A stretch of 64,000 nt of DNA from positions 126,023-190,022 of the IMG/VR virus record IMGVR_UViG_3300033489_000001, one strand, 5' to 3'. This stretch comes from a virus (lineage: Duplodnaviria; Heunggongvirae; Uroviricota; Caudoviricetes). The notes below the pieces were generated by a model. That model was not told where the DNA came from. It made no database searches and saw nothing but the letters and a program-made list of their open reading frames with translations. Both the position numbers and the translations under genes were made by a program. Positions 1-64,000 of the stretch are shown here, piece after piece (the first letter of the stretch is position 1; every line of letters starts with the position of its first letter).

Positions 1-268
1 TGGAGTGAAAATAAAAATAAGCCGCAACGACAAGGGCAACAGCAAACCCTAAACCATATTTCAATCCCTGGAGCCTTGAGTAAGCCGCAAGGTTTCCCCC
101 ACAGCGGTTACATCTTATATTCTCATACTCTTCTATAAGTAAACTGCTTTTGCAATAAGGACAATTTGTATGAGCCATTGTTCACTTCCTTTACAACAAT
201 TCTATATTTAATGACACTACACCGGAAAAGGGTAAGTTTCAATAAGTTCGTTTATTTAAACGAACTGC

Positions 269-814
269 TCAGAGCTGTCTTAGAACTTCTTCTAGCTGTG
301 CAAGGGTAACCGGGCGATAATCCCAAGCGTCTACCCCCACATTAATCATGGGGGCACGAGAAGAAATCCTTTTGGGGCCATGTGTATGCCCGTGGATCAG
401 AACCTCGTTAGGGTCCAGCCTAACAGGATAGCGGTTTGAAGGAGGGTAGTTAGGATTTTTGTAAGGGTAATGACAAGCCCTGACCTTCCGGCCGCCGATT
501 TCTAAAAACAGTTCTCTCTTCACAACTTCTTCAAAACCTAACTTAGTCATGCGTGAAACGGATCGGTCATGGTTGCCAAGTATCAAAACCTTTCTTCCAT
601 TCAACCGACGCATAATCTCTTCGGCTTTGTCGAAGTGCATCAAAAAACAATCGCCAAGCCACAAACAGGGGTCCCGTGGGCCAACCATTTCATTGTAGTT
701 GGCGATCAAAGTCTCATTCATTTCTTCAACAGAACCGAAGGGCCTGTTTTCGTATTTGATGACGTTTGTATGCCCAAAGTGTGGGTCCGCGTAGAAGTAA
801 GAAAAACTTAGCAT
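269..814 (-). CDS. calcineurin-like metallophosphoesterase
   Basis: 181 aa; motifs DPHFGH, GDCF, LGNHD, HGHTHG typical of the metallophosphatase fold. Confidence 0.8.
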   Translation of the reverse strand: MLSFSYFYADPHFGHTNVIKYENRPFGSVEEMNETLIANYNEMVGPRDPCLWLGDCFLMHFDKAEEIMRRLNGRKVLILGNHDRSVSRMTKLGFEEVVKRELFLEIGGRKVRACHYPYKNPNYPPSNRYPVRLDPNEVLIHGHTHGPKRISSRAPMINVGVDAWDYRPVTLAQLEEVLRQL

Positions 815-818
815 TCGG

Positions 819-1061
819 CTATCTGATTTGGTAGCACTCGCCCCTAGACTGTCCTCCCTTTATCAAACACACACAACCATGCCCACAAGAACTAGCCCGA
901 ACACACGGGGCCGCAGAGCACGCCGCACAATGCCCTTTCGCGGGGACAGCCGCGTCACTGCCCAGTACAAGCATCGTGCCTATTAGAACCATTGTTACGA
1001 TAGAGAGGCTTCTCTTTCCTTTGGCTCTTTTACTTTCCACTTGACTATTCAGTCCTTTCAC
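819..1061 (-). CDS. hypothetical Cys-rich small protein
   Basis: 80 aa ORF, same strand as neighbours, several CxxC-like pairs. Confidence 0.4.
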   Translation of the reverse strand: MKGLNSQVESKRAKGKRSLSIVTMVLIGTMLVLGSDAAVPAKGHCAACSAAPCVRASSCGHGCVCLIKGGQSRGECYQIR

Positions 1062-1171
1062 CCGGCTCCTCGGTCACTTCTGCCCAGTAATCAAGCGCCG
1101 GTAGCGCCCCTTGACCAATTCCTGCCTTATTCACAGCATTGGCAATATTGGAACCTCTAACATCGGTTGTG

Positions 1172-1735
1172 TCACCATTGAGCCAATATAGGCGGTAATG
1201 TTTTAGTTTTATAGAATCCATACTTATTACTACACCGGAGAAAGGAAAAATTCAAGAATTTTTTACCTCCCACCCCTATTAACATTATTACAATGGCAGT
1301 GAAAAGTTCTAGTCCCTCGTATCCGGTGCGAACATCTCTTCGACAGAGGAATATAATTCTCTGTTTTGCCCCCTCAATGGGACGAAGAACCTCTTCCCCG
1401 TAGCCATATTCAATAACTTTGGCTATGGCATCATACACCATTCTTTCATGACTAAAAGTACGAGCATCTACCGGGTATTTTACAGGTATATCCGAAACAG
1501 CATAGAGGGGCGTTCCGTCACAGTCTCGTAAGTGCCCAACTACATAAAGCCTGCATTTACCCCTCAGGTCTACCTCAATTCTTTCTTCACACGAAGTTGA
1601 GTAAAGTTCCATTTCAACTTCTACGATAGTGCCAAGAGGGATCTTGTGCGTGCGGGCTAGATTATTCTCTCTAATGGTCTTGCCATTTTGTTCAACTAAG
1701 TCCCCAACAAAAACTACTCCAGGTATGTTTTGCAT
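1172..1735 (-). CDS. hypothetical protein
   Basis: 187 aa ORF; 3' end overlaps a conserved promoter motif. Confidence 0.5.
   Translation of the reverse strand: MQNIPGVVFVGDLVEQNGKTIRENNLARTHKIPLGTIVEVEMELYSTSCEERIEVDLRGKCRLYVVGHLRDCDGTPLYAVSDIPVKYPVDARTFSHERMVYDAIAKVIEYGYGEEVLRPIEGAKQRIIFLCRRDVRTGYEGLELFTAIVIMLIGVGGKKFLNFSFLRCSNKYGFYKTKTLPPILAQW
1222..1257 (-). promoter_or_regulatory. conserved promoter motif M1 (minus orientation)
   Basis: CATACTTATTACTACACCGGAG...ATTCAAG; reverse complement of TTGAAT-N18-AGTAAT. Confidence 0.55.
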
Positions 1736-1737
1736 AA

Positions 1738-1968
1738 CTAATTCAACGTCTCATCATAGGGTATGTCAACCGTTACTTTGCCCTCATCACATAGCGTCTG
1801 TATAATCTCTTCGCAAGTTATCAACAATTTGCCTGCTTCATTATAATGTTTAGCTCCCTTTTCTAAATGCTCAATTACAGATCTAACAAGAAGTGCAGGG
1901 TCCTCTGGCAATTGCTTGATTTGGACAGTCATAAAAATACCCACCTCTTCACTTGTGAAAACACTCAT
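1738..1968 (-). CDS. hypothetical protein
   Basis: 76 aa ORF in minus-strand operon. Confidence 0.45.
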   Translation of the reverse strand: MSVFTSEEVGIFMTVQIKQLPEDPALLVRSVIEHLEKGAKHYNEAGKLLITCEEIIQTLCDEGKVTVDIPYDETLN

Positions 1969-3397
1969 AGGCTTTCATAACACTCTCAACAGTTGCCTCA
2001 ACGGGCATACGTTCATCCGTATAACTATCTCTGCCCGCTTGGTCAGTCACGGCATCAATATACATGCCATGCGTTCCCTCAGTACGTCGGAGGAGGCGCT
2101 CATCAAAAACACCTTCAGGAACGCTCTTGGCTAAAGCCGTGTCAATGCCAACCCACCAAGCCTTCTTTACTAAGGGAGCCCAAACATCTACGTTGCTTTG
2201 AATAGGCGTCACCGGAGGCACATAACTAGACCCCCTACCGGATTCTTTATATCCAAGTAAAGTAAGCTTGATGCCTTCGTCATTACATAAATTGAGAATA
2301 GCTACGAACTCTTCGTCAGTAGCCGAACGCATTACATATTGTATACTGGCTAGCCCAAAAAATTCCGGCCGCGTTTTTTGTGATAGTTGATTAATCTCGT
2401 AGATGAAGTTCTTGACTTGCCCGACGTTATTGACAGAGTAAGCAAACCCGTGGTGATTCTTCACAATTAAATCAACGTGCTCAAAAAGCCACTTGAAATT
2501 CCGCGTGCTAAAATTGATCTTGAGGTCTACGTACCATTCTGCACTATGTTGAAGTATTCGCTCAAAATCAGGATGAAGAGTGGGCTCCCCACCGCCAATA
2601 GCAACTTCAAAAACTTGCATAAATTTAAGAGTCAACAACCATTGATCTACATTTACAGCGTGATCTCCTTGTAAACTGCTCCCCTGATAACAGAAGGCAC
2701 ATTCATATGGGCACCAGTCAGTGATTTTTAGATCAACCAACTCTGGCGAGTTGGCATAAAGTCTAGGCTTTGCATCATCTTTAAACGTCAGGGTTATCTT
2801 CTTCCCCGTGTGGGTATTAAACAGAACCCACCAATGCCCCTCTTGACGGCAAATCCATTCTTTATCGCTCACATCTTTCGGGATTTGAGAATACCAAAGA
2901 GGAGACTCAGTGCCTCCTAGATAAGCTCTCTGATAATCTTCACCTGAACCCTGATCATTTCCGCCAAGAATGACCACGTCATCCCGCAAAACGTAGTCCA
3001 ACATGTCTATGAAGAATTCCGGTGGAAATACTTTAGAGCCGTACCATCGGGGTATCAAAGGAACGGATTGGTGATCTATGTAACCTAAAGGCACATCTGC
3101 TATATGCACGTCAGCGGGTGTAACCTGAGCGATCATTGCTTCCATGGTGTGCTTATCATAATCGATCGGATCTTTTGTACCTAATATTCGTCCCGCAATC
3201 ACAGCCTTCATATAACTCAACTTGGCTGCCTTACTTGCCGCAATAAAAGGTTCCCACCCAAACTCACCCTCTTCGCATAAGTAGTCACTAGCAGGCTTCC
3301 AGCCAGGCTGGCGCATAGCGTTAGGTTGATAAACCACCACGCTATGCGTCGAACTGCTGTTGCAGGCAAACCCGTAACGTAAATTTGTTATTTTCAT
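1949..3397 (-). CDS. radical SAM domain protein
   Basis: 482 aa; CPYECAFCYQG (CxxxCxxC) cluster and GGGEPTLHP glycine-rich motif; N-terminal ~220 aa domain of unknown function. Confidence 0.8.
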   Translation of the reverse strand: MKITNLRYGFACNSSSTHSVVVYQPNAMRQPGWKPASDYLCEEGEFGWEPFIAASKAAKLSYMKAVIAGRILGTKDPIDYDKHTMEAMIAQVTPADVHIADVPLGYIDHQSVPLIPRWYGSKVFPPEFFIDMLDYVLRDDVVILGGNDQGSGEDYQRAYLGGTESPLWYSQIPKDVSDKEWICRQEGHWWVLFNTHTGKKITLTFKDDAKPRLYANSPELVDLKITDWCPYECAFCYQGSSLQGDHAVNVDQWLLTLKFMQVFEVAIGGGEPTLHPDFERILQHSAEWYVDLKINFSTRNFKWLFEHVDLIVKNHHGFAYSVNNVGQVKNFIYEINQLSQKTRPEFFGLASIQYVMRSATDEEFVAILNLCNDEGIKLTLLGYKESGRGSSYVPPVTPIQSNVDVWAPLVKKAWWVGIDTALAKSVPEGVFDERLLRRTEGTHGMYIDAVTDQAGRDSYTDERMPVEATVESVMKAYECFHK

Positions 3398-3417
3398 GTC
3401 TTGGAACTCATTTGATC

Positions 3418-3693
3418 TTACTTAACACCCTCCTCAAGAATTGACCGTGAAAGATCGAACATTGCCGAAGACGCCATCAATTGAGTTGCAAACGAAACGA
3501 GCATTTGGAACTGCTCCATCGGAATCTTTTCACGTTTCTTGTGTGCTTGTGCTATTACAGTAAGATGATCCCCCAGCGCCTTAATCAAATTCCCTCGATG
3601 AATTTCGGCCAAATTTGCCCGTGTGCCAAGAAGAGTAACCGTCTTGTCCGCTGTTGACTGTTTTCCCTCTGAACGTTTTTCTTTTGAAGCCAT
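3418..3693 (-). CDS. hypothetical protein
   Basis: 91 aa ORF. Confidence 0.45.
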   Translation of the reverse strand: MASKEKRSEGKQSTADKTVTLLGTRANLAEIHRGNLIKALGDHLTVIAQAHKKREKIPMEQFQMLVSFATQLMASSAMFDLSRSILEEGVK

Positions 3694-3814
3694 TTTGAGC
3701 CTCCCAATGAAATCTTATCCCCTCCTTATTACATCGAGGGGAGTTAAAATCCAAGGGCTCCTTTTGCCCTACAAATTCGGCTAGTTCTAATGGAGGTTCT
3801 AAAGAGATCCCGCT

Positions 3815-4195
3815 CTATTTGTCATGAACGCAGTAGTAAGGCATCCCTCCCGGCAACACTGACCACATAGCACGAGGAGCAAGACATTCTACTTTTCCGA
3901 TCCCCATCCCAAGAAGAAACAATTCTTCTATACGTTTATGGAAACCCGTCCACTGGTTACCTTGCTTGTCCGTGTCAGCTTGAAGAAAAGACCATCCGCC
4001 CCCGATAGACGCCTTGAACGGATCGGGAAGTTCACCAAGCATACTTTCGATTTCAGCCCGGTGCCCTTGCAACCGTTCCGGATGAAACCAAACGTTAGTA
4101 GTGATCCCCTCAATTTTGATAGGATCAGGAATCTCTTCCTTGTTTTTGCAAAGGCTGTCTTTGAAAATGTCTTCTAATTGGTTTGGATCTATCAT
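3815..4195 (-). CDS. hypothetical protein
   Basis: 126 aa ORF. Confidence 0.5.
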   Translation of the reverse strand: MIDPNQLEDIFKDSLCKNKEEIPDPIKIEGITTNVWFHPERLQGHRAEIESMLGELPDPFKASIGGGWSFLQADTDKQGNQWTGFHKRIEELFLLGMGIGKVECLAPRAMWSVLPGGMPYYCVHDK

Positions 4196-4260
4196 TCACA
4201 TTTACCTTTCATATCATCTTCATCTATTACTTCTTGAATCAACTGGGTTAATATCCCGTA

Positions 4261-4617
4261 CTAAAGATTGAAAGTTTTCAACATGCCTTGATGAAAGTCA
4301 GACTTGTGCATTTCATCAAGCATTGCAGCCTTTCGCTTCAAAGCTGTATCTATTGCGTCCCGCAAACCAATTCGTAGGTTAAGATCTAAAAAACAGCTCT
4401 CGTTATTAATCTCGGTTTTCGACTCCAAAAGAAAAGGCCAAGACAGAAGGTCAAAAGGCGTAAAGCCAGCTTCTTCCGCAGCTTTGATTATCGGTTTGAT
4501 TGCTGAAAAGTATTGCTCTGCTGTCATGTTCTTCTTTCGCCTTTCTACCCATCCCTCAATTAGCAAACGCACACTTAGCAACCCGAAAGATGACGTACAG
4601 TATGAGAAAGAGCACAC
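4261..4617 (-). CDS. hypothetical protein
   Basis: 118 aa ORF, strand-consistent; antisense ORF 4304-4639 rejected. Confidence 0.45.
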   Translation of the reverse strand: MCSFSYCTSSFGLLSVRLLIEGWVERRKKNMTAEQYFSAIKPIIKAAEEAGFTPFDLLSWPFLLESKTEINNESCFLDLNLRIGLRDAIDTALKRKAAMLDEMHKSDFHQGMLKTFNL

Positions 4618-4942
4618 CGAGCTGAGTGACCTTCCCTAATGTGTACCCCACCATCGCCCCAGACTTGGCCGCTTTTAGATTTCTTCTGATCATACCTTAC
4701 CTATCCTTTATTAATCCCTTTAGAGTAAGCCCCGGTTATTTCTCATGCCTCTACATCCAACCTAATACGTTCGCCGGTCCTAGTGTTGATCAACGTAAGG
4801 TAAAGGCAAAGGTCTAGCTCGCTGTTTACTCCTACCAATAAGAGGTCCTTACCCAAATCCGTAGTTGTGTAACACGAAGGTTGTTTTAGAGCAAACGTTC
4901 TACAATTGGCGGGATACGGCGGAAGAGGTACTTGTTTAATTT

Positions 4943-5389
4943 TCATACTTTTTTAGCGCTACGTTTCGGATTTTTTTCGCTCAGTAGAGTGTAGCCATAA
5001 GCATGGTAGGCGTACCCACTCATTCCGTTTACCCCAACAAGAATGTGCTCCAGTTTTACAGGCTCCCCGTGGAAAGCCGTTAGGTACTCTTGAAACCACC
5101 GGGCCGTCTTTCGCTTGGCCCCACTCCTATCGGCCGCCTCAGTAGCCTCAGTAGATATAATCCGGTCAGAATGATTGTAGAAAAGCCCCGCACGCTCCGA
5201 TCCAAAAACCGTCAACTTCTTGCCATGCTTGAACCGCTCATCCAAATAATGCGGGTCCAAATCGGGAAGCTCCTCGTCTAAATCCGTTTCGGTAATGGCA
5301 GGTTCTCGCTCTTGAAGATAGTAACCGCTACTCCAAGGATCTATCCCCATTGTGGTAGAAGTTGCTCTGCTCTTTTTCACTTTGTTCAT
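4943..5389 (-). CDS. hypothetical protein
   Basis: 148 aa ORF, 4-nt overlap with next gene. Confidence 0.5.
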   Translation of the reverse strand: MNKVKKSRATSTTMGIDPWSSGYYLQEREPAITETDLDEELPDLDPHYLDERFKHGKKLTVFGSERAGLFYNHSDRIISTEATEAADRSGAKRKTARWFQEYLTAFHGEPVKLEHILVGVNGMSGYAYHAYGYTLLSEKNPKRSAKKV

Positions 5390-5625
5390 TTTATTGCCTT
5401 CAGAAGCTTCTCCACGGGGAAATCTTTTATGTCCCCTGTCTCAATACAATACCTCTGTAAGGCTCCGGCTAAAGCCCATCCCTTGTCTGTAAGCCAAAAC
5501 ATGGGCCTTACGCTCGTTATCCAAGTAATCAGCCCAACTGCGACCTCAGTGTAAAGAAGAGCCGTAAGATGTGGCTCATCCCATAGCTCCGGGAGTATCA
5601 ACTCCCTTATTTCAGCATCAGTCAT
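5386..5625 (-). CDS. hypothetical protein
   Basis: 79 aa ORF downstream of promoter motif at 5725 and a 22-codon uORF. Confidence 0.5.
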   Translation of the reverse strand: MTDAEIRELILPELWDEPHLTALLYTEVAVGLITWITSVRPMFWLTDKGWALAGALQRYCIETGDIKDFPVEKLLKAIK

Positions 5626-5724
5626 AAAATTCCTTTCCCTTATACCTCACACGACTTATTTTGCTACCTCTAGCTTCCCCTTGAGCGCTCTGAGCCTGGC
5701 TCCGGTCCACAATTCAGTACCCAT

Positions 5725-5760
5725 ACTTATTACTACACCGAATAAAGAGGGATTTCAAGT
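5725..5760 (-). promoter_or_regulatory. M1 promoter motif
   Basis: TTATTACTACACCGAATAAAGAGGGATTTCAAG; followed by a 22-codon uORF. Confidence 0.5.
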
Positions 5761-5871
5761 TTTTTGTTCAAAGACGTCATAAATTAAAAAGCAGCAAAAT
5801 TAAAAGTGCTTCTGGCTTTTTTGGTGTAGAAGTTATTTCCCCTGTTATTTAGCTCTAACTGGAGATCAATC

Positions 5872-6897
5872 GTGTCAAACCAAGAATTGCTTACTCAATA
5901 CCAAGAGTTAACCGCCAAAATAAAGAAGCTCGAAGCCGCCGTGGAGCAGGTCAAGAAGATGCGTTCCGAAATAGCCAAAGCTCTTCTTGACGCAAATGGC
6001 AAAGATTATCTCTATGACCTTGGGGATGGAGCAAAATTATTCATTTCAGGGACCAAGAGCGGTACTTATTTCCTAGCCCCCAAAAAGTCCAAGGGGCAGA
6101 AGGATAAAACCGAAGGAGAGCCCACAGAAGCCGGGGAAGAGCCCACAGAAGTTAAAACCGAGCCTACAGCGGCCCCCGTCTCCGGTGGAGAAGCCAAGAA
6201 GCGGGGCCGGGGCAGACCGCCCCTCAAGCTCAAGAAAGTACTCATAGACGGTAAGATCGTTGAGATTCCGGTCACGGGCTCTGCCAAAGCCGCCCCTGGT
6301 CCAACAGAGAACTTGCCCCTCCATAAGCGTAACACGGAGCATCTTGAACGGAAAGCGGCCGGAACTCCGGCTGAGACCCCAAAAGAGACACCCCTATCTG
6401 CGAATCCCAAAGGACAAACGCCTGAAGCTAAAAAAGGGAACATTATCGAGGTTACAGCCACACTAAGACCGGCCTCTTCCGTTTCAATCCCCGAACCGGA
6501 ACCAAATGAAAAGACCCCCGACGTTCAAACCGAGCTAAGGCCCACGTCACACCCGGTTCTAAACGGTGATACGGCTTCTCTAGATATTCCTCCACAATCC
6601 CAGGCTTCCGCCCCAACAGAGAAGCCCTCGGTAGAAGCTGACTCAACCGGCAATATGGCTCCAATAACGCTTGATTCCTTTCCCCCAGTTGTCCACGTTG
6701 ATTCCCATACCATAGTTGCTTCCGCCGATACGGGAGATGTTACCATTGAGGAGGAGGATATCCTGGACTCTTCCAAAAGTGACTCTGAAGACCCTACGGA
6801 ACCCTCGGAAGACATTTCCAACGTGGCCCCCAATGAGCTACCCCAAGAGGAAGAAGACCCCCTAGCGGCGGCCCTAGCGAGTTTAGAAGTAGAATGA
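5872..6897 (+). CDS. acidic P/T/E-rich low-complexity protein with N-terminal coiled coil and AT-hook-like KKRGRGRPP
   Basis: 341 aa ORF with apparent GTG start after GGAGAT; extreme compositional bias. Confidence 0.5.
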   Translation: MSNQELLTQYQELTAKIKKLEAAVEQVKKMRSEIAKALLDANGKDYLYDLGDGAKLFISGTKSGTYFLAPKKSKGQKDKTEGEPTEAGEEPTEVKTEPTAAPVSGGEAKKRGRGRPPLKLKKVLIDGKIVEIPVTGSAKAAPGPTENLPLHKRNTEHLERKAAGTPAETPKETPLSANPKGQTPEAKKGNIIEVTATLRPASSVSIPEPEPNEKTPDVQTELRPTSHPVLNGDTASLDIPPQSQASAPTEKPSVEADSTGNMAPITLDSFPPVVHVDSHTIVASADTGDVTIEEEDILDSSKSDSEDPTEPSEDISNVAPNELPQEEEDPLAAALASLEVE

Positions 6898-6969
6898 CCC
6901 CTAAACTCGCATGTGCGCTTGACGCTGGAGCGGAACAGAGTTTTCTTGGTGGGGCTCGGCTACTAAGAT

Positions 6970-7203
6970 TTAGACCTGCTTAAGCGTCTTTTGAACCTGC
7001 TGAATTGAATCTTGAGCCCGCCTGACATAAACCATCGCCACTTTTGCCCATGTGTTAGCTTTCTGAGCATTTTCTTTAGCAGCCGCAAGCAACAGAATTA
7101 TTTTTTGCACTTCGGACATAGCGTTATACTTACCTTTCAATGAGCCTTTTTTTCTTACTCCGGCACTCTTTGCACTGGGGTTGATTTCGAAAAATATGGT
7201 CAC
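6970..7203 (-). CDS. hypothetical protein
   Basis: 77 aa ORF. Confidence 0.35.
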   Translation of the reverse strand: MTIFFEINPSAKSAGVRKKGSLKGKYNAMSEVQKIILLLAAAKENAQKANTWAKVAMVYVRRAQDSIQQVQKTLKQV

Positions 7204-7366
7204 CGGGTTTCATCCGGCGGAAACCGAACTCGGAAGCAGGTTTAATTTCTTCACACGAGGTGCAAATGGCCCCCATCCCGGTAAGCACTACAGTGAAGCC
7301 GTCGTAAGAAAACTCCACTCGGTTACGCTTCGGCGGTAGTATCTTTCTTACTTTGGGTCTTGACAT
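7130..7366 (-). CDS. Zn-ribbon small protein
   Basis: 78 aa, CxxC...CxxC. Confidence 0.4.
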   Translation of the reverse strand: MSRPKVRKILPPKRNRVEFSYDGFTVVLTGMGAICTSCEEIKPASEFGFRRMKPGDHIFRNQPQCKECRSKKKRLIER

Positions 7367-7436
7367 TTGTCTCCCTCTTCCATCCTTCGTATGTAGGCGT
7401 TATATTCACAATACTGAGCTTCGTGTGGAGGCATTT

Positions 7437-7658
7437 TTAACTCACCATTAGGCTCAAAACCACTTTCAGGAAGCGTGTCGGGTTTCTCTCATGCCACCAC
7501 TTCGTAATGTCTTCCCCACCATCATGTTTCAAAATGCGAACAGAGCTAACTTCAAAGTAGGTGGCTATAATTCGATTGACATTTGGCGGAACCGACGCGC
7601 GTCCGATGATTTGATTTGTTTCCCCTAGGCATATAAGGAATTCACGTTTTTTATTCAT
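7437..7658 (-). CDS. hypothetical protein
   Basis: 73 aa ORF. Confidence 0.4.
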   Translation of the reverse strand: MNKKREFLICLGETNQIIGRASVPPNVNRIIATYFEVSSVRILKHDGGEDITKWWHERNPTRFLKVVLSLMVS

Positions 7659-7691
7659 AAGACCCTTAGTACCTATCCCTGGGTCAGACGA

Positions 7692-8063
7692 TTAAGCTTT
7701 CCAACCCTTCGGCGGCGTCCAACCGGCCTCTAAAGCTTTCTTAGCCCATTCCGGAATCGGCTTTTTTTGCTTGATAGATTCTTTGATTGCTTTGAGCATC
7801 TTGGAAGCCGCCGTCCTGGAATCCCAATAAAATCCGAACGTGTCTATTTCAACACCCGCATCTTTGCACATCTTCTCCGCTATCCAACTCTCAAAAGTAT
7901 CTTCCGAGTCTTCCGGCGGAGTATCCGAGATGTTAGCTAACCCACTTTCACCTATGACCATCCCCAGGTCGCCCCAATCACCATCCTCTTCAGCAAGCTG
8001 CCACTGAATCCGGTATCCGTCTCCGCGTGCATTATCAACTACGATTAGTTTATCTTGTGCCAT
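7692..8063 (-). CDS. hypothetical acidic protein
   Basis: 123 aa; ATG immediately follows conserved promoter motif. Confidence 0.65.
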   Translation of the reverse strand: MAQDKLIVVDNARGDGYRIQWQLAEEDGDWGDLGMVIGESGLANISDTPPEDSEDTFESWIAEKMCKDAGVEIDTFGFYWDSRTAASKMLKAIKESIKQKKPIPEWAKKALEAGWTPPKGWKA

Positions 8064-8098
8064 ATCTATTACTACACCGGAGGGAGGAAAAATTCAAG
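8064..8098 (-). promoter_or_regulatory. M1 promoter motif
   Basis: CATATCTATTACTACACCGGAGGGAGGAAAAATTCAAG abutting ATG of 7692-8063. Confidence 0.7.
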
Positions 8099-8106
8099 TT
8101 TTTAAG

Positions 8107-8505
8107 TTAGACCCTGGAGGCATCAACCCAAATTCGGTGATCTTCATCGCCGTAAGTATAAAGCAGATCCAAGACCTCATCATACTCATCGGCGGTCGCG
8201 TCTTCCTTCTCAGCAAGGCACTTTAACTCATCAATGAGTGTGTCCAGCTCCGGGTCCGTAACGTAGGGGTTTTTAGTCAGCCGCCTGGCTACGATCTTCG
8301 CTACATCTTGGACGGTCATGGTTTTTTCCCGCAGCGCCGCGTGTAGATCTCCAACTTTTAGTACGGTTTTCCAGTTAGGCATTTGTTTTGAACTCCCTTC
8401 TTGACTTTCACTAGTGCGAGACCAGTTAGGTATTAGACACCCCTTGCTTAACGCGGGGATCCATCCCGCCAAATTCACAAGCCTCCCATGTCCGGCAAAA
8501 TCCAC
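8107..8505 (-). CDS. hypothetical protein (probable true start at internal Met near 8382)
   Basis: 132 aa ORF overlapping 8426-8614 in another frame. Confidence 0.4.
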   Translation of the reverse strand: MDFAGHGRLVNLAGWIPALSKGCLIPNWSRTSESQEGSSKQMPNWKTVLKVGDLHAALREKTMTVQDVAKIVARRLTKNPYVTDPELDTLIDELKCLAEKEDATADEYDEVLDLLYTYGDEDHRIWVDASRV

Positions 8506-8614
8506 ACAAATTCTTCTTGGCTAAACAAACACTGGGAAATTTCATCCCGATTGGAGTATCAGGCGAGTAGCAGGGATGCTTTGGTATGCGTTTTTGTTCT
8601 TTCTTGTTTCCCAT
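8426..8614 (-). CDS. hypothetical Cys-rich small protein
   Basis: 62 aa, ATG abuts promoter motif. Confidence 0.45.
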   Translation of the reverse strand: MGNKKEQKRIPKHPCYSPDTPIGMKFPSVCLAKKNLCGFCRTWEACEFGGMDPRVKQGVSNT

Positions 8615-8648
8615 ATCTATTACTACACCGGAGCGAGGAATAATTCAA
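8615..8648 (-). promoter_or_regulatory. M1 promoter motif
   Basis: Same consensus abutting ATG 8614. Confidence 0.65.
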
Positions 8649-8655
8649 GTTTTTA

Positions 8656-8874
8656 TTATGGGTCGGCGGCGGCCGGGGCGTAGTTATCGAAAGTCAGGAA
8701 GTTGTACGTCACAATTCCCAGTAAGGTTGCGTTTGGGTTTTGCTCTTTGAAGAGCTGGAGCACCCCGTCCTTTTGCGTGCCATGGGTATAAGCGTAATCG
8801 CCGTTCGGGTATGTACCGTAAGCAAGGTACATGAACCTTGGAATCTTCTTGAGATTGTCAATGAAATCGGTCAT
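8656..8874 (-). CDS. hypothetical protein
   Basis: 72 aa. Confidence 0.5.
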   Translation of the reverse strand: MTDFIDNLKKIPRFMYLAYGTYPNGDYAYTHGTQKDGVLQLFKEQNPNATLLGIVTYNFLTFDNYAPAAADP

Positions 8875-9081
8875 TTAGCACGCAACCATTAAGGCGAGTT
8901 GTTCCTCTTCTACTTGAGCTTGCGCCCGGCCTAAGTGAGCAACGATACGATTCCGATCTCTTTCCTCCATCACTGCAAGCTCATCGGGGCTTACATAGTC
9001 CGTCCGATGAATTACGGCTTGGCAATAATGCGAACGGTAACTAACTGTTCCGTCACTGTGTAGTATTGGTAAGTTCCTCAT
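8875..9081 (-). CDS. hypothetical protein
   Basis: 68 aa; GGGGAGG Shine-Dalgarno-like leader downstream of promoter motif. Confidence 0.55.
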   Translation of the reverse strand: MRNLPILHSDGTVSYRSHYCQAVIHRTDYVSPDELAVMEERDRNRIVAHLGRAQAQVEEEQLALMVAC

Positions 9082-9110
9082 ATTGACCTCCCCTTTGTTT
9101 TTCCTTCTAA

Positions 9111-9143
9111 CTATTACTACACCGGAGGAAGGATTAATTCAAG
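9111..9143 (-). promoter_or_regulatory. M1 promoter motif
   Basis: Consensus ~28 nt upstream of ATG 9081 with Shine-Dalgarno leader. Confidence 0.6.
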
Positions 9144-9162
9144 AATTTTCTACAACAAAATG

Positions 9163-9765
9163 TTACTGTGGCTTGTGGGACGTTAAAAACTCCTCTTTAT
9201 ATGATCTTAACTGCCCCGAGGATAGTCTTCCACTTTCGTAGTAAAAGTCCTTCAAGAAACGCTTCACTAGAGTAATGTAAGTTGGTTTACTTCGATGTAA
9301 GCCGAACATGCCGCATTCGGTTCTTGAAGCTTCCCGAGTGTGTTTCCCCCACACTTTATTAGAAGTGAGAAATAAAGCGTGGACCCAATCATCTTGTATC
9401 TCTAAAATAACCGCAAAATGCGTTTTTCCCCCATCATTGTGGACCGCGAAAGAACCCGCACCTATTTTTTGTAAGGGTAGCGGTTTAGAGTCTTCTACCG
9501 ATAACTCTTCAAGTTTTTTCGGTAATTGCTCAACAAATTCTTTCGATAGTTGCTCATTGGGTTTTACCAGTTTTCTAAACTTCTTTCGCAACTCTTGAGC
9601 CAAAGATAAGGCTTCTTCGCGGGTGGCTGCCCCCTCTTGTAAAATCACTACATCAGAAGGTATATTTAAGTCACCCTTTACAGTGACAAAAAGCCTTAAA
9701 TCCGAGCCTTTTCTCTGTACCCCACAAACGTAACTTACCGGCCACTCTTCTTTCCAACTCTGCAT
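9163..9765 (-). CDS. hypothetical protein
   Basis: 200 aa; ATG abuts promoter motif. Confidence 0.65.
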   Translation of the reverse strand: MQSWKEEWPVSYVCGVQRKGSDLRLFVTVKGDLNIPSDVVILQEGAATREEALSLAQELRKKFRKLVKPNEQLSKEFVEQLPKKLEELSVEDSKPLPLQKIGAGSFAVHNDGGKTHFAVILEIQDDWVHALFLTSNKVWGKHTREASRTECGMFGLHRSKPTYITLVKRFLKDFYYESGRLSSGQLRSYKEEFLTSHKPQ

Positions 9766-9800
9766 AATTACTACTACACCGGAGAACGGAGTAGTTCAAG
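9766..9800 (-). promoter_or_regulatory. M1 promoter motif
   Basis: Abuts ATG 9765. Confidence 0.65.
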
Positions 9801-9845
9801 AATTTTTAAGCCCCCTTCATTAACCTTGACGTGGGGCTCCGCCCT

Positions 9846-10127
9846 TCACGCTTGATGCCCGCACCTTCGGGCCATGTGAATTACTACCACCGGGCTACCA
9901 GATAGTGTCTCCGGGCTCCGTTTCACAAGGTCATCAAACTCGGCATTGTCCCACTCCCTCCACCTCTTGCCCGTTCGAATCTCATGGGCCTCTAGCGGAT
10001 CAAACTTCTGGTGCAGATCAGCAATGGCCGCCCGGTACTCGGTTGGGCTTTCATTTTCGCCAATGGACCGGTACTTCATCACCTCGGCTAGTTGGCGGAT
10101 TGTCTCGTCTTTGAAAGCGTCAGGCAT
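9846..10127 (-). CDS. hypothetical protein
   Basis: 93 aa. Confidence 0.45.
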   Translation of the reverse strand: MPDAFKDETIRQLAEVMKYRSIGENESPTEYRAAIADLHQKFDPLEAHEIRTGKRWREWDNAEFDDLVKRSPETLSGSPVVVIHMARRCGHQA

Positions 10128-10422
10128 TTGATTGCTCTCCTCTGTATTCCGGGGGCCACGGACGCTTACGGAACTCCATAGAATCTGAACCTGAATTGTA
10201 GGCTAAGTGACTCTCGATGGCTTTCCCATCCTCAATTACGATGATTGAATCGAGGTAGGAGAAGAAGAACACCCCTTCTTTTTCTGTGTGGCCGACCGGA
10301 CCACTGTAGCAATCTGGAATTAAATACTTCTCTCGCGCATCTCCCATGGTTTTTTCTCCTTGCCCACCTTCTTTAATGAGTGAGCCATCCCCCGTGTTCC
10401 CAACGCCCTTCCCCTTCGTCAA
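10120..10422 (-). CDS. hypothetical protein
   Basis: 100 aa. Confidence 0.45.
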   Translation of the reverse strand: MTKGKGVGNTGDGSLIKEGGQGEKTMGDAREKYLIPDCYSGPVGHTEKEGVFFFSYLDSIIVIEDGKAIESHLAYNSGSDSMEFRKRPWPPEYRGEQSNA

Positions 10423-10654
10423 TCAAGGCGGCCGTATGTTCGTCTTCTTCAAGCTCTCGGTTGATATGCCGAGCACTTACATCCATACGCTGACCAGCGG
10501 CGTCCAGGGCCTCTTGAGCCTTTCTGGTAGAATCCGCCAATCGGTCCAAGTCCGCTATCGCCTTTTTCATCGTGCGGATGACCGGCAAGGCTACCCCAAC
10601 CAGTATAAAAAGGCACAAGGCGAAAATAGCGAGTAGTGTTCCGTATGGTTGCAT
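10373..10654 (-). CDS. single-pass membrane protein
   Basis: 93 aa, N-terminal hydrophobic helix. Confidence 0.45.
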   Translation of the reverse strand: MQPYGTLLAIFALCLFILVGVALPVIRTMKKAIADLDRLADSTRKAQEALDAAGQRMDVSARHINRELEEDEHTAALIDEGEGRWEHGGWLTH

Positions 10655-10665
10655 TTGATCCCCTT

Positions 10666-10890
10666 TTAGTCGGATAATATGAAACCCTCAACTGCTAAAT
10701 GTTTGAGCTGCTTACGCACTTCGGCGGCTTCCGAGACCACAATCTCGTGAACCCACCAATATTGAGCAATGACGCCTAAAGCACAAGGTGCTCCGGCGGA
10801 TTTGAACCACATCTCCGCCACCTCTGGAGTCATTTTCATATCCCGGACAGCAATAGCTTTTAGCATTTCATTTAATTGAGTTCGGGTCAT
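10666..10890 (-). CDS. hypothetical protein
   Basis: 74 aa; ATG abuts promoter motif. Confidence 0.6.
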   Translation of the reverse strand: MTRTQLNEMLKAIAVRDMKMTPEVAEMWFKSAGAPCALGVIAQYWWVHEIVVSEAAEVRKQLKHLAVEGFILSD

Positions 10891-10925
10891 ATCTATTACT
10901 ACACCGGAGAGAGATTTAATTCAAG
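10891..10925 (-). promoter_or_regulatory. M1 promoter motif
   Basis: Abuts ATG 10890. Confidence 0.7.
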
Positions 10926-10991
10926 TTTATTTTTAGCTCGGAAATTCGAGGAGGTCATCAAATTAAAGTAAGCACACCTTAATGAGTGGGA

Positions 10992-11477
10992 CTATCGCCC
11001 ACACCCGTACTTGCACCCGGCCTGACAAGGAAGGCCCTGCATCATACGTTCTGTGGCTTCATCATCGGGAATTGGCCAACCATAGTGCTCACAAATGAAC
11101 TTGAGAACTGGGGCACCATATTGAGCATAGTTGTTTTCTCCTAAGAAGATAATTTGTGCTTCAACCTCGTCATCCCCGAGCAACCATGCCCATGCTTGCA
11201 TTTTATCCAGAGTTCGGCCAGCGCTTATGCCACGATGATCCTGACACTTCGGCCAGCCATATTGAGCCATGTAAATTCTAGCCTCCTCAAGAATATTTTC
11301 TCGCGTACACCCCAGGTGTCCGTCTTTGTCCCATTTTGTTTTTGTCACCGCTTGATCGGTCAGAAATTCTTTTGCAGCCTCAAACTCCAAGTAGCTGACT
11401 AAGACTTCCGGTTGAAAGCTTATCGTTTCTTTCATTTTTTCTCGAATTCGGAGCACGATCTCTTTTTGCGTTCTCAT
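10992..11477 (-). CDS. hypothetical protein
   Basis: 161 aa; partial promoter motif upstream. Confidence 0.55.
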   Translation of the reverse strand: MRTQKEIVLRIREKMKETISFQPEVLVSYLEFEAAKEFLTDQAVTKTKWDKDGHLGCTRENILEEARIYMAQYGWPKCQDHRGISAGRTLDKMQAWAWLLGDDEVEAQIIFLGENNYAQYGAPVLKFICEHYGWPIPDDEATERMMQGLPCQAGCKYGCGR

Positions 11478-11522
11478 GGTTTTCCCTTTTCCTAATGGAG
11501 AAGATTCAAGTTCTTGACTTTT

Positions 11523-12098
11523 TTAGACAGAGTACTCTACCACCTTGGCCGCATCCGCCTCGCAAATGGTTTTCCACTCGGCTTGAACGGCGTCTCTAAC
11601 CGAACGGATTCGGTCAAAAAAGCGTTCACAACCTTCTCCCCACCTCGTGGCATCTTCATCGGAATTCCCCTTCAGCTTACGAAAAGCTTCCCTCATTGCA
11701 CACTCGGCCGTAGCACACCGCTCAGCCACTTCTAAGTGGAGCTTGGCCGCAGCAATCCCTTCCAAGGTTGAACCACTAAAACTCGCCCATGACGGACGGC
11801 AACGGACAATAAGCCCTTCACGGCGGTCCCAACCCACAAAAACCTCCACGGAAATAGACATATAGAAGGCCACCTCTTGCTTGTAGGTGTATGTCAGGCC
11901 GCCAATTGAAGACACTTCCTTAAGCCGATGATCAAAACCCTGGTCTTCGTACAACTTTAACCACCTCGGATCGGCCTTCGTCGGATAAAATAGGTTGTAA
12001 AAGCCCGGCTCAAAATACCCGAAAGCCGTAACAAAAGCGTTCTCAATGACCGTAGCCACTACCTTGTCACTGAAATCCTTTACCGTCTTGTTAGACAT
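11523..12098 (-). CDS. hypothetical protein
   Basis: 191 aa; promoter motif plus Shine-Dalgarno-like leader. Confidence 0.65.
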   Translation of the reverse strand: MSNKTVKDFSDKVVATVIENAFVTAFGYFEPGFYNLFYPTKADPRWLKLYEDQGFDHRLKEVSSIGGLTYTYKQEVAFYMSISVEVFVGWDRREGLIVRCRPSWASFSGSTLEGIAAAKLHLEVAERCATAECAMREAFRKLKGNSDEDATRWGEGCERFFDRIRSVRDAVQAEWKTICEADAAKVVEYSV

Positions 12099-12150
12099 GA
12101 ATTTTTTCTCCTTCCCCTATTACTACACCGGAGGGAGGAAAAGTTCAAGG
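12099..12150 (-). promoter_or_regulatory. M1 promoter motif with short leader
   Basis: Consensus 18 nt upstream of ATG 12098. Confidence 0.6.
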
Positions 12151-12234
12151 AATTCTTAAAAATCCCCGCTTTTTTCTTTATTTATAAAGATCGCGGAAAT
12201 TATCACTCCCACCCTCTTTTCAAGATAAAAGCCC

Positions 12235-12903
12235 CTAATGCTTCCGGTGCATGTCTATGATCGACCGGAGAATAAACTTCAACTCCCTTATGTCCTTCAA
12301 AGAATGAGCATAAGGAATCAGATTTTGAAACTTTCGCTTGTCTTTCTCTATATCCCCTGGAGCCCACGCCGGATTGAGAACCATCCCCTCCCAATTAACC
12401 GAATCGTAAAGCTCTACTATATCAGCCTTTATCTTCGGCAGCTCCCTAATGAATCGCTCCGCAACTTCCTTATACCCCACCGCTAACCCTAGCATATCCC
12501 CAACCCGAGCTTGATCCCGCCTCTCCCTGAATAACCCCTGAATAGATGCTAACCCAGAAGCCCCCTCATCATATGAGGCCACAAACTCCTTAGCAGCATC
12601 CCCACGCTCAAAAAATCGGTCGCCAATGAATGGCCACCACGTTTTGAAAAGAAATCGACTCACCCCCCGTATATCAGCGTTCTTGCTCTTTTTAATAAGA
12701 AAAGTGCTGAAAATATCCTTCCCATCAACTCTATTAAAAGCTTCCTCTAATTCATTGAGCCGGTCACCAAGCTTCGCCGTCTCAGGCCCAACCCGCAATA
12801 TCTCGTCAGCTTTCATGAAGCGTGCCGCTACCCGTACATTAGATGCTGTTTCCATAACCCTAAGCGTACCATTAAATGAAAAATCTTGGCTTTTCGTTTG
12901 CAT
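12235..12903 (-). CDS. hypothetical protein
   Basis: 222 aa. Confidence 0.55.
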   Translation of the reverse strand: MQTKSQDFSFNGTLRVMETASNVRVAARFMKADEILRVGPETAKLGDRLNELEEAFNRVDGKDIFSTFLIKKSKNADIRGVSRFLFKTWWPFIGDRFFERGDAAKEFVASYDEGASGLASIQGLFRERRDQARVGDMLGLAVGYKEVAERFIRELPKIKADIVELYDSVNWEGMVLNPAWAPGDIEKDKRKFQNLIPYAHSLKDIRELKFILRSIIDMHRKH

Positions 12904-13139
12904 TTAATGGATTTCTAATACAACTTCAAAACAGACCCTAACAAAGGTCTACAGCTCTTTGAAAAAGATAAGCGGTTCTAAAGAAAGTCTTCCTTTAGGT
13001 AAAATCTGAAAAGCGAGAGCTGTTTGGAGAAGGTTTTATACCTTCGCCGATAATTGAAACGTCCAGAAATTACCGGCCCTAAAAAATTTCCGCTTTCTCA
13101 AAAACCCCTACACCATTTCAAAAAAGGGGTATCCCCCAC

Positions 13140-14500
13140 GAAAATCAAAGAGCCTATTTATAGCCTCTAGGTTCGTTTTTTCCTTCCGCCCACTAACGAG
13201 CGAAGCGAGTATCAGCCAAAAGCCGAGAGGAGCCTATTTATGTCCCACTCATAAAGAAAGTGGGCTTTCTTTGTAGCTGCACTCTATCCAAAAGAAGATA
13301 AAAATCAAACCGTTTATTTATCAAGATCCGTACTGGACCATATAATCTGCCCCCTAAGCGTCACCTCCAACCCTCCTTCCCGCTCACAAACCCCAAAAGT
13401 ACCCTGCCTCGTCTCTACCCCAACTACATCGTATACCCTGGAAAGTAATACGTTTTGCGTCGTTTCAATCGCTACTAAATGCTTACCGTCACCTATCCGT
13501 ATCTTCATGGCGTTCCCTCTCATATCTAGGTGAAAAGACCTATACCCCAAAATCCCCCTATCCGAAAATTTCAACCATAAAAAAATTCCGCCTCCCCCTG
13601 AAAACCTACCCCTTTCTAAAAAGACCCCCTCCCCTTTATCTCGCTCCCTATGTAACTCGCTAACGCTCAAACCTTTCCTTAAATGACCTTTCAGAATTCC
13701 TCCGTTTAAGACCATGCGTATACTGAATGTGCCAATTACGGATAATAGCAAATTTTAAAAAAATAATGAAGCGGTTTTCCCCAATTTTTACCGCAAATAT
13801 CTTTATAAATAAAGATGGGATTAATCCGAGTAAATGGTATGGATCTTGATCATATAGCAACTGTAGTTGATCAAATCAAGATCAGCATACAACGAGTAAA
13901 TGGCACGGATCTTGATGATATTACAACTGTAGTTGATCAAATCAAGATCGAGGAACAAGGGCGATGGCACGACTATGCCCCTTCGGGGCGGGTCAAGCCG
14001 TGGCCATAGTTGTTCGATGATCTTTATTTATAAAGACTGTAGGTCATTAAAATAAATAAGGCCGATCTTGATGATATTGCAACTGTAGTTGATATGATCA
14101 AGATCGCGGGGGCTTAAAAGAGGCGGTGGTATAAAGGGAAAAGGGCATAGTCAAGCCCCTTAGTATACCTCCGGCCCTTCGGGCCGGGCAAGAACCGGTG
14201 GGCATAGACCATGCCAAGGATTATTGAAACCGATCTTTATTTATAAAGATCAGAAAAAATAAATTGGCATGGATCTTTATTTATAAAGATGGGGGCTATT
14301 ATTTGAAGCCAAGCTTGTGTTGGGCCTCGTGCGGCATAGATACCGGCTCCGGGAGCCGGGTCAGGGCGGCCTCCGGCCGCCAAGGACTAAGGCATCTGGC
14401 TATAGGGCTACTGGTTTCTTGCCCCTACCATCTGGGCGATAGGCTAGGGGCTTCGGGGGCACTATGTTAAGGGCCTCGAGCCGGACGATGTCCTTCTGTA
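13140..14500. repeat. repeat-dense non-coding region A
   Basis: 3 copies of a 42 bp GATCTTGAT...ATCAAGATC palindrome (13842-13883, 13908-13949, 14055-14106), >=4 M2 palindromes, UUCG-loop GC hairpins; no convincing CDS. Confidence 0.7.
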
Positions 14501-14819
14501 ACTCTAGTTTGTTACTGATGGCTGCCACCTTCCGCCCCCGGTCATTGGAGACAGGTCCTTCCATGATTTGGTCTAGAGCAGTTACCGCTTGCTGGATGAA
14601 GTCCGTAAACTCCTCCAAGGTCCTTCTCTGCTTTAGGGCTTCACACCGCCACGCCTTAGCATCATCTAGGGGAATGTTTGGGTTTTTTCCTTTTAGTTTT
14701 TTTACGCATAGTTCTTTCGGTAGTATACTGACCTTTAGAGGAAGCTGTAAAGGCTGCCTCTGTAATTGAAACATGCGGACGCCCTGACCTGGAAGCCGCC
14801 CAAGAGCGATTGCCTTCAA
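14400..14819 (-). CDS. hypothetical protein
   Basis: 139 aa; 3' end runs into the repeat-rich region. Confidence 0.35.
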   Translation of the reverse strand: MKAIALGRLPGQGVRMFQLQRQPLQLPLKVSILPKELCVKKLKGKNPNIPLDDAKAWRCEALKQRRTLEEFTDFIQQAVTALDQIMEGPVSNDRGRKVAAISNKLELQKDIVRLEALNIVPPKPLAYRPDGRGKKPVAL

Positions 14820-14874
14820 CCTCCACTCTATGAAAAGCGTGGAGATTGAAGATTATTTTACCTTTTCAGAGAGT

Positions 14875-15507
14875 TTATTTACGCCTTTCTTTGGCTTCCC
14901 GACGCTCTCGAGCCTCAATCAAATCTCTGCCCCATGAGCCTTGCTCATCGCACCTTTTGCCATACCGGCGATGCAAGGTTTTCATAGTTTCTAAGTTATC
15001 ACCGCAAAGGTGATCCCAGATGTCGTACCACGCCGTATGGAATCTTTGGCCCTTAGCGGGTTTCCAAATCAAGGCATCCGCATGGACGATGGTTAGGACC
15101 TTCCCGGCTCTTTCGGCCACCTGGGACAGCCAGGTGCTTACTAACGTAATGACATCGGCATCTAGTTCTATCACGGTCACGCTTTGAACTTCGGGCGTTA
15201 AGAGACAGGCACGGGTCACCATACCAAGGCCTAAGCCAGCGATTAGAACATGCCCGTGGGCGCTTCTAATAAACCCCAGGTGGTCACTAATCTCATCCGG
15301 GGTATCGCTCATGACTACGCCCCGTTGAGTGTGGTAAAGCCCCGTATAAGTCCCCTCCGGCACCCCCCGGCCCCGGCTGCTACTAATGGCCGCTCGCAGC
15401 TCTTCAAACTTTGCCGCTTCTGCACTCACAGTAAACCGTCTGATGCTCCACTGCCCCAATTGCCCCACCGGTACGTCAACCTTATATTGGTCCGTGTATC
15501 GTTCCAT
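14875..15507 (-). CDS. class I SAM-dependent methyltransferase-like (spermidine-synthase-like fold)
   Basis: 210 aa; VLIAGLGLG glycine motif and VTVIELD acidic strand; ATG abuts promoter motif. Confidence 0.65.
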   Translation of the reverse strand: MERYTDQYKVDVPVGQLGQWSIRRFTVSAEAAKFEELRAAISSSRGRGVPEGTYTGLYHTQRGVVMSDTPDEISDHLGFIRSAHGHVLIAGLGLGMVTRACLLTPEVQSVTVIELDADVITLVSTWLSQVAERAGKVLTIVHADALIWKPAKGQRFHTAWYDIWDHLCGDNLETMKTLHRRYGKRCDEQGSWGRDLIEARERREAKERRK

Positions 15508-15542
15508 ATCTATTACTACACCGGAGGGGAGAATAATTCAAG
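15508..15542 (-). promoter_or_regulatory. M1 promoter motif
   Basis: Abuts ATG 15507. Confidence 0.7.
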
Positions 15543-15545
15543 TTT

Positions 15546-15974
15546 TTACGTCATTTTCTTGATATTTCGGGCTATAGCTTGAAACAGCAAGAAAGCTACC
15601 ATAAACCCCATGAAATTCCTAGGTTCAAGGAACACGCAGGAAAGAGCGTTAAGGGCCATCAAGCCAAGGTACAGGTAACCAGCCCATTTCTTCATGAACC
15701 ACATACCAACCACACAAATTGAGAGGAGTACTACTCCAATTATGATTAGTATGGGGGATAGTTGCAGTCTCTCCATTACAGATGCGTCGGCAACAGCAAA
15801 GCTAATAAGGAGTAGTACTGAGGCGACGACGCTAAGGATGCACACTACGGTCACTCCGAGTGGGCGTTCTAAAGTGCCTACCTTCTGCACTGGTGGGGCT
15901 CCTGGTTCAGGTGCAACTGTAGTAGTAGCTATGGGTTGGATTTCGGACGAATCATTTTTTTGTTCGTTGGGCAT
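15546..15974 (-). CDS. multi-pass membrane protein
   Basis: 142 aa, 3-4 hydrophobic helices; 3x18 bp tandem repeat upstream. Confidence 0.55.
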   Translation of the reverse strand: MPNEQKNDSSEIQPIATTTVAPEPGAPPVQKVGTLERPLGVTVVCILSVVASVLLLISFAVADASVMERLQLSPILIIIGVVLLSICVVGMWFMKKWAGYLYLGLMALNALSCVFLEPRNFMGFMVAFLLFQAIARNIKKMT

Positions 15975-16011
15975 ATCTTTATTTCCTCGTTTTTAGGTTA
16001 TTCTCTCTAAA

Positions 16012-16065
16012 TTATCTTTCCTAATGATGTTATCTTTCCTAATGATGTTATCTTTCCTAATGATG
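16012..16065. repeat. 3 perfect tandem copies of 18 bp TTATCTTTCCTAATGATG
   Basis: Directly upstream of minus-strand membrane-protein gene 15546-15974. Confidence 0.85.
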
Positions 16066-16094
16066 TTATTTTTTTGAATGCTTCGTGAGTTCAA

Positions 16095-16367
16095 TCATTT
16101 CTCTACCCCTTTGCTCTCGGTAAATGTGAAAGTACCATCATCTTGAGAGACATAACCCTTTACACGCTTACCTTTGATTATCCTGTAAGCGGGTATTGTA
16201 AAATAGGTGTCGGGTATTCCACAGCGCACGGCACGGATGATGTGATCAGCACAAAGGCACCTTGCTTTACGTGTCATGCCTCCCCTTGAATAGGCGGCTT
16301 CTTCAGATTGCACCCATGTGTTATTGAGCCCTTCTATAATGTATACTTTGTAAACCATGGGTTTCAC
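16095..16367 (-). CDS. hypothetical protein
   Basis: 90 aa. Confidence 0.5.
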   Translation of the reverse strand: MKPMVYKVYIIEGLNNTWVQSEEAAYSRGGMTRKARCLCADHIIRAVRCGIPDTYFTIPAYRIIKGKRVKGYVSQDDGTFTFTESKGVEK

Positions 16368-16675
16368 TCAAAGTAAAAGGCCGTTACGCGGGCGTTTTGA
16401 TAATCGTAAGGCTCATGATGAATGAGTACGCCATCCAGGTTCTTGTACTCTCCACGGGCTATGTTCCGCCACTTCTCTACGCGGGAACAGTTCTGAGCAA
16501 GTGCAAAGCCGATAGGGCTCGTGCTCTGTGTAAACCCGTAGACATAGCCGTTCTTTTCCAGGTGCTTCTCTGCCTCAACCTTCGAAGCGAAAATCTCCGC
16601 CTTTTGGATTTTCTTGCCCGCGATTTTGGCAATCTCTTCCGCCGCATTCCTAACTTTTTCTACTATGGTCGGCAT
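16364..16675 (-). CDS. hypothetical protein
   Basis: 103 aa; promoter motif upstream. Confidence 0.55.
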   Translation of the reverse strand: MPTIVEKVRNAAEEIAKIAGKKIQKAEIFASKVEAEKHLEKNGYVYGFTQSTSPIGFALAQNCSRVEKWRNIARGEYKNLDGVLIHHEPYDYQNARVTAFYFE

Positions 16676-16722
16676 ATCTAACTCCTTTCTTGTTACTACA
16701 CCGGAGGGGAGAATAATTCAAG
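16676..16722 (-). promoter_or_regulatory. M1 promoter motif
   Basis: Upstream of ATG 16675. Confidence 0.6.
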
Positions 16723-17018
16723 TTTTTAGAGAGCTTCTTGAGTGGCGGCAATACATTCAAGATGGCGGCCCACGGAGGGCAACGGATCCGTCCCCTCGTA
16801 ATGTTTACTGCCATCCTTACCATTTCGAATGTAGTCCGGCCGTCCAATCCTGAATAAAAGGCATTCAGGCCGACCGCTCACGCCGGTTCGAATTAAGAAA
16901 CGACATTTCCCACAAAAAGGTCCCGTGGCCTCTATCTTTAAACCATATACAGTTAAAAGAATCATCTAAATCTCCCTCAAAAATTGAGCTTTTCGATTAT
17001 ACCCCCGCCAGTATTCGT

Positions 17019-17237
17019 TTACTTTACGTCTACGTACTCAAACACCATCGCAAGCACGTCATCGTAGCTGCCTGCCGCTATAGCGCGATTTCTAAACTCT
17101 TGAGCTTTTTCTGCTTGCCCAGCACGCTTGAGTACATTGCTTACCCGGCCAATAATGGCAAATACGTTGCCGTCTTCACCTATCAATTTGCACACGGGCT
17201 TGGTTTCTGCATTTACATTTTGAGCATTTTGTTTCAT
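17019..17237 (-). CDS. hypothetical protein
   Basis: 72 aa; ATG abuts promoter motif. Confidence 0.6.
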   Translation of the reverse strand: MKQNAQNVNAETKPVCKLIGEDGNVFAIIGRVSNVLKRAGQAEKAQEFRNRAIAAGSYDDVLAMVFEYVDVK

Positions 17238-17270
17238 CTATTACTACACCGAGAGAAGGAATAATTCAAG
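17238..17270 (-). promoter_or_regulatory. M1 promoter motif
   Basis: Abuts ATG 17237. Confidence 0.7.
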
Positions 17271-17348
17271 TTTTTTAAGAATTTGCTTTGTACCCAGCTA
17301 ATGTTTAATGTAACTTAGCGGAGAGGGAATCTAAAAATTCCTCGATAA

Positions 17349-17459
17349 TTGAAATTGCCTAAGGTTTCTTTTATTATAAGCTGCTCATTAGGGGAGCCCC
17401 TGTCGCGTCTCATGGACCTCCCCCGATCCCGGACGCTCTGACGGGGCTCCCCTTTTTAT
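17349..17459 (+). ncRNA. candidate small structured RNA: promoter TTGAAA-N17-TATTAT, then long GC-rich hairpin with T5 tail
   Basis: -35 at 17349-17354, -10 at 17372-17377; imperfect stem GGGGAGCCCCTGTCGCGTC/GACGCTCTGACGGGGCTCCCC (17391-17452) then TTTTTAT. Confidence 0.4.
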
Positions 17460-17527
17460 CCGTATGAATGTTTTTGACTCTATAGGGGGCAAGGTCGGAT
17501 AAAAATTCTTCACTCAATTCTAAGAAC

Positions 17528-17561
17528 TTGAATTATTCTTTCCCCCGGTGTAGTAATAGTT
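17528..17561 (+). promoter_or_regulatory. M1 promoter motif (plus orientation)
   Basis: TTGAATTATTCTTTCCCCCGGTGTAGTAATAGTT then ATG 17562. Confidence 0.7.
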
Positions 17562-17894
17562 ATGCCAAATAACTATGGGGAGGTTGTAATGAGGGAAGAG
17601 AAACTTGTTGAGCGAAGAGGTAAGACAGACTGTGCCGACGAAGAAGTTCGCGTTCAAGTAACCAGGCTTGGGGATGATTACAAAGTGTCAATACAATCTA
17701 CCAAGACAATTTCGACCGTAACCGCGACTTCTAACAGTACGTTAGCACCTGCCTTCACCGCTGCTCTTAGGGCTGCCATCTTGCAAGGCATCAGCTTTTC
17801 TTCGGCTGTGATAACCACAAAACGTGCCTATCAAGCGGCCGGAAACGTGCTTTTTTCAGATGAGCCCTCTTATGACTGTTATAAAACAAGCTAA
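17562..17894 (+). CDS. hypothetical protein
   Basis: 110 aa; ATG abuts promoter motif. Confidence 0.6.
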   Translation: MPNNYGEVVMREEKLVERRGKTDCADEEVRVQVTRLGDDYKVSIQSTKTISTVTATSNSTLAPAFTAALRAAILQGISFSSAVITTKRAYQAAGNVLFSDEPSYDCYKTS

Positions 17895-18159
17895 AATAAG
17901 AATCAAGCCGGACGCCCAACGCTTAGAACAAGCTATTGTTATACATGAGGTATCCACTGGGTATTTGGCCCGTTTGGGCCGTCAAGAAATATCTCGTGAT
18001 TCAAGTCTTGACCGGGTTATGAAAGATGTGCAGTCATGGTGCAAAATAAGATGTGCGTCTAATTATCCCGAGATATACATTGTAAATCTTCCTAGTAGCA
18101 TTGCTTTACTTGACCCACAAGGCAATCAATTGACGGAATGGCGCATAAACTCTCATTAG
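17824..18159 (+). CDS. hypothetical protein
   Basis: 111 aa; may start at a later Met. Confidence 0.45.
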   Translation: MPIKRPETCFFQMSPLMTVIKQAKIRIKPDAQRLEQAIVIHEVSTGYLARLGRQEISRDSSLDRVMKDVQSWCKIRCASNYPEIYIVNLPSSIALLDPQGNQLTEWRINSH

Positions 18160-18172
18160 GAAAAAAGGAAAT

Positions 18173-18385
18173 ATGAAAAACTACATTACTCACGACGGAA
18201 AAACGGTATCGAGTGCAGAGGTACGAAGAGCAAGTGCAGAGGACCATTGTTGGAAGTGCGGTAAGCCCCTGGCAATCATCCGTAACAAGGATGCTTATGA
18301 CAGCATTGAAGAATGCATAGCTGACGGCCTAGATCCTAACAAGGAGTGCGGAGCCGCCTGTATAAATTGCGGAGCTGAATCCTAA
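18173..18385 (+). CDS. Zn-ribbon small protein
   Basis: 70 aa, CWKCG...CINCG. Confidence 0.5.
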   Translation: MKNYITHDGKTVSSAEVRRASAEDHCWKCGKPLAIIRNKDAYDSIEECIADGLDPNKECGAACINCGAES

Positions 18386-18470
18386 GCATCACTTTTTCCC
18401 CGGCGTCCGAATCTTAGTTTATTCTTCTTCAATCCCTCCTAGCTCAATTACATCTTACCTTCGAAAAAAC

Positions 18471-18545
18471 TTGAATTAATTCCCCCACCGGTGTAGTAAT
18501 AAAAGTAAAGTAAAATTCTACTAACAATCTAACAGGGAGATCAGT
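18471..18545 (+). promoter_or_regulatory. M1 promoter motif with ~45 nt Shine-Dalgarno-containing leader
   Basis: TTGAATTAATTCCCCCACCGGTGTAGTAAT. Confidence 0.6.
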
Positions 18546-19133
18546 ATGTCAAAGTCAGTGAAAGAGATAATTGAGGGACAGGTAGATGAACTTCGAGTAG
18601 CCACTATGGAAGTTCACAAAATACAGGAGGCCAGTGCCAAGCAGTTGGAAGGCGTAACTAAAGCGATAGGGGAGAGCCTCAAGTCCCCTATAAGGCGGAT
18701 GTGGGCCAAGTTGGCCGGTAAAGAAGCCACTCTTGCGCCTCTAGAAGAGATCGTGATGGACTTAGGGGAAGTTACGAATTCGTTAACGGAGTGTGTACAT
18801 GCCGTGGATTCGATAGAAGCGATCGGTCCCGGAAACATGCTGAAAGCCGTCACGGAAATTCATGAGGTGGCCGAAAGAAGCACGCTGCGGCTCAGGACCT
18901 TAACCTTAACCATGGAAGAAACTCTCAAGTCGCCCGTAGCGAAGTTAGCGGCCATGGCGACCGGGAAGAGGGCATTCTTCAACAAGCTGATTGACATAGA
19001 GAATAATCAAGCTTCGATCGTGGCTTGCCTAGCAGATTGCGTCAGCGGCGTGGCACAGATGAAGGAAGTTGCGGATGTGCAACGCGGAGTGACCTCCATT
19101 CCGGCTCCGGCCGCCGCCCAAGAGGGCAAGTAA
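18546..19133 (+). CDS. hypothetical protein
   Basis: 195 aa; promoter motif and GGGAG Shine-Dalgarno upstream. Confidence 0.65.
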   Translation: MSKSVKEIIEGQVDELRVATMEVHKIQEASAKQLEGVTKAIGESLKSPIRRMWAKLAGKEATLAPLEEIVMDLGEVTNSLTECVHAVDSIEAIGPGNMLKAVTEIHEVAERSTLRLRTLTLTMEETLKSPVAKLAAMATGKRAFFNKLIDIENNQASIVACLADCVSGVAQMKEVADVQRGVTSIPAPAAAQEGK

Positions 19134-19218
19134 AGCTAAACGTTTCCGGCTGGGGTGTGTCTCCCCCAGCCCAATTCGTGTTTCAAACAGAAATCCTATG
19201 TAGTCTGAGGTGCCTTAG

Positions 19219-19461
19219 ATGACAGATCACTTTTCCATTGGTAATGACGAACTTGAAAAGCTGCCCGAGGCGGAAGAGCTGGCTCAATGTCCGCGTTGCT
19301 TAGGCGTGCATCCCATCGTGTGGAGCACCGATCCCAAAGGGCAGCCAACTCGCGTCTTGGGGACCGTTCTATGTGAAGGAAAGCACTGGTTGGTGGCCGT
19401 GGCCGGGAAGTTAATACCACCCAACACATTCAAGAGCCCGAAGAGAGCCGCGACGGCCTGA
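19219..19461 (+). CDS. hypothetical protein
   Basis: 80 aa. Confidence 0.45.
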   Translation: MTDHFSIGNDELEKLPEAEELAQCPRCLGVHPIVWSTDPKGQPTRVLGTVLCEGKHWLVAVAGKLIPPNTFKSPKRAATA

Positions 19462-19469
19462 AGTAAGAG

Positions 19470-19787
19470 TTGAGTATGTCTAAAAAACCTGACGAAACAG
19501 TTAGAATGATCTGGATCTATCTCGAAGTAAAACGGCAGTTTCTAGAACTCAAGCGTACCGATCCCCGGTTGGATTGGAATTACCCTCCTACGCCTCCAGG
19601 AAAGGTCTACTTTCGCAAAGGCTATAACCCAAAGAGTGGATTTAATTATTGCTGCTGGGGCCATACCAAAGCCGAAGCGGCGGCCAAATACAATGAACTG
19701 TGGTTGAAACAAATCAAAGAGATCCAGGAACGAGCGGACAGAGAAATAGCCGAGCTACGAAAGCGGCTTGCAGCCGAAAACGTTTAA
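19470..19787 (+). CDS. hypothetical protein
   Basis: 105 aa. Confidence 0.5.
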   Translation: MSMSKKPDETVRMIWIYLEVKRQFLELKRTDPRLDWNYPPTPPGKVYFRKGYNPKSGFNYCCWGHTKAEAAAKYNELWLKQIKEIQERADREIAELRKRLAAENV

Positions 19788-19788
19788 G

Positions 19789-19989
19789 TTATGCCCTCAT
19801 GAAAAGAGCGTTCAACTCCGCCTTTAGGTCTTCCGTAGTAGGGGCCACACGACTGAAATCGTCCAAAAGGGCCAGCACTAACACAACGTCGATGGTGTTT
19901 ACAGTCACATCATACCCAAGCTCTTTGCAATATCGGGCGAAACGAACCTCAGTGGGATTTTTTGGGTCAATTTTCAGTATAGCTTCCAT
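19789..19989 (-). CDS. hypothetical protein (paralog of 30955-31155, shared YCKELGYD)
   Basis: 66 aa; ATG abuts promoter motif. Confidence 0.6.
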   Translation of the reverse strand: MEAILKIDPKNPTEVRFARYCKELGYDVTVNTIDVVLVLALLDDFSRVAPTTEDLKAELNALFMRA

Positions 19990-20024
19990 ATCTATTACTA
20001 CACCGGAGAGAGAAAAAATTCAAG
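19990..20024 (-). promoter_or_regulatory. M1 promoter motif
   Basis: Abuts ATG 19989. Confidence 0.7.
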
Positions 20025-20025
20025 T

Positions 20026-20268
20026 TTAAAGGCAGGGGTTTAGGTGTTTAAAGATAGAAAGCTGGCCGCCTTTTTTCTGTTGACAATACAGCTCGTTAGC
20101 GTGCCTTACGGCGACGGTTTTATTATTGAATCGCTGATCGGATTGCCCGGCCGGAGTGAAGACGCTCCACTTGGAATCATCCAAGCTAAGAATGAGATCG
20201 TAATAGAATCCGCCCCAAACGCGAGCTGTCAAACCCGTACGAGTCTTTTTCCAACTAAGCCGGTCCAT
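20026..20268 (-). CDS. hypothetical protein
   Basis: 80 aa; ATG abuts promoter motif. Confidence 0.55.
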   Translation of the reverse strand: MDRLSWKKTRTGLTARVWGGFYYDLILSLDDSKWSVFTPAGQSDQRFNNKTVAVRHANELYCQQKKGGQLSIFKHLNPCL

Positions 20269-20342
20269 ATCTATTACTACACTGAAAACCGAGAAAATTC
20301 AAGATCAAAAACTTGAATTATTCCCTTCTCCGGTGTAGTAAT
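20269..20342. promoter_or_regulatory. back-to-back divergent M1 promoter pair
   Basis: -35 elements form the inverted repeat ATTCAAGATCAAAAACTTGAAT; minus-side ATG 20268; plus side has no gene for ~200 bp. Confidence 0.65.
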
Positions 20343-20538
20343 AGAAGAGTACTAAGGACAAGTTAAACTTGAACGGGTGAGTCATTCTTAGTGACACAGA
20401 CAGCGTAGGGATGTGTATGATAATGATGACTGCTTCCTTACTAAATTGTGTTTTACCCTATAAGAAAACAAACTTGTGGTGTACAACTCTTTCTCACTCC
20501 CGGCTGTATTAAGGGATAACTTATGAAGGAATCTAGCA

Positions 20539-20727
20539 ATGTCTATAGCAATCTATGAAGAGGGACAAGAGATAGATCGAGTATCCGAAATGCCTAAAGC
20601 ATATGATGTAATAACGAACCGCTTAGAAGTAAGTTCCATACGCTTGCTGTTACAAGAAAACTTAGAACAAGGCGTTCGCTGGACCCATCAAGGCTCGGGT
20701 CGTTCTATTGAAGTGCTCTTCGAATAA
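20539..20727 (+). CDS. hypothetical protein
   Basis: 62 aa. Confidence 0.4.
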   Translation: MSIAIYEEGQEIDRVSEMPKAYDVITNRLEVSSIRLLLQENLEQGVRWTHQGSGRSIEVLFE

Positions 20728-20750
20728 CAAAAACCTAAGATCAGAAAAAG

Positions 20751-21044
20751 ATGAAAATAAACATCCTAAAAATAAATATCCTAAAAATATACCGCCGAAT
20801 CATAAAAGCTTCGATTCATAATAGGGGTGTACGATTAGTAAGGGACGACATTGTAAATTTAGGAATACGTTCCTTAGGCAAATCCGACGAAGTCTGGCAA
20901 AAGGTGTTTCAAGCTTACTTCCACTTAGAAGGAAAGCTCACTTTAACCAAGGAAGAAGTCGCCCACCTGGCCAAAACTATTGAACTACGAGACACCCTGA
21001 GGCCGCCCGCCATGAGAGGGAAGAGCCTGTGGCCGTTAGCCTAA
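20751..21044 (+). CDS. hypothetical protein
   Basis: 97 aa; 5' end contains a 17-nt direct repeat. Confidence 0.4.
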   Translation: MKINILKINILKIYRRIIKASIHNRGVRLVRDDIVNLGIRSLGKSDEVWQKVFQAYFHLEGKLTLTKEEVAHLAKTIELRDTLRPPAMRGKSLWPLA

Positions 21045-21078
21045 GCAAAGCGTAATATACTATCAAAGGAATTTTGAT

Positions 21079-21282
21079 ATGGGTGACATTACTATATTTT
21101 TCAAAGATGGCCACGTTATTGGCTCCTGCCCTGTTGGTCACGAACAGGAGTGGGTCCAGCCTGGGAAAGGTAGGGAATCACAGAGCTATAACTCTACTAA
21201 ACGCTCAACCGATGAATGTTGGCATAATTGGGCAAGGGCTCGTGTTCACGTATCTGAAGAAATAGCCCAACGGGAACTTTGA
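21079..21282 (+). CDS. hypothetical protein
   Basis: 67 aa. Confidence 0.35.
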   Translation: MGDITIFFKDGHVIGSCPVGHEQEWVQPGKGRESQSYNSTKRSTDECWHNWARARVHVSEEIAQREL

Positions 21283-21317
21283 CAGCTAAAGCCGTGTTTT
21301 AGCCACAACCAGTTCAT

Positions 21318-21391
21318 ATCTATTATTACAAAAAGAGAATAATTCAAAATCAAAAACTTGAATTATTCTCTTCTGCGGTGTAGTAATAGAT
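21318..21391. promoter_or_regulatory. back-to-back divergent M1 promoter pair
   Basis: ATTCAAAATCAAAAACTTGAAT; plus-side ATG 21392; minus side followed by only a 23-codon ORF. Confidence 0.65.
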
Positions 21392-21580
21392 ATGGCAAAT
21401 TCATGTCTATGCCCAGACGCACGAATGGTACACAAAATCCGTGAACTCTATACGGCCGTGACGTCTAATTGTGAGCAAGACCTTCAAAATCGCTGCCACA
21501 TTGGAACGTGGCTATGCCCTCTTTTTATAGAACCCCCTATAGTGATTGATGAGAGAAAAGAAGACCATGAAAAGGTATAA
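21392..21580 (+). CDS. hypothetical protein
   Basis: 62 aa; ATG abuts promoter motif. Confidence 0.55.
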   Translation: MANSCLCPDARMVHKIRELYTAVTSNCEQDLQNRCHIGTWLCPLFIEPPIVIDERKEDHEKV

Positions 21581-21800
21581 TTACCCTCTGGTTTGCAAAG
21601 CCACCTCGAGGGTTGGAAGCTGCCACATCAACCGGACGATCGGAGGCCAGGGGTTGTCTTACAACGAGGTCCTAAAGAAAATTACTATGGAGCGCGAGCG
21701 GGATATGCATGACATTCGGGAGTTTGAAGGTCAGATGTTGAGCATTCAAGACCTTACCGGCGCGGTGCATCAACGGAAGATTACACTAGACTTAGCTTGA
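21546..21800 (+). CDS. hypothetical protein
   Basis: 84 aa. Confidence 0.45.
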   Translation: MMREKKTMKRYNYPLVCKATSRVGSCHINRTIGGQGLSYNEVLKKITMERERDMHDIREFEGQMLSIQDLTGAVHQRKITLDLA

Positions 21801-21807
21801 GAAAAAC

Positions 21808-21841
21808 TTGAATTATTCTCTTCCTCGGTGTAGTAATAGAT
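21808..21841 (+). promoter_or_regulatory. M1 promoter motif
   Basis: Abuts ATG 21842. Confidence 0.7.
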
Positions 21842-22129
21842 ATGGGTAAAGACGAAAGAATTCCATTGAAGATTAAAGTGGGGGAGCTGTTTACCGGTCG
21901 CAAATCATTGCGTCCTTATAAGACCTGCTACAGCATAACGTCTACCTATATGGACGAAGTTTATACACACGGCTATCACGTTACCGCCGAATCCAAAACC
22001 GATATTACGATGGTGTTACGGGCGTTACTCATACGTCAAGGGACCACTTGGGCAGAAGCTAACAAACGGGCGGTGGCCGTTGCTAAAATGACTCCGACCA
22101 GCTGGGGCACCTATGATACCCTCTTGTAA
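21842..22129 (+). CDS. hypothetical protein
   Basis: 95 aa; ATG abuts promoter motif. Confidence 0.6.
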   Translation: MGKDERIPLKIKVGELFTGRKSLRPYKTCYSITSTYMDEVYTHGYHVTAESKTDITMVLRALLIRQGTTWAEANKRAVAVAKMTPTSWGTYDTLL

Positions 22130-22148
22130 AAAAGAAAGAATCTAACCG

Positions 22149-22445
22149 ATGGTTATAAAGTTTCGAGTAACAACCCATGACGGAGAAAATTATGTGGGGC
22201 CAATTCAAGGGAACGGCGGAAAGATAGGCAACTCCGCTCTTTACTTAGGATTGGCCGCCACCCGTGATATCGCTTTGAGGGACCTGCGTAAGCAAATTGG
22301 ACGGGCTAAAGACCATAGAAGCATACAGATCTACGAGCCTAAGCCGTTCCACGTGGCTATCTATCCGGACTACAGTGACGAGGGCGATGGAGAGCCCTTA
22401 GCTGTCAGTCTGCTCGATGATCACTTTGAACTAGCTCCGGAGTGA
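22149..22445 (+). CDS. hypothetical protein
   Basis: 98 aa. Confidence 0.5.
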   Translation: MVIKFRVTTHDGENYVGPIQGNGGKIGNSALYLGLAATRDIALRDLRKQIGRAKDHRSIQIYEPKPFHVAIYPDYSDEGDGEPLAVSLLDDHFELAPE

Positions 22446-22461
22446 GCCTAAAGGATAGGCG

Positions 22462-22845
22462 ATGGCTTACTGCAAACGCTCTGGATATTGCTGCATCATG
22501 TATGACGTAATTATTGCCATCGAAGAGCCAGATTGTCAGCTCGGACTTTATCACAAACCTACTGGCGTTCGTTGCCCGCACCTGAGCTTCGAGCCGGAAA
22601 CTGGAGACGCCGTCTGTGCTGTTCATGATGAACCTTGGTTCCCACAAACCCCGTGCTACTCTTTTAATAACCCGGACATTGATCCGGACGCCTGCTGTCA
22701 TAAAGGCGGCTGCCGCATTGGACCGTACGTAAGGGAAAAAGAAGGTGGCTGCTTAGCCGAGTTCATGCAAGTCCACTCTAAAGGTCAAGTTGAAAGGTTA
22801 GGTGCTTGGTCGGACTGGCAAGATGGCGTAGAAGAAGATGATTAA
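22462..22845 (+). CDS. Cys-rich hypothetical protein
   Basis: 127 aa, many Cys/His. Confidence 0.5.
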   Translation: MAYCKRSGYCCIMYDVIIAIEEPDCQLGLYHKPTGVRCPHLSFEPETGDAVCAVHDEPWFPQTPCYSFNNPDIDPDACCHKGGCRIGPYVREKEGGCLAEFMQVHSKGQVERLGAWSDWQDGVEEDD

Positions 22846-23040
22846 AACGCTTGGAGTTCAAAGCCCAAATTGTATCGATTGTCTCCTTTCTTTTAGGGAT
22901 TATAAGAAGCGTGCTCGTTGCAATCATCCCGAAGCCAATAGGATGAAAGTACGCATCTATTGGTCGGAGCCCCCGGAGAACTGCCCTCTAAGAAAAGGGC
23001 CTTTAATCATTAAACGGGTCTTCTAATTGGAGAAACACAG

Positions 23041-23232
23041 ATGACGCTCTTTGCAGTAATTTATGATAAACTCTTTCCTACATGTGATTGTTGCGGCAAA
23101 AAAGTGCTCAGATGGACTAAGCTTGTTGAATATACCCCTTGCATAATACGTGCTCATGGTTGTGGGCCTATTGATTATTTCAAAAGCAAGAAGCTTTGTT
23201 TGAGATGTAATAAATATTTTGAGTACTTTTAG
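23041..23232 (+). CDS. Zn-ribbon small protein
   Basis: 63 aa, CDCCGKK...CLRC. Confidence 0.4.
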   Translation: MTLFAVIYDKLFPTCDCCGKKVLRWTKLVEYTPCIIRAHGCGPIDYFKSKKLCLRCNKYFEYF

Positions 23233-23335
23233 ATTGTATTGGAAAGTCCTTCCTCCTAAGCGATGATAGTCCCGGCTCACTTGACCAAAACAGGCTTGTG
23301 GGCTATCCCCAAACAAATCTTAAGGAGTAAACTCA

Positions 23336-23692
23336 ATGCCTGAAGATAAAGACCTCGCCTACCGTCTTCAAAAAATAGTCTCTAATATCCCTGACCTCAA
23401 CTCCAGAGCTAAGATCTTCCTTGAACAGACGCTTATACCAACCCTAGAAGCCTTCATGGACCAAGACCTGGATTTCTTATCTATAGTGGCCCTGAGCCAT
23501 GACCTCGCCATTCAAGATTGGTTCCATACCGATTATGATAATGTCCTCTATGAAGCTTCCGGCCGCCTCCAAGCCATCGCTGGGCTACTATCCGCTTATG
23601 CCCTCCAGAGCGATATGAAGCCCTCTGAAGAAGATTGTGAAGCTTGCAACTGCCCTGATTGCTCTCCTACCGAAAAAGAGGGCGCTAACTAA
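23336..23692 (+). CDS. hypothetical protein (paralog of 27311-27652)
   Basis: 118 aa; shared RLQxIV...VQDWFH...YEASGRLQA...CxCPxCS...KEGAN. Confidence 0.55.
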   Translation: MPEDKDLAYRLQKIVSNIPDLNSRAKIFLEQTLIPTLEAFMDQDLDFLSIVALSHDLAIQDWFHTDYDNVLYEASGRLQAIAGLLSAYALQSDMKPSEEDCEACNCPDCSPTEKEGAN

Positions 23693-23707
23693 AAAAGGAG
23701 AGTACTC

Positions 23708-24112
23708 ATGACCTGTCATTACCCTACCCTATTAGCAGAAGCCGAAAGCAAACTCCTAAAACTTGGATGGGAAAAAACCAATGGCTCCTATTCTTCGGGT
23801 AAAGATAAAAGCATAGGTTACCCCCTAACCCTAGCTCTGGAAGCTGAAAGCAAACTCCTAACTCAAATGGTGCTCGACTTGAAAAACTTCGCCCCACAAG
23901 AACCCGCTTCCATAGAAAAGGTCAACACTACATATCAGCATGAGGATGTCCTTACACGCCTCCATAGCCTAGAACTCAGCATGGCCGCCCATAAACAACA
24001 AATAAGTAAGCTCGATACGTTTAGAGCAACCCTCCTTCAAGGAATAAAAGCGTCCCTCCTCCCGGATGCCCAAGAGTGGCTTGCAGAAGAAAACCCAAAG
24101 CCAAATAAATAA
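23708..24112 (+). CDS. KLGW-family protein (paralog family A)
   Basis: 134 aa; LxKLGW...Y...ALEAE motif shared with 27695, 35847, 36324, 38405, 39621. Confidence 0.55.
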   Translation: MTCHYPTLLAEAESKLLKLGWEKTNGSYSSGKDKSIGYPLTLALEAESKLLTQMVLDLKNFAPQEPASIEKVNTTYQHEDVLTRLHSLELSMAAHKQQISKLDTFRATLLQGIKASLLPDAQEWLAEENPKPNK

Positions 24113-25150
24113 ATAAATAGCCTCATCTTTATTTATAAAGATCCCTACCCTTTATTTATAGCCTCATCTTTATTTATAGCCTCTGGCTATTTTTTAATTT
24201 CAAAAATCCGTACCTCCCTATTTTTATAATTGGATAGCCGCAATAAATGGTACGGATCTTGATTTGATCAACTACAGTTGCTATATCATCAAGATGGGGC
24301 TATTTACTCTCTCTATTCCGATCTTGATTTGATCAACTACAGTTGCTATATCATCAAGATCCCTCGAACGACAATGGCATAACCTTTGCCCGGCCTTCGG
24401 GCCGGGCGTGGTGAGCCTTAGGTCACTCGAATATTCTTCCTATCTTTATTTATAAAGATCCTCATAATTATTTTCATCTTTATTTATAAAGATCCCACGT
24501 ATACACGAGCCATGCTCCGCCCCGTAGGGGCGGCTGGCATTGTCAATGTAAAATTCACATGCCTGCTGAATAAAATTGTCAGGCCGGAAATACCGTTACC
24601 ATTGTAATCTAACAGTGCGAAATCATTTATTGTTTTGTACAAGAACCATGCCAATATATTTTCCATATTTTCCAACCTTTTCAGAAAATAAGTTTACATT
24701 CTGACTGTACAGGATCTTGATAAATAGGGTTTTGAAAAATAGAAGTAATCAAATAAATTGGATCAATCTTTATAAATAAAGACAGGATGAATAATCTGAG
24801 GGTAATGGGGCTTACCCGGCCGGGCCTTCGGGGGGCACGGCAAGGTTATTCCCATTACCTAGACTACCGTAGAGTGGAAGGAGGTGCATAAGCGACAACC
24901 GAGGCATGGCCCTGGGGCTGGGTGATAAGGCTTAGGGCGTGTCATAGAGGCTTGGGGGCGGAATTGACGCTGTTACTAGTACTAGATAGGGTTTAGGGCG
25001 GGATTAGGGGATTGAGGGGGCTCTGATAGGGGTATGGAAGGCTTTAGGCAACCTTCTTGGAACAAAGGGGGGGGTTGATTAAATAAAAGGTCAAAGGCAA
25101 ACTAGCTTGGTGTTATTTAGAGATTGGAAAGAGCAAGGTTGAGAAAGGGA
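24113..25150. repeat. repeat-dense non-coding region B, inverted relative to region A, followed by a G-rich tract
   Basis: 42 bp palindromes in opposite orientation at 24255-24295 and 24311-24352, >=4 M2 palindromes, UUCG hairpins, TTAGGG-like G-runs at 24850-25090. Confidence 0.7.
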
Positions 25151-25160
25151 TAAAGTTGCT

Positions 25161-25427
25161 GTGTTCAGATTCCACATAAAGGATTACATAGGGCAAAGAG
25201 TCTGCGAGCACGTTAGACTAAAACTAGATTTTCCTACTGATGTACAAAATGCGGGTGAAAAGGTTAGGTACACCTTGGGTCACGAAGGAACTCAATGCTT
25301 CTGTAATTTGAGACTTCTTACGGGGCTTTCAGGGGAAGATTTGTTTCAAGCTTTAGAGGAGCTTAGGGACAAAGGAGTGGTTATTTTCTTAGGGGGGCCT
25401 TTTCGACTATTTAGTGGGAAAAGTTAG
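25161..25427 (+). CDS. hypothetical protein
   Basis: 88 aa ORF after G-rich tract. Confidence 0.3.
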   Translation: MFRFHIKDYIGQRVCEHVRLKLDFPTDVQNAGEKVRYTLGHEGTQCFCNLRLLTGLSGEDLFQALEELRDKGVVIFLGGPFRLFSGKS

Positions 25428-25643
25428 TTGGGAGATATGAATGACGCGGCGTAAGAAAGCTCCTCCTCCCCCTCTTGGCATCATTGTTCCCTATGTGAGT
25501 TTCCTTTACGCTATTGCCTGGGGCTTCTTTCTATCTTCGGGAGACGTGATTCTGTCCGACGTGTGGTTTTCATTATATGCCTAGGGAGCTTCCCCCTGCT
25601 TTGGGACAGCTTTTAAACTGGCTAGAGCATCCGCATAAAAGGG

Positions 25644-25678
25644 CATCTTTATTTATAAAGATAATTACGGGATTTTTT
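25644..25678 (+). promoter_or_regulatory. M2 palindromic motif ATCTTTATTTATAAAGAT + AATTACGGGATTTTT
   Basis: Second conserved upstream element class. Confidence 0.45.
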
Positions 25679-25734
25679 GAAATAAGGGAAGCTGAACCTT
25701 GATAGGCCAGGGTTCCGGTGTAATACTAGCTTGT

Positions 25735-25768
25735 GATCTTTATTTATAAAGATAATTACGGGATTTTT
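25735..25768 (+). promoter_or_regulatory. M2 motif
   Basis: Repeat of the 25644 element, ~70 nt upstream of ATG 25810. Confidence 0.45.
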
Positions 25769-25809
25769 GGGTTAGGCAGAGGTGCAGAATCTTTTCTTTT
25801 TTAGGAATT

Positions 25810-26196
25810 ATGAATACAAAGCGTCCTGATTGTTTAGCTTGTGGGGTATGTTGTTGGGCTATGGAAGAGGCCAAGCTACTGGATTCTTGGGGTCGGAAGC
25901 ACATTGTAGAGGTTCCCTGGAATGATCCTCACGCTTGGGTAGGGACTTACGGAGCCATTGAGACCAAGTGGCGAACGATGAAGGCTGGTCCTTTGAAAGG
26001 GCGGGAGATTCTTATTTGTGAAGCTTTACGAGGCTCGATGCTTCATCGAGTTAAATGCAGTATTTATGAAAAGAGGCCTTCGGTTTGTAAGGTGACTTTT
26101 CGGCCTGGGGACTTAGCATGTTTGAAGTTGAGGAGGAGGCTTGTAAGTGAAACATACAAGGTGTCTAGACAAGAAGACGCCACAAGAGGTCCTTGA
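25810..26196 (+). CDS. YkgJ-family CxxCxxCC zinc/iron-chelating domain protein
   Basis: 128 aa; CLACGVCC ... CSIYEKRPSVC pattern. Confidence 0.6.
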   Translation: MNTKRPDCLACGVCCWAMEEAKLLDSWGRKHIVEVPWNDPHAWVGTYGAIETKWRTMKAGPLKGREILICEALRGSMLHRVKCSIYEKRPSVCKVTFRPGDLACLKLRRRLVSETYKVSRQEDATRGP

Positions 26197-26334
26197 GGTT
26201 TTAGAGCCTTTAGAAAGCCTCCAGTTCCTATCTTAGATGAACAGAGCTAATCTTGGCTTTTCCGCCTATAAAGGCAAAGGGGAGCCATTTAGAGCAAGTG
26301 CTGGGCATTACGAAAGCGATTAGAAAGGAAAGAT

Positions 26335-26604
26335 ATGATTCCGAAACATCTTCTTCCGCGTACCGTGTTACTAGAAGTTGTCAACCACGAGGAGTACGTT
26401 GAATACGAATCTGAACTTGACCCTGACGGCAAACAAACTTTGAAGCGTAGCCTTGATGGCAAGCCCATTAAAATTGAAGGTTCCGAAACCGCTTTCCTTC
26501 ATTTGAAAGCCCTTGATGGTAAAATCATTCGAGCGCAGATCTCGCATGAAAATCTTGACAAAATCTTAGCTCTCAGATTTCCTGAAGACTTTGACAAGAA
26601 ATAA
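26335..26604 (+). CDS. hypothetical protein
   Basis: 89 aa. Confidence 0.45.
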   Translation: MIPKHLLPRTVLLEVVNHEEYVEYESELDPDGKQTLKRSLDGKPIKIEGSETAFLHLKALDGKIIRAQISHENLDKILALRFPEDFDKK

Positions 26605-26607
26605 AGG

Positions 26608-26636
26608 CTATTTATAAAGATAATTGCGGGCTTTTT
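26608..26636 (+). promoter_or_regulatory. M2 motif (half palindrome) + GGTGTAGAGCTATT
   Basis: Upstream of ATG 26668. Confidence 0.45.
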
Positions 26637-26667
26637 CGGTGTAGAGCTATTATGGAAGCTCCAAATT

Positions 26668-26937
26668 ATGACGAAAGACAAGTTTGAGACCTTAATGCGT
26701 GAGATCACTATAGCGAAGGCGAAGCTTGAAGCTGCTAATATGGCCGTAGATCGAATATGTCTTTCCGAGAAATACCTAGATGCCGTCCGTGGCCATCTAG
26801 GTCATTTTAAGAGAATTAATGGCAAACGGTCTTTACTTGGGTATCCGGTTTACAGGTCCTTGGGTTCTTACGTTAGGTCTTCGGCTAAATTTGGCAAGAA
26901 GGCCATGTATATAGAGTTTTCAGGGCTAGCGGATTAA
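26668..26937 (+). CDS. hypothetical protein (MTKDKFETLM paralog 1)
   Basis: 89 aa; tandem paralog of 26996-27265; palindromic promoter motif upstream. Confidence 0.55.
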   Translation: MTKDKFETLMREITIAKAKLEAANMAVDRICLSEKYLDAVRGHLGHFKRINGKRSLLGYPVYRSLGSYVRSSAKFGKKAMYIEFSGLAD

Positions 26938-26943
26938 TTCATG

Positions 26944-26995
26944 CATCTTTATAAATAAAGATATTTAGCGGGTTTTTGAGGTGTAGAGCTATTGC
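26944..26995 (+). promoter_or_regulatory. M2 motif + GGTGTAGAGCTATTGC -10-like box
   Basis: CATCTTTATAAATAAAGATATTTAGCGGGTTTTTGAGGTGTAGAGCTATTGC then ATG. Confidence 0.5.
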
Positions 26996-27265
26996 ATGAC
27001 AAAAGACAAATTTGAGACTTTGATGTCCGAGATAGCTAAGGCGAAGAGCAAGCTTGAAGCTGCTGATGTTCCGGTGGATCGTATATACATCACCAAGGAG
27101 TACCTAGATGCCATTCGTGGTTATGTAGGGCATTTAGAGAGGCTTGAGGGTAAGCCATCTTTATTTGGGCATCCGGTTTTTAGGGGGCCGGAATCGTTAG
27201 TTACCTCTTCGGCTAAGTTTGGCCTCCGGTGTGTGAAGATAGAGTTTTCGAGGCTAGAGGATTAA
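26996..27265 (+). CDS. hypothetical protein (MTKDKFETLM paralog 2)
   Basis: 89 aa; tandem paralog. Confidence 0.55.
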   Translation: MTKDKFETLMSEIAKAKSKLEAADVPVDRIYITKEYLDAIRGYVGHLERLEGKPSLFGHPVFRGPESLVTSSAKFGLRCVKIEFSRLED

Positions 27266-27272
27266 TTCCAGC

Positions 27273-27310
27273 CATCTTTATAAATAAAGATATTTAGCGG
27301 ATTTTTCAAG
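27273..27310 (+). promoter_or_regulatory. M2 motif
   Basis: Same palindrome before ATG 27311. Confidence 0.45.
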
Positions 27311-27652
27311 ATGACTAAAGACGAAGAACTAACCGTACGCCTCCAACAAATAGTCAAACGTATTCCTGAGCTTCCCCCTGGAGCCCAAGCCTTCATTGAA
27401 AGGAACATTTTACCGGCCTTGGAAGCCATCTTAAACGATGACCTAGCTTTCCTTGCTATCGTAGCTTTGGGTGAAAACACTACAGTCCAAGATTGGTTCC
27501 ACCTTGATATTGAGGGGGTCTTATATGAAGCCTCTGGCCGCCTCCAAGCTCTCTCTAATGCCCTTACCACCTGCGCTATGCATGTAGCCTTGAAAGACGA
27601 ACAGGAGCCTTGTGACTGCCCTGAATGCTCTAAAAAAGAGGGCGCTAACTAG
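27311..27652 (+). CDS. hypothetical protein (paralog of 23336-23692)
   Basis: 113 aa. Confidence 0.55.
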   Translation: MTKDEELTVRLQQIVKRIPELPPGAQAFIERNILPALEAILNDDLAFLAIVALGENTTVQDWFHLDIEGVLYEASGRLQALSNALTTCAMHVALKDEQEPCDCPECSKKEGAN

Positions 27653-27694
27653 ATCCCCTTATGGACAAAGGAGTTTTATGCCAGAGGATGATTT

Positions 27695-28081
27695 ATGATT
27701 AATCTCTTTAGGAAGGTTTTGTCTCTTTTCAAGCTTCGCCGGGTTACGATTGAAGAGTCTTTGAGCAATCCGGTTAGGAAGCCTCTTGAGGAAGGCTTCA
27801 CTGATAAAGCTCCTAACTGGCTCATAGCCCTAGAAGCCCATAACTTCCTAGTCCGGCAAGGTTGGATAAAGGACCAAGACTACTATCTTCCGCATAAAGA
27901 CGCCAAAATCCGATACCCTTTAATCAAGGCTCTGGAAACCGAAAGCGAACGCCTAACCGACTTAATCACCACGCTCAAAGAAGCCCCTGCATCCTTCGAT
28001 CCTAAGGACCCTCTTTCTTTAGAAGGGATTTTGGATCAAATAAACAAGTCGGTTGCGTTTCAATTACGGAAGAGATCTTAG
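27695..28081 (+). CDS. KLGW-family protein (divergent)
   Basis: 128 aa; YPLIKALETESERL resembles YPLTLALEAESKLL of 23708. Confidence 0.5.
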   Translation: MINLFRKVLSLFKLRRVTIEESLSNPVRKPLEEGFTDKAPNWLIALEAHNFLVRQGWIKDQDYYLPHKDAKIRYPLIKALETESERLTDLITTLKEAPASFDPKDPLSLEGILDQINKSVAFQLRKRS

Positions 28082-28113
28082 GATCACTCCCTAGTCTTCT
28101 CTAAGGCAATTAC

Positions 28114-28410
28114 ATGAAGCGTTATGTTATTCGGCAAGTTTTACTTCGGAGTGATGGGTTTGTAGGGGAGATGGTTATTATTAGGGAAGGTATTTCTACC
28201 CTACTGGAGAGGTATTTAATGCCGTCCAGGGGCGGTTCTATAGGTGCGGGCGATTTTTATGGGTGGGAGACTGAGGTAGAGGCTATTAAGGCGTTGGAGA
28301 GCTTTCTAAAGGCTAATCCGAAGGATTTAAGAGGTACAACCAAGTTTTATCTCGTTGAGATTGATTTTAGCGATAAGGGGAGGATTGATCGGGAGGTGCG
28401 GGAGATATGA
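28114..28410 (+). CDS. hypothetical protein (MKxYIIxQV paralog family B)
   Basis: 98 aa; paralogs at 29842 and 30674. Confidence 0.55.
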   Translation: MKRYVIRQVLLRSDGFVGEMVIIREGISTLLERYLMPSRGGSIGAGDFYGWETEVEAIKALESFLKANPKDLRGTTKFYLVEIDFSDKGRIDREVREI

Positions 28411-28712
28411 GTGCGAAGCCTAAGATTTACAAGTGCAAGGTAACGATTGAGTACATGGCTCTAGCTACATGTGAGAAAGACGCAATAGAGCTTGCTGAGG
28501 AAGCCGTTCGGACGGACGGCGTACATGGGGGCGTAGTAGCCGAGCCTTACCGAGGGGTAATGGCGGATGGTTGGAGCCTACCTTGTTTACTTTACCACCC
28601 GGCTATAATCATTAGCGGGAAGGAGTACGCCAAGGAAGACGAGATAGAACTTGGGGCTGCTCTTGAATTGCTGAAGGTTTCCGCCACCGTTATAACCAAG
28701 GAACAAGCATGA
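28407..28712 (+). CDS. hypothetical protein
   Basis: 101 aa, ATGA overlap with upstream gene. Confidence 0.5.
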   Translation: MSAKPKIYKCKVTIEYMALATCEKDAIELAEEAVRTDGVHGGVVAEPYRGVMADGWSLPCLLYHPAIIISGKEYAKEDEIELGAALELLKVSATVITKEQA

Positions 28713-28844
28713 CGAACGGTGAGTCCCACTCAATAAGTAGGTGGGCTTACTTTGATTTTGATGAACCTCATTCTGTAAAAGAAGATGAGGCATCAGCGGT
28801 TAATTTGTCTCAAGAAGGATAAAAGTCAAGAGGGACCTTTTGGC

Positions 28845-28881
28845 TTGAACTTCTCTTTTCTTCGGTGTAATAATAGGAGTT
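28845..28881 (+). promoter_or_regulatory. M1 promoter motif (variant TTGAAC / TAATAAT)
   Basis: Abuts ATG 28882. Confidence 0.55.
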
Positions 28882-29160
28882 ATGCTAGAAAAAGAGATAA
28901 GAGTAGAGATAGAGGAAGTTCTAAAAAGTCTACTAATGTCGGGGTGGCATAGGAAATTATTATCTTACCTTTTGTTTTTTATCAACTTGAGAGAGTACGT
29001 TGAAGAGCGGCCCTTACTATCGGCCATTGTTCTTCATGAAGGGGGCTCTGAGCCAGGGGTTGGATTTTTCAAGCTTGCGGAATTTCTGGATTTAGACTGT
29101 TCAGATCGTGTTAAGTTCCATAGCGAAGAGATGAAGCGAGTGATGGCTTATTGGCAGTAA
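28882..29160 (+). CDS. hypothetical protein
   Basis: 92 aa; ATG abuts promoter motif. Confidence 0.55.
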   Translation: MLEKEIRVEIEEVLKSLLMSGWHRKLLSYLLFFINLREYVEERPLLSAIVLHEGGSEPGVGFFKLAEFLDLDCSDRVKFHSEEMKRVMAYWQ

Positions 29161-29191
29161 GCAACATATCTTGTGAAAATAGGTACTTTCG

Positions 29192-29599
29192 TTGAGGGCT
29201 TGTGAAATGACAAACAAAAAGCAAGAGAAGGCATTTCCGCTCAAAAAAGGGCGAACTAAAAAACTTGATGGATCAAGCATAGTTTCTGGACCTTTAACAA
29301 AGGAGGGAGCAACTTTTTTCGCCTCAGTGCGAAGAGGCTATGCTGCAAGTGCTTGTTTAACTCCAAGTAAAAACAGAGTCCGAGTTGGTCTCATATCTCC
29401 TGGTGGTGAAACTAACTTAGCGTTGAGTGCTGAACAAGCTTTAAAGTTTGGCCAACAAATCATTGATTTGGCTAAAACTATGCTTCCTCAAGGAAACACT
29501 CTCAACTCCTCTTACAATGAAACGAAGGGCCAACCGCAAAAATCGGCGGCTTTGGAATGGATCAATAGTATTGATCCAGGATTTTTAGGTAACCCATGA
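29192..29599 (+). CDS. hypothetical protein
   Basis: 135 aa. Confidence 0.45.
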   Translation: MRACEMTNKKQEKAFPLKKGRTKKLDGSSIVSGPLTKEGATFFASVRRGYAASACLTPSKNRVRVGLISPGGETNLALSAEQALKFGQQIIDLAKTMLPQGNTLNSSYNETKGQPQKSAALEWINSIDPGFLGNP

Positions 29600-29659
29600 A
29601 ATTTCAGCGTCAATTCAGGCTTTTTTCTTTGCTTACCGGAGCACGGTGTTCCAGCATAA

Positions 29660-29845
29660 ATGAGTAACGAAGCTAAGGAGCGCCTCTTTTATCATCCTGA
29701 GTCCGATTGCGCGATGTTTTATACGGACGAAGAGGTTCGTCAATCAAATGACCTTGATTTCATGCAACTGGTAGAGGTCATTGAAGGCGATCCTATATAC
29801 CCGCGTGTGTACCAGCTTGCAATTAAAGGCACGGTAGCGAAATGA
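29660..29845 (+). CDS. hypothetical protein
   Basis: 61 aa. Confidence 0.45.
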   Translation: MSNEAKERLFYHPESDCAMFYTDEEVRQSNDLDFMQLVEVIEGDPIYPRVYQLAIKGTVAK

Positions 29846-30099
29846 AATCCTTCATTATAAGACGGGTTGAGAAGGACGAAAAGGGGAGGGAAGGAGAGAG
29901 GTTTTTATCCCCTCTTGCAGACTATCGGGGGCAGCATCCTGACTTTCCTGGTTGGGTGACCGAAGCTGAAGCTCTTGAAGCGTTGAAGGTGTATTTACGA
30001 GCTTTGCCAGGCGGGGGTATTGATGAGAGGAAGCGTTATCGTTTCATTCTAGTTGCGGTGTACGTTACCCGGACGGATCGAGACGTAAGGGAGCTTTAG
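29842..30099 (+). CDS. hypothetical protein (family B paralog)
   Basis: 85 aa. Confidence 0.55.
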   Translation: MKSFIIRRVEKDEKGREGERFLSPLADYRGQHPDFPGWVTEAEALEALKVYLRALPGGGIDERKRYRFILVAVYVTRTDRDVREL

Positions 30100-30105
30100 G
30101 GGTCT

Positions 30106-30366
30106 ATGCCTACTGTGATTATAACGAAAGAGGAGTCGTTGAAGGTAGAGACGTGGGAGTTTACTTGCTACGATCACACTTTATGTCTTGACAGTTACAG
30201 GTGCGAAAGACGCAAGACTGCTAGGCATAAGTTTAGGCTTGCGTCTCGATATGATTCTAGTGACCGGCGTGGGTACGCTCAATCGTTAAGGGCTCCCTAC
30301 CTTCCTTTAGAGATTGCGGCTGAGGCCTTAGATAAGTTCCGGGGTTCCCTTTTTATTGGAGTTTGA
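30106..30366 (+). CDS. hypothetical protein
   Basis: 86 aa. Confidence 0.45.
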   Translation: MPTVIITKEESLKVETWEFTCYDHTLCLDSYRCERRKTARHKFRLASRYDSSDRRGYAQSLRAPYLPLEIAAEALDKFRGSLFIGV

Positions 30367-30677
30367 AAATGACCGAATGTTCAGATTGCACCTTGGATTG
30401 CGATATGCGTTCCGATCGAATTGGCAAGGGGGAGTTCAAGATTAGGGGCCAGCATAACGGAATCATAGATAAGGTCACTCCCACGGATCTGTACTATGAT
30501 CTGAATGTTGGAAGACCTCTTTCCTATGACCTTAGAGATCTTTCTGTTGCGGATAAAGAGAAAGCGGTTGTAGGGGCTAAATTCAGGATGTGTTTTGGTG
30601 TTTATGATAGTCCATCGGGCCAGCGTATGTTTGTAAATACGTTTAGGTTTCTACCAACAGACATTGGAAGCCCATGA
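30363..30677 (+). CDS. hypothetical protein
   Basis: 104 aa. Confidence 0.45.
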   Translation: MKMTECSDCTLDCDMRSDRIGKGEFKIRGQHNGIIDKVTPTDLYYDLNVGRPLSYDLRDLSVADKEKAVVGAKFRMCFGVYDSPSGQRMFVNTFRFLPTDIGSP

Positions 30678-30958
30678 AATCTTACATTATAAAGCAAGTT
30701 GAGCGAGAGGAAGAAGCGGCTAAAGTCCAAGAGGAGGGCCTCTTTACGAGAATACCCGCCATACCTCGTGGGGATCGATATTTCATACCGAACGAAACGT
30801 ATCATGAAGAGCATCCAGGTTCCTATGGATGGGAAACTCAAGAGGACGCTCTTGAGTTCTTTGAGAGGTATTTAAAGGAACTTGAGCTGTCAGGTGGGAG
30901 GGATAAGTTCCGATACTTTTTGGTAGAGGTTACCTGGGAGGATTTGAGGGAAGTTTGA
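30674..30958 (+). CDS. hypothetical protein (family B paralog)
   Basis: 94 aa. Confidence 0.55.
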   Translation: MKSYIIKQVEREEEAAKVQEEGLFTRIPAIPRGDRYFIPNETYHEEHPGSYGWETQEDALEFFERYLKELELSGGRDKFRYFLVEVTWEDLREV

Positions 30959-31155
30959 AGCTTTTAGTAAAAATAAACGGGAATAACCATACGCAAGTTA
31001 AGTTTGAGGCTTACTGCAAAGAGCTAGGTTATGATCTTTCCCACATAAGTTATGCTGAATTGGAGCAACTTATAGAGAAGTTTTGCAAAGCGGCTCCTGA
31101 CGGGTATGATGTAACGAGGTATCGTTTACTCGTTTTAGCTTGGGACCCTACGTGA
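30955..31155 (+). CDS. hypothetical protein (paralog of 19789-19989)
   Basis: 66 aa. Confidence 0.5.
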   Translation: MKLLVKINGNNHTQVKFEAYCKELGYDLSHISYAELEQLIEKFCKAAPDGYDVTRYRLLVLAWDPT

Positions 31156-31188
31156 GATGATTTTACAGACATAAATGGAGAACCTTTA

Positions 31189-31386
31189 ATGATACAAATT
31201 GAAATAGATAAAGGTCAATCGTATATCAAGTGTAACGGGGAGCTGGTTGGTTTCTTTTCCACTTTTATTGTAAGCGGGGACAAATGTTATGCCTTGGCAA
31301 ATGTGACTGTTGATAGTAAGGGATACCCTTGCATACCCGAAGCACTTAAAACGTTTGCCGCATTGTTGGAGAAAGAGGGGGTTTAG
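31189..31386 (+). CDS. hypothetical protein
   Basis: 65 aa. Confidence 0.45.
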   Translation: MIQIEIDKGQSYIKCNGELVGFFSTFIVSGDKCYALANVTVDSKGYPCIPEALKTFAALLEKEGV

Positions 31387-31561
31387 GTATACTATATGCT
31401 TCCTAGCGATTCAGTGACGCTCAAAGGAAAAGAAATCCCCAAAGAAACGATAATTGAAATATAAATTCAGGCGTTTTCTTTATTTCCATTGGTATTTTTT
31501 CATCCGGTGTATAAAGGCCGGTGTAGTATTTTCCACAAATTCAAGAGGAGATTAGAATCAG

Positions 31562-32449
31562 ATGAAGATGAGATTTTTTTCTATAGTAGCGGTACTTAGT
31601 TTCTTAGGATTACTGGGGTGTGCTCAAGACGTACCGCAAGCGCACAAGGGCCAGATGTTTGGCAAGACTGGGCCACTCTGTCTTTGGCAAGGGACGGTTG
31701 GTCTCAACGGGCCGGTAGTTGAACCGGGGACGCACTTTACGGGTTACTATGACGAGATCAAACTTTTAGAGTGTGGTGAGAAGACAATAAAGGAGCCTTT
31801 GACGGCTTTGACCAAGGACAACGTTCAGTTTTCCTTGGATGTCTACATTCGCTATAATCCCAATTGTACTGACCTTGCGGCCGTGCAGTTTTTACTAGCG
31901 AGGATAGCGCCTAAGGATGAGGGCAGCCGAACGATAACGGCCATACAGGTATACGAGACTTACGTACGCCCAGTCATAGGCGAAGCGGTACGTGAGGCGG
32001 TACAGCCAATTATAGCCAACGACATAAATGACAAGCGGGACGCTATATTTGCTTCAATTCGAAAGAAGTTCAGTGACGCTCTTAATCAGCATAAGCCCCT
32101 ACTTGTTATCACGTCGATCAACCTTTCTAATCTCAACCCTCCATCCGGGGTTTTGACGGCTAACACGAACCGAGCCTTGCAAGCGATTTACAAAGATACA
32201 GCCATAGCGGAACGGGAAGCGGTAAACGCTCAATTTGACACTGCGGTAATACGTAACAAGTTAGCGGAGCAAGAAGGTAAGAATGAGGCCATCCGGATTG
32301 ACAAGATAGGATCGGCGCTTCAACGCAATCCTGAGTATTTGCAGTACGATTTACAGCAAAGGATGCAGGGGATTTACAAGACGGCCGGGGAAAAGGGCAA
32401 TATGATTATTGCGGCTCCGAGCCCTCAGGTTATCATAAACCGCAAGTAG
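31562..32449 (+). CDS. SPFH/band-7 domain lipoprotein
   Basis: 295 aa; signal peptide with LLGC lipobox; VVEPGTHF and TKDNVQFSLDVYIRY resemble SPFH core. Confidence 0.6.
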   Translation: MKMRFFSIVAVLSFLGLLGCAQDVPQAHKGQMFGKTGPLCLWQGTVGLNGPVVEPGTHFTGYYDEIKLLECGEKTIKEPLTALTKDNVQFSLDVYIRYNPNCTDLAAVQFLLARIAPKDEGSRTITAIQVYETYVRPVIGEAVREAVQPIIANDINDKRDAIFASIRKKFSDALNQHKPLLVITSINLSNLNPPSGVLTANTNRALQAIYKDTAIAEREAVNAQFDTAVIRNKLAEQEGKNEAIRIDKIGSALQRNPEYLQYDLQQRMQGIYKTAGEKGNMIIAAPSPQVIINRK

Positions 32450-32478
32450 GTTTTCAAAACTAATACTTAGGAGGGATT

Positions 32479-33090
32479 GTGAAATCATTCGAGGTTTCGA
32501 GATTTTTAAAACTATCTACCGCTTGCCTACTTGTTTTCGTGTTCTGTAGTGGTGAAAGTGGCTGCGATGATACTTCTGAAATCAAGAAAGCGAACAGTGC
32601 TAAGATAGAGCAGGTTAATAACTTGCTCGTAAAGCAACCAGCAACAACAGTAAAATTCTCCATGGATCGTTATATACTGAACGAGAGAAATGTCAGGTTC
32701 AACGATCCAAACAAGATGTGCTACCTTTACGTCGTTATGAGTGATGGGACTTGGTTGAAGGTTACTATTGTAGGTAAGGTAACAAGCACAAGTAAGAGGT
32801 TAAGCTCACCTACTATGGAATACTCAGTGTATGGGAACAACAATCCCCTTGGTCCAGCACCAGATGATATGGGAGTGTTTGGTGAGTCTGTCGGTGCGCA
32901 TGTTGGACTAACAACGATTGGCAGTATGATTGAATTCGGAGGTTTTATTTCTTACATCTATTCCGAAGTACCCCTTCCTTTTACTGGTCTTGCTAAACAG
33001 ATAGTCGAGATCAAAGTTGAGGCAAGTCAGGAAGAAAGAACAGAAATGATGCGCAAACTCGAGGATCTAAAAAAGAGGGCGAAACAATGA
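32479..33090 (+). CDS. secreted protein or lipoprotein
   Basis: 203 aa; N-terminal signal peptide with Cys at mature N-terminus. Confidence 0.55.
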   Translation: MKSFEVSRFLKLSTACLLVFVFCSGESGCDDTSEIKKANSAKIEQVNNLLVKQPATTVKFSMDRYILNERNVRFNDPNKMCYLYVVMSDGTWLKVTIVGKVTSTSKRLSSPTMEYSVYGNNNPLGPAPDDMGVFGESVGAHVGLTTIGSMIEFGGFISYIYSEVPLPFTGLAKQIVEIKVEASQEERTEMMRKLEDLKKRAKQ

Positions 33091-33476
33091 AAACTTTAGG
33101 CTTAGCCTTCGCTGTTATTTTGGGCATCATAGCTCTTGTTGCACTCGGCTTGGTGTGCAGAAGTTATGACACAGCCAATAAGATGGCTGACAGGACAGTC
33201 TTCAACGCTGACCAGCATGTTTGGAGCTATGAGGAATTCTACAAAAAGTATAACGCTTACGTTGTGTATCAAAAACAAGTTGCTGACGCGGAGGCTAGTA
33301 TAAAAGAATATGATTCTAAGGGAATTACTGGAAGTGCCGAGAGAGATAATCTGGTAATGACCCGTGAGGGCTCAAAGCAGATGATGAACCGAATCGCTAT
33401 GGATTATAACGCCATGTCCCAAATCGCCTATCAGAAGATTTGGAAGGGAAAAGGGCTTCCTGAGAAGTTGGAATAG
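33087..33476 (+). CDS. membrane-anchored hypothetical protein
   Basis: 129 aa; N-terminal TM helix. Confidence 0.5.
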   Translation: MKTLGLAFAVILGIIALVALGLVCRSYDTANKMADRTVFNADQHVWSYEEFYKKYNAYVVYQKQVADAEASIKEYDSKGITGSAERDNLVMTREGSKQMMNRIAMDYNAMSQIAYQKIWKGKGLPEKLE

Positions 33477-33487
33477 GGGACAATAGT

Positions 33488-33832
33488 TTGGAAGCTCAAA
33501 AAGTGACTAAAGAGACAACTGCGATTATGACCGGGATAGACCCTGTTGAGGCGGTACGCCTCAGGTATGCCATTCCAGCGATGGAAAAGACAAAGCAAGA
33601 ATGGGCAATAACACTTAGATTCGCAGTGTGGTGCCTTAGCCTTGTACTTATTCCATTACTTACGTTGGTTATTATTCCGGTTATTACAAAGATACAAACA
33701 GCGGAAAAAATTGCCATAACAATGATCTGGGCGTTAGCTGGGATTTGGATTGCACATGATCTCTTTGATATTGTAAAACTGTTGTTAGATCGCATCTGCC
33801 CACAAAAGAAATCAATTACCAATGATTTATAA
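33488..33832 (+). CDS. multi-pass membrane protein
   Basis: 114 aa. Confidence 0.45.
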   Translation: MEAQKVTKETTAIMTGIDPVEAVRLRYAIPAMEKTKQEWAITLRFAVWCLSLVLIPLLTLVIIPVITKIQTAEKIAITMIWALAGIWIAHDLFDIVKLLLDRICPQKKSITNDL

Positions 33833-34136
33833 AGCGTATTTAGTTCAAGAAGGCGGCGGTTGTGACTATACAATTGGTTGTGGAGTTAGGGTAATGGATT
33901 TAAAGGTGACTACGCTTGAGCAAGCCGTCACTGAGCTAGAGGGAATTGTGAAAGACTTCACTGCCGAGAGTAGTTTACAGTCCGCTGAGGTTTTTGCAAT
34001 TGAGGAAGTAGTGGCGGTAGACACTAAACGTATTTATGCAGATCTCGCACGTGAGCGTCAAAGGAAGATTGAAATAAGACAGGAAGCCTCAGACCGATTG
34101 GAGTATGCCAGGCTCAAGGCGAAGTTTGGGGGTTAG
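33822..34136 (+). CDS. hypothetical protein
   Basis: 104 aa. Confidence 0.45.
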   Translation: MIYKAYLVQEGGGCDYTIGCGVRVMDLKVTTLEQAVTELEGIVKDFTAESSLQSAEVFAIEEVVAVDTKRIYADLARERQRKIEIRQEASDRLEYARLKAKFGG

Positions 34137-34144
34137 GAGGGTTA

Positions 34145-34339
34145 TTGATGTATTGTTCAGAAGATGTCGAGTGTGCAAGGAGAAATGAATGTGAACACGA
34201 AGAGATGAAACGGCGGGAGGAACTTAAATATAGTCCGACTTACGATAACGCTGGGCCATTTACAATTATTTGGGGTATTGTTGTTACAGTATCCATAGTT
34301 ATAATCGCTATTGGTATGATTTATGATTTCTTAAAATAG
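34145..34339 (+). CDS. small C-terminally anchored membrane protein
   Basis: 64 aa. Confidence 0.4.
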   Translation: MMYCSEDVECARRNECEHEEMKRREELKYSPTYDNAGPFTIIWGIVVTVSIVIIAIGMIYDFLK

Positions 34340-34385
34340 ATAGGTTTGATAGATCTTTTCACTTTTTAACATCCACAGAGGTTCC

Positions 34386-34691
34386 TTGAAAAGAATGATA
34401 ACAATATCTGATGAGCTTTTTGCTTGTCCCGCTCCGGAAGCTGCGGTTGATTTAGTGATTAATCAACTAAGGGGGTCATTGCCCACCCCTATTGATGACG
34501 ATGTAAAAGGAGTTATAAAAAAGAGTTTTCTATTAGGGGTAGCATACGAAAAAAATAAGAAAACGGACAAAGGTTATATAGAGGGGTTAGAGCTTCAAGT
34601 AAGCAAAAGCGATCCAGACCATGAAGTTCACATAGCTCCGGGCCGGTGTTATAGCGATGATGATGAGACAATACTAGAGAGCGAGACTTAG
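34386..34691 (+). CDS. hypothetical protein
   Basis: 101 aa. Confidence 0.4.
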   Translation: MKRMITISDELFACPAPEAAVDLVINQLRGSLPTPIDDDVKGVIKKSFLLGVAYEKNKKTDKGYIEGLELQVSKSDPDHEVHIAPGRCYSDDDETILESET

Positions 34692-34706
34692 CTTACGGTC
34701 ACTCTT

Positions 34707-34907
34707 ATGAAAAAAGGGGAGAATGGTCTTGATAAGGGGGCTGTATCTCACAATACGTGGTACAATGTTTGGTTTGTCTACAATCCGATTGACAGGCTCT
34801 ATGCTGGTTTACTGAGCCTTAGCCCTTATACCCCTGAGCTTCCTCCAGGTTATACCAAGAAGAGGCGGCTTGGGCACTTCTATCCGCCGAAAAAGCGGGA
34901 GGCATAA
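34707..34907 (+). CDS. hypothetical protein
   Basis: 66 aa. Confidence 0.35.
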   Translation: MKKGENGLDKGAVSHNTWYNVWFVYNPIDRLYAGLLSLSPYTPELPPGYTKKRRLGHFYPPKKREA

Positions 34908-34912
34908 TTTAT

Positions 34913-35143
34913 ATGTCGACTCCTTATCAACTTGAATTGATGAGGCACGCCCTTGGGATGGCTTCAAAGCATCCGGGGTATCGTAATTACTTTGACGCCG
35001 AACCGGGTGGCGAAGACAATAGGCAATGGGCCTTGTTGGTAAAGGAGGGTTTAGCAGTTGTTACTCGTGAACCTTCCGACCTTTTCCCAGGCAGGATTTA
35101 TGCGGTAAGCGATGCAGGTAAGAAAACTTTATTTCCACAATAG
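34913..35143 (+). CDS. hypothetical protein
   Basis: 76 aa. Confidence 0.4.
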   Translation: MSTPYQLELMRHALGMASKHPGYRNYFDAEPGGEDNRQWALLVKEGLAVVTREPSDLFPGRIYAVSDAGKKTLFPQ

Positions 35144-35153
35144 AGGGCTCTAC

Positions 35154-35351
35154 TTAAGGAGTTTCGTATCCTACAATTCCTTTGCAGTTTTCGCAGATAA
35201 GGGCGCAATAGGTCTGCGGTTTTCGAAGCCAGAATGTCCTTTTGGATCTTTGTACAATGCCCCGTAAAAAAGGTTTGAAGGGGGCCTTACATTTTGGGCA
35301 GTTTTTTAACGGCACCGGAGCGTTTAGCAGTTGTTGGTACTCAATTGGCAT
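35154..35351 (-). CDS. Zn-ribbon small protein
   Basis: 65 aa; CPKC...CENC. Confidence 0.4.
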   Translation of the reverse strand: MPIEYQQLLNAPVPLKNCPKCKAPFKPFLRGIVQRSKRTFWLRKPQTYCALICENCKGIVGYETP

Positions 35352-35362
35352 TGCTCATTTCA

Positions 35363-35761
35363 CTATGGTCTTAGGTCGTTCTTTACTTTTTCAATTATAG
35401 GTAAAGCTTCTTGCCAAGCTAGGGCCAAATCGAGACACATTTTACTTGCTCGTGGTGGTAGGTCATTAATCATCCCTTTGGGGAGCTTATTGAGATACTG
35501 TTCATGTGCAACTTTTTCCGCTATAATTAATCTTGCGTTTTCTTTGGTCAGCTTTTCAACCTGGCTTTTGGATGCTTTCAGCTCTGCGGTTAGTTTTACT
35601 ATTTGGGCTTGTTGGGCTTTTTGCAGTGTCATTGCTTCATTGTGGGCATCGTAAGATCCAATAGTGTAAAGTCCAAAGCAAAATCCACATGCTAGAATAG
35701 CAAAAACCAGCTTATAGCTTGTAGAAGTTTCCATTGCACTTCCTTTGGCTTGATCTTTCAA
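35363..35761 (-). CDS. membrane-anchored coiled-coil protein
   Basis: 132 aa. Confidence 0.5.
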   Translation of the reverse strand: MKDQAKGSAMETSTSYKLVFAILACGFCFGLYTIGSYDAHNEAMTLQKAQQAQIVKLTAELKASKSQVEKLTKENARLIIAEKVAHEQYLNKLPKGMINDLPPRASKMCLDLALAWQEALPIIEKVKNDLRP

Positions 35762-35846
35762 TTTTTTGCACGATAGTTTTAGCCCAAAGGCGGCTTCCCA
35801 GCTTGTAAAAAAGCGATGTAACTTTACACCGATTTGAGCTTAGAGT

Positions 35847-36293
35847 ATGGAAAAGTTGAAACTCAATCCCTTAATAATTGAGGCCAAAGAGATTTTAGTC
35901 CGGCTTGGATGGGAAAAGGCCGGAGATTACTACCTCTTGGGAGGTAATCCAAGAACTCATTATCCCTTATTGGCAGCCCTAGAAGCCGAGAAAGAACGTT
36001 TGGCTGACCTGATTCGAGGGATAAAAGGCGGAGCCAACCAAGAGGCAGCTAGTGCGGCTGATGAGCAATGTCGTAAGGATCTTGAGCAAAAGATAGCCCT
36101 AATTGAGATGGAAAGAAACCATCCTCTTCATAGGTTGCAAAGACAATTTGAAACCGCATTGAGGGCATTAGCGAAGAGGTTTAAAGGTTTGCCCCCGACT
36201 TTGCTGCCCTTAGAAAAAGATCTTCCTTTTGATGAGAACAACCCTACGAGAATATCTGATATACCTATTCCTAAGGAGGCCAGAAAAGGCTGA
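35847..36293 (+). CDS. KLGW-family protein
   Basis: 148 aa; LVRLGWEKAGDYYLLGG...LAALEAEKERL. Confidence 0.55.
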   Translation: MEKLKLNPLIIEAKEILVRLGWEKAGDYYLLGGNPRTHYPLLAALEAEKERLADLIRGIKGGANQEAASAADEQCRKDLEQKIALIEMERNHPLHRLQRQFETALRALAKRFKGLPPTLLPLEKDLPFDENNPTRISDIPIPKEARKG

Positions 36294-36323
36294 CCCAAGC
36301 TTTATTGAAGAAAGATCAAAAGA

Positions 36324-36848
36324 ATGACAAATGAAAATAAGGCAAGTGACAGTTTTGAATTCGTGGCTTTCCACATACTAACCAAGTTAGGCTGGCAACA
36401 AGAAGGGGAATATTATACTCTTGGGGGAGGGGATTTCTGCACGGTAAGCGATGCCTTAAGGCAAGAAGCTCAACGGTTGTTAGATCTTGCCAAGGCGTTA
36501 GAAAAGCCAAAGGGTAATGTTTTTATTCCTCAAGAAGATAAACAAGAGTCGATAGAGTTCACTCAATTTTTGCTACCTAATGGGCGTCGTGAGCAGGTTC
36601 GCATTCCGGTTGATAAAGAGATCTATGGTCTTGCTTCGCAACTAACTACCAAGGGATATCGTTTTGAGATAGAAGTCCTTAGGACGGGGCATGTGTCTAT
36701 GGAGGTATGCCGAGAGACGGAAGAGGGGGAAGCAGAGGTTTTGGCTAACGAGATAGTTCCTAACGGCCCCGAAATACCAGAGGCCGTTAACCGGATGATT
36801 CGATCGGCTACGACAGCATTAAAATCCAAAGCACTTCAAATGCAGTAA
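36324..36848 (+). CDS. KLGW-family protein
   Basis: 174 aa; LTKLGWQQEGEYYTLGG. Confidence 0.55.
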   Translation: MTNENKASDSFEFVAFHILTKLGWQQEGEYYTLGGGDFCTVSDALRQEAQRLLDLAKALEKPKGNVFIPQEDKQESIEFTQFLLPNGRREQVRIPVDKEIYGLASQLTTKGYRFEIEVLRTGHVSMEVCRETEEGEAEVLANEIVPNGPEIPEAVNRMIRSATTALKSKALQMQ

Positions 36849-37037
36849 TCCAAAACGAAGCGTACTATTGGCTGTTTGCTTGTGGGCATTTTTTAAGTTC
36901 ACAATAAACTTTTGAACGTCACTAAAATCCCGCATCGTTACTTGAATATCGGTTGTAGCCGCACCTAATCGTCTTACTATGTTCTCGGTCATCTTTATTG
37001 GATTGGGCAAGTCTTTTGAAGGTTTCATTATGTGCTT

Positions 37038-37256
37038 CTAGGTTAGTTCTAGCGTTGCAGTTTCCAGGTCATACCCTATTACAGAATCTTTTGTGTAACG
37101 AATCAAACCACGGGCTATGAGGACGTCTCGAGCCCTACCCAGTTCGGTGAAGCCATAGCCGGTTTCCATGGAAACCTGGACTAAGCTAGAGATAGAATAT
37201 CTCAAGATGTTTTCGTATAAGAGGAGGGTTATTTTTTGTTCTTTAGTTAGCCACAT
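37038..37256 (-). CDS. possible winged-helix DNA-binding protein
   Basis: 72 aa; helix-turn-helix-like GFTELGRARDVLIARGLI. Confidence 0.35.
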   Translation of the reverse strand: MWLTKEQKITLLLYENILRYSISSLVQVSMETGYGFTELGRARDVLIARGLIRYTKDSVIGYDLETATLELT

Positions 37257-37257
37257 A

Positions 37258-37557
37258 CTAAACAGATTTACGAATAAATAATTTTAGAACTGCCAATTCC
37301 CGAGCAACACCACGACCGAGTCTGTTCTCATGTTGAATGAGAGTATCGAAAGTAGCGGTGATAAGGTCTTTTAAGTTTCTGACTGCCTCGTCTGCGGTTT
37401 CTCCAAAAGCAGTCAAGTTTGCATCCCAGAAATCTGCTCGAAACTCATTTTCGTAGGGCTGAACGGTAACTTGAATTGGCTTGATAACCTCTAGGTTCTC
37501 CGCTGGGGCCATCGTAGTAAAGCTCACAATAAGCGAAGTGTTTGAGTCATGGAGCAT
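37258..37557 (-). CDS. hypothetical protein
   Basis: 99 aa. Confidence 0.45.
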   Translation of the reverse strand: MLHDSNTSLIVSFTTMAPAENLEVIKPIQVTVQPYENEFRADFWDANLTAFGETADEAVRNLKDLITATFDTLIQHENRLGRGVARELAVLKLFIRKSV

Positions 37558-37595
37558 GAGCGGGAGCCTTTTAAAAGTGTACTTACATTTAAATT

Positions 37596-37820
37596 TTAGA
37601 CTATCACTCGGTCTCTTACTACTGAGAACAGTTCATGTAGTTGGACTGCATATTCTAGTTCGTCATTGTCACAAATGCGAAGGGCAATAAGCTTTGGGTG
37701 ATGCCCGCGATGCATGACAGGTTGACAGTATTTCCAGCAAATGTGGGGCTCGCCTTTGACCTGATTTTGTTCGGTTGGATCTAAGTGAGGGCAGTTAGGT
37801 TTACAGTATCTTGCAGTCAT
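37596..37820 (-). CDS. Cys/His-rich small protein
   Basis: 74 aa. Confidence 0.4.
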   Translation of the reverse strand: MTARYCKPNCPHLDPTEQNQVKGEPHICWKYCQPVMHRGHHPKLIALRICDNDELEYAVQLHELFSVVRDRVIV

Positions 37821-38083
37821 TTTAGTCTCGGATCATGGAGTTCTTTAGAAGCACATTTACTTCCGTAATAGCCGTAGTAGGGGCAGCTTATGCATCTTAT
37901 AGCTATCTGGAATATTCTCAGGTGCTTTTTTGCAAATATCATGCCCATGCCGGTACATGCGGTCCAAGACAGTATCCAGACTTCGCCTGGTAGGACTTGG
38001 GGATTGAAAAACGGATAGACAACCCACAGAACTGGGATGAGTAACCCTAGGATAAAGAAGTAATGGTGTGTTCTACTGGTCAA
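37817..38083 (-). CDS. small membrane protein
   Basis: 88 aa. Confidence 0.4.
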   Translation of the reverse strand: MTSRTHHYFFILGLLIPVLWVVYPFFNPQVLPGEVWILSWTACTGMGMIFAKKHLRIFQIAIRCISCPYYGYYGSKCASKELHDPRLK

Positions 38084-38404
38084 AAGGAGTCTAGTTTTTC
38101 TTTGGCTAATACGTGAGCCCGTTGAGTGATGGGAGCATCTTCAGGACTTGGATAGAACCATTTTGGAAAGGTCCATTTCAATTACAGGAGAGACCTAAGT
38201 CTCTCCCTGATCTTCCCTAAAGGAAGGTTCACTTGATTCCTTAAGTTTTTTACTACAACAAGGATTAATGCTGTAAACCCAATAAACTTGCTTTTTCAAG
38301 GAGCAACTAAACTAGGTTTAGTCCGAGATCAATAGTTTGAATGAAGATGTATAAGAGGTCAAGAGCAACTTTTCCGGTGTATCTAAGGGGATAAGGAGCA
38401 TTCT

Positions 38405-39313
38405 ATGGCACATCTTGGGGACAAAGTTTTAGGTGATCCCATTGCACGGGCTGTTGATTCTCTGACCAAACTTGGGTGGAAGAGCGATAATAACTATCGT
38501 TATTATATGCCCTTAGCGTACGGCCAACTAACCCGAACATATACCATTAGGGACGCTTTAGAGATTGAAGCACAGTTCCTTTTAGGTTTACGAGAGCAAA
38601 TTGAGGGATTAAAGGAAAAGGATGTCCCTCCTAGTGGTTCAGCCGAAGAGTCTGCTACCAATCTAGAGAAAACGTTACCTAAAGACCTCCTAGCGGCTCT
38701 TAGAACGATTTTTAGCCGGTTGGTGGAGTTAGAGGCTTACAAGGAAACCGCCGTTGGGATTACGAATAAATTGATAGAGCGATCACAGTACTTTGAGCGT
38801 AAGCTTTCGGAATCTGAGTCAAAAGCCGAGACTCCTGAACCTTCTGGTAGTTCCAAAGAAGACCCCGCCACCAAGTTAAAGGACGAGCGATTGGAGCACC
38901 TTAAGAAAAAGGCACAAGAAACGTTAGAGAAGTTGGGGTGGAAAAGAGATGGGGATTGGTATCATATGCTCTGGCGGGAAGGTTTCCCCAGTTATCCCCC
39001 CTACTCACCTGTATCTGCTTTAATTTTTGAGAAAGATCAGATAATCAATTTATTAACGGCCTTCGAATCGCTTTCCAAGTCTCCTGAATCCTCTACTGGT
39101 TCAGAAGAATCTTCTGTCCCTCCTATTAGCCCCAAGGAAACGCTCCCTATCAATAAGCTAGAGGATATGATATCCGAAACCCTTCTACAGACTCTCAGAG
39201 GAAATAGGCCTGGTTGCACGGAGTGGGAAAAACAAGCAGCGTTAGAGGAAGTACTAGGGGAGCTTTATAGCCGAAGTTTCAATTACAGGAGAGATCCTAA
39301 GATCCCTCCCTAA
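38405..39313 (+). CDS. KLGW-family protein with two KLGW modules
   Basis: 302 aa; LTKLGWKSDNNY and LEKLGWKRDGDWY modules; S/E-rich linker. Confidence 0.6.
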   Translation: MAHLGDKVLGDPIARAVDSLTKLGWKSDNNYRYYMPLAYGQLTRTYTIRDALEIEAQFLLGLREQIEGLKEKDVPPSGSAEESATNLEKTLPKDLLAALRTIFSRLVELEAYKETAVGITNKLIERSQYFERKLSESESKAETPEPSGSSKEDPATKLKDERLEHLKKKAQETLEKLGWKRDGDWYHMLWREGFPSYPPYSPVSALIFEKDQIINLLTAFESLSKSPESSTGSEESSVPPISPKETLPINKLEDMISETLLQTLRGNRPGCTEWEKQAALEEVLGELYSRSFNYRRDPKIPP

Positions 39314-39620
39314 TCTTTCCTAAGAGAAAGGTTCACTTGATTCCTCAAGTTTTTTACTACAGCAAGGATTAGTGCTGCAAACCCAATAAACTTGTTTTTC
39401 AAGGAGCAACTAAACCAAAGTTTAGTCCGAGATCAAAAGCCTGAATTAAGGTAAAGGAAAAGTCAAGAGTACCTTTTGTGTAAAGTCTAAGGTGTACCTA
39501 TATCAACGGTGTAAACATTTTCTATAGATCCATGCCTGTCTTTTCTTTGACTCTGAGAAAGACTTAACGAAGGATACAGATCCTACATTTCACAAAGGGC
39601 AATGGAGATAAGGACTAGTT

Positions 39621-40382
39621 ATGGCTTACCCTTATGACAAAATTATTTGTGATCCTCTAAAGTGGGCTAGACTTTATCTGTTTAAGTTGGGTTGGACACA
39701 AAACGGTGATGAGTATTACATAGAGCCCGACCAACTTCAAGGAAGGACATATAAGCTTCGGGAGGCGTTAGAGATTGAGGCGGAGTTTCTTTTACGCTTA
39801 CGGAAGCAGCTTATGCCGGATTTGTGTGCAAAGCCCCATGATTCAGAGGAGGAAGAAACTAAAGGCAACCTAGAGGCTCCTGAGCCAATGCCTGGCACTA
39901 TGGAACTAGCTTGCACTCAAGCTCAATCTGTCTTGTCTAAATTGGGTTGGGCAGTACGTGGTGACCGTTACTATGTACCGGGGGATCCGCTTAATTCTAA
40001 ACGAAATTTTTCAATTGAGGGAGCTTTAGAAAGGGTCAAGTTGATGATAATCAATTTACAGAAGGCTTTTGGACCTCTCCCTGTATCTTTTATTAAAGAC
40101 GTTCCAGATGCTTTTAAAGTTATAGAATTAGAGGAACTTTCTCACCCTAAAGACAAACCCGGTAGGAAGAAAGTGAAGCTTACCGGAGCGGCCGAAGGTG
40201 GAAGGACTATTGTTGCGGGTCAATGTGCAATGGTAAGCGACTTCCGAACTTGCGGAGAGAAGTGTCCATTTTTTTATGTGACGGAAAGCCGGGGAGCTAC
40301 GGTAGTGGAGTTACGTTGCGTTTCGGCATCCGATCCAACTCTCTTAGATGTAGAGGGTTTCGTGCCTATTACGGAGAAATAG
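39621..40382 (+). CDS. KLGW-family protein with two KLGW modules
   Basis: 253 aa; LFKLGWTQNGDEYY and LSKLGWAVRGDRYY modules; upstream ~120 bp duplicated from 38.2 kb. Confidence 0.6.
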   Translation: MAYPYDKIICDPLKWARLYLFKLGWTQNGDEYYIEPDQLQGRTYKLREALEIEAEFLLRLRKQLMPDLCAKPHDSEEEETKGNLEAPEPMPGTMELACTQAQSVLSKLGWAVRGDRYYVPGDPLNSKRNFSIEGALERVKLMIINLQKAFGPLPVSFIKDVPDAFKVIELEELSHPKDKPGRKKVKLTGAAEGGRTIVAGQCAMVSDFRTCGEKCPFFYVTESRGATVVELRCVSASDPTLLDVEGFVPITEK

Positions 40383-40603
40383 ACTACCTTATACGGCTGG
40401 TTGTACTTGTCAAAATGACAGCTAATTACGATGAGAGTATTCAAGATTGGGATGAAGAGGTACAGGGCTGGCAATTAATATGGTACCTATTAATTGATAT
40501 AGCTTTGAACGCCGATAAGCTACCGAAAGAGGAAGTTATTAGGCAATCGCAGGCTTGGCGTTCATTTTTAAAGTTGTCTTTCAATTGCTAAATGAAGTGA
40601 GTC

Positions 40604-40834
40604 ATGGCCATAGGCGAAACAATTCAAATAACTCATGAGAACGTCTATCAATGCCGTGACGCCTTAGGGGAGCTAGAGAAGCGGACAGATGAGTTTGCTA
40701 AGATGACCCGGCGGTATCCGATTGAGTGTGAGTTCGCGGGTTATAGGTTCGTGTTCGCAAATAGAGGGGATATAAATTCTCTTATCTCTACGCTCAAAGG
40801 CAAGGTTGAGAGGTACTTAAAATGTCTAGATTGA
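40604..40834 (+). CDS. hypothetical protein
   Basis: 76 aa. Confidence 0.45.
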   Translation: MAIGETIQITHENVYQCRDALGELEKRTDEFAKMTRRYPIECEFAGYRFVFANRGDINSLISTLKGKVERYLKCLD

Positions 40835-41031
40835 TACCTAGCGCTCGGTACTCAAATGAGTGTCTTACAGAGTATCGCCCTTGGGCGACGGATTTACAGC
40901 AATGGCAAAGGCTATGGTACCAATTGTTTGCGTTGGCTTTAAACCCTGATGGGATTCCTCAGGAAGAGGTTGCTCGACTTATGGACAGTGTTTATTGGAC
41001 CCTAGGTGTAAGGTTTGGTTGTTGGTGTTAG
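40822..41031 (+). CDS. hypothetical protein
   Basis: 69 aa. Confidence 0.4.
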   Translation: MSRLIPSARYSNECLTEYRPWATDLQQWQRLWYQLFALALNPDGIPQEEVARLMDSVYWTLGVRFGCWC

Positions 41032-41366
41032 AAGACTTAATCCTGAGGGAGAAGGTTAAAGGGTGGCTTATGCTGACAATCCAAGGAAATTGCTCTGTTT
41101 GCGGTTCATATCATTCCGGAACTGGCCTTTGTTATGGAACTAGTTTTTATCATAGTTTGACTGCTCTTCCGACCTATATTTATGGGCCTAAGATCAATTT
41201 GGTTATTACCCCAACTCGTTACGGGTACGTCCCGGAGTATGAGCCGTGTCCGAGTTGTTATGGGACGGGTATCTGTACTTATTTGACTACGAACATTTGG
41301 GACCCCATACCTTGTTTCATGTGCAGTGGAAGCGGGCGGAGGTTCGTTAGGTGGAAACCTCTATGA
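40995..41366 (+). CDS. Cys-rich putative Zn-binding protein
   Basis: 123 aa; multiple CxxC. Confidence 0.45.
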   Translation: MDPRCKVWLLVLEDLILREKVKGWLMLTIQGNCSVCGSYHSGTGLCYGTSFYHSLTALPTYIYGPKINLVITPTRYGYVPEYEPCPSCYGTGICTYLTTNIWDPIPCFMCSGSGRRFVRWKPL

Positions 41367-41644
41367 TGTTTACGTCATCGGTGGGGACAATAGGGATAAA
41401 AGTTAGAGTTCCTGCTTATGGTTGTGTTGGTTGTCAATTCTTAGGAAAAAGATTCTTTGGATTACAACGAGTATGCCGTCTTGGTAAGCCACAAAAGTTG
41501 GTAACATTCACCAAATTCAATCTAACGATATTTTACCATGATGGGAGAAAGAAACCTCTCGTTATAGTGGAAACAGAATCTTGTAAAGAACGAAAACGTA
41601 ATTCAGGCGAGCTATTTGAATTTCCTCCTCAACGTAAGAATTAG
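41351..41644 (+). CDS. hypothetical protein
   Basis: 97 aa. Confidence 0.4.
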   Translation: METSMMFTSSVGTIGIKVRVPAYGCVGCQFLGKRFFGLQRVCRLGKPQKLVTFTKFNLTIFYHDGRKKPLVIVETESCKERKRNSGELFEFPPQRKN

Positions 41645-41654
41645 CTAGAAACTT

Positions 41655-42098
41655 ATGCCTATTTTTTCCCTCACTCCCCGGCAAAGGAAAGCTTTTGAAG
41701 TTCTTACCTGGCTTCACTCAGTTGATGATTCTTCTCGTAGAACAGGGCGTTCTTTCGTGATGGCCTTGAGCCTTCTTCATGAGATGGTAGTTACTCAACG
41801 TTACCACTGGATTGATATTGTTGACCATGTTGCAACCCATGGGAGTAATAACTTTCTAAAAGAAGGCGTTCTTCAAATAGCAGAGGGCCTTGGAATTTTT
41901 TCAAGTATTGAGCAAAACAGAACTAGTGTAGCTAGGATACGGATACGGCCTGGTTATCAAATTCCTCCGGAAGTTATAGAGGCTCTTACAGTGTTTGGAA
42001 ATATAGCAGAAACGGTTCCTATGTTTCCAACTCCCGAGCAGGAAGCTTTAGAACCTAAGAGGACTCTATGGGATTGTCTTACGGAGGAAGAGGACTAA
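41655..42098 (+). CDS. hypothetical protein
   Basis: 147 aa. Confidence 0.5.
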   Translation: MPIFSLTPRQRKAFEVLTWLHSVDDSSRRTGRSFVMALSLLHEMVVTQRYHWIDIVDHVATHGSNNFLKEGVLQIAEGLGIFSSIEQNRTSVARIRIRPGYQIPPEVIEALTVFGNIAETVPMFPTPEQEALEPKRTLWDCLTEEED

Positions 42099-42329
42099 AT
42101 GGAGATGGTTGAGTGTCCAGCTTTACACGCTCGAATTACATTAGCCTCTTGCATCAACCGATGGTGTTTAGCAAATGAACTATGGAGTAATAAGAATGGG
42201 TACAAAAAGGATTTACGATACTTAGTTAAGTACGGTTGTTCTAAGTGTGAACTAGGAGAAGAAAGAAGAGGTCTCGCACTAAAAGCTGGCAAACAAATCT
42301 TGAAGCGAAAGTATCTAAGTAATCTGTAG
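42099..42329 (+). CDS. Zn-ribbon small protein
   Basis: 76 aa. Confidence 0.45.
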   Translation: MEMVECPALHARITLASCINRWCLANELWSNKNGYKKDLRYLVKYGCSKCELGEERRGLALKAGKQILKRKYLSNL

Positions 42330-42370
42330 GTATTGGGTATAAACAATTCGGAAAGAAAAGAAGGAGTTTT

Positions 42371-42625
42371 ATGAAGCAATTCAAGTTTGCGTTAGGTGAA
42401 TTGGTGAAGGATAGAGTAACTGGTTTTTCGGGCGTGGTAGTATGTCAATCCACGTACTTAACAGGATGCTTGCGGTATTCTATTCAATCGCAAAAACTGG
42501 AAAAGGGAGTGCCCACTGATTGGGTACAGCTTGATGAAGACCAGTTAGTTTCGTTGAAAAAGAATATAGATCTCAAAGTGAAAACCCCCGCTGGTCCTCC
42601 TAGATTCGAAGCTGAAAGAAGATAA
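42371..42625 (+). CDS. hypothetical protein
   Basis: 84 aa. Confidence 0.45.
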   Translation: MKQFKFALGELVKDRVTGFSGVVVCQSTYLTGCLRYSIQSQKLEKGVPTDWVQLDEDQLVSLKKNIDLKVKTPAGPPRFEAERR

Positions 42626-42656
42626 GGATATAAACTCACAAAAAAGAGTAAGAGCG

Positions 42657-42884
42657 ATGTCACTAGCTGAAGAAGCAATGGAAGGGTACTGTTGTAGTCG
42701 TTGTGGGACGAAGTTTATAGCTCCGCACGGCTACCCAGTACTCTGTAAAAGCTGTTACCAGTGGGTCCCGCTCATTAAAGAAGGCGGGCTTACTTTGATT
42801 GATGAACCTTACTCTGTAAAAGAAGGTAAGGCATCAAGTAGGCAATGTCCCTCAAAAAGAATGAAAGTCAAGGTATTCTCATGA
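42657..42884 (+). CDS. Zn-ribbon small protein
   Basis: 75 aa; CCSRCG...CKSC; 3' end overlaps conserved non-coding-like block. Confidence 0.4.
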   Translation: MSLAEEAMEGYCCSRCGTKFIAPHGYPVLCKSCYQWVPLIKEGGLTLIDEPYSVKEGKASSRQCPSKRMKVKVFS

Positions 42885-43687
42885 AACCGATAGTTCTAAT
42901 GCGATCTTCTTTAGCCGAACAAGCTGAAAAAGAAGAAGCAGAGCGCCACTTTCAGGTTATAGAAAGGCGAACGCTAATCCCTTCCAACCGGTTGGTCATT
43001 TGCCGGTATTCGGCATTACCTTACTACAAAGAGTTAGAAGAGGATGTCAAAGAATTGGGTAGTCAACTGATCAACAGTTACAACCAACACTTGTTCGTAG
43101 CAGACATGAAGAACTGGTACCCTATATTGGAAGAGTATACCCCTATGACATGGTTTACTCTTGCAGAAGTTCCTTATGGAAGCGGCCCATTTGTTTTGAA
43201 AGGAGCTACTAACTCAAAAAAGAATCAATTTTTCACTCATATGTTTGCCAAAGATAAGCGGGAGGCAATCGAGGTTTTTGGCCGTTTAAGCGATGATGGT
43301 TTTGTGGGTTACCAATCTATTTATATTAGACAATACGCTCGTTTAAGGAAGTTATGTGCCCCAATCACGTCTAACTCTCCGCCGGTCAGTGAGGAGTACC
43401 GGTTCTTCGTTCTGGATGGCCGGATTCTATGCGGGGGCTTTTATTGGAGCGAGTACTTAGATGCTATCCCTGAGAAAGAACAGATAGGGATCAACCAGGT
43501 GCCACTTAACTTCTTGCAAGAAGTTGTCGATTTAGTAGCACCTCACATTCGTTTTTTTGTGCTAGACGTGGCTCGAAGGTTCGATGATCATTGGATCGTA
43601 ATTGAGTTGAATGACGGACAGCAATCTGGTTTATCTTCTATTTCGCTCGCTGAGCTTTATGCCCCCTTAGCGGCTATGCTGGCCTAA
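42845..43687 (+). CDS. ATP-grasp fold enzyme-like protein (probable start at Met 42881)
   Basis: 280 aa; PFVLKGATNS...VGYQSIYIRQY...RFFVLDGRIL...FFVLDVARRFDDHWIVIELNDGQQSG resembles ATP-grasp nucleotide-binding core. Confidence 0.5.
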   Translation: MSLKKNESQGILMKPIVLMRSSLAEQAEKEEAERHFQVIERRTLIPSNRLVICRYSALPYYKELEEDVKELGSQLINSYNQHLFVADMKNWYPILEEYTPMTWFTLAEVPYGSGPFVLKGATNSKKNQFFTHMFAKDKREAIEVFGRLSDDGFVGYQSIYIRQYARLRKLCAPITSNSPPVSEEYRFFVLDGRILCGGFYWSEYLDAIPEKEQIGINQVPLNFLQEVVDLVAPHIRFFVLDVARRFDDHWIVIELNDGQQSGLSSISLAELYAPLAAMLA

Positions 43688-43758
43688 GCTTTTGATAACT
43701 AGACTAGAGGAGTGAACGGGTTTTTTCTATATTACAAATCTAACAAAAGAGGTGACTT

Positions 43759-44721
43759 ATGAGCAATACAAACACTGAAAGACCGCAAGATTTGCTGATC
43801 TATTATGGTTGGTTGAACTCTTTCAACTCAGTCATTAACGGTTGGAGTAATGAGCAGGTTGCTCAGGATATGGCTAAGTATTCGTTGATCGTTCTAGGCG
43901 ATGGCATTCAAGATCCAACGCATGGTGATTATGCTAATTCTTCAATCATTATCCCGCGTATTATGGAACTAAATCCCCATACCCAAATATTTGGGTATGT
44001 TACGGTTAAGCAAGCCCTCACTTCTTTCCAAACCAAGGTTGACCAATGGAACTTGCTAAAGGTTGCGGGCATCTTTATGGACGAAGCAGGTTACGATTAT
44101 GGAACCACACGTATTGTCTTTAACACACTTGTTGACTTCGTTCACGGACGCTCTAAAGCCAACAAATGCTTTGTGAATGCGTGGAATATGGATCACATAC
44201 TCGGAAAAACGGAAGACCCGAGCTACCCAAATTCCATTTGGAACTCCACACTAACCGGATCGCATCTAAACCACGAGGATTGGTACTTGTTAGAAAGCTT
44301 CCCTATCAATACAGCGGCATATGCCGGTAGTTCCGGGTATGAGCCGGTAGCCGATTGGTTCGCACGTGGTCAAAAGGCGAGCCAAAAGAGAACTAAATAC
44401 AGGATCAATATCGCTTCCGTAGGCGTAATTGATAACACAGCTCCTAATGCTCAAACGTTGTTCGATTTTCAGTTCACTTCGGCTATGATGTTCCAGCATC
44501 AAGCTAACGGCTCAAGTGATATAAATTATGGAGCTGGAAGCGCTGTGGTTACATTCTGGACTAGGCCGGACATCTTAGGTCTTGGGAAAGTAACTAGGAA
44601 CGTCCCTCAAGTAGTTGTTGATGCTAGCAACCCAAATGTCTATCTAAAGTACACAGAGTTTGGACGGCTTAGTGCTGACTTTAGTCCAAGTGCTCAGAAT
44701 AGTTCCATAGAGAGTTGGTAG
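43759..44721 (+). CDS. hypothetical protein
   Basis: 320 aa. Confidence 0.55.
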   Translation: MSNTNTERPQDLLIYYGWLNSFNSVINGWSNEQVAQDMAKYSLIVLGDGIQDPTHGDYANSSIIIPRIMELNPHTQIFGYVTVKQALTSFQTKVDQWNLLKVAGIFMDEAGYDYGTTRIVFNTLVDFVHGRSKANKCFVNAWNMDHILGKTEDPSYPNSIWNSTLTGSHLNHEDWYLLESFPINTAAYAGSSGYEPVADWFARGQKASQKRTKYRINIASVGVIDNTAPNAQTLFDFQFTSAMMFQHQANGSSDINYGAGSAVVTFWTRPDILGLGKVTRNVPQVVVDASNPNVYLKYTEFGRLSADFSPSAQNSSIESW

Positions 44722-44847
44722 AGGTCATTAATGACCCTCGTCGATCCGAAAATGGGTTTATAAGAAAGAATCGACTTAAACGCGCGTGTTTGGATCGACG
44801 AGGTGTCCTAATCTTAGTAGTAAAAAATAAATATTATGGATAGATAA

Positions 44848-45243
44848 ATGGTCAAGCGCGTATTAATCTGTGGATCGAGAAATTTTTCAAACAAGACAGT
44901 CATTGAAAACATTATGAAAGGCTTCCTCTCTGATACGGTCATCATTCAAGGTGGGGCTAGAGGAGCCGACGCTTTAGCTAAAGAGATAGCTAAAGCCCTT
45001 CACTTGACTTGCGTGGAGTATCCCGCTGATTGGGCTAAGCATGGCAAAGCTGCGGGGGCTATTCGTAACGCGCAAATGCTGAAGGAAGGCAAGCCTAATA
45101 TTGTCTACGCTTTTTATGAGGTTTATGGGAATAGCCCTGGCACGAGGGACATGGTAACTAAAGCTGAAAAAGCCAAGATTTGTGTCTACGAGTATTCCTC
45201 AGAGGGACCTATAAGCGTTAGCAATTCGGGGAGTGTCTTATGA
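44848..45243 (+). CDS. SLOG-superfamily (DUF2493/YpsA-like) protein
   Basis: 131 aa; ICGSRNF...VIIQGGARGADALA...HGKAAGAIRN pattern. Confidence 0.6.
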   Translation: MVKRVLICGSRNFSNKTVIENIMKGFLSDTVIIQGGARGADALAKEIAKALHLTCVEYPADWAKHGKAAGAIRNAQMLKEGKPNIVYAFYEVYGNSPGTRDMVTKAEKAKICVYEYSSEGPISVSNSGSVL

Positions 45244-45428
45244 GTGCTGAATACTCTGATTGGACCGATGATTCACCAAAGTGTGAATGTGGTCGTCCGT
45301 TATTTGATATTGGAGAACTTCCGATTTTTGACTCTTCTGGGAAGGCAATAGTAAAATGTGACTATTGTGGGCATCCTTACAGCATTGTGCTCAGCATATC
45401 TGTGAGCTATAGCGCGATGAGACTGTGA
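45240..45428 (+). CDS. Zn-ribbon small protein
   Basis: 62 aa; CECG...CDYCG. Confidence 0.4.
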   Translation: MSAEYSDWTDDSPKCECGRPLFDIGELPIFDSSGKAIVKCDYCGHPYSIVLSISVSYSAMRL

Positions 45429-45443
45429 GACAAGAGTCAAGAA

Positions 45444-45737
45444 ATGAAGGCTATTGAGTACGCCAAAAGATTTAAAGACGCCGAAATCCCTTACGATGAA
45501 TTAGATATCATTGTGATGGATTTCATTAGGGAGTCCAAAATCCTCATCAAAGCTCGTAACTGTCAAAGTGATTCTGGTTTAATTTCAATCATCAAAGAAC
45601 TGGATGACAAGTACAGAACCTTTGTGAGACTAACGGGGGATAAGAGGTTGAAACCTAATGGTTTCGTTGCCCTAGTAGGTAAAATGAGTGAGATTGATTT
45701 TGAATCACTCCCCAACAAGCGTACCTCCAATGGGTAG
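45444..45737 (+). CDS. hypothetical protein
   Basis: 97 aa. Confidence 0.45.
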   Translation: MKAIEYAKRFKDAEIPYDELDIIVMDFIRESKILIKARNCQSDSGLISIIKELDDKYRTFVRLTGDKRLKPNGFVALVGKMSEIDFESLPNKRTSNG

Positions 45738-46112
45738 TTCGACGGGATCGGCAGTATACACATAATCGGCAGAGTATTTGTATATGTCTCCGTTGTACCC
45801 GCAAAAATAGCCTTCATTGTCTTTTAGCAAGTGATTACGGCAATACTGAAGCTCATATTCCGAGTGTTTTAATTTCGCTCTTAGACGGGATACTTCCAAG
45901 TTTTTTAGTTGTTGTTCCCGGCAGTACGTGAGCTGTTTTCTCACTTCTCTCAGTCTCATATTTAGACTGGACACTTCCAATTGTAATCCGACAACGGTAA
46001 CCGTAATAGATATCAGACAGCCTGCAACAAGCACCCACGGGGGTATCTTACTTACTAGTTTTCGGAACGTTACCATTTTTCCCCTTGGCTTATTCGAGTA
46101 CGGGTTAAGCAA
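45705..46112 (-). CDS. membrane-anchored coiled-coil protein
   Basis: 135 aa. Confidence 0.45.
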   Translation of the reverse strand: MLNPYSNKPRGKMVTFRKLVSKIPPWVLVAGCLISITVTVVGLQLEVSSLNMRLREVRKQLTYCREQQLKNLEVSRLRAKLKHSEYELQYCRNHLLKDNEGYFCGYNGDIYKYSADYVYTADPVELPIGGTLVGE

Positions 46113-46225
46113 TCCGGAGTCTCCTTAGATACACCATTCATTTTTATCATTAGGTTTAGCTCGTGAATTGTTTTTTAGTGCTACTAAGAAAAGGTAGGCA
46201 TTTCAAATGAATCTTAGTAGTCTTT

Positions 46226-46585
46226 ATGTACTGGCCTTTTGAATGGGATGGGTCTAAGAACTTTTCTATTCCTTTTTATGAGGGGGACGTGGAGAAGCTT
46301 GAGACTACTAGTTTAATTGTCAAGCGTAGATGCGTGGGGCTTTTGAATAGGCTCTTTAGGAATTCCTTTTTAGTTCCTAGTTCAATCAAGAGTTTGCCCG
46401 GCGGGATCCTTTGTTTTATTTATGTTTACCGGACACGGTTGTTGATGGTAGAGATTTGTGAAGATGGGTACACTTCTTTAATCGTGACCGAAGGTGAAGA
46501 TCAAAGGGTCATTCACAAGGAATCCATGGTGGGGGCAGATTTAGAGCAGGCGATGAAGATTTTGGCTAATGGGTTGCGTTCTTAG
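46226..46585 (+). CDS. hypothetical protein
   Basis: 119 aa. Confidence 0.4.
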   Translation: MYWPFEWDGSKNFSIPFYEGDVEKLETTSLIVKRRCVGLLNRLFRNSFLVPSSIKSLPGGILCFIYVYRTRLLMVEICEDGYTSLIVTEGEDQRVIHKESMVGADLEQAMKILANGLRS

Positions 46586-46589
46586 AGAT

Positions 46590-46835
46590 TTATGTAGCTT
46601 CGTCATCACCAGCCGATGTTCCGTAATGAGGCTTTTCTTTTGGGCAATTATGTTTACGTGCCCATAGAATACCCTCTTCAAACATCATTATTGATATCTC
46701 AGAAAGCAGGGCCGTAATTTCTTTGTTAAGATTTATACATGTTGCTGCCACAAATTTTCGAATGAGATCTGAAGCTGCTTCTGCGTCAGAACAACTTTGT
46801 AAACCATTAATCAAAAGTTTTCTAGGAATACTCAT
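46590..46835 (-). CDS. hypothetical protein
   Basis: 81 aa. Confidence 0.4.
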   Translation of the reverse strand: MSIPRKLLINGLQSCSDAEAASDLIRKFVAATCINLNKEITALLSEISIMMFEEGILWARKHNCPKEKPHYGTSAGDDEAT

Positions 46836-46993
46836 TTTTTATCTTGCTCTGTGTCTCGTTCTAAAAAAGTTGGTGAGCTAGTTATGTTGGCTAAAAAGGT
46901 ACTGAAAGAATTCATAAGAGTCAAGAAGCGCAAGCTCCCTTTCTAATGGTTTTATCTTTTAACTCTTAGAAATGATCCTTAGGAAAAATTCTC

Positions 46994-47302
46994 ATGCCTA
47001 TTTCAGAAACAAGGGTGAGGTGTATCGACCTCATCAACAAATTTTATGAGGAGAATGGCCTCTCACCGTCCTCCGTTGGAACTTTTAATATAGGAGATGA
47101 TAAAGAAGGAGGTTTTTGTCTCACATATAATTACAAAACGGACCAAGTAGACCGATCGCTTATAATTGAGGTTTACGATGACGGGGACGTTGCGGTAATC
47201 GTGATTGATAACCTAATAAAAACGACTATTTACAATGAAGATATAATCGAAATGAATTTTGAAAAGGCAATTTTTCAATTTATTGGAAAAGAAAGGTTGT
47301 AG
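46994..47302 (+). CDS. hypothetical protein
   Basis: 102 aa. Confidence 0.45.
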   Translation: MPISETRVRCIDLINKFYEENGLSPSSVGTFNIGDDKEGGFCLTYNYKTDQVDRSLIIEVYDDGDVAVIVIDNLIKTTIYNEDIIEMNFEKAIFQFIGKERL

Positions 47303-47304
47303 CT

Positions 47305-47991
47305 TTGCCAAAAAATGATGTAGAAAATATAATTGGTGAATTGTCTTTAGCTTTTATTGATTCTTCTTTATATGTATTAGGCCTGAGAGATTCTTACACA
47401 TCTAGTCATTGTGCGAATGTAGGCATGATATCCGCGAAGATAGCCCAGAATATGGGACTTTCGGATGAGTTTTCTGAAGAGATAGCTCTAGCGGGTAGGG
47501 CTCACGATATTGGTAAGATTGTTTGGCCCGATCGTTGTTTTACGGATGCCAAATTAGAAGACCTTTGTGACTGTAAGCTTTTGATGGCAGAGCATCCAAC
47601 TTACAGCAAGGCTTATTTGTGTAAAGCTTTGGAGCCTTTGTATCGTGACAAATGCAAGCCTAGGTGGGTGCATTGGGTGTGGTTGCATCATTGGGGGTAC
47701 AGTGAAGAGTTTCATAAGAATCCAAAACCAAGCGATGTCACTTCTCAAGTACATTTGGATGAGGAGTTCGAGTTAGGTTTCTGTATACTTCATGTGGCAG
47801 ATGCTTTTCACGCGGGGACCTCTGTACGAAAGTATCGAGGTGCTGATCCAAAGGATGTTAGAGTTGTGTTAGATGAGTTGATAACCGGGAGTGGGACTAA
47901 TTACAACCCGGAAGTTGTCGCACAAATGCTAAAAATGGAGAAATGGTTAAACGGAGTATGTGATTACAACAACCGAGGTAGGGTATCATGA
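47305..47991 (+). CDS. HD-domain phosphohydrolase, HD-GYP-like with degenerate GYP motif
   Basis: 228 aa; H...GRAHDIGKI and HVADAFHAGTSVRKYRG resemble HD-GYP; WLHHWGYSE in place of HHExxDGxGYP. Confidence 0.6.
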   Translation: MPKNDVENIIGELSLAFIDSSLYVLGLRDSYTSSHCANVGMISAKIAQNMGLSDEFSEEIALAGRAHDIGKIVWPDRCFTDAKLEDLCDCKLLMAEHPTYSKAYLCKALEPLYRDKCKPRWVHWVWLHHWGYSEEFHKNPKPSDVTSQVHLDEEFELGFCILHVADAFHAGTSVRKYRGADPKDVRVVLDELITGSGTNYNPEVVAQMLKMEKWLNGVCDYNNRGRVS

Positions 47992-48239
47992 ATCTTTTGT
48001 GTCCAAAAATAATCTGTGCTGGCGAGATGAAACAAAACGGCGGCGGTAGGCACATATGCAAAAAATGTGGACTAGAGGTTGGGGATCAAGACGATTGGTG
48101 GAATAAGGCAGAACAGTTTCAAAAAGAAGCCTGTATTAAAGTCTTAGGCCAATCTAACGGGAAAAACGGTACAGGGAAAAGATCCTCTAATCCTTCCAAA
48201 CCCTCTAGACCTTCCCGTCCTACTACTATCCCCGTTTAA
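47988..48239 (+). CDS. Zn-ribbon protein with basic/Pro-rich tail
   Basis: 83 aa. Confidence 0.45.
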   Translation: MNLLCPKIICAGEMKQNGGGRHICKKCGLEVGDQDDWWNKAEQFQKEACIKVLGQSNGKNGTGKRSSNPSKPSRPSRPTTIPV

Positions 48240-48250
48240 TTTTAATCCCC

Positions 48251-48538
48251 TTAGCTATCATCATCCATTTGCGGCCTGTAATCAGGATCCCGGTAGCCAC
48301 GATTTTCTCCAAACTTTTTCTTGAGCCTCTCTTGTCTAGGACCAAGAACATCCCAATTGTATTTAGTCCCCGGCCGCTCAGAGATTGTTACCCATGTGGC
48401 ACAAGAATCAATGGTGATAGTTTGAACACGGACCTTACCCCCTTGAAAGTCATGACGGCCGTAACTTAAATAGGCAGAAGTGTCCACGTATATTTCATCG
48501 CCAACATTGGGGATTGGAATTCTTTTATCACTAGGCAT
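48251..48538 (-). CDS. hypothetical protein
   Basis: 95 aa. Confidence 0.45.
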   Translation of the reverse strand: MPSDKRIPIPNVGDEIYVDTSAYLSYGRHDFQGGKVRVQTITIDSCATWVTISERPGTKYNWDVLGPRQERLKKKFGENRGYRDPDYRPQMDDDS

Positions 48539-48725
48539 TCACTACCTCCAATTCTACGTCGGTTACCGTTGATTCGTGGTGGGCACATTCTTCACATAGG
48601 TACCAACCATTCCCTAAACAATCAGGCACATTGCCTAGGATTGATTCTGGGGTAAAAGATTCGCAAGCATCTTCTACAGACACTCTCTTAGGGAAGGCAT
48701 ATGTCGCTCTACGATAGCAGCTCAT
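48531..48725 (-). CDS. Cys-rich small protein
   Basis: 64 aa. Confidence 0.4.
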   Translation of the reverse strand: MSCYRRATYAFPKRVSVEDACESFTPESILGNVPDCLGNGWYLCEECAHHESTVTDVELEVVNA

Positions 48726-48897
48726 GGAGTTACCTCTTCTTACGATGGAGCCTAGTCAGACCTTTTATGAAAGGGTTGTCCGTTTCTTTCGCCTGCGGGG
48801 GGCATTGTGCCTGTAGTCAAGATTGTACTGACCATGCCTAAAGCACGGAGCTGTCTGTTTTCTATTCTGAGTAACTCTATTAATTCTGATTGAGGCA

Positions 48898-49236
48898 TTA
48901 GTTTTTACCCTGGTTGTTAAAGCAAACAAGGCAGATAATCCTTACTTTGTTTTTGAGTTGGGCTCGTTGGGCGAGAATCTCCTGACTAGAAGGGGAAATG
49001 CTGATTTTGTTTTTACAGATTTCACAAACTCCGGTGGTTGATCCTTCAACAATCGCCGGGTCCCCTTCCACATGTCGCAAATACAGCATGATAAGAGGTT
49101 TTGAGTTTTCAACAAGTTCTTCCGTGCTCTTAACTCTTACGCCTAATTGACCCAACCTTTCACGAATTTTGTTCTCAATTAGTTCTTTCGTTGCGTCTTC
49201 TTCTGTTTTGGTGCGATCCATTATAGTCCTCTCCAT
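48898..49236 (-). CDS. hypothetical protein
   Basis: 112 aa; CxxC pairs. Confidence 0.45.
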   Translation of the reverse strand: MERTIMDRTKTEEDATKELIENKIRERLGQLGVRVKSTEELVENSKPLIMLYLRHVEGDPAIVEGSTTGVCEICKNKISISPSSQEILAQRAQLKNKVRIICLVCFNNQGKN

Positions 49237-49517
49237 TTGGATCTAGGCTTGGACGCTGGATAGTTAAGATCTCCCGGTAGTAGAATCACCAGGTCTTTAC
49301 ACTTACTATTCCCAGTTGTTCGTACGGTATGAATGCGTCCGCCTTTTTGTGGCTGATCTAAAGTCACTGAAACGTAGTCTTTTGTTCTTTGTTGCATATT
49401 GACTTGTTCTATGAGGGTAGCCGTGTTTTCGTAACGTCCACCTAATTTTTTAAGTACTCCGTCTTCATCAGCGTAGTACCATTTTCGTAAACTAACAGTC
49501 ATACTGGATCGTGTCAT
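49221..49517 (-). CDS. hypothetical protein
   Basis: 98 aa. Confidence 0.45.
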   Translation of the reverse strand: MTRSSMTVSLRKWYYADEDGVLKKLGGRYENTATLIEQVNMQQRTKDYVSVTLDQPQKGGRIHTVRTTGNSKCKDLVILLPGDLNYPASKPRSKWRGL

Positions 49518-49540
49518 TGGAGAGCTTGGGCTATAGCTTT

Positions 49541-50323
49541 TTACTCAGCCATAACCTTCCGCAGAGCTTTCTTATTGAAACCGTTTGAAGAAGACCAACA
49601 GTGCCTATCGTCAACATCCCAATTCAAGTTGTAAATACTGCTTTCATTTTCAGCATACAGTTCCCCGTTTGCTTCAACAATTGCGGCGGATATTAGACCC
49701 CCGAATAAAGATTGGAACACAACCTCAGTCCCAGGTTTCAAGGTTCTATCTTTAATGGGGCCTTCAAACTTAAGCTGCTTGAGATAGTTGTTCCATTCCT
49801 CTTCGGTCTTCGGCTTTGGTAGGTCAGGTTTATGGTAAACCTCTACGCCTTGATAATTCCGTACATAGAAGCCCACTTCTTCTGATGTGTGGCTTGGTTC
49901 TTGCTGGAGAGTACCTACAGGAGTAAGATCTCCTCCGTAAGGAGACCTTACCGAAACCTCAGCGCCTAGTTTAAAGCATATATCTTCATCCGGTTCTTGA
50001 GACTTTTTTGGTGCAGGTATAACCTCGATTAATCCACGTGGGGGCAGTACGCCAACATATTTGAGCGGTGCGGTTACGTAGTTTTCTTTTGAGCTGGACA
50101 TTTGTTCTTCGGGAGCTAAGACCCAAAACCAAGATGGATCCCATTTGTCATCAACATCAATGAGGGAATGGTCGTCAAAAGTCGTTAAGATGTTCCAGCC
50201 ATTTTTAGTGTCCACATGGCCGGTCCCAGAAATCCATTTGGCTGCTTTAGAGGGGTCGGGCCTAAGGATCACTATGTTCGCCCACTTATTAATGGTCAAT
50301 CTAGGATCAGTCGAATTCCACAT
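49541..50323 (-). CDS. hypothetical protein
   Basis: 260 aa. Confidence 0.55.
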   Translation of the reverse strand: MWNSTDPRLTINKWANIVILRPDPSKAAKWISGTGHVDTKNGWNILTTFDDHSLIDVDDKWDPSWFWVLAPEEQMSSSKENYVTAPLKYVGVLPPRGLIEVIPAPKKSQEPDEDICFKLGAEVSVRSPYGGDLTPVGTLQQEPSHTSEEVGFYVRNYQGVEVYHKPDLPKPKTEEEWNNYLKQLKFEGPIKDRTLKPGTEVVFQSLFGGLISAAIVEANGELYAENESSIYNLNWDVDDRHCWSSSNGFNKKALRKVMAE

Positions 50324-50339
50324 ATCTGTTTCTCCAAAA

Positions 50340-50639
50340 TTAAATCAGGCCACGCTTTCTGCCCCAAGCGAGCCACGCCTCAACCGCCTCAGTAAAGTTA
50401 GCCCCTGGTGGGACCGGATCTTCCCCGGTAATGGATTTAAGTGCCCAAAACCAGTGATCTGGTTGTCTCTGCAATTCTGCGAGGATAAGAGGAACTACGT
50501 CAGGCCCCAGCGCAATGATTTGTTGGTATGCAGGATGTCGAACAATACGCTCTAGCATGGATTGAGCGGCTGTATTGTGCTTCCAACTATTGGTTAACAG
50601 CCTAAATTCCTCCTCTAAGCTTTTGAGCGGCGGTGTCAT
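50340..50639 (-). CDS. hypothetical protein
   Basis: 99 aa. Confidence 0.45.
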   Translation of the reverse strand: MTPPLKSLEEEFRLLTNSWKHNTAAQSMLERIVRHPAYQQIIALGPDVVPLILAELQRQPDHWFWALKSITGEDPVPPGANFTEAVEAWLAWGRKRGLI

Positions 50640-50643
50640 TACA

Positions 50644-51531
50644 TTAATCAGTCCACATGACCCCGTTGCTCCCTAGCGCCCCACTGACCTCGTTGTTGCG
50701 TACTACTTCCCGCCATTGGCTGAAGGAAACGGTCTTGTGATCCTTATGACGAACCTTGCCTCGGATGAACACTTTTCTTTGCCGTACAGGAACTTGTCCC
50801 TTTTCGCTTCCGAGTGCGTTAAACTGGTCGCTGATATGAATCAGCTCATCGGCCGTGTGTGGATTGCCTTGCCGTCCCATGAACTTGCCGATGGACTGCT
50901 TGGGTTGAATGACCACTTTGTTGACCTTTAGTAGCTCCTCAAGGGTTTCCCGTTGCTCCCTCGTTGTTTCTAGGAAGAAATACTCGCCTTGCCGATCAAT
51001 GGAGGAGCCCCTTCTTTGGCCTTCTGCTAGTTGGATGCTTTTTCCTAAGAGCCTTCGAGCTTCTTCTACCGTGGTAGCCGGGCCGGTCAATTGAGCAATG
51101 AACAGTTGCCGTTCATCAACCCCCATCAAGAAATAGCGGGTAGCTTTAGGAGTGAAGCGCCTAAGAACAATGGTAGCTTTTTTTAGTTCAACCACATCCC
51201 TATTTGTTAAATTGTGTTCCGTTAGAAACTCTGGTAACCATCCCTTTTTTCTTTGCACGGATCTTATAGAAAGCTCTTCATGGAACTCTTGTTCGCCTTC
51301 TTTCACCAGAAGGACTAGTTGTCTTCGCTTTTTATCCGTGCCCCGAACTTGAAGGGTAGTTTCTTTTCCAGGATAGATCCGAAACCACTCTTCTCGGAGG
51401 GCATAATTTCTACGAGATCTTTGAATGTCAATTTGGACAATGTTTTCCATTCCGCGTCCAGTGCGGATAGGGTCGATCAAAACTTTCAAGACTAGACCGG
51501 CCTTTTTGAAGGCATTAATTAAACTTTCCAT
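50644..51531 (-). CDS. hypothetical protein
   Basis: 295 aa. Confidence 0.55.
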   Translation of the reverse strand: MESLINAFKKAGLVLKVLIDPIRTGRGMENIVQIDIQRSRRNYALREEWFRIYPGKETTLQVRGTDKKRRQLVLLVKEGEQEFHEELSIRSVQRKKGWLPEFLTEHNLTNRDVVELKKATIVLRRFTPKATRYFLMGVDERQLFIAQLTGPATTVEEARRLLGKSIQLAEGQRRGSSIDRQGEYFFLETTREQRETLEELLKVNKVVIQPKQSIGKFMGRQGNPHTADELIHISDQFNALGSEKGQVPVRQRKVFIRGKVRHKDHKTVSFSQWREVVRNNEVSGALGSNGVMWTD

Positions 51532-51610
51532 TGTACCTGCTCCAATTGGTAACCAGTGATATTACACCGATTTTTTAGAGCGTCCAACGAAATATTAAAT
51601 AGACGGCTTT

Positions 51611-52042
51611 CTAGTCGGACCAAATTTCTGGCCTAATTTCGAATGGGTCTACATCAACATTTGTGCTCTCAGCAAGCCGTAACGCCTTCCTAGCGCCCTC
51701 CAATTGCTCTTCTAATATTTTGATTTGACTACGCTTGCGTGCTTTGAAGGAGATTAGAGCTTCTTCTTTGGTCAAACAGGCGAACTTCTTTCGGGATTCA
51801 AATAGAACAAAACGTTTTAAGTGAGTAAATTTACTTATCAAGATCCAAACGCCTTTTGCCGTTTGTTTGAATACCGGGAATTCTCTTAGTTCTAGCTGTA
51901 CACTGCACCCTGGAATAGGATCATCCCACTCGTCCACGCCTAGGGAGTAGCGGACTTCTTCATACCTGTATAGGTACCCATCGTGTTTTTGGAGAAGGTG
52001 ATCCCAAAGAGTTTTAGGTTCTTCTTGCTCGGTTTCTGTCAT
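51611..52042 (-). CDS. hypothetical protein
   Basis: 143 aa. Confidence 0.5.
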   Translation of the reverse strand: MTETEQEEPKTLWDHLLQKHDGYLYRYEEVRYSLGVDEWDDPIPGCSVQLELREFPVFKQTAKGVWILISKFTHLKRFVLFESRKKFACLTKEEALISFKARKRSQIKILEEQLEGARKALRLAESTNVDVDPFEIRPEIWSD

Positions 52043-52060
52043 CCCAAGTTAGCTTCTTTT

Positions 52061-52564
52061 TCAGTATGGATCGCGAGATATAAGGATCGCTGGCCATATC
52101 CAAATACCTACGCCAAGGATAAAGACAAACCAATATTTCGTCCACATATAATCATCAGCAGGATTAGGTAACTCACGGATGGTTCCGCGAATATCGCTCA
52201 AAGCAACTTGGTACGCCGTTTCGTTTTTAGAGATATCCTTGATAGATTGCAACCGTTCTAAAATTCGGTTCAAAGCCTTGTAATGAAGAGCGAGGTCGTT
52301 GGCCGGAGTTGTAAAAACCAACGCGAAGTGCCCTGTGGTCATCTCCCTAGTCTCTAAGTTATGCTTGAGTTTCGAAAGGTACTCAACCATGTCTTCCCGA
52401 TCAGCAGCTACTTGAGCACGGTCTATCAAGGCATCCGTGTCATAATTGAGGCTATACCAGGTTGGAGTTATAAATAATACTACTAAAACCGTAACAATTG
52501 ACGAAACAATCAATGCAATTTTCATTTGAGAAAAACTTTTTCTTCGCCGTTTAGAGGGTTCCAT
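52061..52564 (-). CDS. two-TM membrane protein
   Basis: 167 aa; hydrophobic helices at both ends. Confidence 0.5.
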   Translation of the reverse strand: MEPSKRRRKSFSQMKIALIVSSIVTVLVVLFITPTWYSLNYDTDALIDRAQVAADREDMVEYLSKLKHNLETREMTTGHFALVFTTPANDLALHYKALNRILERLQSIKDISKNETAYQVALSDIRGTIRELPNPADDYMWTKYWFVFILGVGIWIWPAILISRDPY

Positions 52565-52692
52565 AGTGGCAAGCAGAATGGTTCATCTTTATGCTTATTA
52601 CACCGAAAATTTTAATGTGTCAAGTAAAGGTTTTTTCTGGTGTAACTAGCTTTTATCTTTATTGGATCTAGTATACCTAAAGCGAGAAACAA

Positions 52693-53211
52693 ATGACCAC
52701 AGAAACACAAACGAAAAAGACGAAAAATCGTAAAAGTCCATTTAAAGTTCTTACTAATAACCAACGTATTTTAGAGGAATTCAAGAAGAGATCACCGGAC
52801 GTCTGGTTTAATTTTGATGAGATAAACTCTTGGGCCTTTATCTCTGGCTTAAGTGCTGCTGTTAAGTCCGGTATTTTGCTCAAACTAACACAAGATGGTT
52901 TCCTTGAACGGAGAACAAAACTAAGGGGTATTGAGGGGCGGCACCCTTACGAGTACAGGTTCCGTAAAGGATCTATTCGGAATGCAAGCTATTACTTACG
53001 TCTACCTTATTCGCGAGTTTTTGTTCCAGAAGAATCTGGGGGTTTTTCTACAAGGATTTTAGAATTCCCTGGTTGTTTTTCTGAAGGCGAGACCTTAGAA
53101 GAAGCCTACAAGAATTTAGAGGAAGCAGCACGGTGCTGGTTGAATGCTTGCATTGCACAAGGTACTGCTATTCCTCTCCCCGGCATCCCCTGTTTTACTC
53201 GTATCCCCTAA
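52693..53211 (+). CDS. HicB-like (UPF0150) domain fusion protein
   Basis: 172 aa; C-terminal EFPGCFSEGETLEEAYKNLEEAARCWL typical of HicB antitoxin fold; basic N-terminal domain. Confidence 0.5.
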   Translation: MTTETQTKKTKNRKSPFKVLTNNQRILEEFKKRSPDVWFNFDEINSWAFISGLSAAVKSGILLKLTQDGFLERRTKLRGIEGRHPYEYRFRKGSIRNASYYLRLPYSRVFVPEESGGFSTRILEFPGCFSEGETLEEAYKNLEEAARCWLNACIAQGTAIPLPGIPCFTRIP

Positions 53212-53275
53212 TCCTTTAGGAAAAACAACATTCGTCTAATGTAAGCCCCTTTTATGGAGGAAAACGTATACCCTT

Positions 53276-53473
53276 ATGAGTCTATTGGACATACTAATAG
53301 TTTTAGTGATCGTGGGTGTAGTCCTGCATTTAGTTAATACGTATATACTCATGGCTCCTCAGATAAAAAAGATACTAAACTTTGTTGTTATACTCTTTGT
53401 ATGCTTATGGTTATTACAAGAGTTTGGGCTTCTCAATTCACTTGGAATCATTCACGTCGGGCAACATCGGTAG
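53276..53473 (+). CDS. small two-TM membrane protein
   Basis: 65 aa. Confidence 0.4.
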   Translation: MSLLDILIVLVIVGVVLHLVNTYILMAPQIKKILNFVVILFVCLWLLQEFGLLNSLGIIHVGQHR

Positions 53474-53620
53474 CGAAGTACGCTTTATAGAACGAGGCAA
53501 AAAAGTTTCCTCTTGACTTACTTCGCCCTTCTTGATACTCTTTTTGCTGGCTCTCAACGGTGAGCTTAAAAACTAAACGAGGTTGCGTTTGTAACCCAAC
53601 CTCGTAAAAAAGGAGTTCTT

Positions 53621-54244
53621 ATGTCAAACAATACCTCTATAACGGGGGAAATGTCTATTTTTGATTTTAGTTCGAATTTATCCATAAAGCCATCCTGTGT
53701 TTTGCAGGACAATTGTTGTCCAGAAAGAGTCTTTCACGATAAAAAAGTCAAAGATTTGCTAGACTGGACACCCACAAGCCTAGCCAAATTGAAAAATATG
53801 GGTAGAAAAAGTGTAAGAGAAATTCAAGAGGAATTGGCTAAGCATGGTTTGAAATTGAAAGAGGATCTTATTGAAGTAGTGGAACCCCCTCCTAAACAGT
53901 CAGCACAACTGCCCCCTATGCTCCAAAATGAAATGCTCTACGCCCTGACTTCGGCTGTTTTGAATGCTTTGGCGCTATCTGGCGAACCACAAATCTACAG
54001 CGACGTAGCCCCTATAATTGGCTACTACCATCGCGATCGAAACTTTCATATTCAGCTAGGGCGTTCTTTACGGGAAGATCATGCTAACGGCCGCCCTTTA
54101 CGGGCTTCTTTGGTTATAAACAAAGCCTTAGGTATGCCAGGTGATGCTTATTTTAAGGTGTGCCGGGAACTTGGCTATGTTATTCCGTCCGGAGATGAAG
54201 CTACATTTTGGGCCGAACAACTCAAGCGTCTTGAGAAAATTTGA
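53621..54244 (+). CDS. protein with RNA polymerase alpha-subunit C-terminal-domain-like HhH module
   Basis: 207 aa; VKDLLDWTPTSLAKLKNMGRKSVREIQEELAKHGLKL aligns with rpoA alpha-CTD (L..S.R..N.L...NLGKKSLTEIK..L...GL.L). Confidence 0.5.
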   Translation: MSNNTSITGEMSIFDFSSNLSIKPSCVLQDNCCPERVFHDKKVKDLLDWTPTSLAKLKNMGRKSVREIQEELAKHGLKLKEDLIEVVEPPPKQSAQLPPMLQNEMLYALTSAVLNALALSGEPQIYSDVAPIIGYYHRDRNFHIQLGRSLREDHANGRPLRASLVINKALGMPGDAYFKVCRELGYVIPSGDEATFWAEQLKRLEKI

Positions 54245-54252
54245 GTTTTGTC

Positions 54253-54300
54253 TTGAATTGTTTCTTTTGCCGGTGTAGTAATAGGGGGAAGAGGTAAAAG
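54253..54300 (+). promoter_or_regulatory. M1 promoter motif with Shine-Dalgarno leader
   Basis: TTGAATTGTTTCTTTTGCCGGTGTAGTAATAGGGGGAAGAGG. Confidence 0.65.
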
Positions 54301-55164
54301 ATGCACGTTCAACACGTGGTGTATGGTACCTTATCCGTAAATCTTGAGCCAGATATTACGGTTTTTGTCGGCCTTGAAGGCAAGACTCGGCTTTTAAGGG
54401 GTATCCATGAAGCTGTCCAAAGCCCTGACAAAAAAGTGTGGAACTGGGGAGAAATAAAACCAGAAAATCCTGACGTTTTGAAGCCCTTACTGCTTGACGT
54501 TGATCGCGCTAGGGACACTGGTTTCTATAATGAAAAATCGTTGAACTATTTACAACAGGCTGTTGCTAAAGCTGGCTTCCAACGGGGGCTTACGTTTTTT
54601 CCCACAGAGGAAGGAGTTAAGGTAGCCTTCAACGCATCCGAAGACGGGCAAGCACACTTACGGGTTATTTTCACAAGAATTGCCGAACATCTGTTCTCAT
54701 TGTTTGGAGACCAAAATCCGTTAGATGGTTACGCCCTTGTTCTCATCAATGAACTCGAGCTGTTGTTGCATCCCAAATTTCAATACAACCTTTTACCAAA
54801 ACTCAAGACCACTTTTCCAAAAGTTCAGTTTGTAGTTTCAACTAACTCGCCTTTGATTATATCCACCGTAGACGCTCGTTGTTTGAGGATTATAGAAGAT
54901 GAGAAGGTCTATTCTGTTGGTAGGTACACCTATGGACGTGACGCTAATTCTTTGCTGATTGAGGTTTTTGGTGCTCCAAATAGACCCGTAGAGATTGAGA
55001 AAAAGATTGACAACATTTCTCGGCTTATTGACAGAAATAAGTTAGAGGAGGCCAAGAAAGGCTTAGCCGAGTTGGAATCTATAGTTGGGCCTCACGACTC
55101 GGAAGTCTTGCGTATTAATACGCTTCTGCATTTTCTCGAAGACGATGGAGAATCACAAACATGA
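54301..55164 (+). CDS. AAA_21/ABC-type ATPase-like protein with degenerate Walker A/B
   Basis: 287 aa; C-terminal LVLINELELLLHP...QFVVSTNSPLII matches the AAA_21 signature (ilLiDEPE..LHP...QfiiTTHSP) but has N for D; N-terminal P-loop reduced to VGLEGKT. Confidence 0.6.
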   Translation: MHVQHVVYGTLSVNLEPDITVFVGLEGKTRLLRGIHEAVQSPDKKVWNWGEIKPENPDVLKPLLLDVDRARDTGFYNEKSLNYLQQAVAKAGFQRGLTFFPTEEGVKVAFNASEDGQAHLRVIFTRIAEHLFSLFGDQNPLDGYALVLINELELLLHPKFQYNLLPKLKTTFPKVQFVVSTNSPLIISTVDARCLRIIEDEKVYSVGRYTYGRDANSLLIEVFGAPNRPVEIEKKIDNISRLIDRNKLEEAKKGLAELESIVGPHDSEVLRINTLLHFLEDDGESQT

Positions 55165-55448
55165 GCGGCGGGCATTACGATTATGCACACGGCTATGTCA
55201 GTGACATGGCGGAGACTGTAGAAAAAGAGGCCAGTCACCATGTGGTGTGGGATGTTGGTGCATCTGGAAAAGAGAGCCTAGAGCCTCGTTCTCCTGAGGA
55301 AACAAAAGACCGCCTAGAGATGGCCGAAACATTAAAACGGGCTGCTGAGGCTATGCGGGCGTTGGAATGGTACGATTCCGGAGACAGTGGGGATTGGGAA
55401 GCCGTGAAGGCTGCTTTCAGGCACCTTACCTGTCCGGTCAAAAGTTAG
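55161..55448 (+). CDS. hypothetical acidic protein
   Basis: 95 aa; ATGA overlap suggests translational coupling with the ATPase-like gene. Confidence 0.45.
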   Translation: MSGGHYDYAHGYVSDMAETVEKEASHHVVWDVGASGKESLEPRSPEETKDRLEMAETLKRAAEAMRALEWYDSGDSGDWEAVKAAFRHLTCPVKS

Positions 55449-55706
55449 ATGGAGACTTTATTGACAATATTACGCTATATAGGACAAGGAGTACAAAACA
55501 TATTCCTGTTTCTACTGTTTTGGACTTTTCTGATTGATGTGGTGGGTATAGTTGTAGCTTTCTGCTTCAATAAGACTAAGCCTCCAGCGTTACTTGTTAA
55601 AGTGATGAGTACTTCTGTTATGGCCTTGGCATTATTTGGCTGTTTGTGCATCTTTTTCCATTTAGAGGGTATAGCCAAGTGGTAGTCTTAAACAGGTGAG
55701 CTTGCG

Positions 55707-56096
55707 TTGCGAGATATGAAACCCAACGTTTTATTAGTTGAGCGGCTCCGTCCCATGTGGGATCCGATGGAAGCTATCGGTTTCACACCGGACCTCTCAC
55801 AGATCGAACAGGTGGAACCCTTGCTGATGTTTCGTGAGCGACGTGGTCCTGTATACCATAGGAGACGCATCCGATACTTCATGGATTGCTTACGTAGGGG
55901 TCAAGAATTGGAACCCATTAATGTAGACAATTTTTGCGAAGGCGGATGTATCTATCCAACGCCGATTGTACTTGACGGAAACCATCGCTTCATAGCAGTG
56001 ATCCTTATGAAACAAGAAACGATTGAAGCTGACTATGGGGGCCGCGTTGACTTGTTACGTTACTTGGAAGGTAAGCGTAGAAATCCCCCTCTATAA
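55707..56096 (+). CDS. ParB/Sulfiredoxin-like nuclease-fold domain protein
   Basis: 129 aa; IVLDGNHRFIA matches the ParB-N DGxHR motif. Confidence 0.5.
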   Translation: MRDMKPNVLLVERLRPMWDPMEAIGFTPDLSQIEQVEPLLMFRERRGPVYHRRRIRYFMDCLRRGQELEPINVDNFCEGGCIYPTPIVLDGNHRFIAVILMKQETIEADYGGRVDLLRYLEGKRRNPPL

Positions 56097-56119
56097 GTTG
56101 AGGGAAAGGAGTGTAAAAG

Positions 56120-56470
56120 GTGTCTGATTGCATTTTACTTGAGCAAGATGGTATTGTTAATCTTGATTTTAGTGGAAAGAGTATTGTACTCGAAATACCA
56201 AGAGCGGAGCTGGTCGAGGGAAAGGTCTTTGACAAGTCTAATCCCACATACGATGAGACAATAAGGCTGTGGGTATCAGGCGATAGAATCTACGTTCTGC
56301 ATCTATTCGGTCATGACAGGGCATGGCCAAATACTGTGTATGAATTTCCTCTTGAGCAACCACCTAAACCAACGTATGGCTCAGCGCTAACTCAACCACT
56401 ATGCTGTACCCAACTTTGTGCTTGGCTAGCTCAAGGAAAAGGGATCCCTTCTGCGGCTAAGGAACAATAG
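56120..56470 (+). CDS. hypothetical protein
   Basis: 116 aa. Confidence 0.45.
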   Translation: MSDCILLEQDGIVNLDFSGKSIVLEIPRAELVEGKVFDKSNPTYDETIRLWVSGDRIYVLHLFGHDRAWPNTVYEFPLEQPPKPTYGSALTQPLCCTQLCAWLAQGKGIPSAAKEQ

Positions 56471-56830
56471 AAAAATGACAACAAAGCTATTAATCTACGT
56501 AGTGGTGCCAATACTTTGTGGGGCATTATATATCGTAGTTATGTTTCATTTGGGATACTAAAAGAGTCAGGAAGGGTATGCCAAAGCGTAATAAAAAACT
56601 GCCTCCACTCCCTGAAACAATTCCTACGGCTCTCTTATCCGATCCGGAGTTCCGGATTCGGGTCAAACGGCGGGTAGGACCTTCTTTCGGGGAATGGTTA
56701 GTTGTAGAAGACGTGTTGAATGCAACGTTGATTGTATTGAGAACAGCTCCCCCTAGATAAACCTGACCCATGGGCTCCAAAAAAGTAAGAAATGAGTTGT
56801 GATGATTAACCCAGTTCATATCGATTTAAC

Positions 56831-56864
56831 TTGAATTTTTCTCTTTTCCGGTGTAGTAATAAGT
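56831..56864 (+). promoter_or_regulatory. M1 promoter motif
   Basis: Abuts ATG 56865 (DUF262 gene). Confidence 0.7.
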
Positions 56865-57398
56865 ATGGGAAAGTTCACTTACGAGTCTATTGATAGATTT
56901 CCACAAGCCCATTACGAAATTGATTTGGATTGGGACTACTTAGAGGAATGGTTAGAAAGCCAAAAGAATACCAGGATACCTGAAAGTGGGATTGACCTTG
57001 ACCCTGATTTTCAGCGGGCTCACGTTTGGACACCGGAGCAACAAGTAAGTTACGTGGAGTTTATCCTTCGTGGGGGAGAGTCGGGCCGGGTGCTTTATTG
57101 GAACCACCCAAACTGGCAAGGAAGCTTCAAAGGCTATCTTACCTTAGTTGACGGAAAACAGCGCCTGGAGGCTGTAAGGGCGTTTCTGCGGAACGAAATT
57201 CCTGCTTTCGGTAGTCTACTAAAAGACATGGAGTCAAGATTTTTAAGAAAAACTGGTTCTGGTTTCAAAATGCGGATCGCTAGGCTCAAAACTCGTAAGG
57301 ACGTTCTGAACTGGTACCTCATGATCAACTCCGGCGGAACGCCGCATACCTCGGAAGAGTTAGATCGCGTGCGGGAGCTACTGAAAAAAGAAGCGTAA
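56865..57398 (+). CDS. DUF262 (GmrSD N-terminal, ParB-like NTPase/nuclease superfamily) stand-alone domain protein
   Basis: 177 aa; DLDPDFQRAHVW...ILRGG...LVDGKQRLEA matches the DUF262 DxxPxYQR / (I/V)DGQQR motifs; no DUF1524/HNH partner; ATG abuts promoter motif. Confidence 0.65.
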   Translation: MGKFTYESIDRFPQAHYEIDLDWDYLEEWLESQKNTRIPESGIDLDPDFQRAHVWTPEQQVSYVEFILRGGESGRVLYWNHPNWQGSFKGYLTLVDGKQRLEAVRAFLRNEIPAFGSLLKDMESRFLRKTGSGFKMRIARLKTRKDVLNWYLMINSGGTPHTSEELDRVRELLKKEA

Positions 57399-57402
57399 AA
57401 AT

Positions 57403-57588
57403 ATGAAAATCACCGATGAGAAAGATCTGAAAATCATCCGAGAGGCTTTGATTCAATATTCCCGGACAATGGAAGTAAAAGAAAGAACAAGCACCCCAAA
57501 AGAGAAGAAAGAGTGTGAGGAAACAGGCAGCCGCATCGAAAATCTATTAGCGGAAATCCATTTTGCTTTCTCTGGCAGAAAACCGTAA
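57403..57588 (+). CDS. hypothetical protein
   Basis: 61 aa. Confidence 0.35.
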   Translation: MKITDEKDLKIIREALIQYSRTMEVKERTSTPKEKKECEETGSRIENLLAEIHFAFSGRKP

Positions 57589-57618
57589 AGGAGAGGGTTT
57601 ACAACCTCAAACCGGCAT

Positions 57619-57765
57619 ATGAAAACGTCCAAATCAGTCAAGCCCCCTAGTCCTTGTACTAAGTGTGGGCTCGCCAAGAATAAGAGCCAATGTGCCCTTT
57701 ATAAGAACGGCGATTGCTGGTTCCAAACCGAAGATTCTGACCATAGCCCTAAAGGGAAAGATTAA
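57619..57765 (+). CDS. tiny Zn-ribbon protein (48 aa, below ORF-track cutoff)
   Basis: Manually translated: MKTSKSVKPPSPCTKCGLAKNKSQCALYKNGDCW... Confidence 0.3.
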   Translation: MKTSKSVKPPSPCTKCGLAKNKSQCALYKNGDCWFQTEDSDHSPKGKD

Positions 57766-57927
57766 ATGGCTAGAAAACTAAAAGAGGAAAGAGGATGTGA
57801 AACGTGTGGCGAACAGACAAGTTTTATCTATGTCTGCCACCGCTGTGGCAGAGAGGGATGTGATAATTGTATGCCAGGAGGCACCGGGGTTATGTGCCCA
57901 AAATGTGAAGAAGCGGAAGAAGACTGA
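57766..57927 (+). CDS. tiny Zn-ribbon protein (53 aa, below ORF-track cutoff)
   Basis: Manually translated: MARKLKEERGCETCGEQTSFIYVCHRCGREGCDNCMPGGTGVMCPKCEEAEED; starts on the codon after the previous stop. Confidence 0.35.
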   Translation: MARKLKEERGCETCGEQTSFIYVCHRCGREGCDNCMPGGTGVMCPKCEEAEED

Positions 57928-57960
57928 GTGGGCTTAGCTAAGAAATCTTTCGCAAAATCT

Positions 57961-57993
57961 TGAATTAATTCCTTCCCCGGTGTAGTAATAGTT
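57961..57993 (+). promoter_or_regulatory. M1 promoter motif
   Basis: Abuts ATG 57994. Confidence 0.7.
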
Positions 57994-58758
57994 ATGGAAA
58001 ACAATCTTAAAGCCACCATCCAAGACCTCATCCCGAAGCAACGTACGTTGAACGCGGCCGTTGAAAAAGGGGCTGCTCTAATTGAAGAACTTGAAGCGAA
58101 AATAGATGAGATAGTTAGAAAGAAACTTAGGACGGTCTACGCTACGGTTGACTATGGCGTCTTCTTTAAAATGGGTTTTCGTTCGGCAACTTGGCAACCC
58201 AAAGTGGAGATCAAGGGCGTCATTAATGGTGGCGGGATTTTCATCAAGGTACAGGGGCAATGGGTGTACCATATGGGGCATGAGGCCTATGGTAAAATCT
58301 ATCCTCACAGAATACGAAATAGGGCTATTCTTTTTGAGGTGCAAAAGCTTGAAGCGGCTTGCGCTGAACTAACTGAAGAGTTAGGTATCCCGGTTGTTAT
58401 CCAAGATCATGGGCTGGCGGAAGTGAAAGAGGACGAGTTGCGTACGGTGGATGACCTCCTGGTAAAGCATACCCACGGTAAAGTATTGGCCCAAGGAAAA
58501 GTTTGGTATACTGGATGGGACATAGCGGATGAGTGGGTCTTACTTCAAGATGAGGTGGGCATTCACGTCTACTTCAGCACCAACGGCCATGGATTTGGGT
58601 TTGACAGTTATGTGGCCCCCGGTGAAGATCTAACCGCCTTTGCGGACTTCCTACAACAAGAAAATAATAAGTTTCCGTCCGAGATCAAGAATCATCTGTT
58701 GACCTCGGAAGAACGTGGGCATACAACATTCTGCAAAGCGCTTTCATCCGATGGATAA
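57994..58758 (+). CDS. hypothetical protein
   Basis: 254 aa; ATG abuts promoter motif. Confidence 0.6.
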   Translation: MENNLKATIQDLIPKQRTLNAAVEKGAALIEELEAKIDEIVRKKLRTVYATVDYGVFFKMGFRSATWQPKVEIKGVINGGGIFIKVQGQWVYHMGHEAYGKIYPHRIRNRAILFEVQKLEAACAELTEELGIPVVIQDHGLAEVKEDELRTVDDLLVKHTHGKVLAQGKVWYTGWDIADEWVLLQDEVGIHVYFSTNGHGFGFDSYVAPGEDLTAFADFLQQENNKFPSEIKNHLLTSEERGHTTFCKALSSDG

Positions 58759-59200
58759 AGTTACACTCAGCCGATATACCCTATGGTTGGCCAGTTTTGA
58801 TAAGTGGTGCCGATCTTGGAACATAGATAGAAAGACTGGCCTTATTGTACTGGAAATTATCAGCAAGCTAGATGACGAGGGGCTCAGTCTTTTAAAATGG
58901 ACTGAGGTTCTTGTTTACCTTGAGCACCTCAAAAAAGACGAGCAATACGCAAGGAGAGACGAGGGGGCCGAAGTGAACACAGAGGGGGACTTTCAAAAAG
59001 GTGACCATCTCCGGGTTATGAAAGCCGTTCCTAAAGCGCCGGGTATAAGAGCACTAAAAGAGGGGGAGATAGTTGAATTTGTCCAATACTCTTCTGAGGA
59101 CAAGCAAATATCCCTGGTTGATTGTGAAACAGAGGATAGTGAATTGGCATTCACTTCTAAATATGTACCCACAGAATCCTTGGAGAAAGTTGTGGAATGA
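58715..59200 (+). CDS. hypothetical protein
   Basis: 161 aa. Confidence 0.45.
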   Translation: MGIQHSAKRFHPMDKVTLSRYTLWLASFDKWCRSWNIDRKTGLIVLEIISKLDDEGLSLLKWTEVLVYLEHLKKDEQYARRDEGAEVNTEGDFQKGDHLRVMKAVPKAPGIRALKEGEIVEFVQYSSEDKQISLVDCETEDSELAFTSKYVPTESLEKVVE

Positions 59201-59661
59201 AGAAAGAGTCAAACCCAAACTTCCCTATAGGGTCCCGCGTGGAACTAAAGCCGCACCTTGACAGTTGGATGCGCGGTGACCGGTATGGAGACGTAATAGG
59301 TTACAGGCCCGAATTTATTCGAGTTAAACTAGATAAATCCAAAGAGACACGGCTTTTCAAAGAAGAGGACCTTACGCTGGTTCCGGAATCTATGCAAGGT
59401 TTATTGAGCGTATTGAATGAGATATCTGCTGCTGAAAAAACAGGGGTAGATGCTTTGATTAAAGGAGACATGGACACGTTCAGTTCCGTGAATCAAAGTA
59501 TGAAGGACTTCAACGAGCGAGGAGTTGAAGCTGTTCACGCGCTGCTTGTTGAGCATCCGGAGCTTAGGCCCAATGGGTACGTTCCGGTCCCACTTATTAA
59601 AGAAGGTGGGCTTACTTTGGAAGAGGAAAAGATCATAGCCAAGAAAAGGGTAACTTTGTGA
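59197..59661 (+). CDS. hypothetical protein
   Basis: 154 aa; 3' end carries the conserved GGTGGGCTTACTTTG element. Confidence 0.5.
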   Translation: MKKESNPNFPIGSRVELKPHLDSWMRGDRYGDVIGYRPEFIRVKLDKSKETRLFKEEDLTLVPESMQGLLSVLNEISAAEKTGVDALIKGDMDTFSSVNQSMKDFNERGVEAVHALLVEHPELRPNGYVPVPLIKEGGLTLEEEKIIAKKRVTL

Positions 59662-60443
59662 CCGTGACCCTACGAGAAAACTATATCCAAGCCTTGAAAA
59701 GGCTTCCTATCCTCCGTCCTACGCCGGATGATGTGGCTCAGTTTTGCCCTTATTTACCGAGAGATATCATCGAAAACTTTTTAGCCGAAGGAGGGTACCT
59801 AACTTGTCCCCCTCTCAGGGTTCAGGATGCATTTCAAATCATCTCTTATGACAAAGACACTGGATGGCTCAATTATAACTTTGCGAGCCGTTTACAAGAT
59901 AGCTGGCTTCAAGCGTATGATAAAGAAGCTGTCAAGTTTGCAAATGATTATTGGCCAGCGGAGTTGATCGAAGACAATTGGGATGATATCCTTACCCTTT
60001 CTATTCAAGATCCTACTGACCTAAATCAGAACGGGAGCCCCAAAACAAAAACAAATCTCTATGTCTGTTTCAATCGTCCTTTTGGGGCCTTGATGGCTGA
60101 TTTGACTGAGCCTACAAGCGTGTTGATGGACAAAGCTATATGTGTAATGTCTCTTGATTCGTTTGTATACCGGGAACTCAAAGGGAGTCGGGGAGGGTAT
60201 GCTGATAACTGTTGCGCTTATTGTGGGCATGGTCTTAGTTTGGACGGGTGCCGTGGCTGCGGGCATAAGTTTACGGACAATGGAACTCGACACGGTTGGG
60301 GTACGCCCCTCTCACAAATGATGGTTGGCTTTCTTCAAGAACATGGCTTTACATTTAAACAAGGCCCAGAGATTGCCTGGAAACTCGAGGCAGAAAAATA
60401 TAAGGAACAAATAGAGAGAATAACCGCACGGATTGAGCTATAG
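59658..60443 (+). CDS. hypothetical protein with C-terminal Cys cluster
   Basis: 261 aa; CCAYCGHGLSLDGCRGCGHKF. Confidence 0.55.
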   Translation: MTVTLRENYIQALKRLPILRPTPDDVAQFCPYLPRDIIENFLAEGGYLTCPPLRVQDAFQIISYDKDTGWLNYNFASRLQDSWLQAYDKEAVKFANDYWPAELIEDNWDDILTLSIQDPTDLNQNGSPKTKTNLYVCFNRPFGALMADLTEPTSVLMDKAICVMSLDSFVYRELKGSRGGYADNCCAYCGHGLSLDGCRGCGHKFTDNGTRHGWGTPLSQMMVGFLQEHGFTFKQGPEIAWKLEAEKYKEQIERITARIEL

Positions 60444-60898
60444 GGGTTTTACATAGCAAAAGCTTACACGTCCCACACAATAAGGAGGTGGGTTTACTTT
60501 GATAGCATTGCAGAATCCAAGTGGTTAGCCTCTGTTCTGGAGAAAGTGTAAATTTTCCAATCACTGACTGAAAATTTCTTTTGAACGAAAGATAGCACAT
60601 GAAATACAAAATATGGATCGAAGGTTATAGGGCCACCGGAGGTCCCGCTCATTAAGTAGGCGGGTTTACTTTGAGTTCTTTATCTTATCGCTACTGTAGT
60701 TGATCAAATCAAGATGGGAATGGAGTCTAAGAATCATGACTTTTAATCATAGCCTGATCCTAGAGCAACCGTCTATGCTGTGCCTATCCCCCCTAGGCGC
60801 TCGGATGTGTGTAGCTCGATTGGGCTATGATTCAAGATCATGAGCCAATTTTCCAATCATTGATGGGAGACTTAGGACTATAACTGAGCAGAAAGCCA

Positions 60899-61507
60899 AT
60901 GAAACCGTTAGTGCAGCAATACCTTTTACTCAAAAAGAATTACGTGGACTATTACATTTTGGTTACTTGGCCAAAAAAGTTTATAGTAAAGAAAGATGGG
61001 GACATAGAACCTGTACCTAAAGTGCTTACTCCAAAACAACAGAAAATTCTAGATACCTCAAATGAAGCCATGGATTTCTTAGCTTCTAAGATGTCGTGTG
61101 AAGAAAGGTATCTTGCTGGCATTCCTAGAGGAGTTTATATGAGGGCGGAAGCTAAAGCATTACTCAAAGAATTACTTTGTCACCATAGAGTAGTAACCAA
61201 GCAAGACCCCCTTGAAAAAAATCTCATCATATCCCAGTACTTGATTTTTTATGGTGTGCTCTGTTCTAGAATTGGAGCACCTTGGTTGACACTTAGAATT
61301 GGCTCATTCTTGATGGAAATAGCTGAATGGTGTGCTGCAATGGGTTATCCGGCATTGAATGCTCTAGCGGTAAATCATGAAACAGGTTATCCTGATAGTA
61401 GTTATGATGGAGCCGGGGGATTTAAACTAAAGGATTGGGACAAAGAAGTTGAAAGGGTCATTCGGTTCACAAGCTATCCGATTGATCCTCCAGAAACAAT
61501 CAAGTAG
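60899..61507 (+). CDS. hypothetical protein
   Basis: 202 aa. Confidence 0.5.
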   Translation: MKPLVQQYLLLKKNYVDYYILVTWPKKFIVKKDGDIEPVPKVLTPKQQKILDTSNEAMDFLASKMSCEERYLAGIPRGVYMRAEAKALLKELLCHHRVVTKQDPLEKNLIISQYLIFYGVLCSRIGAPWLTLRIGSFLMEIAEWCAAMGYPALNALAVNHETGYPDSSYDGAGGFKLKDWDKEVERVIRFTSYPIDPPETIK

Positions 61508-61575
61508 GCAGAAGGTTACCTCAGTTCTCGCAGTCCCACACCTTAAAGAAGATGGGCTTACTTTGCTCGCTTAGT

Positions 61576-62952
61576 TTACCTAAGCTCCTTCATAATCTCG
61601 GTCACTTCCGGCGGTAGAGATTCCCCTAACATGTACAAAGAAAAAGCTTCGGCGAAATTCTCTAGCCAGCCCTTTTTAGCATAAGGGGTCACGGCGATAG
61701 GCTCACGAATAATCTTGTCCGTTCGTATCGTGATGTCCGCCTCGGAAGATAAAGCCATCCCATCCCGGAGAGCTTTACGGTTTGTCTCACTAGGGTCCTT
61801 CAAGAACTCTTGGGAAAGATCCCTGAGCTTAGGTCCATTTTTGTGAATGAGGTACTTTAGATATCGGGTAAGTAGGTCTGATTGTATGACCTTTTTACCT
61901 TGTGCTTGTGCCTCAGCAATTGCTAAAAACTCATCGGCCAGCTTAGCTCTGGTGACCTTGTCAAACACGATGGTGTCATAAACCGGGTTGACTGACAGCG
62001 CCCAAAAAGCGTCCCTTTGCCCTTTATCTTTCCAAAACTTGTGTGCGTAGCGGTGTCCGAACTCATGGCACAAAGAACGAACATCTCCCACCGTCTTTGA
62101 CGCCCGCAACCCAAGTTGTATGGTGTCTTGTCCGGCCACGTAAGAAGCAACCCCGCCTGACACCGTCCGGTTGATGTAAACCTTGCCGTAAAGTAGCTGG
62201 GAGAACTTGGGACGAATCGCTTCAGCGGCTTTATCTAAAGCCTCTAGGCAGTCCTTCATTTTGGGGCCAGACACACCCGGCATGGGTATGATGGTAAAGT
62301 CACCATGGGGGAACTCAGAGCCTTCAGCATTGACTTTACCGTCTAACCAAGAGGCTTCTCGAGCGAGTGCCTCAAAACGATTGATCAAACCATGTGGGAC
62401 AGGCCCCTCTGTTAGGTACTTGGGTAAAGATCGGCGAAGATCTTTGGCCTCTCTGATGATTTTTCTAACCTTATTTTGGATTTGGGGGCCTAGAGCGTAA
62501 AACCATTCGGCTTCCAAAACGATGGCATACCCTATTTCGGCTTCTACCTCTCCCACCTCTAGAAAGGTCCAGAAATCGTCCAGAGCTTTGATGGCTGCCT
62601 CTACATTGCCTTTTCGTAGTGAGGCCGCTCCAGCGTCCATAAGGCTGCCAAGATTACGTTTGGAGGTCAGGTAACGGGAGGCAACCCGTATGGCCGCCTC
62701 TGCCCTTGCCCTTTCAGCAATAGCCTTTTCCTTTACGTCGGCTCTCCAGATACGATACAGGCCTAAGACTTTGTTTTTCTTTCTGCCTTTGGGGATTGGT
62801 TCTATCTCGATCGTGGGGTTGCCATATTGATCAGCCCCAAAACCTACTACCCGGCCCCGATGGTTCTTCCATTTTCCGTAAAGAACTTCAGTTCCTATTG
62901 AGAAATAGGATGAGGCGAACCTCTTGAGAACTCTTAGTGCGGGGGTGTCCAC
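61576..62952 (-). CDS. HExxH zinc-metallopeptidase-motif protein
   Basis: 458 aa; LCHEFGHRYAHKFW contains HExxH; divergent from the adjacent repeat array. Confidence 0.6.
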   Translation of the reverse strand: MDTPALRVLKRFASSYFSIGTEVLYGKWKNHRGRVVGFGADQYGNPTIEIEPIPKGRKKNKVLGLYRIWRADVKEKAIAERARAEAAIRVASRYLTSKRNLGSLMDAGAASLRKGNVEAAIKALDDFWTFLEVGEVEAEIGYAIVLEAEWFYALGPQIQNKVRKIIREAKDLRRSLPKYLTEGPVPHGLINRFEALAREASWLDGKVNAEGSEFPHGDFTIIPMPGVSGPKMKDCLEALDKAAEAIRPKFSQLLYGKVYINRTVSGGVASYVAGQDTIQLGLRASKTVGDVRSLCHEFGHRYAHKFWKDKGQRDAFWALSVNPVYDTIVFDKVTRAKLADEFLAIAEAQAQGKKVIQSDLLTRYLKYLIHKNGPKLRDLSQEFLKDPSETNRKALRDGMALSSEADITIRTDKIIREPIAVTPYAKKGWLENFAEAFSLYMLGESLPPEVTEIMKELR

Positions 62953-63004
62953 ACTAAGAAGGGATGCAAAAGGAGTTTCTTAATGGCTCGTTGTTTGTTT
63001 GTTT

Positions 63005-64000
63005 ATTTCAATTACAGAGGGAAGGATTACCTCCCCTCCTTATTAAGCATAATAGAATGTCGAGAGTCATTTCAATTTCAGGGGGAGAATTACTCTCCCT
63101 CCTTTTGCTCCCCTCCTTCTGAGTGCTTTGAGTAGTGATGGTTTCAATTACAGAGGAAGAATTACTCTTCCTCCTTATGTGCGTCTCTTACAACAGACAC
63201 GTATGGCGTTTCAATTACAGAGGAAGAGTAATTCTTCCTCCTCCTTCGGCTACTGAGGACAATTGTCAGTTGCCAATTAGTTTCAATTTCAGAGGGATAT
63301 TTACTATCCCTCCTTGGGTGAGCTATCCATGCCGGTGTTCAATTACGTTGCAATTACAGAGGAAGAATTACTCTTCCTCCTTACAGATAACAAGCTTCGT
63401 CCACATTGCCTTGGTTGTTTCAATTCCAGAGAGAGTAAATATCCCTCTCCTTTAAGTATATTTTAACTATCGAAGGGTCGCAAGATCTGGGATTTCAATT
63501 CCGGAGGGAGAATTACTCTCCCTCCTTGCACTCGAGCGGATGCCGTGAGGGTTCTTTTGTTTCAATTTTAGAGAGATATTTACTATCCCTTCTTCTATTG
63601 CAAACGATATTACTTGTTACGGCGATCTCCGGTTTCAATTACAGAGGAAGAGGTATCCCTTCCTCCTTTACTCTATTCTAAAAGTTGAGCCAATGCATTA
63701 TTTCAATTTCAGAAGGAGAATTACTCTCCTTCCTTGCTCGTCAAAATGGATATGCGCTCTAAATCGATACTTGTTTCAATTACAGAGGAAGAGAAACCCT
63801 CCCTCCCTCCCTCCCTCCCTCCCTCTGGTAGATAAATCCTATAGTCTTTCCGGAATATTTTCTTTTCAATTACAGAGGAAGAGGTACCTCTTCCTCTCTC
63901 TTGGGTAATGTAAGAGCGTCCTCGATTGGTGTTTCAATTCCAGAGGGAGAATTACTCTCCCTCCTTAAGTTAGGAGTTGAGCGAGCTAGGCGGGAAGGGT
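63005..64000 (+). CRISPR. CRISPR-like array: >=14 degenerate ~36 bp hairpin repeats with 29-39 bp unique spacers, truncated by window end
   Basis: Consensus (G)TTTCAATTNCAGAGGAAGAATTACTCTTCCTCCTT; period 65-75 bp; stems covary; no cas genes in window. Confidence 0.45.
63797..63821. repeat. (CCCT)6 microsatellite inside one array repeat
   Basis: ccctccctccctccctccctccctc. Confidence 0.9.

Follow-up and report, generated by a model that had tools for sequence, protein, structure and literature searches.

Palindrome-rich regions A and B, probable control DNA in an uncultivated 411-kb phage-like genome

Described systems closest to the two regions

Bacillus phage SPP1 carries two similarly organised origins, oriL and oriR, which lie ~13 kb apart and are bound by one protein, gp38; their repeated sites stand beside an AT-rich unwinding tract, and one origin occupies a long intergenic stretch with transcription signals on either side (PMC6316719). 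The regions described here, A and B, are similar in being two separate cis regions, ~10 kb apart, with repeated putative sites for one protein and an adjoining AT-rich tract. However, SPP1 has direct repeats and an oriL placed within the initiator gene, whereas A and B have G-rich flanks, long GC hairpins and palindromes that fall into two classes of spacing, with no recognisable initiator gene and no sequence similarity to SPP1. At phage T4 origins, R-loop RNA primes one-directional leading-strand synthesis (PMC3016281). As in T4 oriF and oriG, the composition of A and B is predicted to favour R-loops, in that the non-template strand becomes extremely G-rich outward of an AT-rich tract, but no promoter was identified here, and the T4 origins are without palindromic site arrays. 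ColE1 RNA II is a system comparable to oriF and oriG.

The injection-stop (iss) region of phage T5 is large, untranslated and dense in repeats, inverted repeats and palindromes, and it adjoins an early-gene block with strong promoters (bioRxiv 10.1101/866236). A and B are likewise repeat- and palindrome-dense untranslated DNA beside early genes; iss, however, lies in direct terminal repeats with 8 ordered DnaA boxes, whereas DnaA boxes were not enriched in the window (the whole 64-kb stretch of DNA analysed) or its 10-kb flanks. The lambda OL and OR regions are two palindromic operator clusters several kb apart that flank the immunity region, with outward transcription on both sides; the clusters are ~80 bp with three sites and overlap pL and pR. 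A and B resemble them in that two palindrome clusters flank a segment and single extra sites lie near other promoter-like elements, but they are 0.9-1 kb regions with 6-7 sites plus hairpins and no recognisable promoter overlap, and the DNA between them yielded no repressor gene. The Hin/Gin/Cin systems share short inverted repeats at segment borders; they differ in their 26-bp crossover sites and in a serine recombinase gene located within the segment or adjacent to it, whereas here no recombinase was found and one orientation was seen. The sequence family in A and B is new, and the kind of element is already known.

Elements of regions A and B

A (13511-14399, 889 bp) and B (24113-25160, 1048 bp) are the two longest ORF-free gaps of the window, in which the median gap is 53 bp. 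Their features and related ones are given below, with the strand where there is one.

12174-12191, - strand: 18-bp palindrome, ~70 bp upstream of a - strand early promoter cassette (12110-12155)
13315-13333, - strand: isolated half-site block GTACGGATCTTGATAAATA, inverted counterpart of 24707-24726
13330-13700, - strand: G-rich outward flank of A, + strand skew -0.5 to -0.76, loose G-quadruplex motifs
13710-13830: AT-rich tract of A, GC 0.28-0.33, with a switch in the sign of local GC skew
13799-13816, - strand: 18-bp palindrome, then ATTTGCGG on the - strand, the outward-pointing extension also seen at 25645-27291
13842-13883, + strand: 42-bp element A1, its interior bearing the palindrome CAACTGTAGTTG
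13908-13949, + strand: 42-bp element A2, 66 bp after A1
13950-14015: long imperfect palindrome/hairpin S1, GC apex, UUCG loop, z=-4.8
14020-14037: 18-bp palindrome, identical in the relative L003
14064-14105, + strand: 42-bp element A3, 38/42 positions kept in L003
14144-14215: long hairpin S2, apical stem kept in L003, loop flipped (UUCG to GAAG)
14233-14290: pair of 18-bp palindromes (14233-14250 and 14273-14290), conserved 22-bp spacer, 55/58 positions kept in L003
14343-14381: two GC hairpins adjoining the end of ORF 14400-14819
17237-17562: divergent hub inside the bracketed segment, between conserved - strand and + strand promoter cassettes
24125-24142: 18-bp palindrome, directly 3' of the stop codon of ORF 23708-24112
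24255-24296, - strand: 42-bp element B1, one mismatch
24320-24361, - strand: 42-bp element B2, 65 bp after B1
24364-24430: long hairpin S3, counterpart of S1, z=-4.5
24442-24493: pair of 18-bp palindromes (24442-24459 and 24476-24493)
24517-24533: GC hairpin S5 (CCGCCCC-GTA-GGGGCGG)
24590-24800: AT-rich tract of B, GC 0.23-0.32, among the window's least stable duplex DNA
24707-24726, + strand: isolated half-site block GTACAGGATCTTGATAAATA, within the AT-rich tract of B
24766-24783: variant 18-bp palindrome at the outer edge of the AT-rich tract of B
24795-24863: long hairpin S4, z=-3.3, between the AT-rich tract and G-rich flank of B
24860-25160, + strand: G-rich outward flank of B, ORF-free, skew +0.26 to +0.74
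25645-27291, + strand: four 18-bp palindromes (25645, 25736, 26945, 27274) and a half copy at 26604 (family D8)
60677-60718, + strand: degenerate sixth 42-bp element, left arm TCTTTAT being the half-site type of the 18-bp palindrome

The repeats in A and B, reported in a first-pass annotation, are real and non-random, occurring far above chance expectation. The 42-bp element (GATCTTGAT-N24-ATCAAGATC) gave five matches against 0.00 expected, starting at 13842, 13908 and 14064 (+) in A and at 24255 and 24320 (-) in B, in agreement with the three and two copies reported. These five good copies are confined to A and B and never stand beside a promoter. A supposed right half of the element at 60691-60718 was found to be part of the degenerate sixth copy at 60677, which combines a TCTTTAT arm with an ATCAAGA arm, indicating that either type of half-site can stand in for the other. 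For the 18-bp palindrome (ATCTTTATTTATAAAGAT), 26 strand-matches were obtained where 0.2 were expected; they correspond to 13 sites, four in A, four in B and five at 12174, 25645, 25736, 26945 and 27274, with none elsewhere in the 64 kb. The half-site GATCTT[G/T]AT was matched 21 times against 1.6 expected, with 20/21 matches within 12.1-25.8 kb and none in the 10-kb flanks of the window. Half-sites are spaced by 2 bp in the 18-bp palindrome and by 24 bp in the 42-bp element, ~two helical turns more, and the variable arm position takes G, T or A, like a degenerate protein half-site. The 18-bp palindrome is without orientation save for its central TT/AA, mostly TT on the + strand in both regions. 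The GC hairpins with UUCG loops were also confirmed; in both regions it is the + strand that carries the loops, five in all, and neither strand consistently gives stabler hairpins.

Outside A and B, the 18-bp palindrome is also found upstream of at least six promoter-like elements. Each palindrome at 25645-27291 is followed by AWTTASCGGGNTTTTT and has a small ORF downstream; palindromes so extended lie upstream of ORFs 25810, 26668, 26996 and 27311 and of the promoter cassette 12110-12155, always pointing along the local transcription direction, with palindrome centres ~40-42, 70 and 80 bp before inferred transcription starts. The divergent transcription hub expected at 17.4 kb was recovered as conserved promoter-like cassettes diverging at 17.24-17.56 kb, and the same early-promoter class runs on across A, with cassettes both inside and outside the segment. 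In 12130-15511 and 21838-25716, and so in A and B, there is no copy of this genome's conserved -10 motif (GGTGTAG...). A sigma-70-type scan gave matches no more numerous than in shuffled sequence, and no outward promoter was identified in the AT-rich tracts of A and B.

Orientation and conservation of the repeats

A and B had been described as inverted relative to each other. This holds for a 109-bp block of two 42-bp elements and their spacer (A1 and A2 in A; 13841-13949 against 24362-24255), which is inverted at 89% identity with 41-bp near-exact cores, and for one half-site block, GTAC(A)GGATCTTGATAAATA at 13333-13315 against 24707-24726, but not for the regions as wholes. Most modules common to A and B are direct copies or palindromes, unlike terminal inverted repeats. 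Both regions carry TATTTATAGCCTC on the + strand, and likewise TAAATGGTAYG (family D9), which lies left of the first 42-bp element in each, and the module of GC hairpin, palindrome and palindrome (14171-14290 against 24389-24493) scored 37 in direct orientation (z=19) and 28 inverted. With respect to the G-rich outward flank, the 42-nt element points the same way in A as in B. An independent JGI contig is 100% identical through the B junction, indicating the same orientation there, and short-read contigs break at repeats.

Conservation was compared with the one relative found, L003, which spans part of A; no relative spans B. The sites are under purifying selection in L003: they were 118/125 identical (94%), compared with 195/257 (76%) for the intervening DNA (Fisher p=4e-6). 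Pairing of the long hairpins is retained in L003 via compensatory changes, the arms of S1 co-varying to give -52.6 kcal/mol in L003. One arm change in L003 produces a G-U pair on the outward strand. A 1-nt deletion within one L003 element excludes a coding role, and the two GC hairpins at 14343-14381 are probably dispensable because they are absent from L003. A adjoins the same inner gene in L003, and this relative shows high gene turnover and shuffling.

Strand composition and candidate functions

The window's least stable duplex DNA falls in A and B, and in both regions easily melted AT-rich DNA is followed outward by an extremely G-rich strand. The excess of G over C in the outward flanks is extreme (absolute skew up to 0.76), and most G-quadruplex-type motifs of the window lie there, with a canonical one in the B flank at 24989-25020. 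As a separate observation, the outer part of the A flank may encode a 65-aa ORF (13314-13510). A and B bound a strand-asymmetry domain: third-position coding-strand GC skew was +0.166 [0.09, 0.25] in genes left of A and +0.152 [0.10, 0.20] in + genes right of B, compared with -0.008 [-0.11, 0.06] in - genes and -0.081 [-0.21, 0.03] in + genes between them. The right-arm - genes gave -0.068, indicating an orientation-independent skew component of ~0.11, and the difference between outside and inside persists though one promoter class drives genes on both sides of A. Cumulative skew inside the window has its minimum across 13-25 kb. The replicon-wide skew test proposed earlier, run over 82 kb of the 411 kb, is confounded by gene orientation: raw GC skew tracks it and is negative again at 62-72 kb, so that a replichore-scale origin is not demonstrable on this span.

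The dense conserved palindromes and hairpins, together with the shift in strand composition at both regions, suggest that A and B are probably cis-acting DNA control regions packed with putative protein sites and long hairpins. Action at the DNA level is indicated by palindrome modules that fold no better than shuffled sequence, by the lack of any match to the elements in an Rfam search and by the 1-nt deletion in L003. Of the roles proposed earlier, a replication origin is viable in view of the asymmetry-domain boundaries, least stable DNA and iteron-like arrays at A and B, and regulatory arrays are viable in view of the palindromes before outside promoter-like elements. We tentatively prefer, at less than even probability, paired replication-origin-like regions bound by one DNA-binding protein. 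A single sequence-specific dimeric protein would recognise the half-site in both element types, and arrays loaded with it, interleaved with long palindromic hairpins, would adjoin the easily melted AT-rich tract, outward of which the strand is very G-rich and C-poor. Leading-strand synthesis might then start from an outward transcript or R-loop acting as primer and run leftward from A and rightward from B, in both cases away from the early-gene hub. Against this origin reading, the 134 ORFs and the 10-kb flanks yielded no replication domain, whether initiator, Rep, helicase-loader, DnaA-like or other, and DnaA boxes are not enriched; the 18-bp palindromes precede outside promoter-like elements as transcription-factor sites would; the AT-rich tracts yielded no outward promoter; the flat skew of inner genes could instead reflect high gene turnover and shuffling, as seen in L003; and the comparison has a single relative over part of A and none over B.

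The main rival, which we consider only slightly less probable, is that A and B serve a phage transcription factor as operator and insulator arrays, with replication uninvolved. A temporal-switch regulator would use the palindromes as operators or activator sites, the dense clusters in A and B would allow looping or titration, much as at lambda OL/OR, the GC hairpins would stop early transcripts, and regulated outward units (G-rich leader plus small ORF) would begin at A and B. Perfect palindromes typify dimeric transcription factors, the extended palindromes before four ORFs and the 12110-12155 cassette follow transcription, the 13799 copy has the same extension pointing outward, and strong outward transcription could likewise yield the skew boundary. 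However, A and B lack the genome-type -10 motif, sigma-70-type matches do not exceed the shuffled level, the 42-bp element is restricted to A and B and stands apart from promoters, the bracketed segment yielded no helix-turn-helix or repressor domain, and 13 sites plus five long hairpins in ~2 kb go far beyond the needs of known operator regions. Centromere-like or nucleoprotein-assembly sites in the style of parS or sopC, loading a partition, condensation or packaging-related protein, are improbable. F sopC consists of 43-bp units, each with a short inverted repeat, a design resembled by these palindromic sites, which are clustered in non-coding DNA at two loci with a degenerate distant copy; yet the window and flanks yielded no partition domain, ParA and ParB included, and the promoter-linked single sites and AT-rich/G-rich flanks would be left unexplained.

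It is scarcely probable that the elements act as RNA, as nut-like antitermination or processing hairpins in leftward and rightward transcripts. Such a role would account for the constant orientation of the 42-nt element relative to the outward direction, and it is consistent with the 9-bp stem into which this element folds (z=-2.8), the compensatory changes in the long hairpins and the G-U pair on the outward strand. However, the 60677 copy runs against the direction expected from transcription around it and has arms that are unable to pair. The arm position that varies shows the degeneracy of a protein half-site, hairpin stability favours no strand consistently, both regions carry their UUCG loops on the + strand, with one flipping in L003, and Rfam gave no match. 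The 10-kb segment between A and B is probably neither invertible nor mobile. Inversion by a site-specific recombinase or by homologous exchange at the 109-bp blocks is very improbable: these inverted repeats, with their near-exact cores, do lie at both borders, and frequent flipping would erase inner strand skew, as the missing arm skew of inner genes might suggest, but inversion about the divergent hub leaves coding-strand skew unchanged, so flipping alone cannot explain the data. The proposed invertase or resolvase target is also not supported, in view of the lack of recombinase and transposase domains among the 134 ORFs and 10-kb flanks, the mostly direct or palindromic nature of the other shared modules and the JGI sample, which has the same orientation at B; the short-read contigs merely break at repeats. 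Terminal repeats or scars of a nested mobile element, also proposed earlier, are extremely improbable. Repeat-dense regions do bracket a compositionally distinct 10-kb segment, but a search for transposases and integrases gave none, the repeats form an internal mosaic that is mostly direct or palindromic, the promoter class is continuous across A, and L003 retains A beside the same inner gene.

Repeated sites and hairpins of regions A and B

The longest ORF-free gaps of the window are region A (13511-14399, 889 bp) and region B (24113-25160, 1048 bp), against a median gap of 53 bp; they bracket a segment of about 10 kb that contains the divergent hub at 17.4 kb. The first-pass annotation had described palindromic repeats in both regions, and the counts confirmed them. 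The 42-bp element GATCTTGAT-N24-ATCAAGATC was present in five copies, three in A on the + strand (A1, A2, and A3) and two in B on the - strand (B1 and B2), with 0 expected, and a degenerate sixth copy was located at 60677-60718. The 18-bp palindrome ATCTTTATTTATAAAGAT had 13 sites, all within 12174-27291, compared with 0.2 expected. Both are built from the half-site GATCTT[G/T]AT, spaced 2 bp apart in the 18-bp palindrome and 24 bp apart in the 42-bp element. This half-site had 21 matches (1.6 expected), 20 of them in 12.1-25.8 kb; the 10 kb flanking the window on each side held none. The repeated sites cluster in non-coding DNA, with seven in A, six in B, and additional isolated half-sites. 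The copy at 60677 joins an 18-bp-type arm (TCTTTAT) to a 42-bp-type arm (ATCAAGA), and the variable half-site position is A in one copy of L003, the only relative found. From these hybrid and variant sites we infer, as the simplest reading, that one dimeric DNA-binding protein would recognize GATCTTNAT half-sites either 2 bp or 24 bp apart. A and B also carry the long hairpins S1 and S2 (in A) and S3 and S4 (in B), which are imperfect palindromes of 65-70 nt, each with a GC apex; three of them have z values between -3.3 and -4.8.

The claim that A and B share their elements in inverted orientation was only partly upheld. Inverted homology was found for a 109-bp block (42-bp element, spacer, 42-bp element; A1 and A2 in region A) at 89% identity and for one half-site block of 19-20 bp. 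The outer architecture was also mirrored: going outward, both A and B pass into an AT-rich tract and then into a flank whose outward-directed strand is extremely G-rich, and the 42-bp elements kept a constant orientation relative to this outward G-rich flank. In contrast, the other shared modules lay on the same strand in both regions, namely TATTTATAGCCTC, the TAAATGGTAYG flank, all five UUCG loops, and a GC hairpin-palindrome-palindrome module. The + strand order common to both regions was flank, 42-bp element, spacer, 42-bp element, long hairpin, and palindrome; only the 109-bp block, which has inverted arms of its own at both ends, was flipped between A and B. An inverted segmental duplication of genes was rejected, as no paralogue pairs were arranged in mirror fashion around A and B.

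L003 is a 4.2-kb Logan contig (ERR14794643) with about 80-89% DNA identity that covers part of A. Three 18-bp palindromes were identical at 53/54 positions and the 42-bp elements at 65/71, whereas the spacers and hairpin arms were 73-79% identical; overall, the binding sites were 94% conserved compared with 76% for the DNA between them (sites versus rest, Fisher p = 4e-6). Hairpin S1 differed at 18 positions, with several base pairs altered on both sides, and was stronger in L003 (-52.6 versus -30.7 kcal/mol). One UUCG loop was flipped to GAAG. This flip points to DNA-level dyad symmetry rather than a strand-specific RNA. It is highly probable that the two regions represent arrays of conserved predicted protein-binding sites acting at the DNA level.

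Searches of other samples yielded little. The JGI metagenome scan returned chance matches only, with the left arm missing. IMG/VR matches to the outer arms were located in coding DNA, those to GATCTTTATNNATAAAGATC were AT-rich terminators of unrelated phages, and both were discarded. The flanking proteins (12235-12903 and 25810-26196) had no useful homologues, the single match sitting in a different gene context. The motif family is without counterpart in any collection searched, but it represents a kind of element already known.

Readings as a known RNA, as terminators, or as coding sequence were rejected. No element matched Rfam at gathering or permissive thresholds, which argues against a known RNA, and the palindrome modules did not fold better as RNA than shuffled sequence. 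The 18-bp palindrome was dismissed as an RNA terminator on the same folding result and because no U-tract directly follows it. An intrinsic terminator cluster was not found either, since S1-S4 and S5, a GC hairpin of B, lack a T-run behind the hairpin, unlike the genome's own terminator-like family (GTCCCAC...GTGGGCTTACTTTGA). A 64-aa ORF at 13815-14009 translates A1 and A2 into a repeat of 22 aa; however, none of the B copies falls in an ORF and an L003 copy has a 1-nt deletion, so that a coding repeat was rejected and this ORF is best read as an artefact of the palindromes. A GATC (Dam/SeqA) cluster was also rejected, because GATC is neither avoided nor enriched genome-wide and the local excess is the repeats themselves. 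Separately, a terminator-like hairpin family with a conserved loop, GTCCCACTCAATAAGTAGGTGGGCTTACTTTGA, was observed on the + strand at 13242, 28723, 42764, 59586, 60470, 60642, and 61532; the copy at 13242 stands amid - strand genes just beyond A.

Composition and strand asymmetry around A and B

The first-pass annotation had proposed cumulative GC skew across the replicon as a check. Within the window, the cumulative skew had its minimum across 13-25 kb; the raw skew, read across 82 of 411 kb, tracked gene orientation and was negative again at 62-72 kb. Third codon positions are a more informative indicator, and the coding-strand skew at these positions was calculated for five gene groups.

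Third-position coding-strand skew by gene group (intervals in brackets)
25 leftward genes left of A: +0.166 [0.09, 0.25]
60 rightward genes right of B: +0.152 [0.10, 0.20]
17 leftward genes on the right arm: -0.068
Inner leftward genes: -0.008 [-0.11, 0.06]
Inner rightward genes: -0.081 [-0.21, 0.03]

The value of the right-arm leftward genes indicates an orientation-independent skew component of about 0.11. Because the skew steps across A and across B, although one promoter class serves the genes on either side of A, these regions appear to border a domain of strand asymmetry. The values are incompatible with a single origin long established at the 17.4-kb hub. The pattern would fit two outward-facing origins; it would also fit strong transcription directed outward from the two regions, or a fast turnover of the inner genes.

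Local composition was also distinctive at both borders. AT-rich tracts were found at 13710-13830 (GC about 0.3) and 24590-24800 (GC 0.23-0.32), and the two segments with the lowest duplex stability in the 64 kb both belong to B, with A also ranking high. Skew of the + strand reached -0.5 to -0.76 at 13320-13700 and +0.4 to +0.74 at 24920-25160, and the outward flanks hold the window's one canonical + strand G-quadruplex motif and most of the loose ones. Elsewhere, an 18-nt unit (TTATCTTTCCTAATGATG) is repeated in four tandem copies at 15994-16080, between the ORFs 15546-15974 and 16095-16367, and few other DNA segments in the window are as unstable as this repeat.

Candidate functions of A and B

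To our knowledge, how huge phages start replication or time early transcription is not known, because almost none have been cultured. The A/B locus provides candidate cis-elements that are defined in sequence, conserved, and placed exactly at an apparent composition boundary; they comprise a half-site used at two spacings, long palindromes that co-vary, and flanks rich in AT and in G. Such defined elements make the question testable.

We tentatively regard A and B as paired origin-like regions, a reading that is less likely than not. The site arrays would be bound by protein beside an unwinding tract, and priming would proceed outward, perhaps helped by a G-rich transcript. As in iteron-type phage or plasmid origins, both regions combine clustered repeated candidate binding sites with an adjoining AT-rich tract of the unwinding type, and the outward G-rich strand (skew 0.4-0.76, with G-quadruplex motifs) resembles the non-template strand that favours a stable RNA-DNA hybrid at R-loop or transcript-primed origins such as T4 oriF/oriG and ColE1. 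SPP1 oriL/oriR is a precedent for paired origins (PMC6316719), and the R-loop origins of T4 are a precedent for transcript priming (PMC3016281). No Rep, O, DnaA, helicase-loader, or primase domain was detected among 134 ORFs and the 10-kb flanks; an initiator gene of unrecognizable sequence may be present, because most ORFs have no recognizable family. No promoter reading into the unwinding element was found, as the genome's own -10 motif was unmatched in A and B and a generic scan stayed at the shuffled level. Neither a DnaA-dependent origin nor a T5-like injection-stop region, which would have ordered DnaA boxes, was supported: near-matches to the DnaA box TTATCCACA were not enriched (10 versus 15 expected), and none lay in A or B.

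A more specific version, which we consider improbable, is that A and B are twin outward-firing huge-phage origins, primed by transcription or R-loops and served by a new initiator that would read one half-site at two spacings. The 109-bp block, flipped relative to otherwise collinear flanks, would then set the direction of firing. Converging forks would replicate the early-gene hub head-on to transcription, which is proposed to explain the lagging-strand-like skew signature of the hub genes.

Nearly as likely as the origin reading, and still doubtful, is a role of the two regions as operator and insulator arrays for some temporal regulator. Initiators often act as regulators too, and the two readings are therefore not mutually exclusive. 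Where the 18-bp palindrome occurs beyond A and B, a conserved AWTTASCGGGNTTTTT comes after it, and it lies upstream of small ORFs or of the genome's own -10-like motif (GGTGTAG...), always in the direction of local transcription; the copy at 13799 carries the same extension, pointing outward. This arrangement suggests that the protein predicted to bind the palindrome very probably also regulates transcription. The GGTGTAG... motif has no copy inside A or B, and the 42-bp element never adjoins a promoter. Lambda-type clusters differ in that their operators overlap their promoters, whereas A and B have no recognizable promoter; such an overlap may apply to the single palindromes at 12174 and 25645-27291. 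As for a repressor gene, no DNA-binding domain was detected in any ORF between 14.4 and 24.1 kb or in the adjacent ones, and the structure model of one candidate binding protein (ORF 25161-25427) had a pLDDT of 40, too low to use. If A and B were only operator arrays, they would be a tidy and unsurprising example of a phage regulon.

Invertible segment, nested mobile element, partition sites, and RNA elements together share the remaining probability. The first-pass annotation had listed an invertase target and a nested element among the possible roles; both are unlikely, as 134 ORFs and the flanks encode no recombinase, transposase, or integrase domain. The 109-bp block does place inverted sites at both borders, as an invertible segment would have, but no serine or tyrosine recombinase domain was found and an independent JGI sample was 100% identical across the B junction. 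The ENA contig and the independent JGI contig agree in orientation across B, and contigs assembled from short reads break off at the 42-bp repeats. Instead of terminal inverted repeats at the outermost ends, A and B have internal, mosaic repeats, most of them direct or palindromic, and the same conserved promoter cassette is found within the segment as well as to its left, which argues against a transposon or nested element. For partition of the ParB/parS or SopB/sopC type, no ParA, ParB, partition ATPase, or centromere-binding gene was found in the window and its 10-kb flanks.

A promoter-like cassette of about 45 nt (AAAAACTTGAATTATTC..CCGGTGTAGTAATAGATATG) was observed in 24 conserved copies.

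1.2, 5.7, 8.0, 8.6, 9.1, 9.8, 10.9, 12.1, 15.5, 16.7, 17.2, 20.0, and 20.3 kb, - strand: promoter-like cassette
17.5, 18.5, 20.3, 21.3, 21.8, 25.7, 26.6, 27.0, 54.2, 56.8, and 57.9 kb, + strand: promoter-like cassette

In many of these, the ORF ATG lies only 4 nt past the -10-like TAGTAAT, which suggests that the mRNAs may be leaderless. Within the divergent hub, a long-range GC stem at 17380-17460, GGGGAGCCCC...GGGGCTCCCC, is followed by TTTTT and looks like a terminator between two divergent promoter cassettes. The gene cassettes between the promoter-like elements are reshuffled in L003 relative to the window (for example, the homologue of 18173-18385 is moved and inverted), resembling the PeSL mobile regulatory cassettes of T4-type phages (PMC2839356).

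Genome context and neighbouring features

The window corresponds to about 159.3-223.3 kb of a 411,476-bp metagenome contig (ENA ERZ27256988:k141_5351839). It contains about 135 ORFs, mostly small, with domain matches to radical SAM, R2K ATP-grasp, Band 7, HD, GmrSD_N, HicB-like, and RNA polymerase alpha-CTD-like families. Many ORFs matched PHROG phage protein families without assigned function, and type I-C-like cas genes lie directly past the right end of the window. The ORF content and the neighbouring cas genes fit a huge phage. No DNA-level relatives were found in GenBank phages or in IMG/VR (searched with five DNA patterns and one protein), and no tRNAs were found. An archaeal Methanoperedens jumbo element was rejected, because the published elements have about 62% host-like genes and host-type replication machinery, whereas the window holds mostly family-less ORFs and PHROG matches.

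A 207-aa ORF at 53621-54244 (+ strand) matches the RNA polymerase alpha C-terminal domain (Pfam RNA_pol_A_CTD, E = 5e-7) and is possibly a phage device that redirects host transcription; the HicB-like and GmrSD_N ORFs are located near it. Local gene duplications were observed at 23336-24112, 27311-28081, and 35847-36848, and at 26668-26937 and 26996-27265. The genes 38405-39313 and 39621-40382 are duplicated together with their upstream blocks (38213-38388 and 39317-39492). The gene pair immediately upstream of B recurs 4 kb downstream, and the paralogues retain a third-position skew that is unusual in being negative. In a tandem pair of 89-aa paralogues, each gene has its own palindrome cassette.

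A CRISPR-like array occupies 63006-64000 and continues past the window to about 66.4 kb, with about 47 units that recur every 61-77 nt. The unit has the form GTTTCAATT[ACT]CAGAGGRAGAATTACTCTYCCTCCTT; on the opposite strand it closes with ATTGAAAC, an ending shared by type I repeats. Cas_Csd1, Cas7, and a ResIII (Cas3-like) gene adjoin the array at window-equivalent 67.8-72.9 kb. Divergence among the repeats is unusually high (68-93% identity), with covariation between the hairpin arms (GAGGAAGA/TCTTCCTC, GAGGGATA/TATCCCTC, and GGGAGGGA/TCCCTCCC), which is not how normal CRISPR arrays look. Within the array, a perfect (GGGA)n run at 63797-63823 (- strand) forms a canonical G-quadruplex motif. 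Far from the array, solitary repeat-like copies (TTTCAATTAC[AG]G[AG]AGAGA...) were found at 28053-28092, 38176-38202, and 39277-39303, and these could be solitary repeat units or merely terminators.

Follow-up and report, generated by a model that had tools for sequence, protein, structure and literature searches.

A repeated two-box motif at start codons as a candidate lineage-conserved promoter of leaderless genes in huge uncultured phages

What is the nearly identical motif that stands ahead of gene after gene in a phage genome, and what reads it? The stretch that we analysed, referred to here as the window, is 64,000 nt long and belongs to a 411-kb contig of an uncultured phage. It holds 22 strong copies of the motif, plus one decayed and one weak copy (Table 1). 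The strong copies share the layout AAAAA-CTTGAAT-(12 nt, pyrimidine-rich)-CGGTGTAGTAATA, in which CTTGAA, T(-13) and CGGTGTAGTAATA vary little or not at all, and the information summed across 43 alignment columns is about 54 bits. A weight-matrix scan scored the 22 copies at 35-61 bits, compared with a top score of 3.3 in 20 shuffles. Searching for GGTGTAGTAAT at no more than one mismatch gave 23 matches versus 0.68 expected, and by chance no strong copy is expected in the window. These results confirm the original prediction of a hyper-conserved motif in more than 20 copies. The motif is also promoter-like, as had been claimed: it is bipartite, 21 of the 22 copies are intergenic, and all 22 are oriented toward the next gene. 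The sole copy within a called gene (1172-1735) is 1219..1261. The motif extends beyond positions 17238-21841, with 18 copies within 1.2-21.8 kb, one at 28.8 kb (a GTAATA variant) and three at 54.2-58.0 kb; three additional copies lie up to 8 kb to the left of the window.

The position of the start codon is the second regularity. At 13 copies an ATG lies exactly 3 nt past ...AATA, i.e. 6 nt after GTAGTA, and all 13 of these ATGs open in-frame ORFs of 58-254 codons. A random ATG would open at least 58 codons about 3.5% of the time, calculated at a stop frequency of 5.6%. None of the 13 has a Shine-Dalgarno (SD) sequence upstream, whereas an SD-like 4-nt word precedes 63% of 125 other genes versus 23% of random windows. 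The offset shifts slightly at the 17239 and 28839 copies. Five copies (9112, 12118, 16691, 18465 and 54247) have a leader of 16-45 nt with a GGAG-type site; these five are the only ones with an SD, and 13-15 copies have neither leader nor SD. A box that keeps one short distance to an in-frame ATG without SD, in a phage that otherwise uses SD sequences, supports the prediction that the genes at abutting copies are leaderless.

Some details of the catalogue differ from those first given. Two copies had been said to start no CDS, at 1222 and 5725. This does not hold for the former (the 1225 copy), whose abutting 58-codon ORF is among the public gene calls; the latter (the 5728 copy) adjoins a mini-ORF only, and an SD precedes the next gene (5386-5625), 103 nt downstream of the copy. 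Two back-to-back divergent pairs had been proposed, of which one is intact (20272-20308 / 20307-20343), while the minus-strand partner of the second (about 21315-21352) has decayed. The 196 nt downstream of the 20307 copy contain no ORF and no unusual predicted structure. At 17522..17564 the start is ambiguous, as an in-frame second ATG (17589) has a GGGGAGG SD. The 28839..28884 copy stands at the head of a long same-strand gene run, and the 54247 copy begins 2 nt past a gene for an alpha-CTD-like / winged-helix protein. A second, palindromic motif has one copy 21 nt upstream of the 12118..12154 copy.

Table 1. Motif copies in the window and the genes that follow them; leaderless status is predicted from sequence.
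Coordinates	Strand	Element	Following gene or remark
212..248	-	weak relic, ATTGAAA...GGTGTAGTGTCA	11.5 bits; doubtful
1219..1261	-	copy + abutting ATG (1221-1219)	leaderless 58-codon ORF 1045-1221
5722..5764	-	copy, CTTGAAA variant	adjoins 22-codon mini-ORF
8061..8103	-	copy + abutting ATG	leaderless gene 7692-8063, 123 aa
8612..8654	-	copy + abutting ATG	leaderless ORF 8426-8614, 62 aa; not among public gene calls
9112..9148	-	copy, 31-nt leader, GGGGAGG SD	gene 8875-9081
9763..9805	-	copy, GTAGTAGT variant, abutting ATG	leaderless gene 9163-9765, 200 aa
10888..10930	-	copy + abutting ATG	leaderless gene 10666-10890, 74 aa
12118..12154	-	copy, 20-nt leader, GGAG SD	gene 11523-12098, 191 aa
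15505..15547	-	copy + abutting ATG	leaderless methyltransferase gene 14875-15507, 210 aa
16691..16727	-	copy, AAC variant, 16-nt leader, AAGGAG SD	gene 16364-16675
17235..17275	-	copy, ATG 2 nt closer than usual	gene 17019-17237, 72 aa
17522..17564	+	copy + abutting ATG (17562)	
18465..18501	+	copy, 45-nt leader, GGGAG SD	gene 18546-19133, 195 aa
19987..20029	-	copy + abutting ATG	leaderless gene 19789-19989, 66 aa
20266..20308	-	copy, AGTGTAG variant, abutting ATG	leaderless ORF 20026-20268, 80 aa; not among public gene calls
20307..20343	+	top-scoring copy	back-to-back partner of 20266..20308 copy
21315..21352 (about)	-	decayed copy: TTGAAT, spacer 4 nt shorter, TGTAATAAT / TGTAATAATAGATATG	23 open codons only
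21352..21394	+	copy + abutting ATG	leaderless ORF 21392-21580, 62 aa; not among public gene calls
21802..21844	+	copy + abutting ATG	leaderless gene 21842-22129, 95 aa
28839..28884	+	variant copy GGTGTAATAATA, ATG 3 nt farther, AGGAG just before	gene 28882-29160
54247..54283	+	copy, 18-nt leader, purine-rich SD	gene 54301-55164, 287-aa ATPase-like
56825..56867	+	copy + abutting ATG	leaderless gene 56865-57398, GmrSD_N / DUF262 domain
57954..57996	+	copy + abutting ATG	leaderless gene 57994-58758, 254 aa

Relatives from other samples, two phage contigs of 208 kb and 116 kb with 57-60% G+C among them, keep the architecture as CT(A/T)GA(G/A)TT-N11-CGGTGTAGTA-N5-6-ATG. On these two contigs the element CTAGAGTT-N11-CGGTGTAGTA occurs at least 10 times, and an ATG follows 5-6 nt later in 7 of 10 copies. 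All five copies in L157 lie before called gene starts, four directly and one via an SD leader. L024, from a different sample, has the same motif adjoining the orthologous methyltransferase gene (87% amino acid identity) as well as an orthologous copy of 16691..16727, and L025 has a motif variant. An orthologous divergent promoter pair has kept both boxes with differing spacers. The high-G+C relatives have CTAGAG as the upstream box and retain GGTGTAGTA in the downstream box, with C or G thereafter (TAGTAC, TAGTAG); the -6..-1 stretch is variable. Because relatives keep the architecture, we infer a lineage-conserved promoter that would make leaderless mRNAs. Some of the extreme identity among copies within the genome may stem from recent copying or gene conversion and not from functional constraint. 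Gene conversion in one genome cannot account for conservation between genomes of 44% and 60% G+C.

Such a promoter could be an ordinary strong early promoter read by the unmodified host sigma70/sigmaA holoenzyme, with TTGAAT upstream, 17-18 bp spacing and a -10 within TGTAGTAAT, its extra conservation stemming from recent duplication plus gene conversion. The bipartite form and the spacing fit this, as do TTGA in the upstream box and the UP-element-like A-tract; indeed, 17-bp spacing, TTGA and an upstream A-tract are equally expected of a host sigma70 promoter. In the window TTGAAT matches TTGACA at 4/6 with 17-18 bp spacing. Many small ORFan and defence-related genes here have individual promoters, and comparable small genes each have their own promoter in the early regions of T4, T5 and SPO1. 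The early promoters of these phages use host RNA polymerase, number in the dozens, are strong and similar, and precede small host-takeover genes; their conservation reaches beyond the two hexamers, their -35/-10 boxes are canonical, and their mRNAs are leadered with strong ribosome-binding sites. The motif is like these families in its many similar promoters before small genes and in conservation past the hexamers, and unlike them with respect to canonical hexamers and leadered mRNAs. The "early" timing of the original prediction is suggested only by analogy.

The host sigma70 explanation meets difficulties. In no register are A(-11) and T(-7) both present, since the last base of TAGTAA is A and the second base of AGTAAT is G. 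TANNNT is absent from the motif: GGTGTAGTAATAGATATG has TAGTAA, TAATAG and TAGATA, all of which fail, and relatives have TAGTAC or TAGTAG. A sigma70 scan of the window that requires A2 and T6 listed no motif copies; canonical sigma70-like sites are intergenic in 1 of 14 cases, with no enrichment. The boxes of the high-G+C relatives are even further from consensus (CTAGAG/TAGAGT matches TTGACA at 3/6), yet GGTGTAGTA is kept, and conservation between genomes so different in G+C is beyond gene conversion inside one of them. The assignment first proposed, a -35 TTGAAT, an 18-bp spacer and an extended -10 TG-N-AGTAAT, is not supported: AGTAAT carries G at the position where sigma70 requires A(-11), and the start-codon A would fall only 5 nt past the hexamer. 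Conservation beyond the needs of sigma70, claimed at the same time, was borne out.

The extended -10 form (TGnTAnnnT) does not fit: TG-T-AGTAAT puts G at -11, and in the TAGTAA register the TG directly abuts the hexamer and T is missing at -7. Nor is the shared core GGTGTAGTA a sigma70 -10.

In the ~82 kb read of the 411-kb contig and the ~50 kb read of the 208-kb contig we saw no gene for a sigma factor or an RNA polymerase, and neither Pfam nor PHROG gave polymerase matches there, in keeping with the use of host machinery. We consider the unmodified host holoenzyme an unlikely reader, if still a credible one.

Judging from sequence, the motif probably serves as the standard promoter for one class of genes in a lineage of huge uncultured phages, being read by a two-box polymerase whose specificity comes from a phage-lineage component. 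The polymerase would contact both boxes. With +1 at the A of the abutting ATG, CTTGAA would lie at -35..-30 and GTAGTA at -12..-7, separated by a 17-bp pyrimidine-rich spacer. Transcription would start at the start codon or 1-4 nt before it, and the mRNAs would be mostly leaderless, a minority having a short SD leader. We infer the phage-lineage component because the boxes do not amount to a housekeeping sigma70 signal and because the core recurs at 44% and 57-60% G+C. Candidates are a sigma-like factor, a protein that redirects sigma, or a phage polymerase, and the component may arrive together with the DNA if these genes are expressed first. No such component emerged from the parts of the contigs that were read. 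An extra factor or dedicated sigma/polymerase, as originally suggested, is therefore plausible, and the idea is strengthened by the non-canonical core in relatives of very different G+C; the recurrence of the core may also reflect two hosts of one unusual phylum.

Other transcription systems offer partial parallels. Promoters of the T7/SP6 type are near-invariant repeats with surplus information and form one contiguous block from -17 to +6. The GGTG....ATAGA of the window resembles the SP6 promoter GGTGACACTATAGA. Unlike those promoters, the motif is bipartite, with an invariant second box ~13 nt upstream; its -6..-1 stretch is not kept in relatives, and no single contiguous block runs through the start site. 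An archaeal virus could carry an archaeal-type promoter, with BRE and TATA box near -30 and an initiator at the leaderless ATG. Many archaea have mostly leaderless genes, and positions -40..-27 are taken up by an A-rich stretch with TTGAATTA after it. However, archaeal promoters do not fit the invariant G and C in the would-be TATA box or the 13-nt invariant block at -16..-4, the element is CTAGAG in relatives, and bacterial-type domains are encoded (RNA polymerase alpha-CTD and ClpX zinc finger). We give an archaeal promoter hardly any credence.

Alternatively, the motif might act in RNA, as a conserved 5' UTR or translation-initiation region with a CU-rich tract and GGUG, in transcripts starting further upstream. 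Many copies lie 1-80 nt past the preceding stop codon with no recognisable terminator, and therefore read-through transcripts containing the motif probably exist. Yet alignment of the copies revealed no conserved sequence upstream of the A-tract, and there is no excess RNA structure upstream of the 22 copies (mean of -13.0 kcal/mol over 75 nt versus -13.5 kcal/mol for random 75-mers, p = 0.82). In the back-to-back pair, the head-to-head overlap of the copies leaves no space for another promoter. At a distance of 11 nt from the ATG, GGTG is too remote to serve as an SD, and the tract looks like an anti-SD sequence, not an SD. A role in RNA seems very improbable.

Leaderless transcripts reportedly occur in the Thermus phage phiYS40. 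In Deinococcus-Thermus leaderless expression, the -10 box adjoins the ORF as a TANNNT read by RpoD, usually with no -35, and a suitably spaced (17 bp) -35 box boosts expression (PMC12340547). The motif shares with this system a downstream box a few bp before the ATG and a transcript that would start at the start codon, and differs in its GGTGTAGTA box and invariant upstream box. Early promoters of phiKZ-like jumbo phages are single AT-rich blocks with no upstream box (PMC5312081); that of the AR9 virion RNA polymerase is AAATATATATTAT-N6-G+1 (PMC5312081, PMC7598289). The likeness is a highly conserved, lineage-specific block ~6 nt upstream of the start; in the phiKZ-like phages this block tolerates deviations very poorly, does not depend on host sigma and is carried by jumbo phages. 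The 6-nt downstream geometry fits, but the block here contains G and is accompanied by an invariant upstream box. AR9 leaders measure 26-491 nt and no leaderless phiKZ transcripts were found (PMC5312081, PMC8244752). Among the sequence read here there are no phiKZ-type polymerase genes.

The copies also coincide with rearrangements. Homology between the window and L024 breaks at the 5' edge of the 15505..15547 copy, and an inversion between the inverted copies 15511-15547 and 18465-18501 could account locally for the L024 arrangement. L157 and L158 differ by a 280-nt indel between paired copies, and one decayed copy and one half-site exist. All of this would suit a repeat whose main role lies in recombination or mobility (as the target of a site-specific or homing enzyme, or as the end of a mini mobile cassette) and whose promoter look is incidental. 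The strict gene-ward orientation and the in-frame start codons fused at one fixed distance speak against it, as does the lack of terminal inverted repeats, target duplications or recombinase genes near the copies. Moreover, promoter repeats of T4-type phages give the same recombination by-product (PMC2839356, PMC4122927). We see little chance that mobility is the primary role.

Those repeats, the PeSLs (promoter-early stem-loops), are likewise many, near-identical and reach the start codon in ORFan-rich plastic regions, with degraded "half" copies nearby and indels, swaps and junctions between relatives at the repeats (PMC2839356, PMC4122927). In a PeSL the promoter is of the sigma70 type (TTGACA/TATAAT-like), a stem-loop/terminator directly precedes it, and a Shine-Dalgarno site is included (Arbiol et al. 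2010, PMC2839356; Comeau et al. 2014, PMC4122927). The motif, in contrast, has no upstream stem-loop, no TANNNT and usually no leader; its 3' end supplies a start codon, with an SD in the five leadered copies only. It does share the coincidence with indels or exchanges between close relatives. Recombination, which the original prediction had treated as a competing role, thus appears rather to be an additional property, given the L024 junction at the motif edge. As a secondary consequence of the proposed promoter, identical copies of ~40 bp would be substrates for homologous recombination, through which promoter-plus-ORF cassettes could be shuffled and inverted. If the lineage-specific promoter that we propose is real, these huge phages may bring their own means of selecting genes for transcription.

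The repeated motif of the original prediction is far beyond chance expectation. The 11-mer GGTGTAGTAAT, at up to one mismatch, occurs 23 times in the window against 0.68 expected from shuffles, and CTTGAA(T/C) stands 13 nt upstream in 22 of the 23 occurrences. In a weight matrix derived from these 22 copies, the same 22 score 35-61 bits, while the best score in 20 shuffled windows was 3.3. Invariant or near-invariant columns comprise CTTGAA, the T two positions on, and C-GGTGTAGTAAT-A. C and T predominate in the 12-nt spacer, whose sequence varies, and five A-rich positions lie upstream of the CTTGAA box. Added up over columns, the motif carries ~54 bits; to locate a few dozen sites, a genome of 411 kb would require several-fold less. 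The copies had been placed at 17238-21841 but are not restricted to that interval. Of the 18 at 1.2-21.8 kb, those left of ~17.4 kb are on the minus strand and most of those right of it are on the plus strand; the remaining copies lie elsewhere (table). Two back-to-back pairs had been described; one is intact, whereas the second has one decayed partner. Transcription diverges at ~17276-17521, where leftward genes and promoter copies give way to rightward ones and the G-C skew switches sign.

To relate the motif to genes, public gene calls were moved onto window coordinates. All copies are oriented to the next gene, 21 of 22 are intergenic, and several begin 1-16 nt from the preceding stop codon. 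At 13 copies an ATG lies exactly 3 nt past ...GTAGTAATA, each opening an ORF of 58-254 codons. Because a random ATG is calculated to have 58 open codons in only ~3.5% of cases at this base composition, and all 13 have at least that many, these ATGs are start codons and not mere parts of the motif. The 17 nt upstream of each is the motif itself and contains no Shine-Dalgarno (SD) word. The other 125 genes have an SD-like word at -20 to -4 in 63% (4-nt) and 47% (5-nt) of cases, compared with 23% and 9.5% of random windows. SD-led initiation is the normal mode of this phage, and the departure from it is specific to the motif. A minority with SD leaders had also been noted, and five copies indeed have GGAG-type sites in leaders of 16-45 nt. 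One further copy abuts a 22-codon mini-ORF. The 196 nt following the copy at 20307 hold no ORF and no unusual predicted fold. An Rfam search gave no match. Motif-driven genes encode small ORFans, a methyltransferase, a GmrSD_N protein, and an ATPase-like protein. Leaderless genes are mis-called in this phage, with three ORFs missed and one start shifted (table), and the motif corrects this annotation. We consider it quite likely, judging from sequence, that the motif is the promoter of one gene class and yields mostly leaderless mRNAs.

Coordinates of features in and beside the window
Feature	Position	Strand	Remark
Weak relic copy of motif	212-248		weight-matrix scan
Variant motif copy	28.8 kb
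Three motif copies	54.2-58.0 kb
Three further motif copies	within 8 kb left of window
Motif-abutting ORF	8426-8614	-	omitted from public gene calls
Motif-abutting ORF	20026-20268	-	omitted from public gene calls
Motif-abutting ORF	21392-21580	+	omitted from public gene calls
Fourth motif-abutting gene	17562	+	public call starts at downstream SD-led ATG 17589
Sole intergenic canonical sigma70-like site in window	17349-17377		TTGAAA-17-TATTAT
Methyltransferase, leaderless, motif-driven	14875-15507		PHROG 15480
Winged-helix protein, 207 aa	53621-54244
ParB/sulfiredoxin-like protein, 126 aa	55716-56096	+
Palindromic second motif, 16-nt sites	12175, 13800, 14021, 14234, 14274, 24126, 24443, 24477, 24767, 25646, 25737, 26946, 27275
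Solitary CRISPR repeat unit	~14737-14772	+	14758-14772 matches the 15-nt repeat end exactly
Solitary CRISPR repeat unit	28057-28092	-
Solitary CRISPR repeat unit	38175-38210	-
Solitary CRISPR repeat unit	39276-39311	-

The motif had been read as a sigma70 promoter with a -35 TTGAAT, an 18 bp spacer, and an extended -10 TG-N-AGTAAT. The promoter-like layout stands, but the canonical boxes do not, as TANNNT occurs in no register of GGTGTAGTAATAGATATG. The TAGTAA register, with a 17-bp spacer from TTGAAT, has no T at -7; the AGTAAT register, with an 18-bp spacer and TG-N upstream, has G at -11 and leaves the A of the ATG only 5 nt past the hexamer. A sigma70 scan of the window requiring A2 and T6 in the second hexamer listed no motif copy. 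Canonical sigma70-like sites with at least 10/12 matches show no intergenic enrichment in the window either (1/14 intergenic). With +1 set at the A of the ATG, CTTGAA occupies -35 to -30 and GTAGTA -12 to -7, separated by 17 bp. The geometry would then be that of a sigma-type holoenzyme, with different letters. This geometry would also suit an unaided host holoenzyme reading an unusual but tolerated -10, the main rival explanation, which we find unlikely given the missing TANNNT and the empty scan.

The window is part of a 411,476-bp metagenomic contig (ENA ERZ27256988 k141_5351839; exact protein match), and the phage is also present in Logan run SRR10376092 and in JGI data (411,618 bp). Compared over 20.7 kb (window 2235-22921), the window differs from the ENA contig only in an 18-nt tandem repeat, ATCTTTCCTAATGATGTT, at ~16010-16065, which has three copies in the window and two in the ENA contig. 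Nucleotide and motif searches of 50,697 deposited phage records gave no match, and hardly any of the ~136 gene calls carries a Pfam domain. The source is an uncultured huge phage. Its methyltransferase has homologs in many metagenomes. The closest, at 87% amino acid identity, is on the metagenomic sequence L024 (run ERR14794643), where one motif copy abuts the ATG of the ortholog and another lies upstream. At 68% identity (L025, JGI 3300034419), a variant motif, GGTGTAGTTACTAGATATG, abuts a different gene and is accompanied by a half-site. No motif was found in methyltransferase carriers at 52-60% identity, in distant carriers of the ParB-like gene, or in LR745208, a 485-kb phage with one protein in common. 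Exact-motif scans of IMG/VR and JGI metagenomes returned single chance matches only, with non-pyrimidine spacers, and the motif words occur in the literature as primers only; literature searches did not turn up the sample accessions. In a loose scan with CTAGAGT-N14-GTGTAGTA, matches came overwhelmingly from an unrelated coding sequence that is conserved in abundant marine phages.

A homolog of the winged-helix protein is found on a 208-kb contig of 59.6% G+C (JGI 3300022744; IMG/VR UViG_3300022744_000022), from which a 116-kb contig of 57% G+C was reached. These two contigs hold at least 10 copies of CTAGAGTT-N11-(C/A)(G/A/T)GTGTAGTA, and an eleventh copy in this group has CTTGAAT and a spacer longer by 1 nt. 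ATG lies 5-6 nt past GTAGTA in 7 of the 10. On one sequence of this group, L157, five copies lie upstream of called gene starts, four directly and one through an SD leader. An orthologous divergent promoter pair keeps both boxes with differing spacers, and in one of the two phages a 280-nt insertion lies between the paired copies. The 411-kb phage and the 208-kb/116-kb group have few proteins in common, at 40-69% identity. Kept across genomes 15 percentage points apart in base composition are the CTWGAR box, the spacing, the C/T-rich spacer, the GGTGTAGTA core, and an ATG ~6 nt on. Copying within a genome cannot explain such conservation, which therefore argues for function. If each host's housekeeping sigma were the reader, the shared letters should be TTGACA/TATAAT; they are not, which argues that the reader is not simply that sigma. 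Instead, the comparison suggests that a component of the phage lineage probably sets promoter specificity. The composite reading, a leaderless-gene promoter with a phage-lineage specificity component, has our moderate confidence.

L024 is a mosaic of window segments. Its positions 1305-1570 correspond to window 18130-18396 on the plus strand and 1582-2214 to 15544-14915 on the minus strand, and the switch is located at the 5' edge of the motif. Locally, this junction is consistent with recombination of copy 15511-15547(-) with its inverted counterpart 18465-18501(+), but farther upstream the mosaic is more complex than one inversion. The swap junction, decayed copy, half-site, and indel between paired copies resemble the promoter-early stem-loop (PeSL) cassettes of T4-type phages, which differ in having an upstream stem-loop, a sigma70-type promoter, and an SD (PMC2839356, PMC4122927). 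Folding of the 75 nt upstream of the motif copies is not stronger than that of random sequence. With a promoter repeat located where cassettes were swapped, the PeSL concept would reach beyond the T4-like phages.

T7-type promoters are contiguous through +1. A resemblance to the SP6 promoter was rejected, as the matching ATAGA is not retained in relatives. Promoters of phiKZ-like virion polymerases are likewise lineage-specific, hyper-conserved, and ~6 nt upstream of the start site, but they are single AT-rich blocks whose transcripts have leaders (PMC5312081, PMC8244752). Leaderless expression with a -10 beside the ORF is established in Deinococcus-Thermus, where TANNNT is read by RpoD (PMC12340547). 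No compared system fits fully, and we place the motif among phage-specific repeated promoters.

No sigma or polymerase gene was found in ~82 kb of the 411-kb contig and ~50 kb of the 208-kb contig, sequence amounting to the smaller part of either genome. Large ORFs in the 208-kb phage, considered as polymerase or sigma, are a tail-spike/virion protein and a glucanase. The 126-aa conserved protein was rejected as sigma-like, being ParB/sulfiredoxin-like with a DGNHR motif; it has ~60% identity in the 208-kb phage and adjoins the winged-helix protein in both. The latter, a conserved DNA-binding protein encoded beside motif copies in both phages, is a candidate accessory. Its MGMT-like winged helix has a different fusion partner in each phage: an alpha-CTD-like domain where the promoters carry an A-tract upstream, and a ClpX zinc finger where they lack that tract. 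We tentatively raise the possibility that a huge-phage clade, comprising at least the 411-kb, 208-kb, and 116-kb contigs, has its own transcription-specificity system, in which a sigma-like factor or polymerase would read CTWGAR-N17-GTAGTA and start exactly at AUG. Such a protein, perhaps injected along with the phage DNA, would allow a whole gene class to be expressed as leaderless mRNAs regardless of host promoter and ribosome-binding rules. Early timing of the motif genes is only an analogy with phages such as T4, T5, and SPO1. The tail-spike gene of the 208-kb phage has no motif upstream, a weak hint that would fit non-late expression of motif genes.

A second motif, the palindrome (GA)TCTTTATAAATAAAGA(TC), is likewise over-represented, with 13 exact copies against 1.6 expected at up to 3 mismatches. 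It contains TATAAATA, is conserved in L024, and clusters in two ORF-poor stretches flanking the promoter-rich block. G+C-rich hairpins follow several copies, and the palindrome might act as an operator or represent a second promoter class or small-RNA units. The ORF-poor stretches (12900-14450, 24100-25850) hold families of 41-66-nt repeats (GATCTTGAT..CAACTACAGTTG..), one unit of which ends GGATTATTGAAAC, resembling a type I-C repeat end. A 109-nt segment, 13841-13949, recurs inverted at 24255-24362 with 89% identity. At 26335-27265 (+), three consecutive 89-codon ORFs are each followed by a palindrome copy, and at least the last two have similar 3' ends.

A CRISPR-like array of ~60 or more units occupies 63005-64000 (-) and continues for ~3.6 kb past the right edge (5346-9750 of L022, a sequence running beyond the window). 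Repeats are ~36 nt and end (C)TGTAATTGAAAC, with hairpin stems that vary between units while pairing is kept. Beside the array and just right of the window (L022 1-4931) lie genes for Cas8c/Csd1, Cas7, and a ResIII helicase (type I-C-like), and the phage therefore encodes its own CRISPR-Cas system. Solitary units, each a hairpin plus TGTAATTGAAAC, lie far from the array (table) and could be regulatory or decoy repeat RNAs. The two at 38.2 and 39.3 kb, which lie on either side of a 302-aa gene, have ~35 nt of upstream sequence in common. Cas7 has no close relative among GTDB genomes, and host assignment failed. A scan with CRISPR-repeat 3' ends returned mostly 37-nt repeats from cyanobacteria, which differ in architecture, and in addition arrays of Fimbriimonadales and Nannocystis; it was uninformative on the host.

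To our knowledge, almost nothing is known of transcription organisation in uncultured huge phages, and the motif provides a sequence handle on it. Our results suggest a class of promoters that does not obey the sigma70 rule and is tied to systematic leaderless translation. If its reader is phage-encoded, the two would constitute a new orthogonal promoter/polymerase pair.

Follow-up and report, generated by a model that had tools for sequence, protein, structure and literature searches.

A likely small RNA gene with CRISPR repeat-like features in a divergent promoter region of an uncultured phage with a predicted type I-C CRISPR-Cas locus

A strong hairpin followed by a run of T residues lies between two divergent promoters of an uncultured phage, and the question that it raises is whether the interval encodes an RNA and, if so, of what kind. 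The DNA analyzed here (64 kb, hereafter the window) comes from a 411-kb contig of an uncultured phage (ENA ERZ27256988 k141_5351839). The window has a GC content of 44% and about 146 ORFs, mostly small; few of the predicted proteins match a known family, and one is 36% identical to a relative in a 485-kb record labeled "uncultured phage". Gene orientation switches at 17.2-17.6 kb, a place referred to below as the hub. About 22 copies of a 40-nt promoter consensus, AAAAACTTGAATTATTCyyyyCTCCGGTGTAGTAATAG, occur in the window (24 matches to the motif observed versus 1 expected). An ATG follows 2 nt after the motif in most copies, a spacing which suggests leaderless mRNAs. The window has the character of a huge-phage early region. 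As for the divergent promoters with which the initial annotation had flanked the hairpin, both proved to be real; they are 2 of the approximately 22 copies of the consensus. The elements on either side of the interval are as follows.

17238-17277, minus strand: leftward early promoter, a copy of the 40-nt consensus.
Within 17019-17277, minus strand: 72-aa gene (phrog_1933), apparently leaderless.
17520-17559, plus strand: rightward early promoter, a copy of the 40-nt consensus.
After the rightward early promoter, plus strand: leader of about 30 nt with a Shine-Dalgarno (SD) sequence, GGGGAGG, at 17578-17584.
17589-17894, plus strand: 101-aa gene, the sole neighbor that L006, a relative, conserves alongside the RNA module.

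The start of the 101-aa gene was placed at 17589 because the ATG at 17562 reads ATA in L006. Its product has a good predicted structure (pLDDT 81.5), and sequence-family and fold searches with it returned no match. All of the consensus promoters to the left of the hub are directed leftward.

The sole informative relative is L006, an ENA contig of 770 bp; its downstream protein and that of the window share 76% identity. The RNA module is linked to the rightward promoter and gene in L006, not to the leftward ones, and the leftward side is not conserved beside the module in L006 or L016. Among the contigs reached through the 72-aa neighbor, L016 was set aside as having no such locus and L017-L019 as unrelated. 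A Logan contig 100% identical to the window adds no information. A blastn search of the INPHARED phages gave no match; scans of IMG/VR for the promoter, for the arms and core of the hairpin and for the repeat tail gave only single chance matches in coding DNA, and scans of one JGI metagenome and one GTDB genome with the hairpin core gave only chance matches in high-GC coding regions. Between the two early promoters, the following elements were distinguished.

17282-17311, plus strand: candidate long-form promoter, TTGCTT (17283-17288), 17 nt, TAATGT (17306-17311), from sequence reading and a relaxed scan.
17320-17355, plus strand: degenerate CRISPR repeat (PsiR1), 36 nt, GGAGAGGGAAUCUAAAAAUUCCUCGAUAAUUGAAAU, as judged with covariance models of array repeats.
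17349-17377, plus strand: sigma70-like promoter, TTGAAA-17-TATTAT, a 10/12 match.
17356-17389, plus strand: spacer-like segment (PsiS), 32-34 nt, assigned by its length and the L006 comparison; it also holds the TATTAT at 17372-17377.
17390-17453, plus strand: 64-nt compound hairpin, from folding and the L006 comparison.
17453-17459, plus strand: U-tract, TTTTTAT, which completes an intrinsic-terminator-like 3' end.

The hairpin consists of an outer stem, AGGGGAGCCCC/GGGGCUCCCCU, the inner pairings GUC/GAC and GCGUCU/GGACGC, and an apical GGA-CCUCCCCCGA-UCC with its loop at 17417-17426; the outer arms are perfect over 11 nt (17390-17400 with 17443-17453). An RNAfold-type calculation, the check that the initial annotation had proposed, gave a stable fold with a minimum free energy of -39.8 kcal/mol (z = -4.5), and none of 200 shuffled sequences folded equally well. 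The imperfect GC-rich hairpin of about 62 nt described earlier is thus borne out at 17390-17453, and the T-run said to follow it directly is present as well (TTTTT, 17453-17457; the L006 counterpart is CCCCTTTTAG, with TTTT). By strength, it belongs to the top three hairpin-plus-T-run structures of the 64 kb, and it is single-copy, with no paralogue elsewhere in the 74 kb that were read in all (the window plus 10 kb of L035, the flank beyond its end). Compared with L006, the hairpin contains one substitution in 64 nt (98% identity), G17431A, which changes a U-G pair into U-A. Insertions in L006, of one C in the 5' arm and two Gs in the 3' arm, extend the stem, and the resulting longer perfect stem folds at -51.2 kcal/mol (z = -6.4). 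The adjacent coding sequence is 79% identical over the same comparison, with differences at 32% of third codon positions, and the interval to the left of about 17340 is unalignable. A small, terminated, non-coding RNA of the plus strand is well supported: strong purifying selection acts on the hairpin and T-run, and the indels preserve the structure. The near invariance of the whole hairpin, including the apical loop CCUCCCCC, points to a function of its own.

Neither strand of the hairpin has a reading frame that is shared by the window and L006, in agreement with the earlier claim that the interval lacks an ORF, and coding potential was rejected for both strands as the indels of L006 break the frames. 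A search of Rfam, also suggested by the initial annotation, yielded no family: the 64 kb gave no hits at the gathering threshold, and at permissive E-values (up to 10) the hub and the array gave only noise, with no CRISPR-DR hit. ARAGORN found no tRNA or tmRNA. An 18-bp palindrome family was considered as a link to the hub and dropped, there being no hit of its position weight matrix (PWM) in the hub, and an inverted repeat, TTTTTATCCG/CGGATAAAAA, was put down to chance as it is absent in L006. The interval is very likely a small non-coding RNA gene on the plus strand. The transcript envisaged earlier, a terminated small RNA of about 75 nt, survives in its kind; its size is less secure because it was tied to a promoter that is weak.

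What lies upstream of the hairpin bears on the kind of RNA. A k-mer census of the window returned, besides the early promoter, a second repeated motif, CTGTAATTGAAAC, which recurs about every 70 nt on the minus strand from 63005 to 63967, with a short covarying hairpin preceding each copy. This motif belongs to a CRISPR array.

63005-64000, minus strand: trailer end of the array, 14 repeats; the continuation and the cas genes are on L035.

In all, the array has 64 repeats with the consensus AAGGAGGGAGAGTAATTCTCCCTCTGTAATTGAAAC, ending in ATTGAAAC, and spacers with a median of 35 nt (mode 35-36); the five closest to the cas genes do not differ from one another, and later repeats are heterogeneous. 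Directly upstream of it lie, in order, cas8c (PF09709; PADLOC Cas8c), cas7c (TIGR02589, E = 1.6e-41; PADLOC Cas7c, E = 4e-45), a helicase gene and two small genes. By these matches, the phage is predicted to carry a type I-C CRISPR-Cas locus. Self-targeting was looked for by comparing the array spacers with the 74 kb, and no match was found.

It is the repeats of this array that PsiR1 resembles. The unit is made up of a weak hairpin, GGGAAU-CUAAAA-AUUCCU (17325-17342), and a tail, CGAUAAUUGAAAU. It scored 20.6 bits with covariance model R1 (E of about 0.01, a marginal value on a rough E-value scale) and, lower, 13.6 bits with the richer model R2 (E of about 0.23); its homologue in L006 scored 10.7-12.5 bits with the array-repeat models. 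The last 11 nt of the unit (AUAAUUGAAAU, 17345-17355) are one base away from the natural array variants GUAAUUGAAAU and GAAAUUGAAAU and carry the conserved 3' tail, ...GUAAUUGAAAC/U, that forms the 5' handle of a crRNA, and the tail of the L006 unit, GUAAUUAAAAC, is identical to that of the array repeat at L035:6804-6840. In the stem-loop 5' of the tail, the window and L006 share all 6 pairs, with compensatory double changes at two of them, and an identical loop, although covariation evidence drawn from two sequences in all is thin. The predicted stability of this hairpin is low (-5.9 kcal/mol, z = -0.5, in the window; -6.6 kcal/mol in L006). PsiR1 is solitary, standing outside the array at about 46 kb from the nearest array repeat and about 55 kb from the cas genes. 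Four further solitary units were found at 14738 (plus strand), 28057, 38175 and 39276 (all minus strand), with E-values of 3e-4 to 0.02, and a promoter-like site predicted from sequence ends 8-10 nt upstream of three of the five units (P = 0.001).

The spacing of the module also recalls an array. The large hairpin begins 32-35 nt downstream of PsiR1, which is one spacer length, and PsiS measures 33-35 nt in L006 against the array spacer median of 35 nt. Positions 9-34 of PsiS (UGCCUAAGGUUUCUUUUAUUAUAAGCUGCUCAUU) are conserved in L006, and its first 8-9 nt differ. The base of the hairpin stem, AGGGGAG...CUCCCC, is also the base of an array repeat subtype, AAGGGGAGGG...CCCUCCC, of which the array holds 7 copies; this base is all that the second "repeat" after PsiS shares with the subtype. 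A likeness of the inner stem (GUCGCG...) to type I-C repeats was dropped for want of Rfam support; canonical repeats of this type presumably begin with GTCGCG, and the likeness is a lead only.

The explanation that we tentatively prefer, at a probability of roughly 45%, is that the locus encodes a crRNA-like RNA, composed of a degenerate repeat, a spacer-like segment and a hairpin/terminator, for the phage's type I-C system. It starts from what the sequences show: a conserved hairpin, a covarying repeat-like unit, the distance from one to the other, and cas genes and an array in the same genome. How such an RNA would be started, processed, loaded and used we infer as follows. Transcription would begin near 17318, not at about 17385, and give an RNA of about 140 nt in all, in the order degenerate type I-C repeat (17320-17355), spacer-length segment (17356-17389) and 64-nt hairpin; the base of the hairpin would imitate the repeat stem, and the hairpin and U-tract would end transcription. 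In type I-C crRNA biogenesis, Cas5c cuts at the base of the repeat hairpin; the cas5c gene of the phage would be expected directly before cas8c, past about position 232,220 of the contig. By analogy, a cut at the base of the degenerate repeat hairpin would leave the 11-nt handle, a guide-like segment of about 33 nt and the 3' hairpin, a product that might be loaded into the phage-encoded Cascade. There, it could either guide Cascade to a target, in the manner of CreR/CreA/Cracr RNAs, or merely occupy Cas proteins, in the manner of Racr RNAs.

The serious rival to a crRNA-like RNA is the proposal of the initial annotation, a stand-alone hairpin RNA of about 72 nt, which we regard as the less probable of the two and, taken by itself, as unlikely. 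Host RNA polymerase would start it at about 17384-17388, from TTGAAA-17-TATTAT or from a conserved TATAAG -10 element, and stop at the U-tract, and the C-rich loop would act in trans by pairing with ribosome-binding sites rich in G, those of the adjacent gene (GGGGAGGU at 17578) and of a gene that starts at 9081 being the candidate targets. The near-consensus promoter on which this proposal rested has its two hexamers where it was said to have them, with a 17-nt spacer, and the chance of such a match within about 40 nt upstream of the hairpin is about 0.5%. L006 retains the -10 region and the T-rich spacer, with TGtTATAAG as an extended -10 (TTTCTTTT(A/G)TTATAAG). However, sigma70-like matches of at least 10/12 are at chance level window-wide (14 versus 13.9 expected), and the -35 hexamer TTGAAA, which reads TTAAAA in L006, belongs to the repeat-like unit as its tail. 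Moreover, a -10-like hexamer follows at promoter spacing after 2 of the 64 array repeat tails, one of them as TTGAAA-16-TATAAT, so that TTGAAA-17-TATTAT appears to be a coincidence of the kind that repeat tails produce. Nor would a short RNA account for the repeat tail, which is conserved, and the hairpin, which covaries, upstream of its start.

On balance, the sequence evidence favors a start about 65 nt further upstream, at about 17318. The promoter there is itself weak relative to the sigma70 consensus (6-8/12): the candidate of the list above has an alternative, TTTGCT-16-TTTAAT, the predicted start is at about 17316-17319, and L006 has TTGCTT-17(...GGTG)-TAGTTT at the aligned place. It was rejected as a member of the early-promoter class, the early-promoter PWM giving it no score.

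The hairpin loop is unpaired with a probability of 0.7-0.9, and its sequence makes it a putative anti-Shine-Dalgarno mimic, complementary over 8-9 nt to the SD sequences of two SD-led first genes, the adjacent one and the one at 9081; each of these genes also has an AUGAG start context, which can pair with CUCAU. Conservation of the whole hairpin suits an RNA with sequence-specific partners. This complementarity is generic, nonetheless: in the target prediction that had been suggested, no target stood out; among 1087 candidate start windows, the adjacent gene came 28th and the one at 9081 came 6th. Pairing of C-rich motifs with SD sequences is documented for the Firmicutes RNAs RsaE/RoxS and RsaA (PMC4409812, PMC5419742, PMC3961350), which are likewise short and terminated. 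The present RNA resembles them neither in sequence nor by covariance model (no Rfam hit), its C-rich loop is a single one on one long hairpin, and it is phage-encoded, with no specific target standing out. In other phages, short terminated RNAs such as OOP of lambda (77 nt) and sar of P22 (68-69 nt) are cis-antisense to a neighboring gene. A distance of about 70 nt from promoter to terminator and a location in an early control region recall these RNAs, whereas the opposite strand across the present element has no known transcription.

Several observations count against a crRNA-like RNA in turn. The model scores are marginal, the hairpin of the unit is weak, the upstream promoter is poor, and the comparison comprises two sequences only, with no Rfam CRISPR-DR hit. 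No protospacer-like target of PsiS occurs in the 74 kb: its first 12 nt have no match of at least 10/12 next to a TTC PAM in the window and the 10 kb of L035, nor any other match there, and a PAM-flanked promoter match of the CreR/CreA/Cracr kind is absent from the 74 kb searched. The PAM-proximal 8-9 nt of PsiS vary and its distal part is kept, which is the opposite of seed conservation, and the distal conservation would also be expected from a conserved -10 region of the short hairpin RNA. Finally, a role as 3' handle or terminator alone would leave the 98% identity of the whole hairpin unexplained.

That the element is only a terminator or insulator, which stops stray rightward transcription before the promoter at 17520-17559, with the repeat-like unit a decaying, non-functional remnant and any short RNA a by-product, seems improbable. 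The anatomy is certainly that of an intrinsic terminator, a GC-rich stem (11 bp of perfect outer stem) followed immediately by a U-tract of at least four residues (here five), located about 65 nt upstream of a strong promoter, and in L006 the module goes with the rightward unit and not with the leftward one. On the contrary side, since the consensus promoters to the left all point leftward, it is hard to see what would need terminating, other than transcripts that start within the hub. The hairpin is also not the compact, sequence-unconstrained one with a 3-8-nt loop that a terminator would have; its 64-nt compound structure is far larger than termination requires, and changes in the loop and inner stem should have been tolerated, whereas a single substitution is found in 64 nt next to a gene with 32% third-position differences. 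Covariation in the upstream unit likewise speaks for function.

An extension of the crRNA-like reading, which we consider improbable as well, would give two functions to a self-encoded crRNA-like RNA in which an ultra-conserved hairpin with an anti-SD loop stands in place of the 3' repeat. Single repeat units with promoters would then be scattered through the early regions, with one in the main divergent hub, and the RNA would program the phage Cascade to regulate phage or host genes. It might also attach to ribosome-binding sites, or to the AAGGAGG, similar to an SD, with which the CRISPR repeats begin, and this would favor the many apparently leaderless early mRNAs of the phage.

Two minor readings are left. 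A DNA-level element, in which the palindrome at the strand switch serves as a cruciform or protein site, for example in replication initiation or packaging, is very unlikely. Recognition by a protein would fit conservation of the whole element, and the hub does lie at the minimum of cumulative GC skew, where gene orientation switches; this minimum simply follows gene orientation, however, and an iteron- and palindrome-rich region at 13.8-14.3 kb is better suited to be an origin. Besides, the U-G to U-A change matters for a plus-strand RNA, and the T-run is on one strand only. CreTA modules pair a crRNA-like antitoxin with a toxin, CreT, in which a strong SD and a start codon are combined with rare codons and which is controlled by the neighboring CreA-like RNA (10.1101/2024.10.29.618823; 10.1101/2023.03.10.532045). 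A CreT-like RNA toxin or minus-strand mini-ORF is scarcely credible here, even though the minus-strand apical loop reads as a strong SD (GGGGGAGG) with AUG AGA CGC GAC AGG behind it and a CRISPR-repeat-like unit alongside. The SD-AUG spacing is only 3 nt, and the frame shrinks from 32 codons in the window to 8 in L006. For the minus strand, neither a promoter to the right nor a T-run after the element was found, and PsiS does not match nearby sequence as CreA would.

Returning to the crRNA-like RNA, its likely relatives among known systems are of two kinds. Viral solitary repeat units have been described with a promoter upstream (PMC10651486), and PsiR1 likewise has a predicted promoter within 250 bp upstream. 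As with Racr RNAs and solitary repeat units (Camara-Wilpert et al. 2023, PMC10651486), a single repeat-like unit is found in a phage, far from an array; unlike them, the unit matches the phage's own type I-C array and not a known host array, is degenerate, and precedes, by exactly the length of one spacer, a hairpin-terminator that is long and highly conserved. The layout of PsiR1, PsiS and PsiR2 resembles that of CreR/CreA/Cracr RNAs (10.1101/2023.03.10.532045, 10.1101/2024.10.29.618823), which are found in phages, in which PsiR1 retains mainly the 5'-handle nucleotides, PsiS has a normal spacer length, and the second "repeat" can be almost unrecognizable. The present locus differs from these in that a search of the 74 kb gave no PAM-flanked promoter target with the partial match to PsiS by which such RNAs are defined, that PsiR2 is a 64-nt hairpin with only the stem base in common with a repeat, and that the distances noted above, approximately 46 kb to the nearest repeat and 55 kb to the cas genes, separate it from array and effectors. 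Relative to viral solitary repeat units, Racr and Cracr/CreR (PMC10651486; 10.1101/2024.10.29.618823; 10.1101/2023.03.10.532045), it would be a variant that is cognate to a phage-borne system and in which a hairpin-terminator replaces the 3' repeat.

So far, repeat-like RNAs of phages have been described mainly as weapons against the CRISPR-Cas systems of their hosts. The units described herein match the phage's own array, in a genome with its own effector genes, and three of the five have a promoter-like site upstream. If an RNA of this kind were loaded into the phage Cascade, the CRISPR machinery would become a programmable regulator of the phage's own infection program, and the locus would provide a compact natural design of one repeat, one guide and a hairpin-terminator. 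If, on the other hand, the plain small-RNA reading is true, the locus would be one of very few conserved small RNA candidates in uncultured huge phages, and its anti-SD loop would bear on the contrast between leaderless and SD-led phage genes.

The 40-nt early promoter, AAAAACTTGAATTATTCyyyyCTCCGGTGTAGTAATAG, occurs in about 22 copies across the window, and those at 17238 and 17520 frame the candidate small RNA gene. The copies include:

8066-8105, minus strand
15510-15549, minus strand
17238-17277, minus strand
17520-17559, plus strand
21800-21839, plus strand
57952-57991, plus strand

The start codon usually lies 2 nt past the end of the motif (consensus ...TAATAGATATGG), which implies, as judged from the sequence, that mRNAs issuing from these promoters would usually be leaderless. 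A minority of copies are followed by a leader of ~20-30 nt with a strong GGAGG Shine-Dalgarno (SD) sequence. Two SD-led genes each come first after an early promoter:

17589-17894, SD-led first gene
8875-9081, minus strand, SD-led first gene

Both have the same unusual leader layout, namely the promoter, ~17 nt, GGGGAGGU, 5 nt and AUGAGG. Theirs are the only GGGGAGGU sites at gene starts in the window, and both sites are complementary to the apical loop (17417-17426) of the small RNA's compound hairpin. Elsewhere, an 18-nt unit, TTATCTTTCCTAATGATG, is tandemly repeated 3.4 times at 16012-16073.

In addition to the solitary CRISPR-repeat-like unit upstream of this hairpin, four others lie away from the array:

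14738-14772, plus strand, solitary repeat-like unit
28057-28099, minus strand, solitary repeat-like unit
38175-38209, minus strand, solitary repeat-like unit
39276-39312, minus strand, solitary repeat-like unit

The 14738 unit is preceded by TTTACG-17-TATACT, ending 8 nt before it, and ~40 nt beyond it comes a hairpin with a T-rich tail. A 302-aa ORF (38405-39313) is flanked by direct repeats of >100 nt, in which the 38175 and 39276 units are located. Read on the plus strand, these two units are terminator-like hairpins, and their working strand is therefore ambiguous.

An 18-bp near-palindrome, ATCTTTAT(A/T)(A/T)ATAAAGAT, is present in 13 clustered, intergenic copies in the window:

12174, 13799, 14020, 14233, 14273, 24125 and 24442, first seven copies
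24476, 24766, 25645, 25736, 26945 and 27274, other six copies

It contains TATAAATA, which resembles the T4 late promoter, and could represent an operator or a second class of promoter. Several copies fall within a non-coding stretch of ~600 bp (13800-14400), together with three palindromic units of ~40 nt (GATCTTGAT..GATCAACTACAGTTG..ATCAAGATC) and a strong hairpin with a T-run at ~14142-14220 on the minus strand (-39.8 kcal/mol). By its sequence, this stretch looks like an iteron/origin region; alternatively, it may be the site of another ncRNA.

Within a minus-strand gene block, 1 kb at 5872-6897 (~50% GC) has as its sole long ORF a GTG-started plus-strand frame with no family match; on the minus strand, strong hairpins at ~6157 and ~6109 are accompanied by T-runs. 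The stretch could be coding sequence called wrongly, or else a structured RNA of large size. Genes resembling defence or counter-defence genes cluster at 52693-53211, 53621-54244, 54301-55164 and 56865-57398. Their products include a HicB-like antitoxin domain, a weak match to RNA polymerase alpha-CTD, a PtuA-like (Septu) AAA ATPase represented by its C-terminal half (PADLOC, E = 2e-44), and a protein with a GmrSD N-terminal domain.

The phage also carries a type I-C CRISPR-Cas locus, which extends past the window end into the flank (L035):

L035 1-4931, cas genes
63005-64000, minus strand, array, continuing on L035 5347-9948

The locus encodes cas8c, cas7c, a 771-aa ResIII helicase, a 256-aa ORF and a 66-aa ORF, followed by 64 repeats. 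The spacers gave zero matches to the 74 kb formed by the window and 10 kb of L035, or to INPHARED. An over-long 53-nt "spacer" contains (GGGA)7 at 63797-63825, read along the array strand; TRF gives it as (CCCT)7. The repeat at L035 8639-8674 has a TTGAAA tail, and a perfect TATAAT stands 16 nt further on, within the spacer; the pair is possibly an internal array promoter, or else a coincidence. Just the 5 repeats on the cas side match one another exactly; the others form several subtypes whose stems differ by compensatory changes, a heterogeneity that is atypical of CRISPR arrays.
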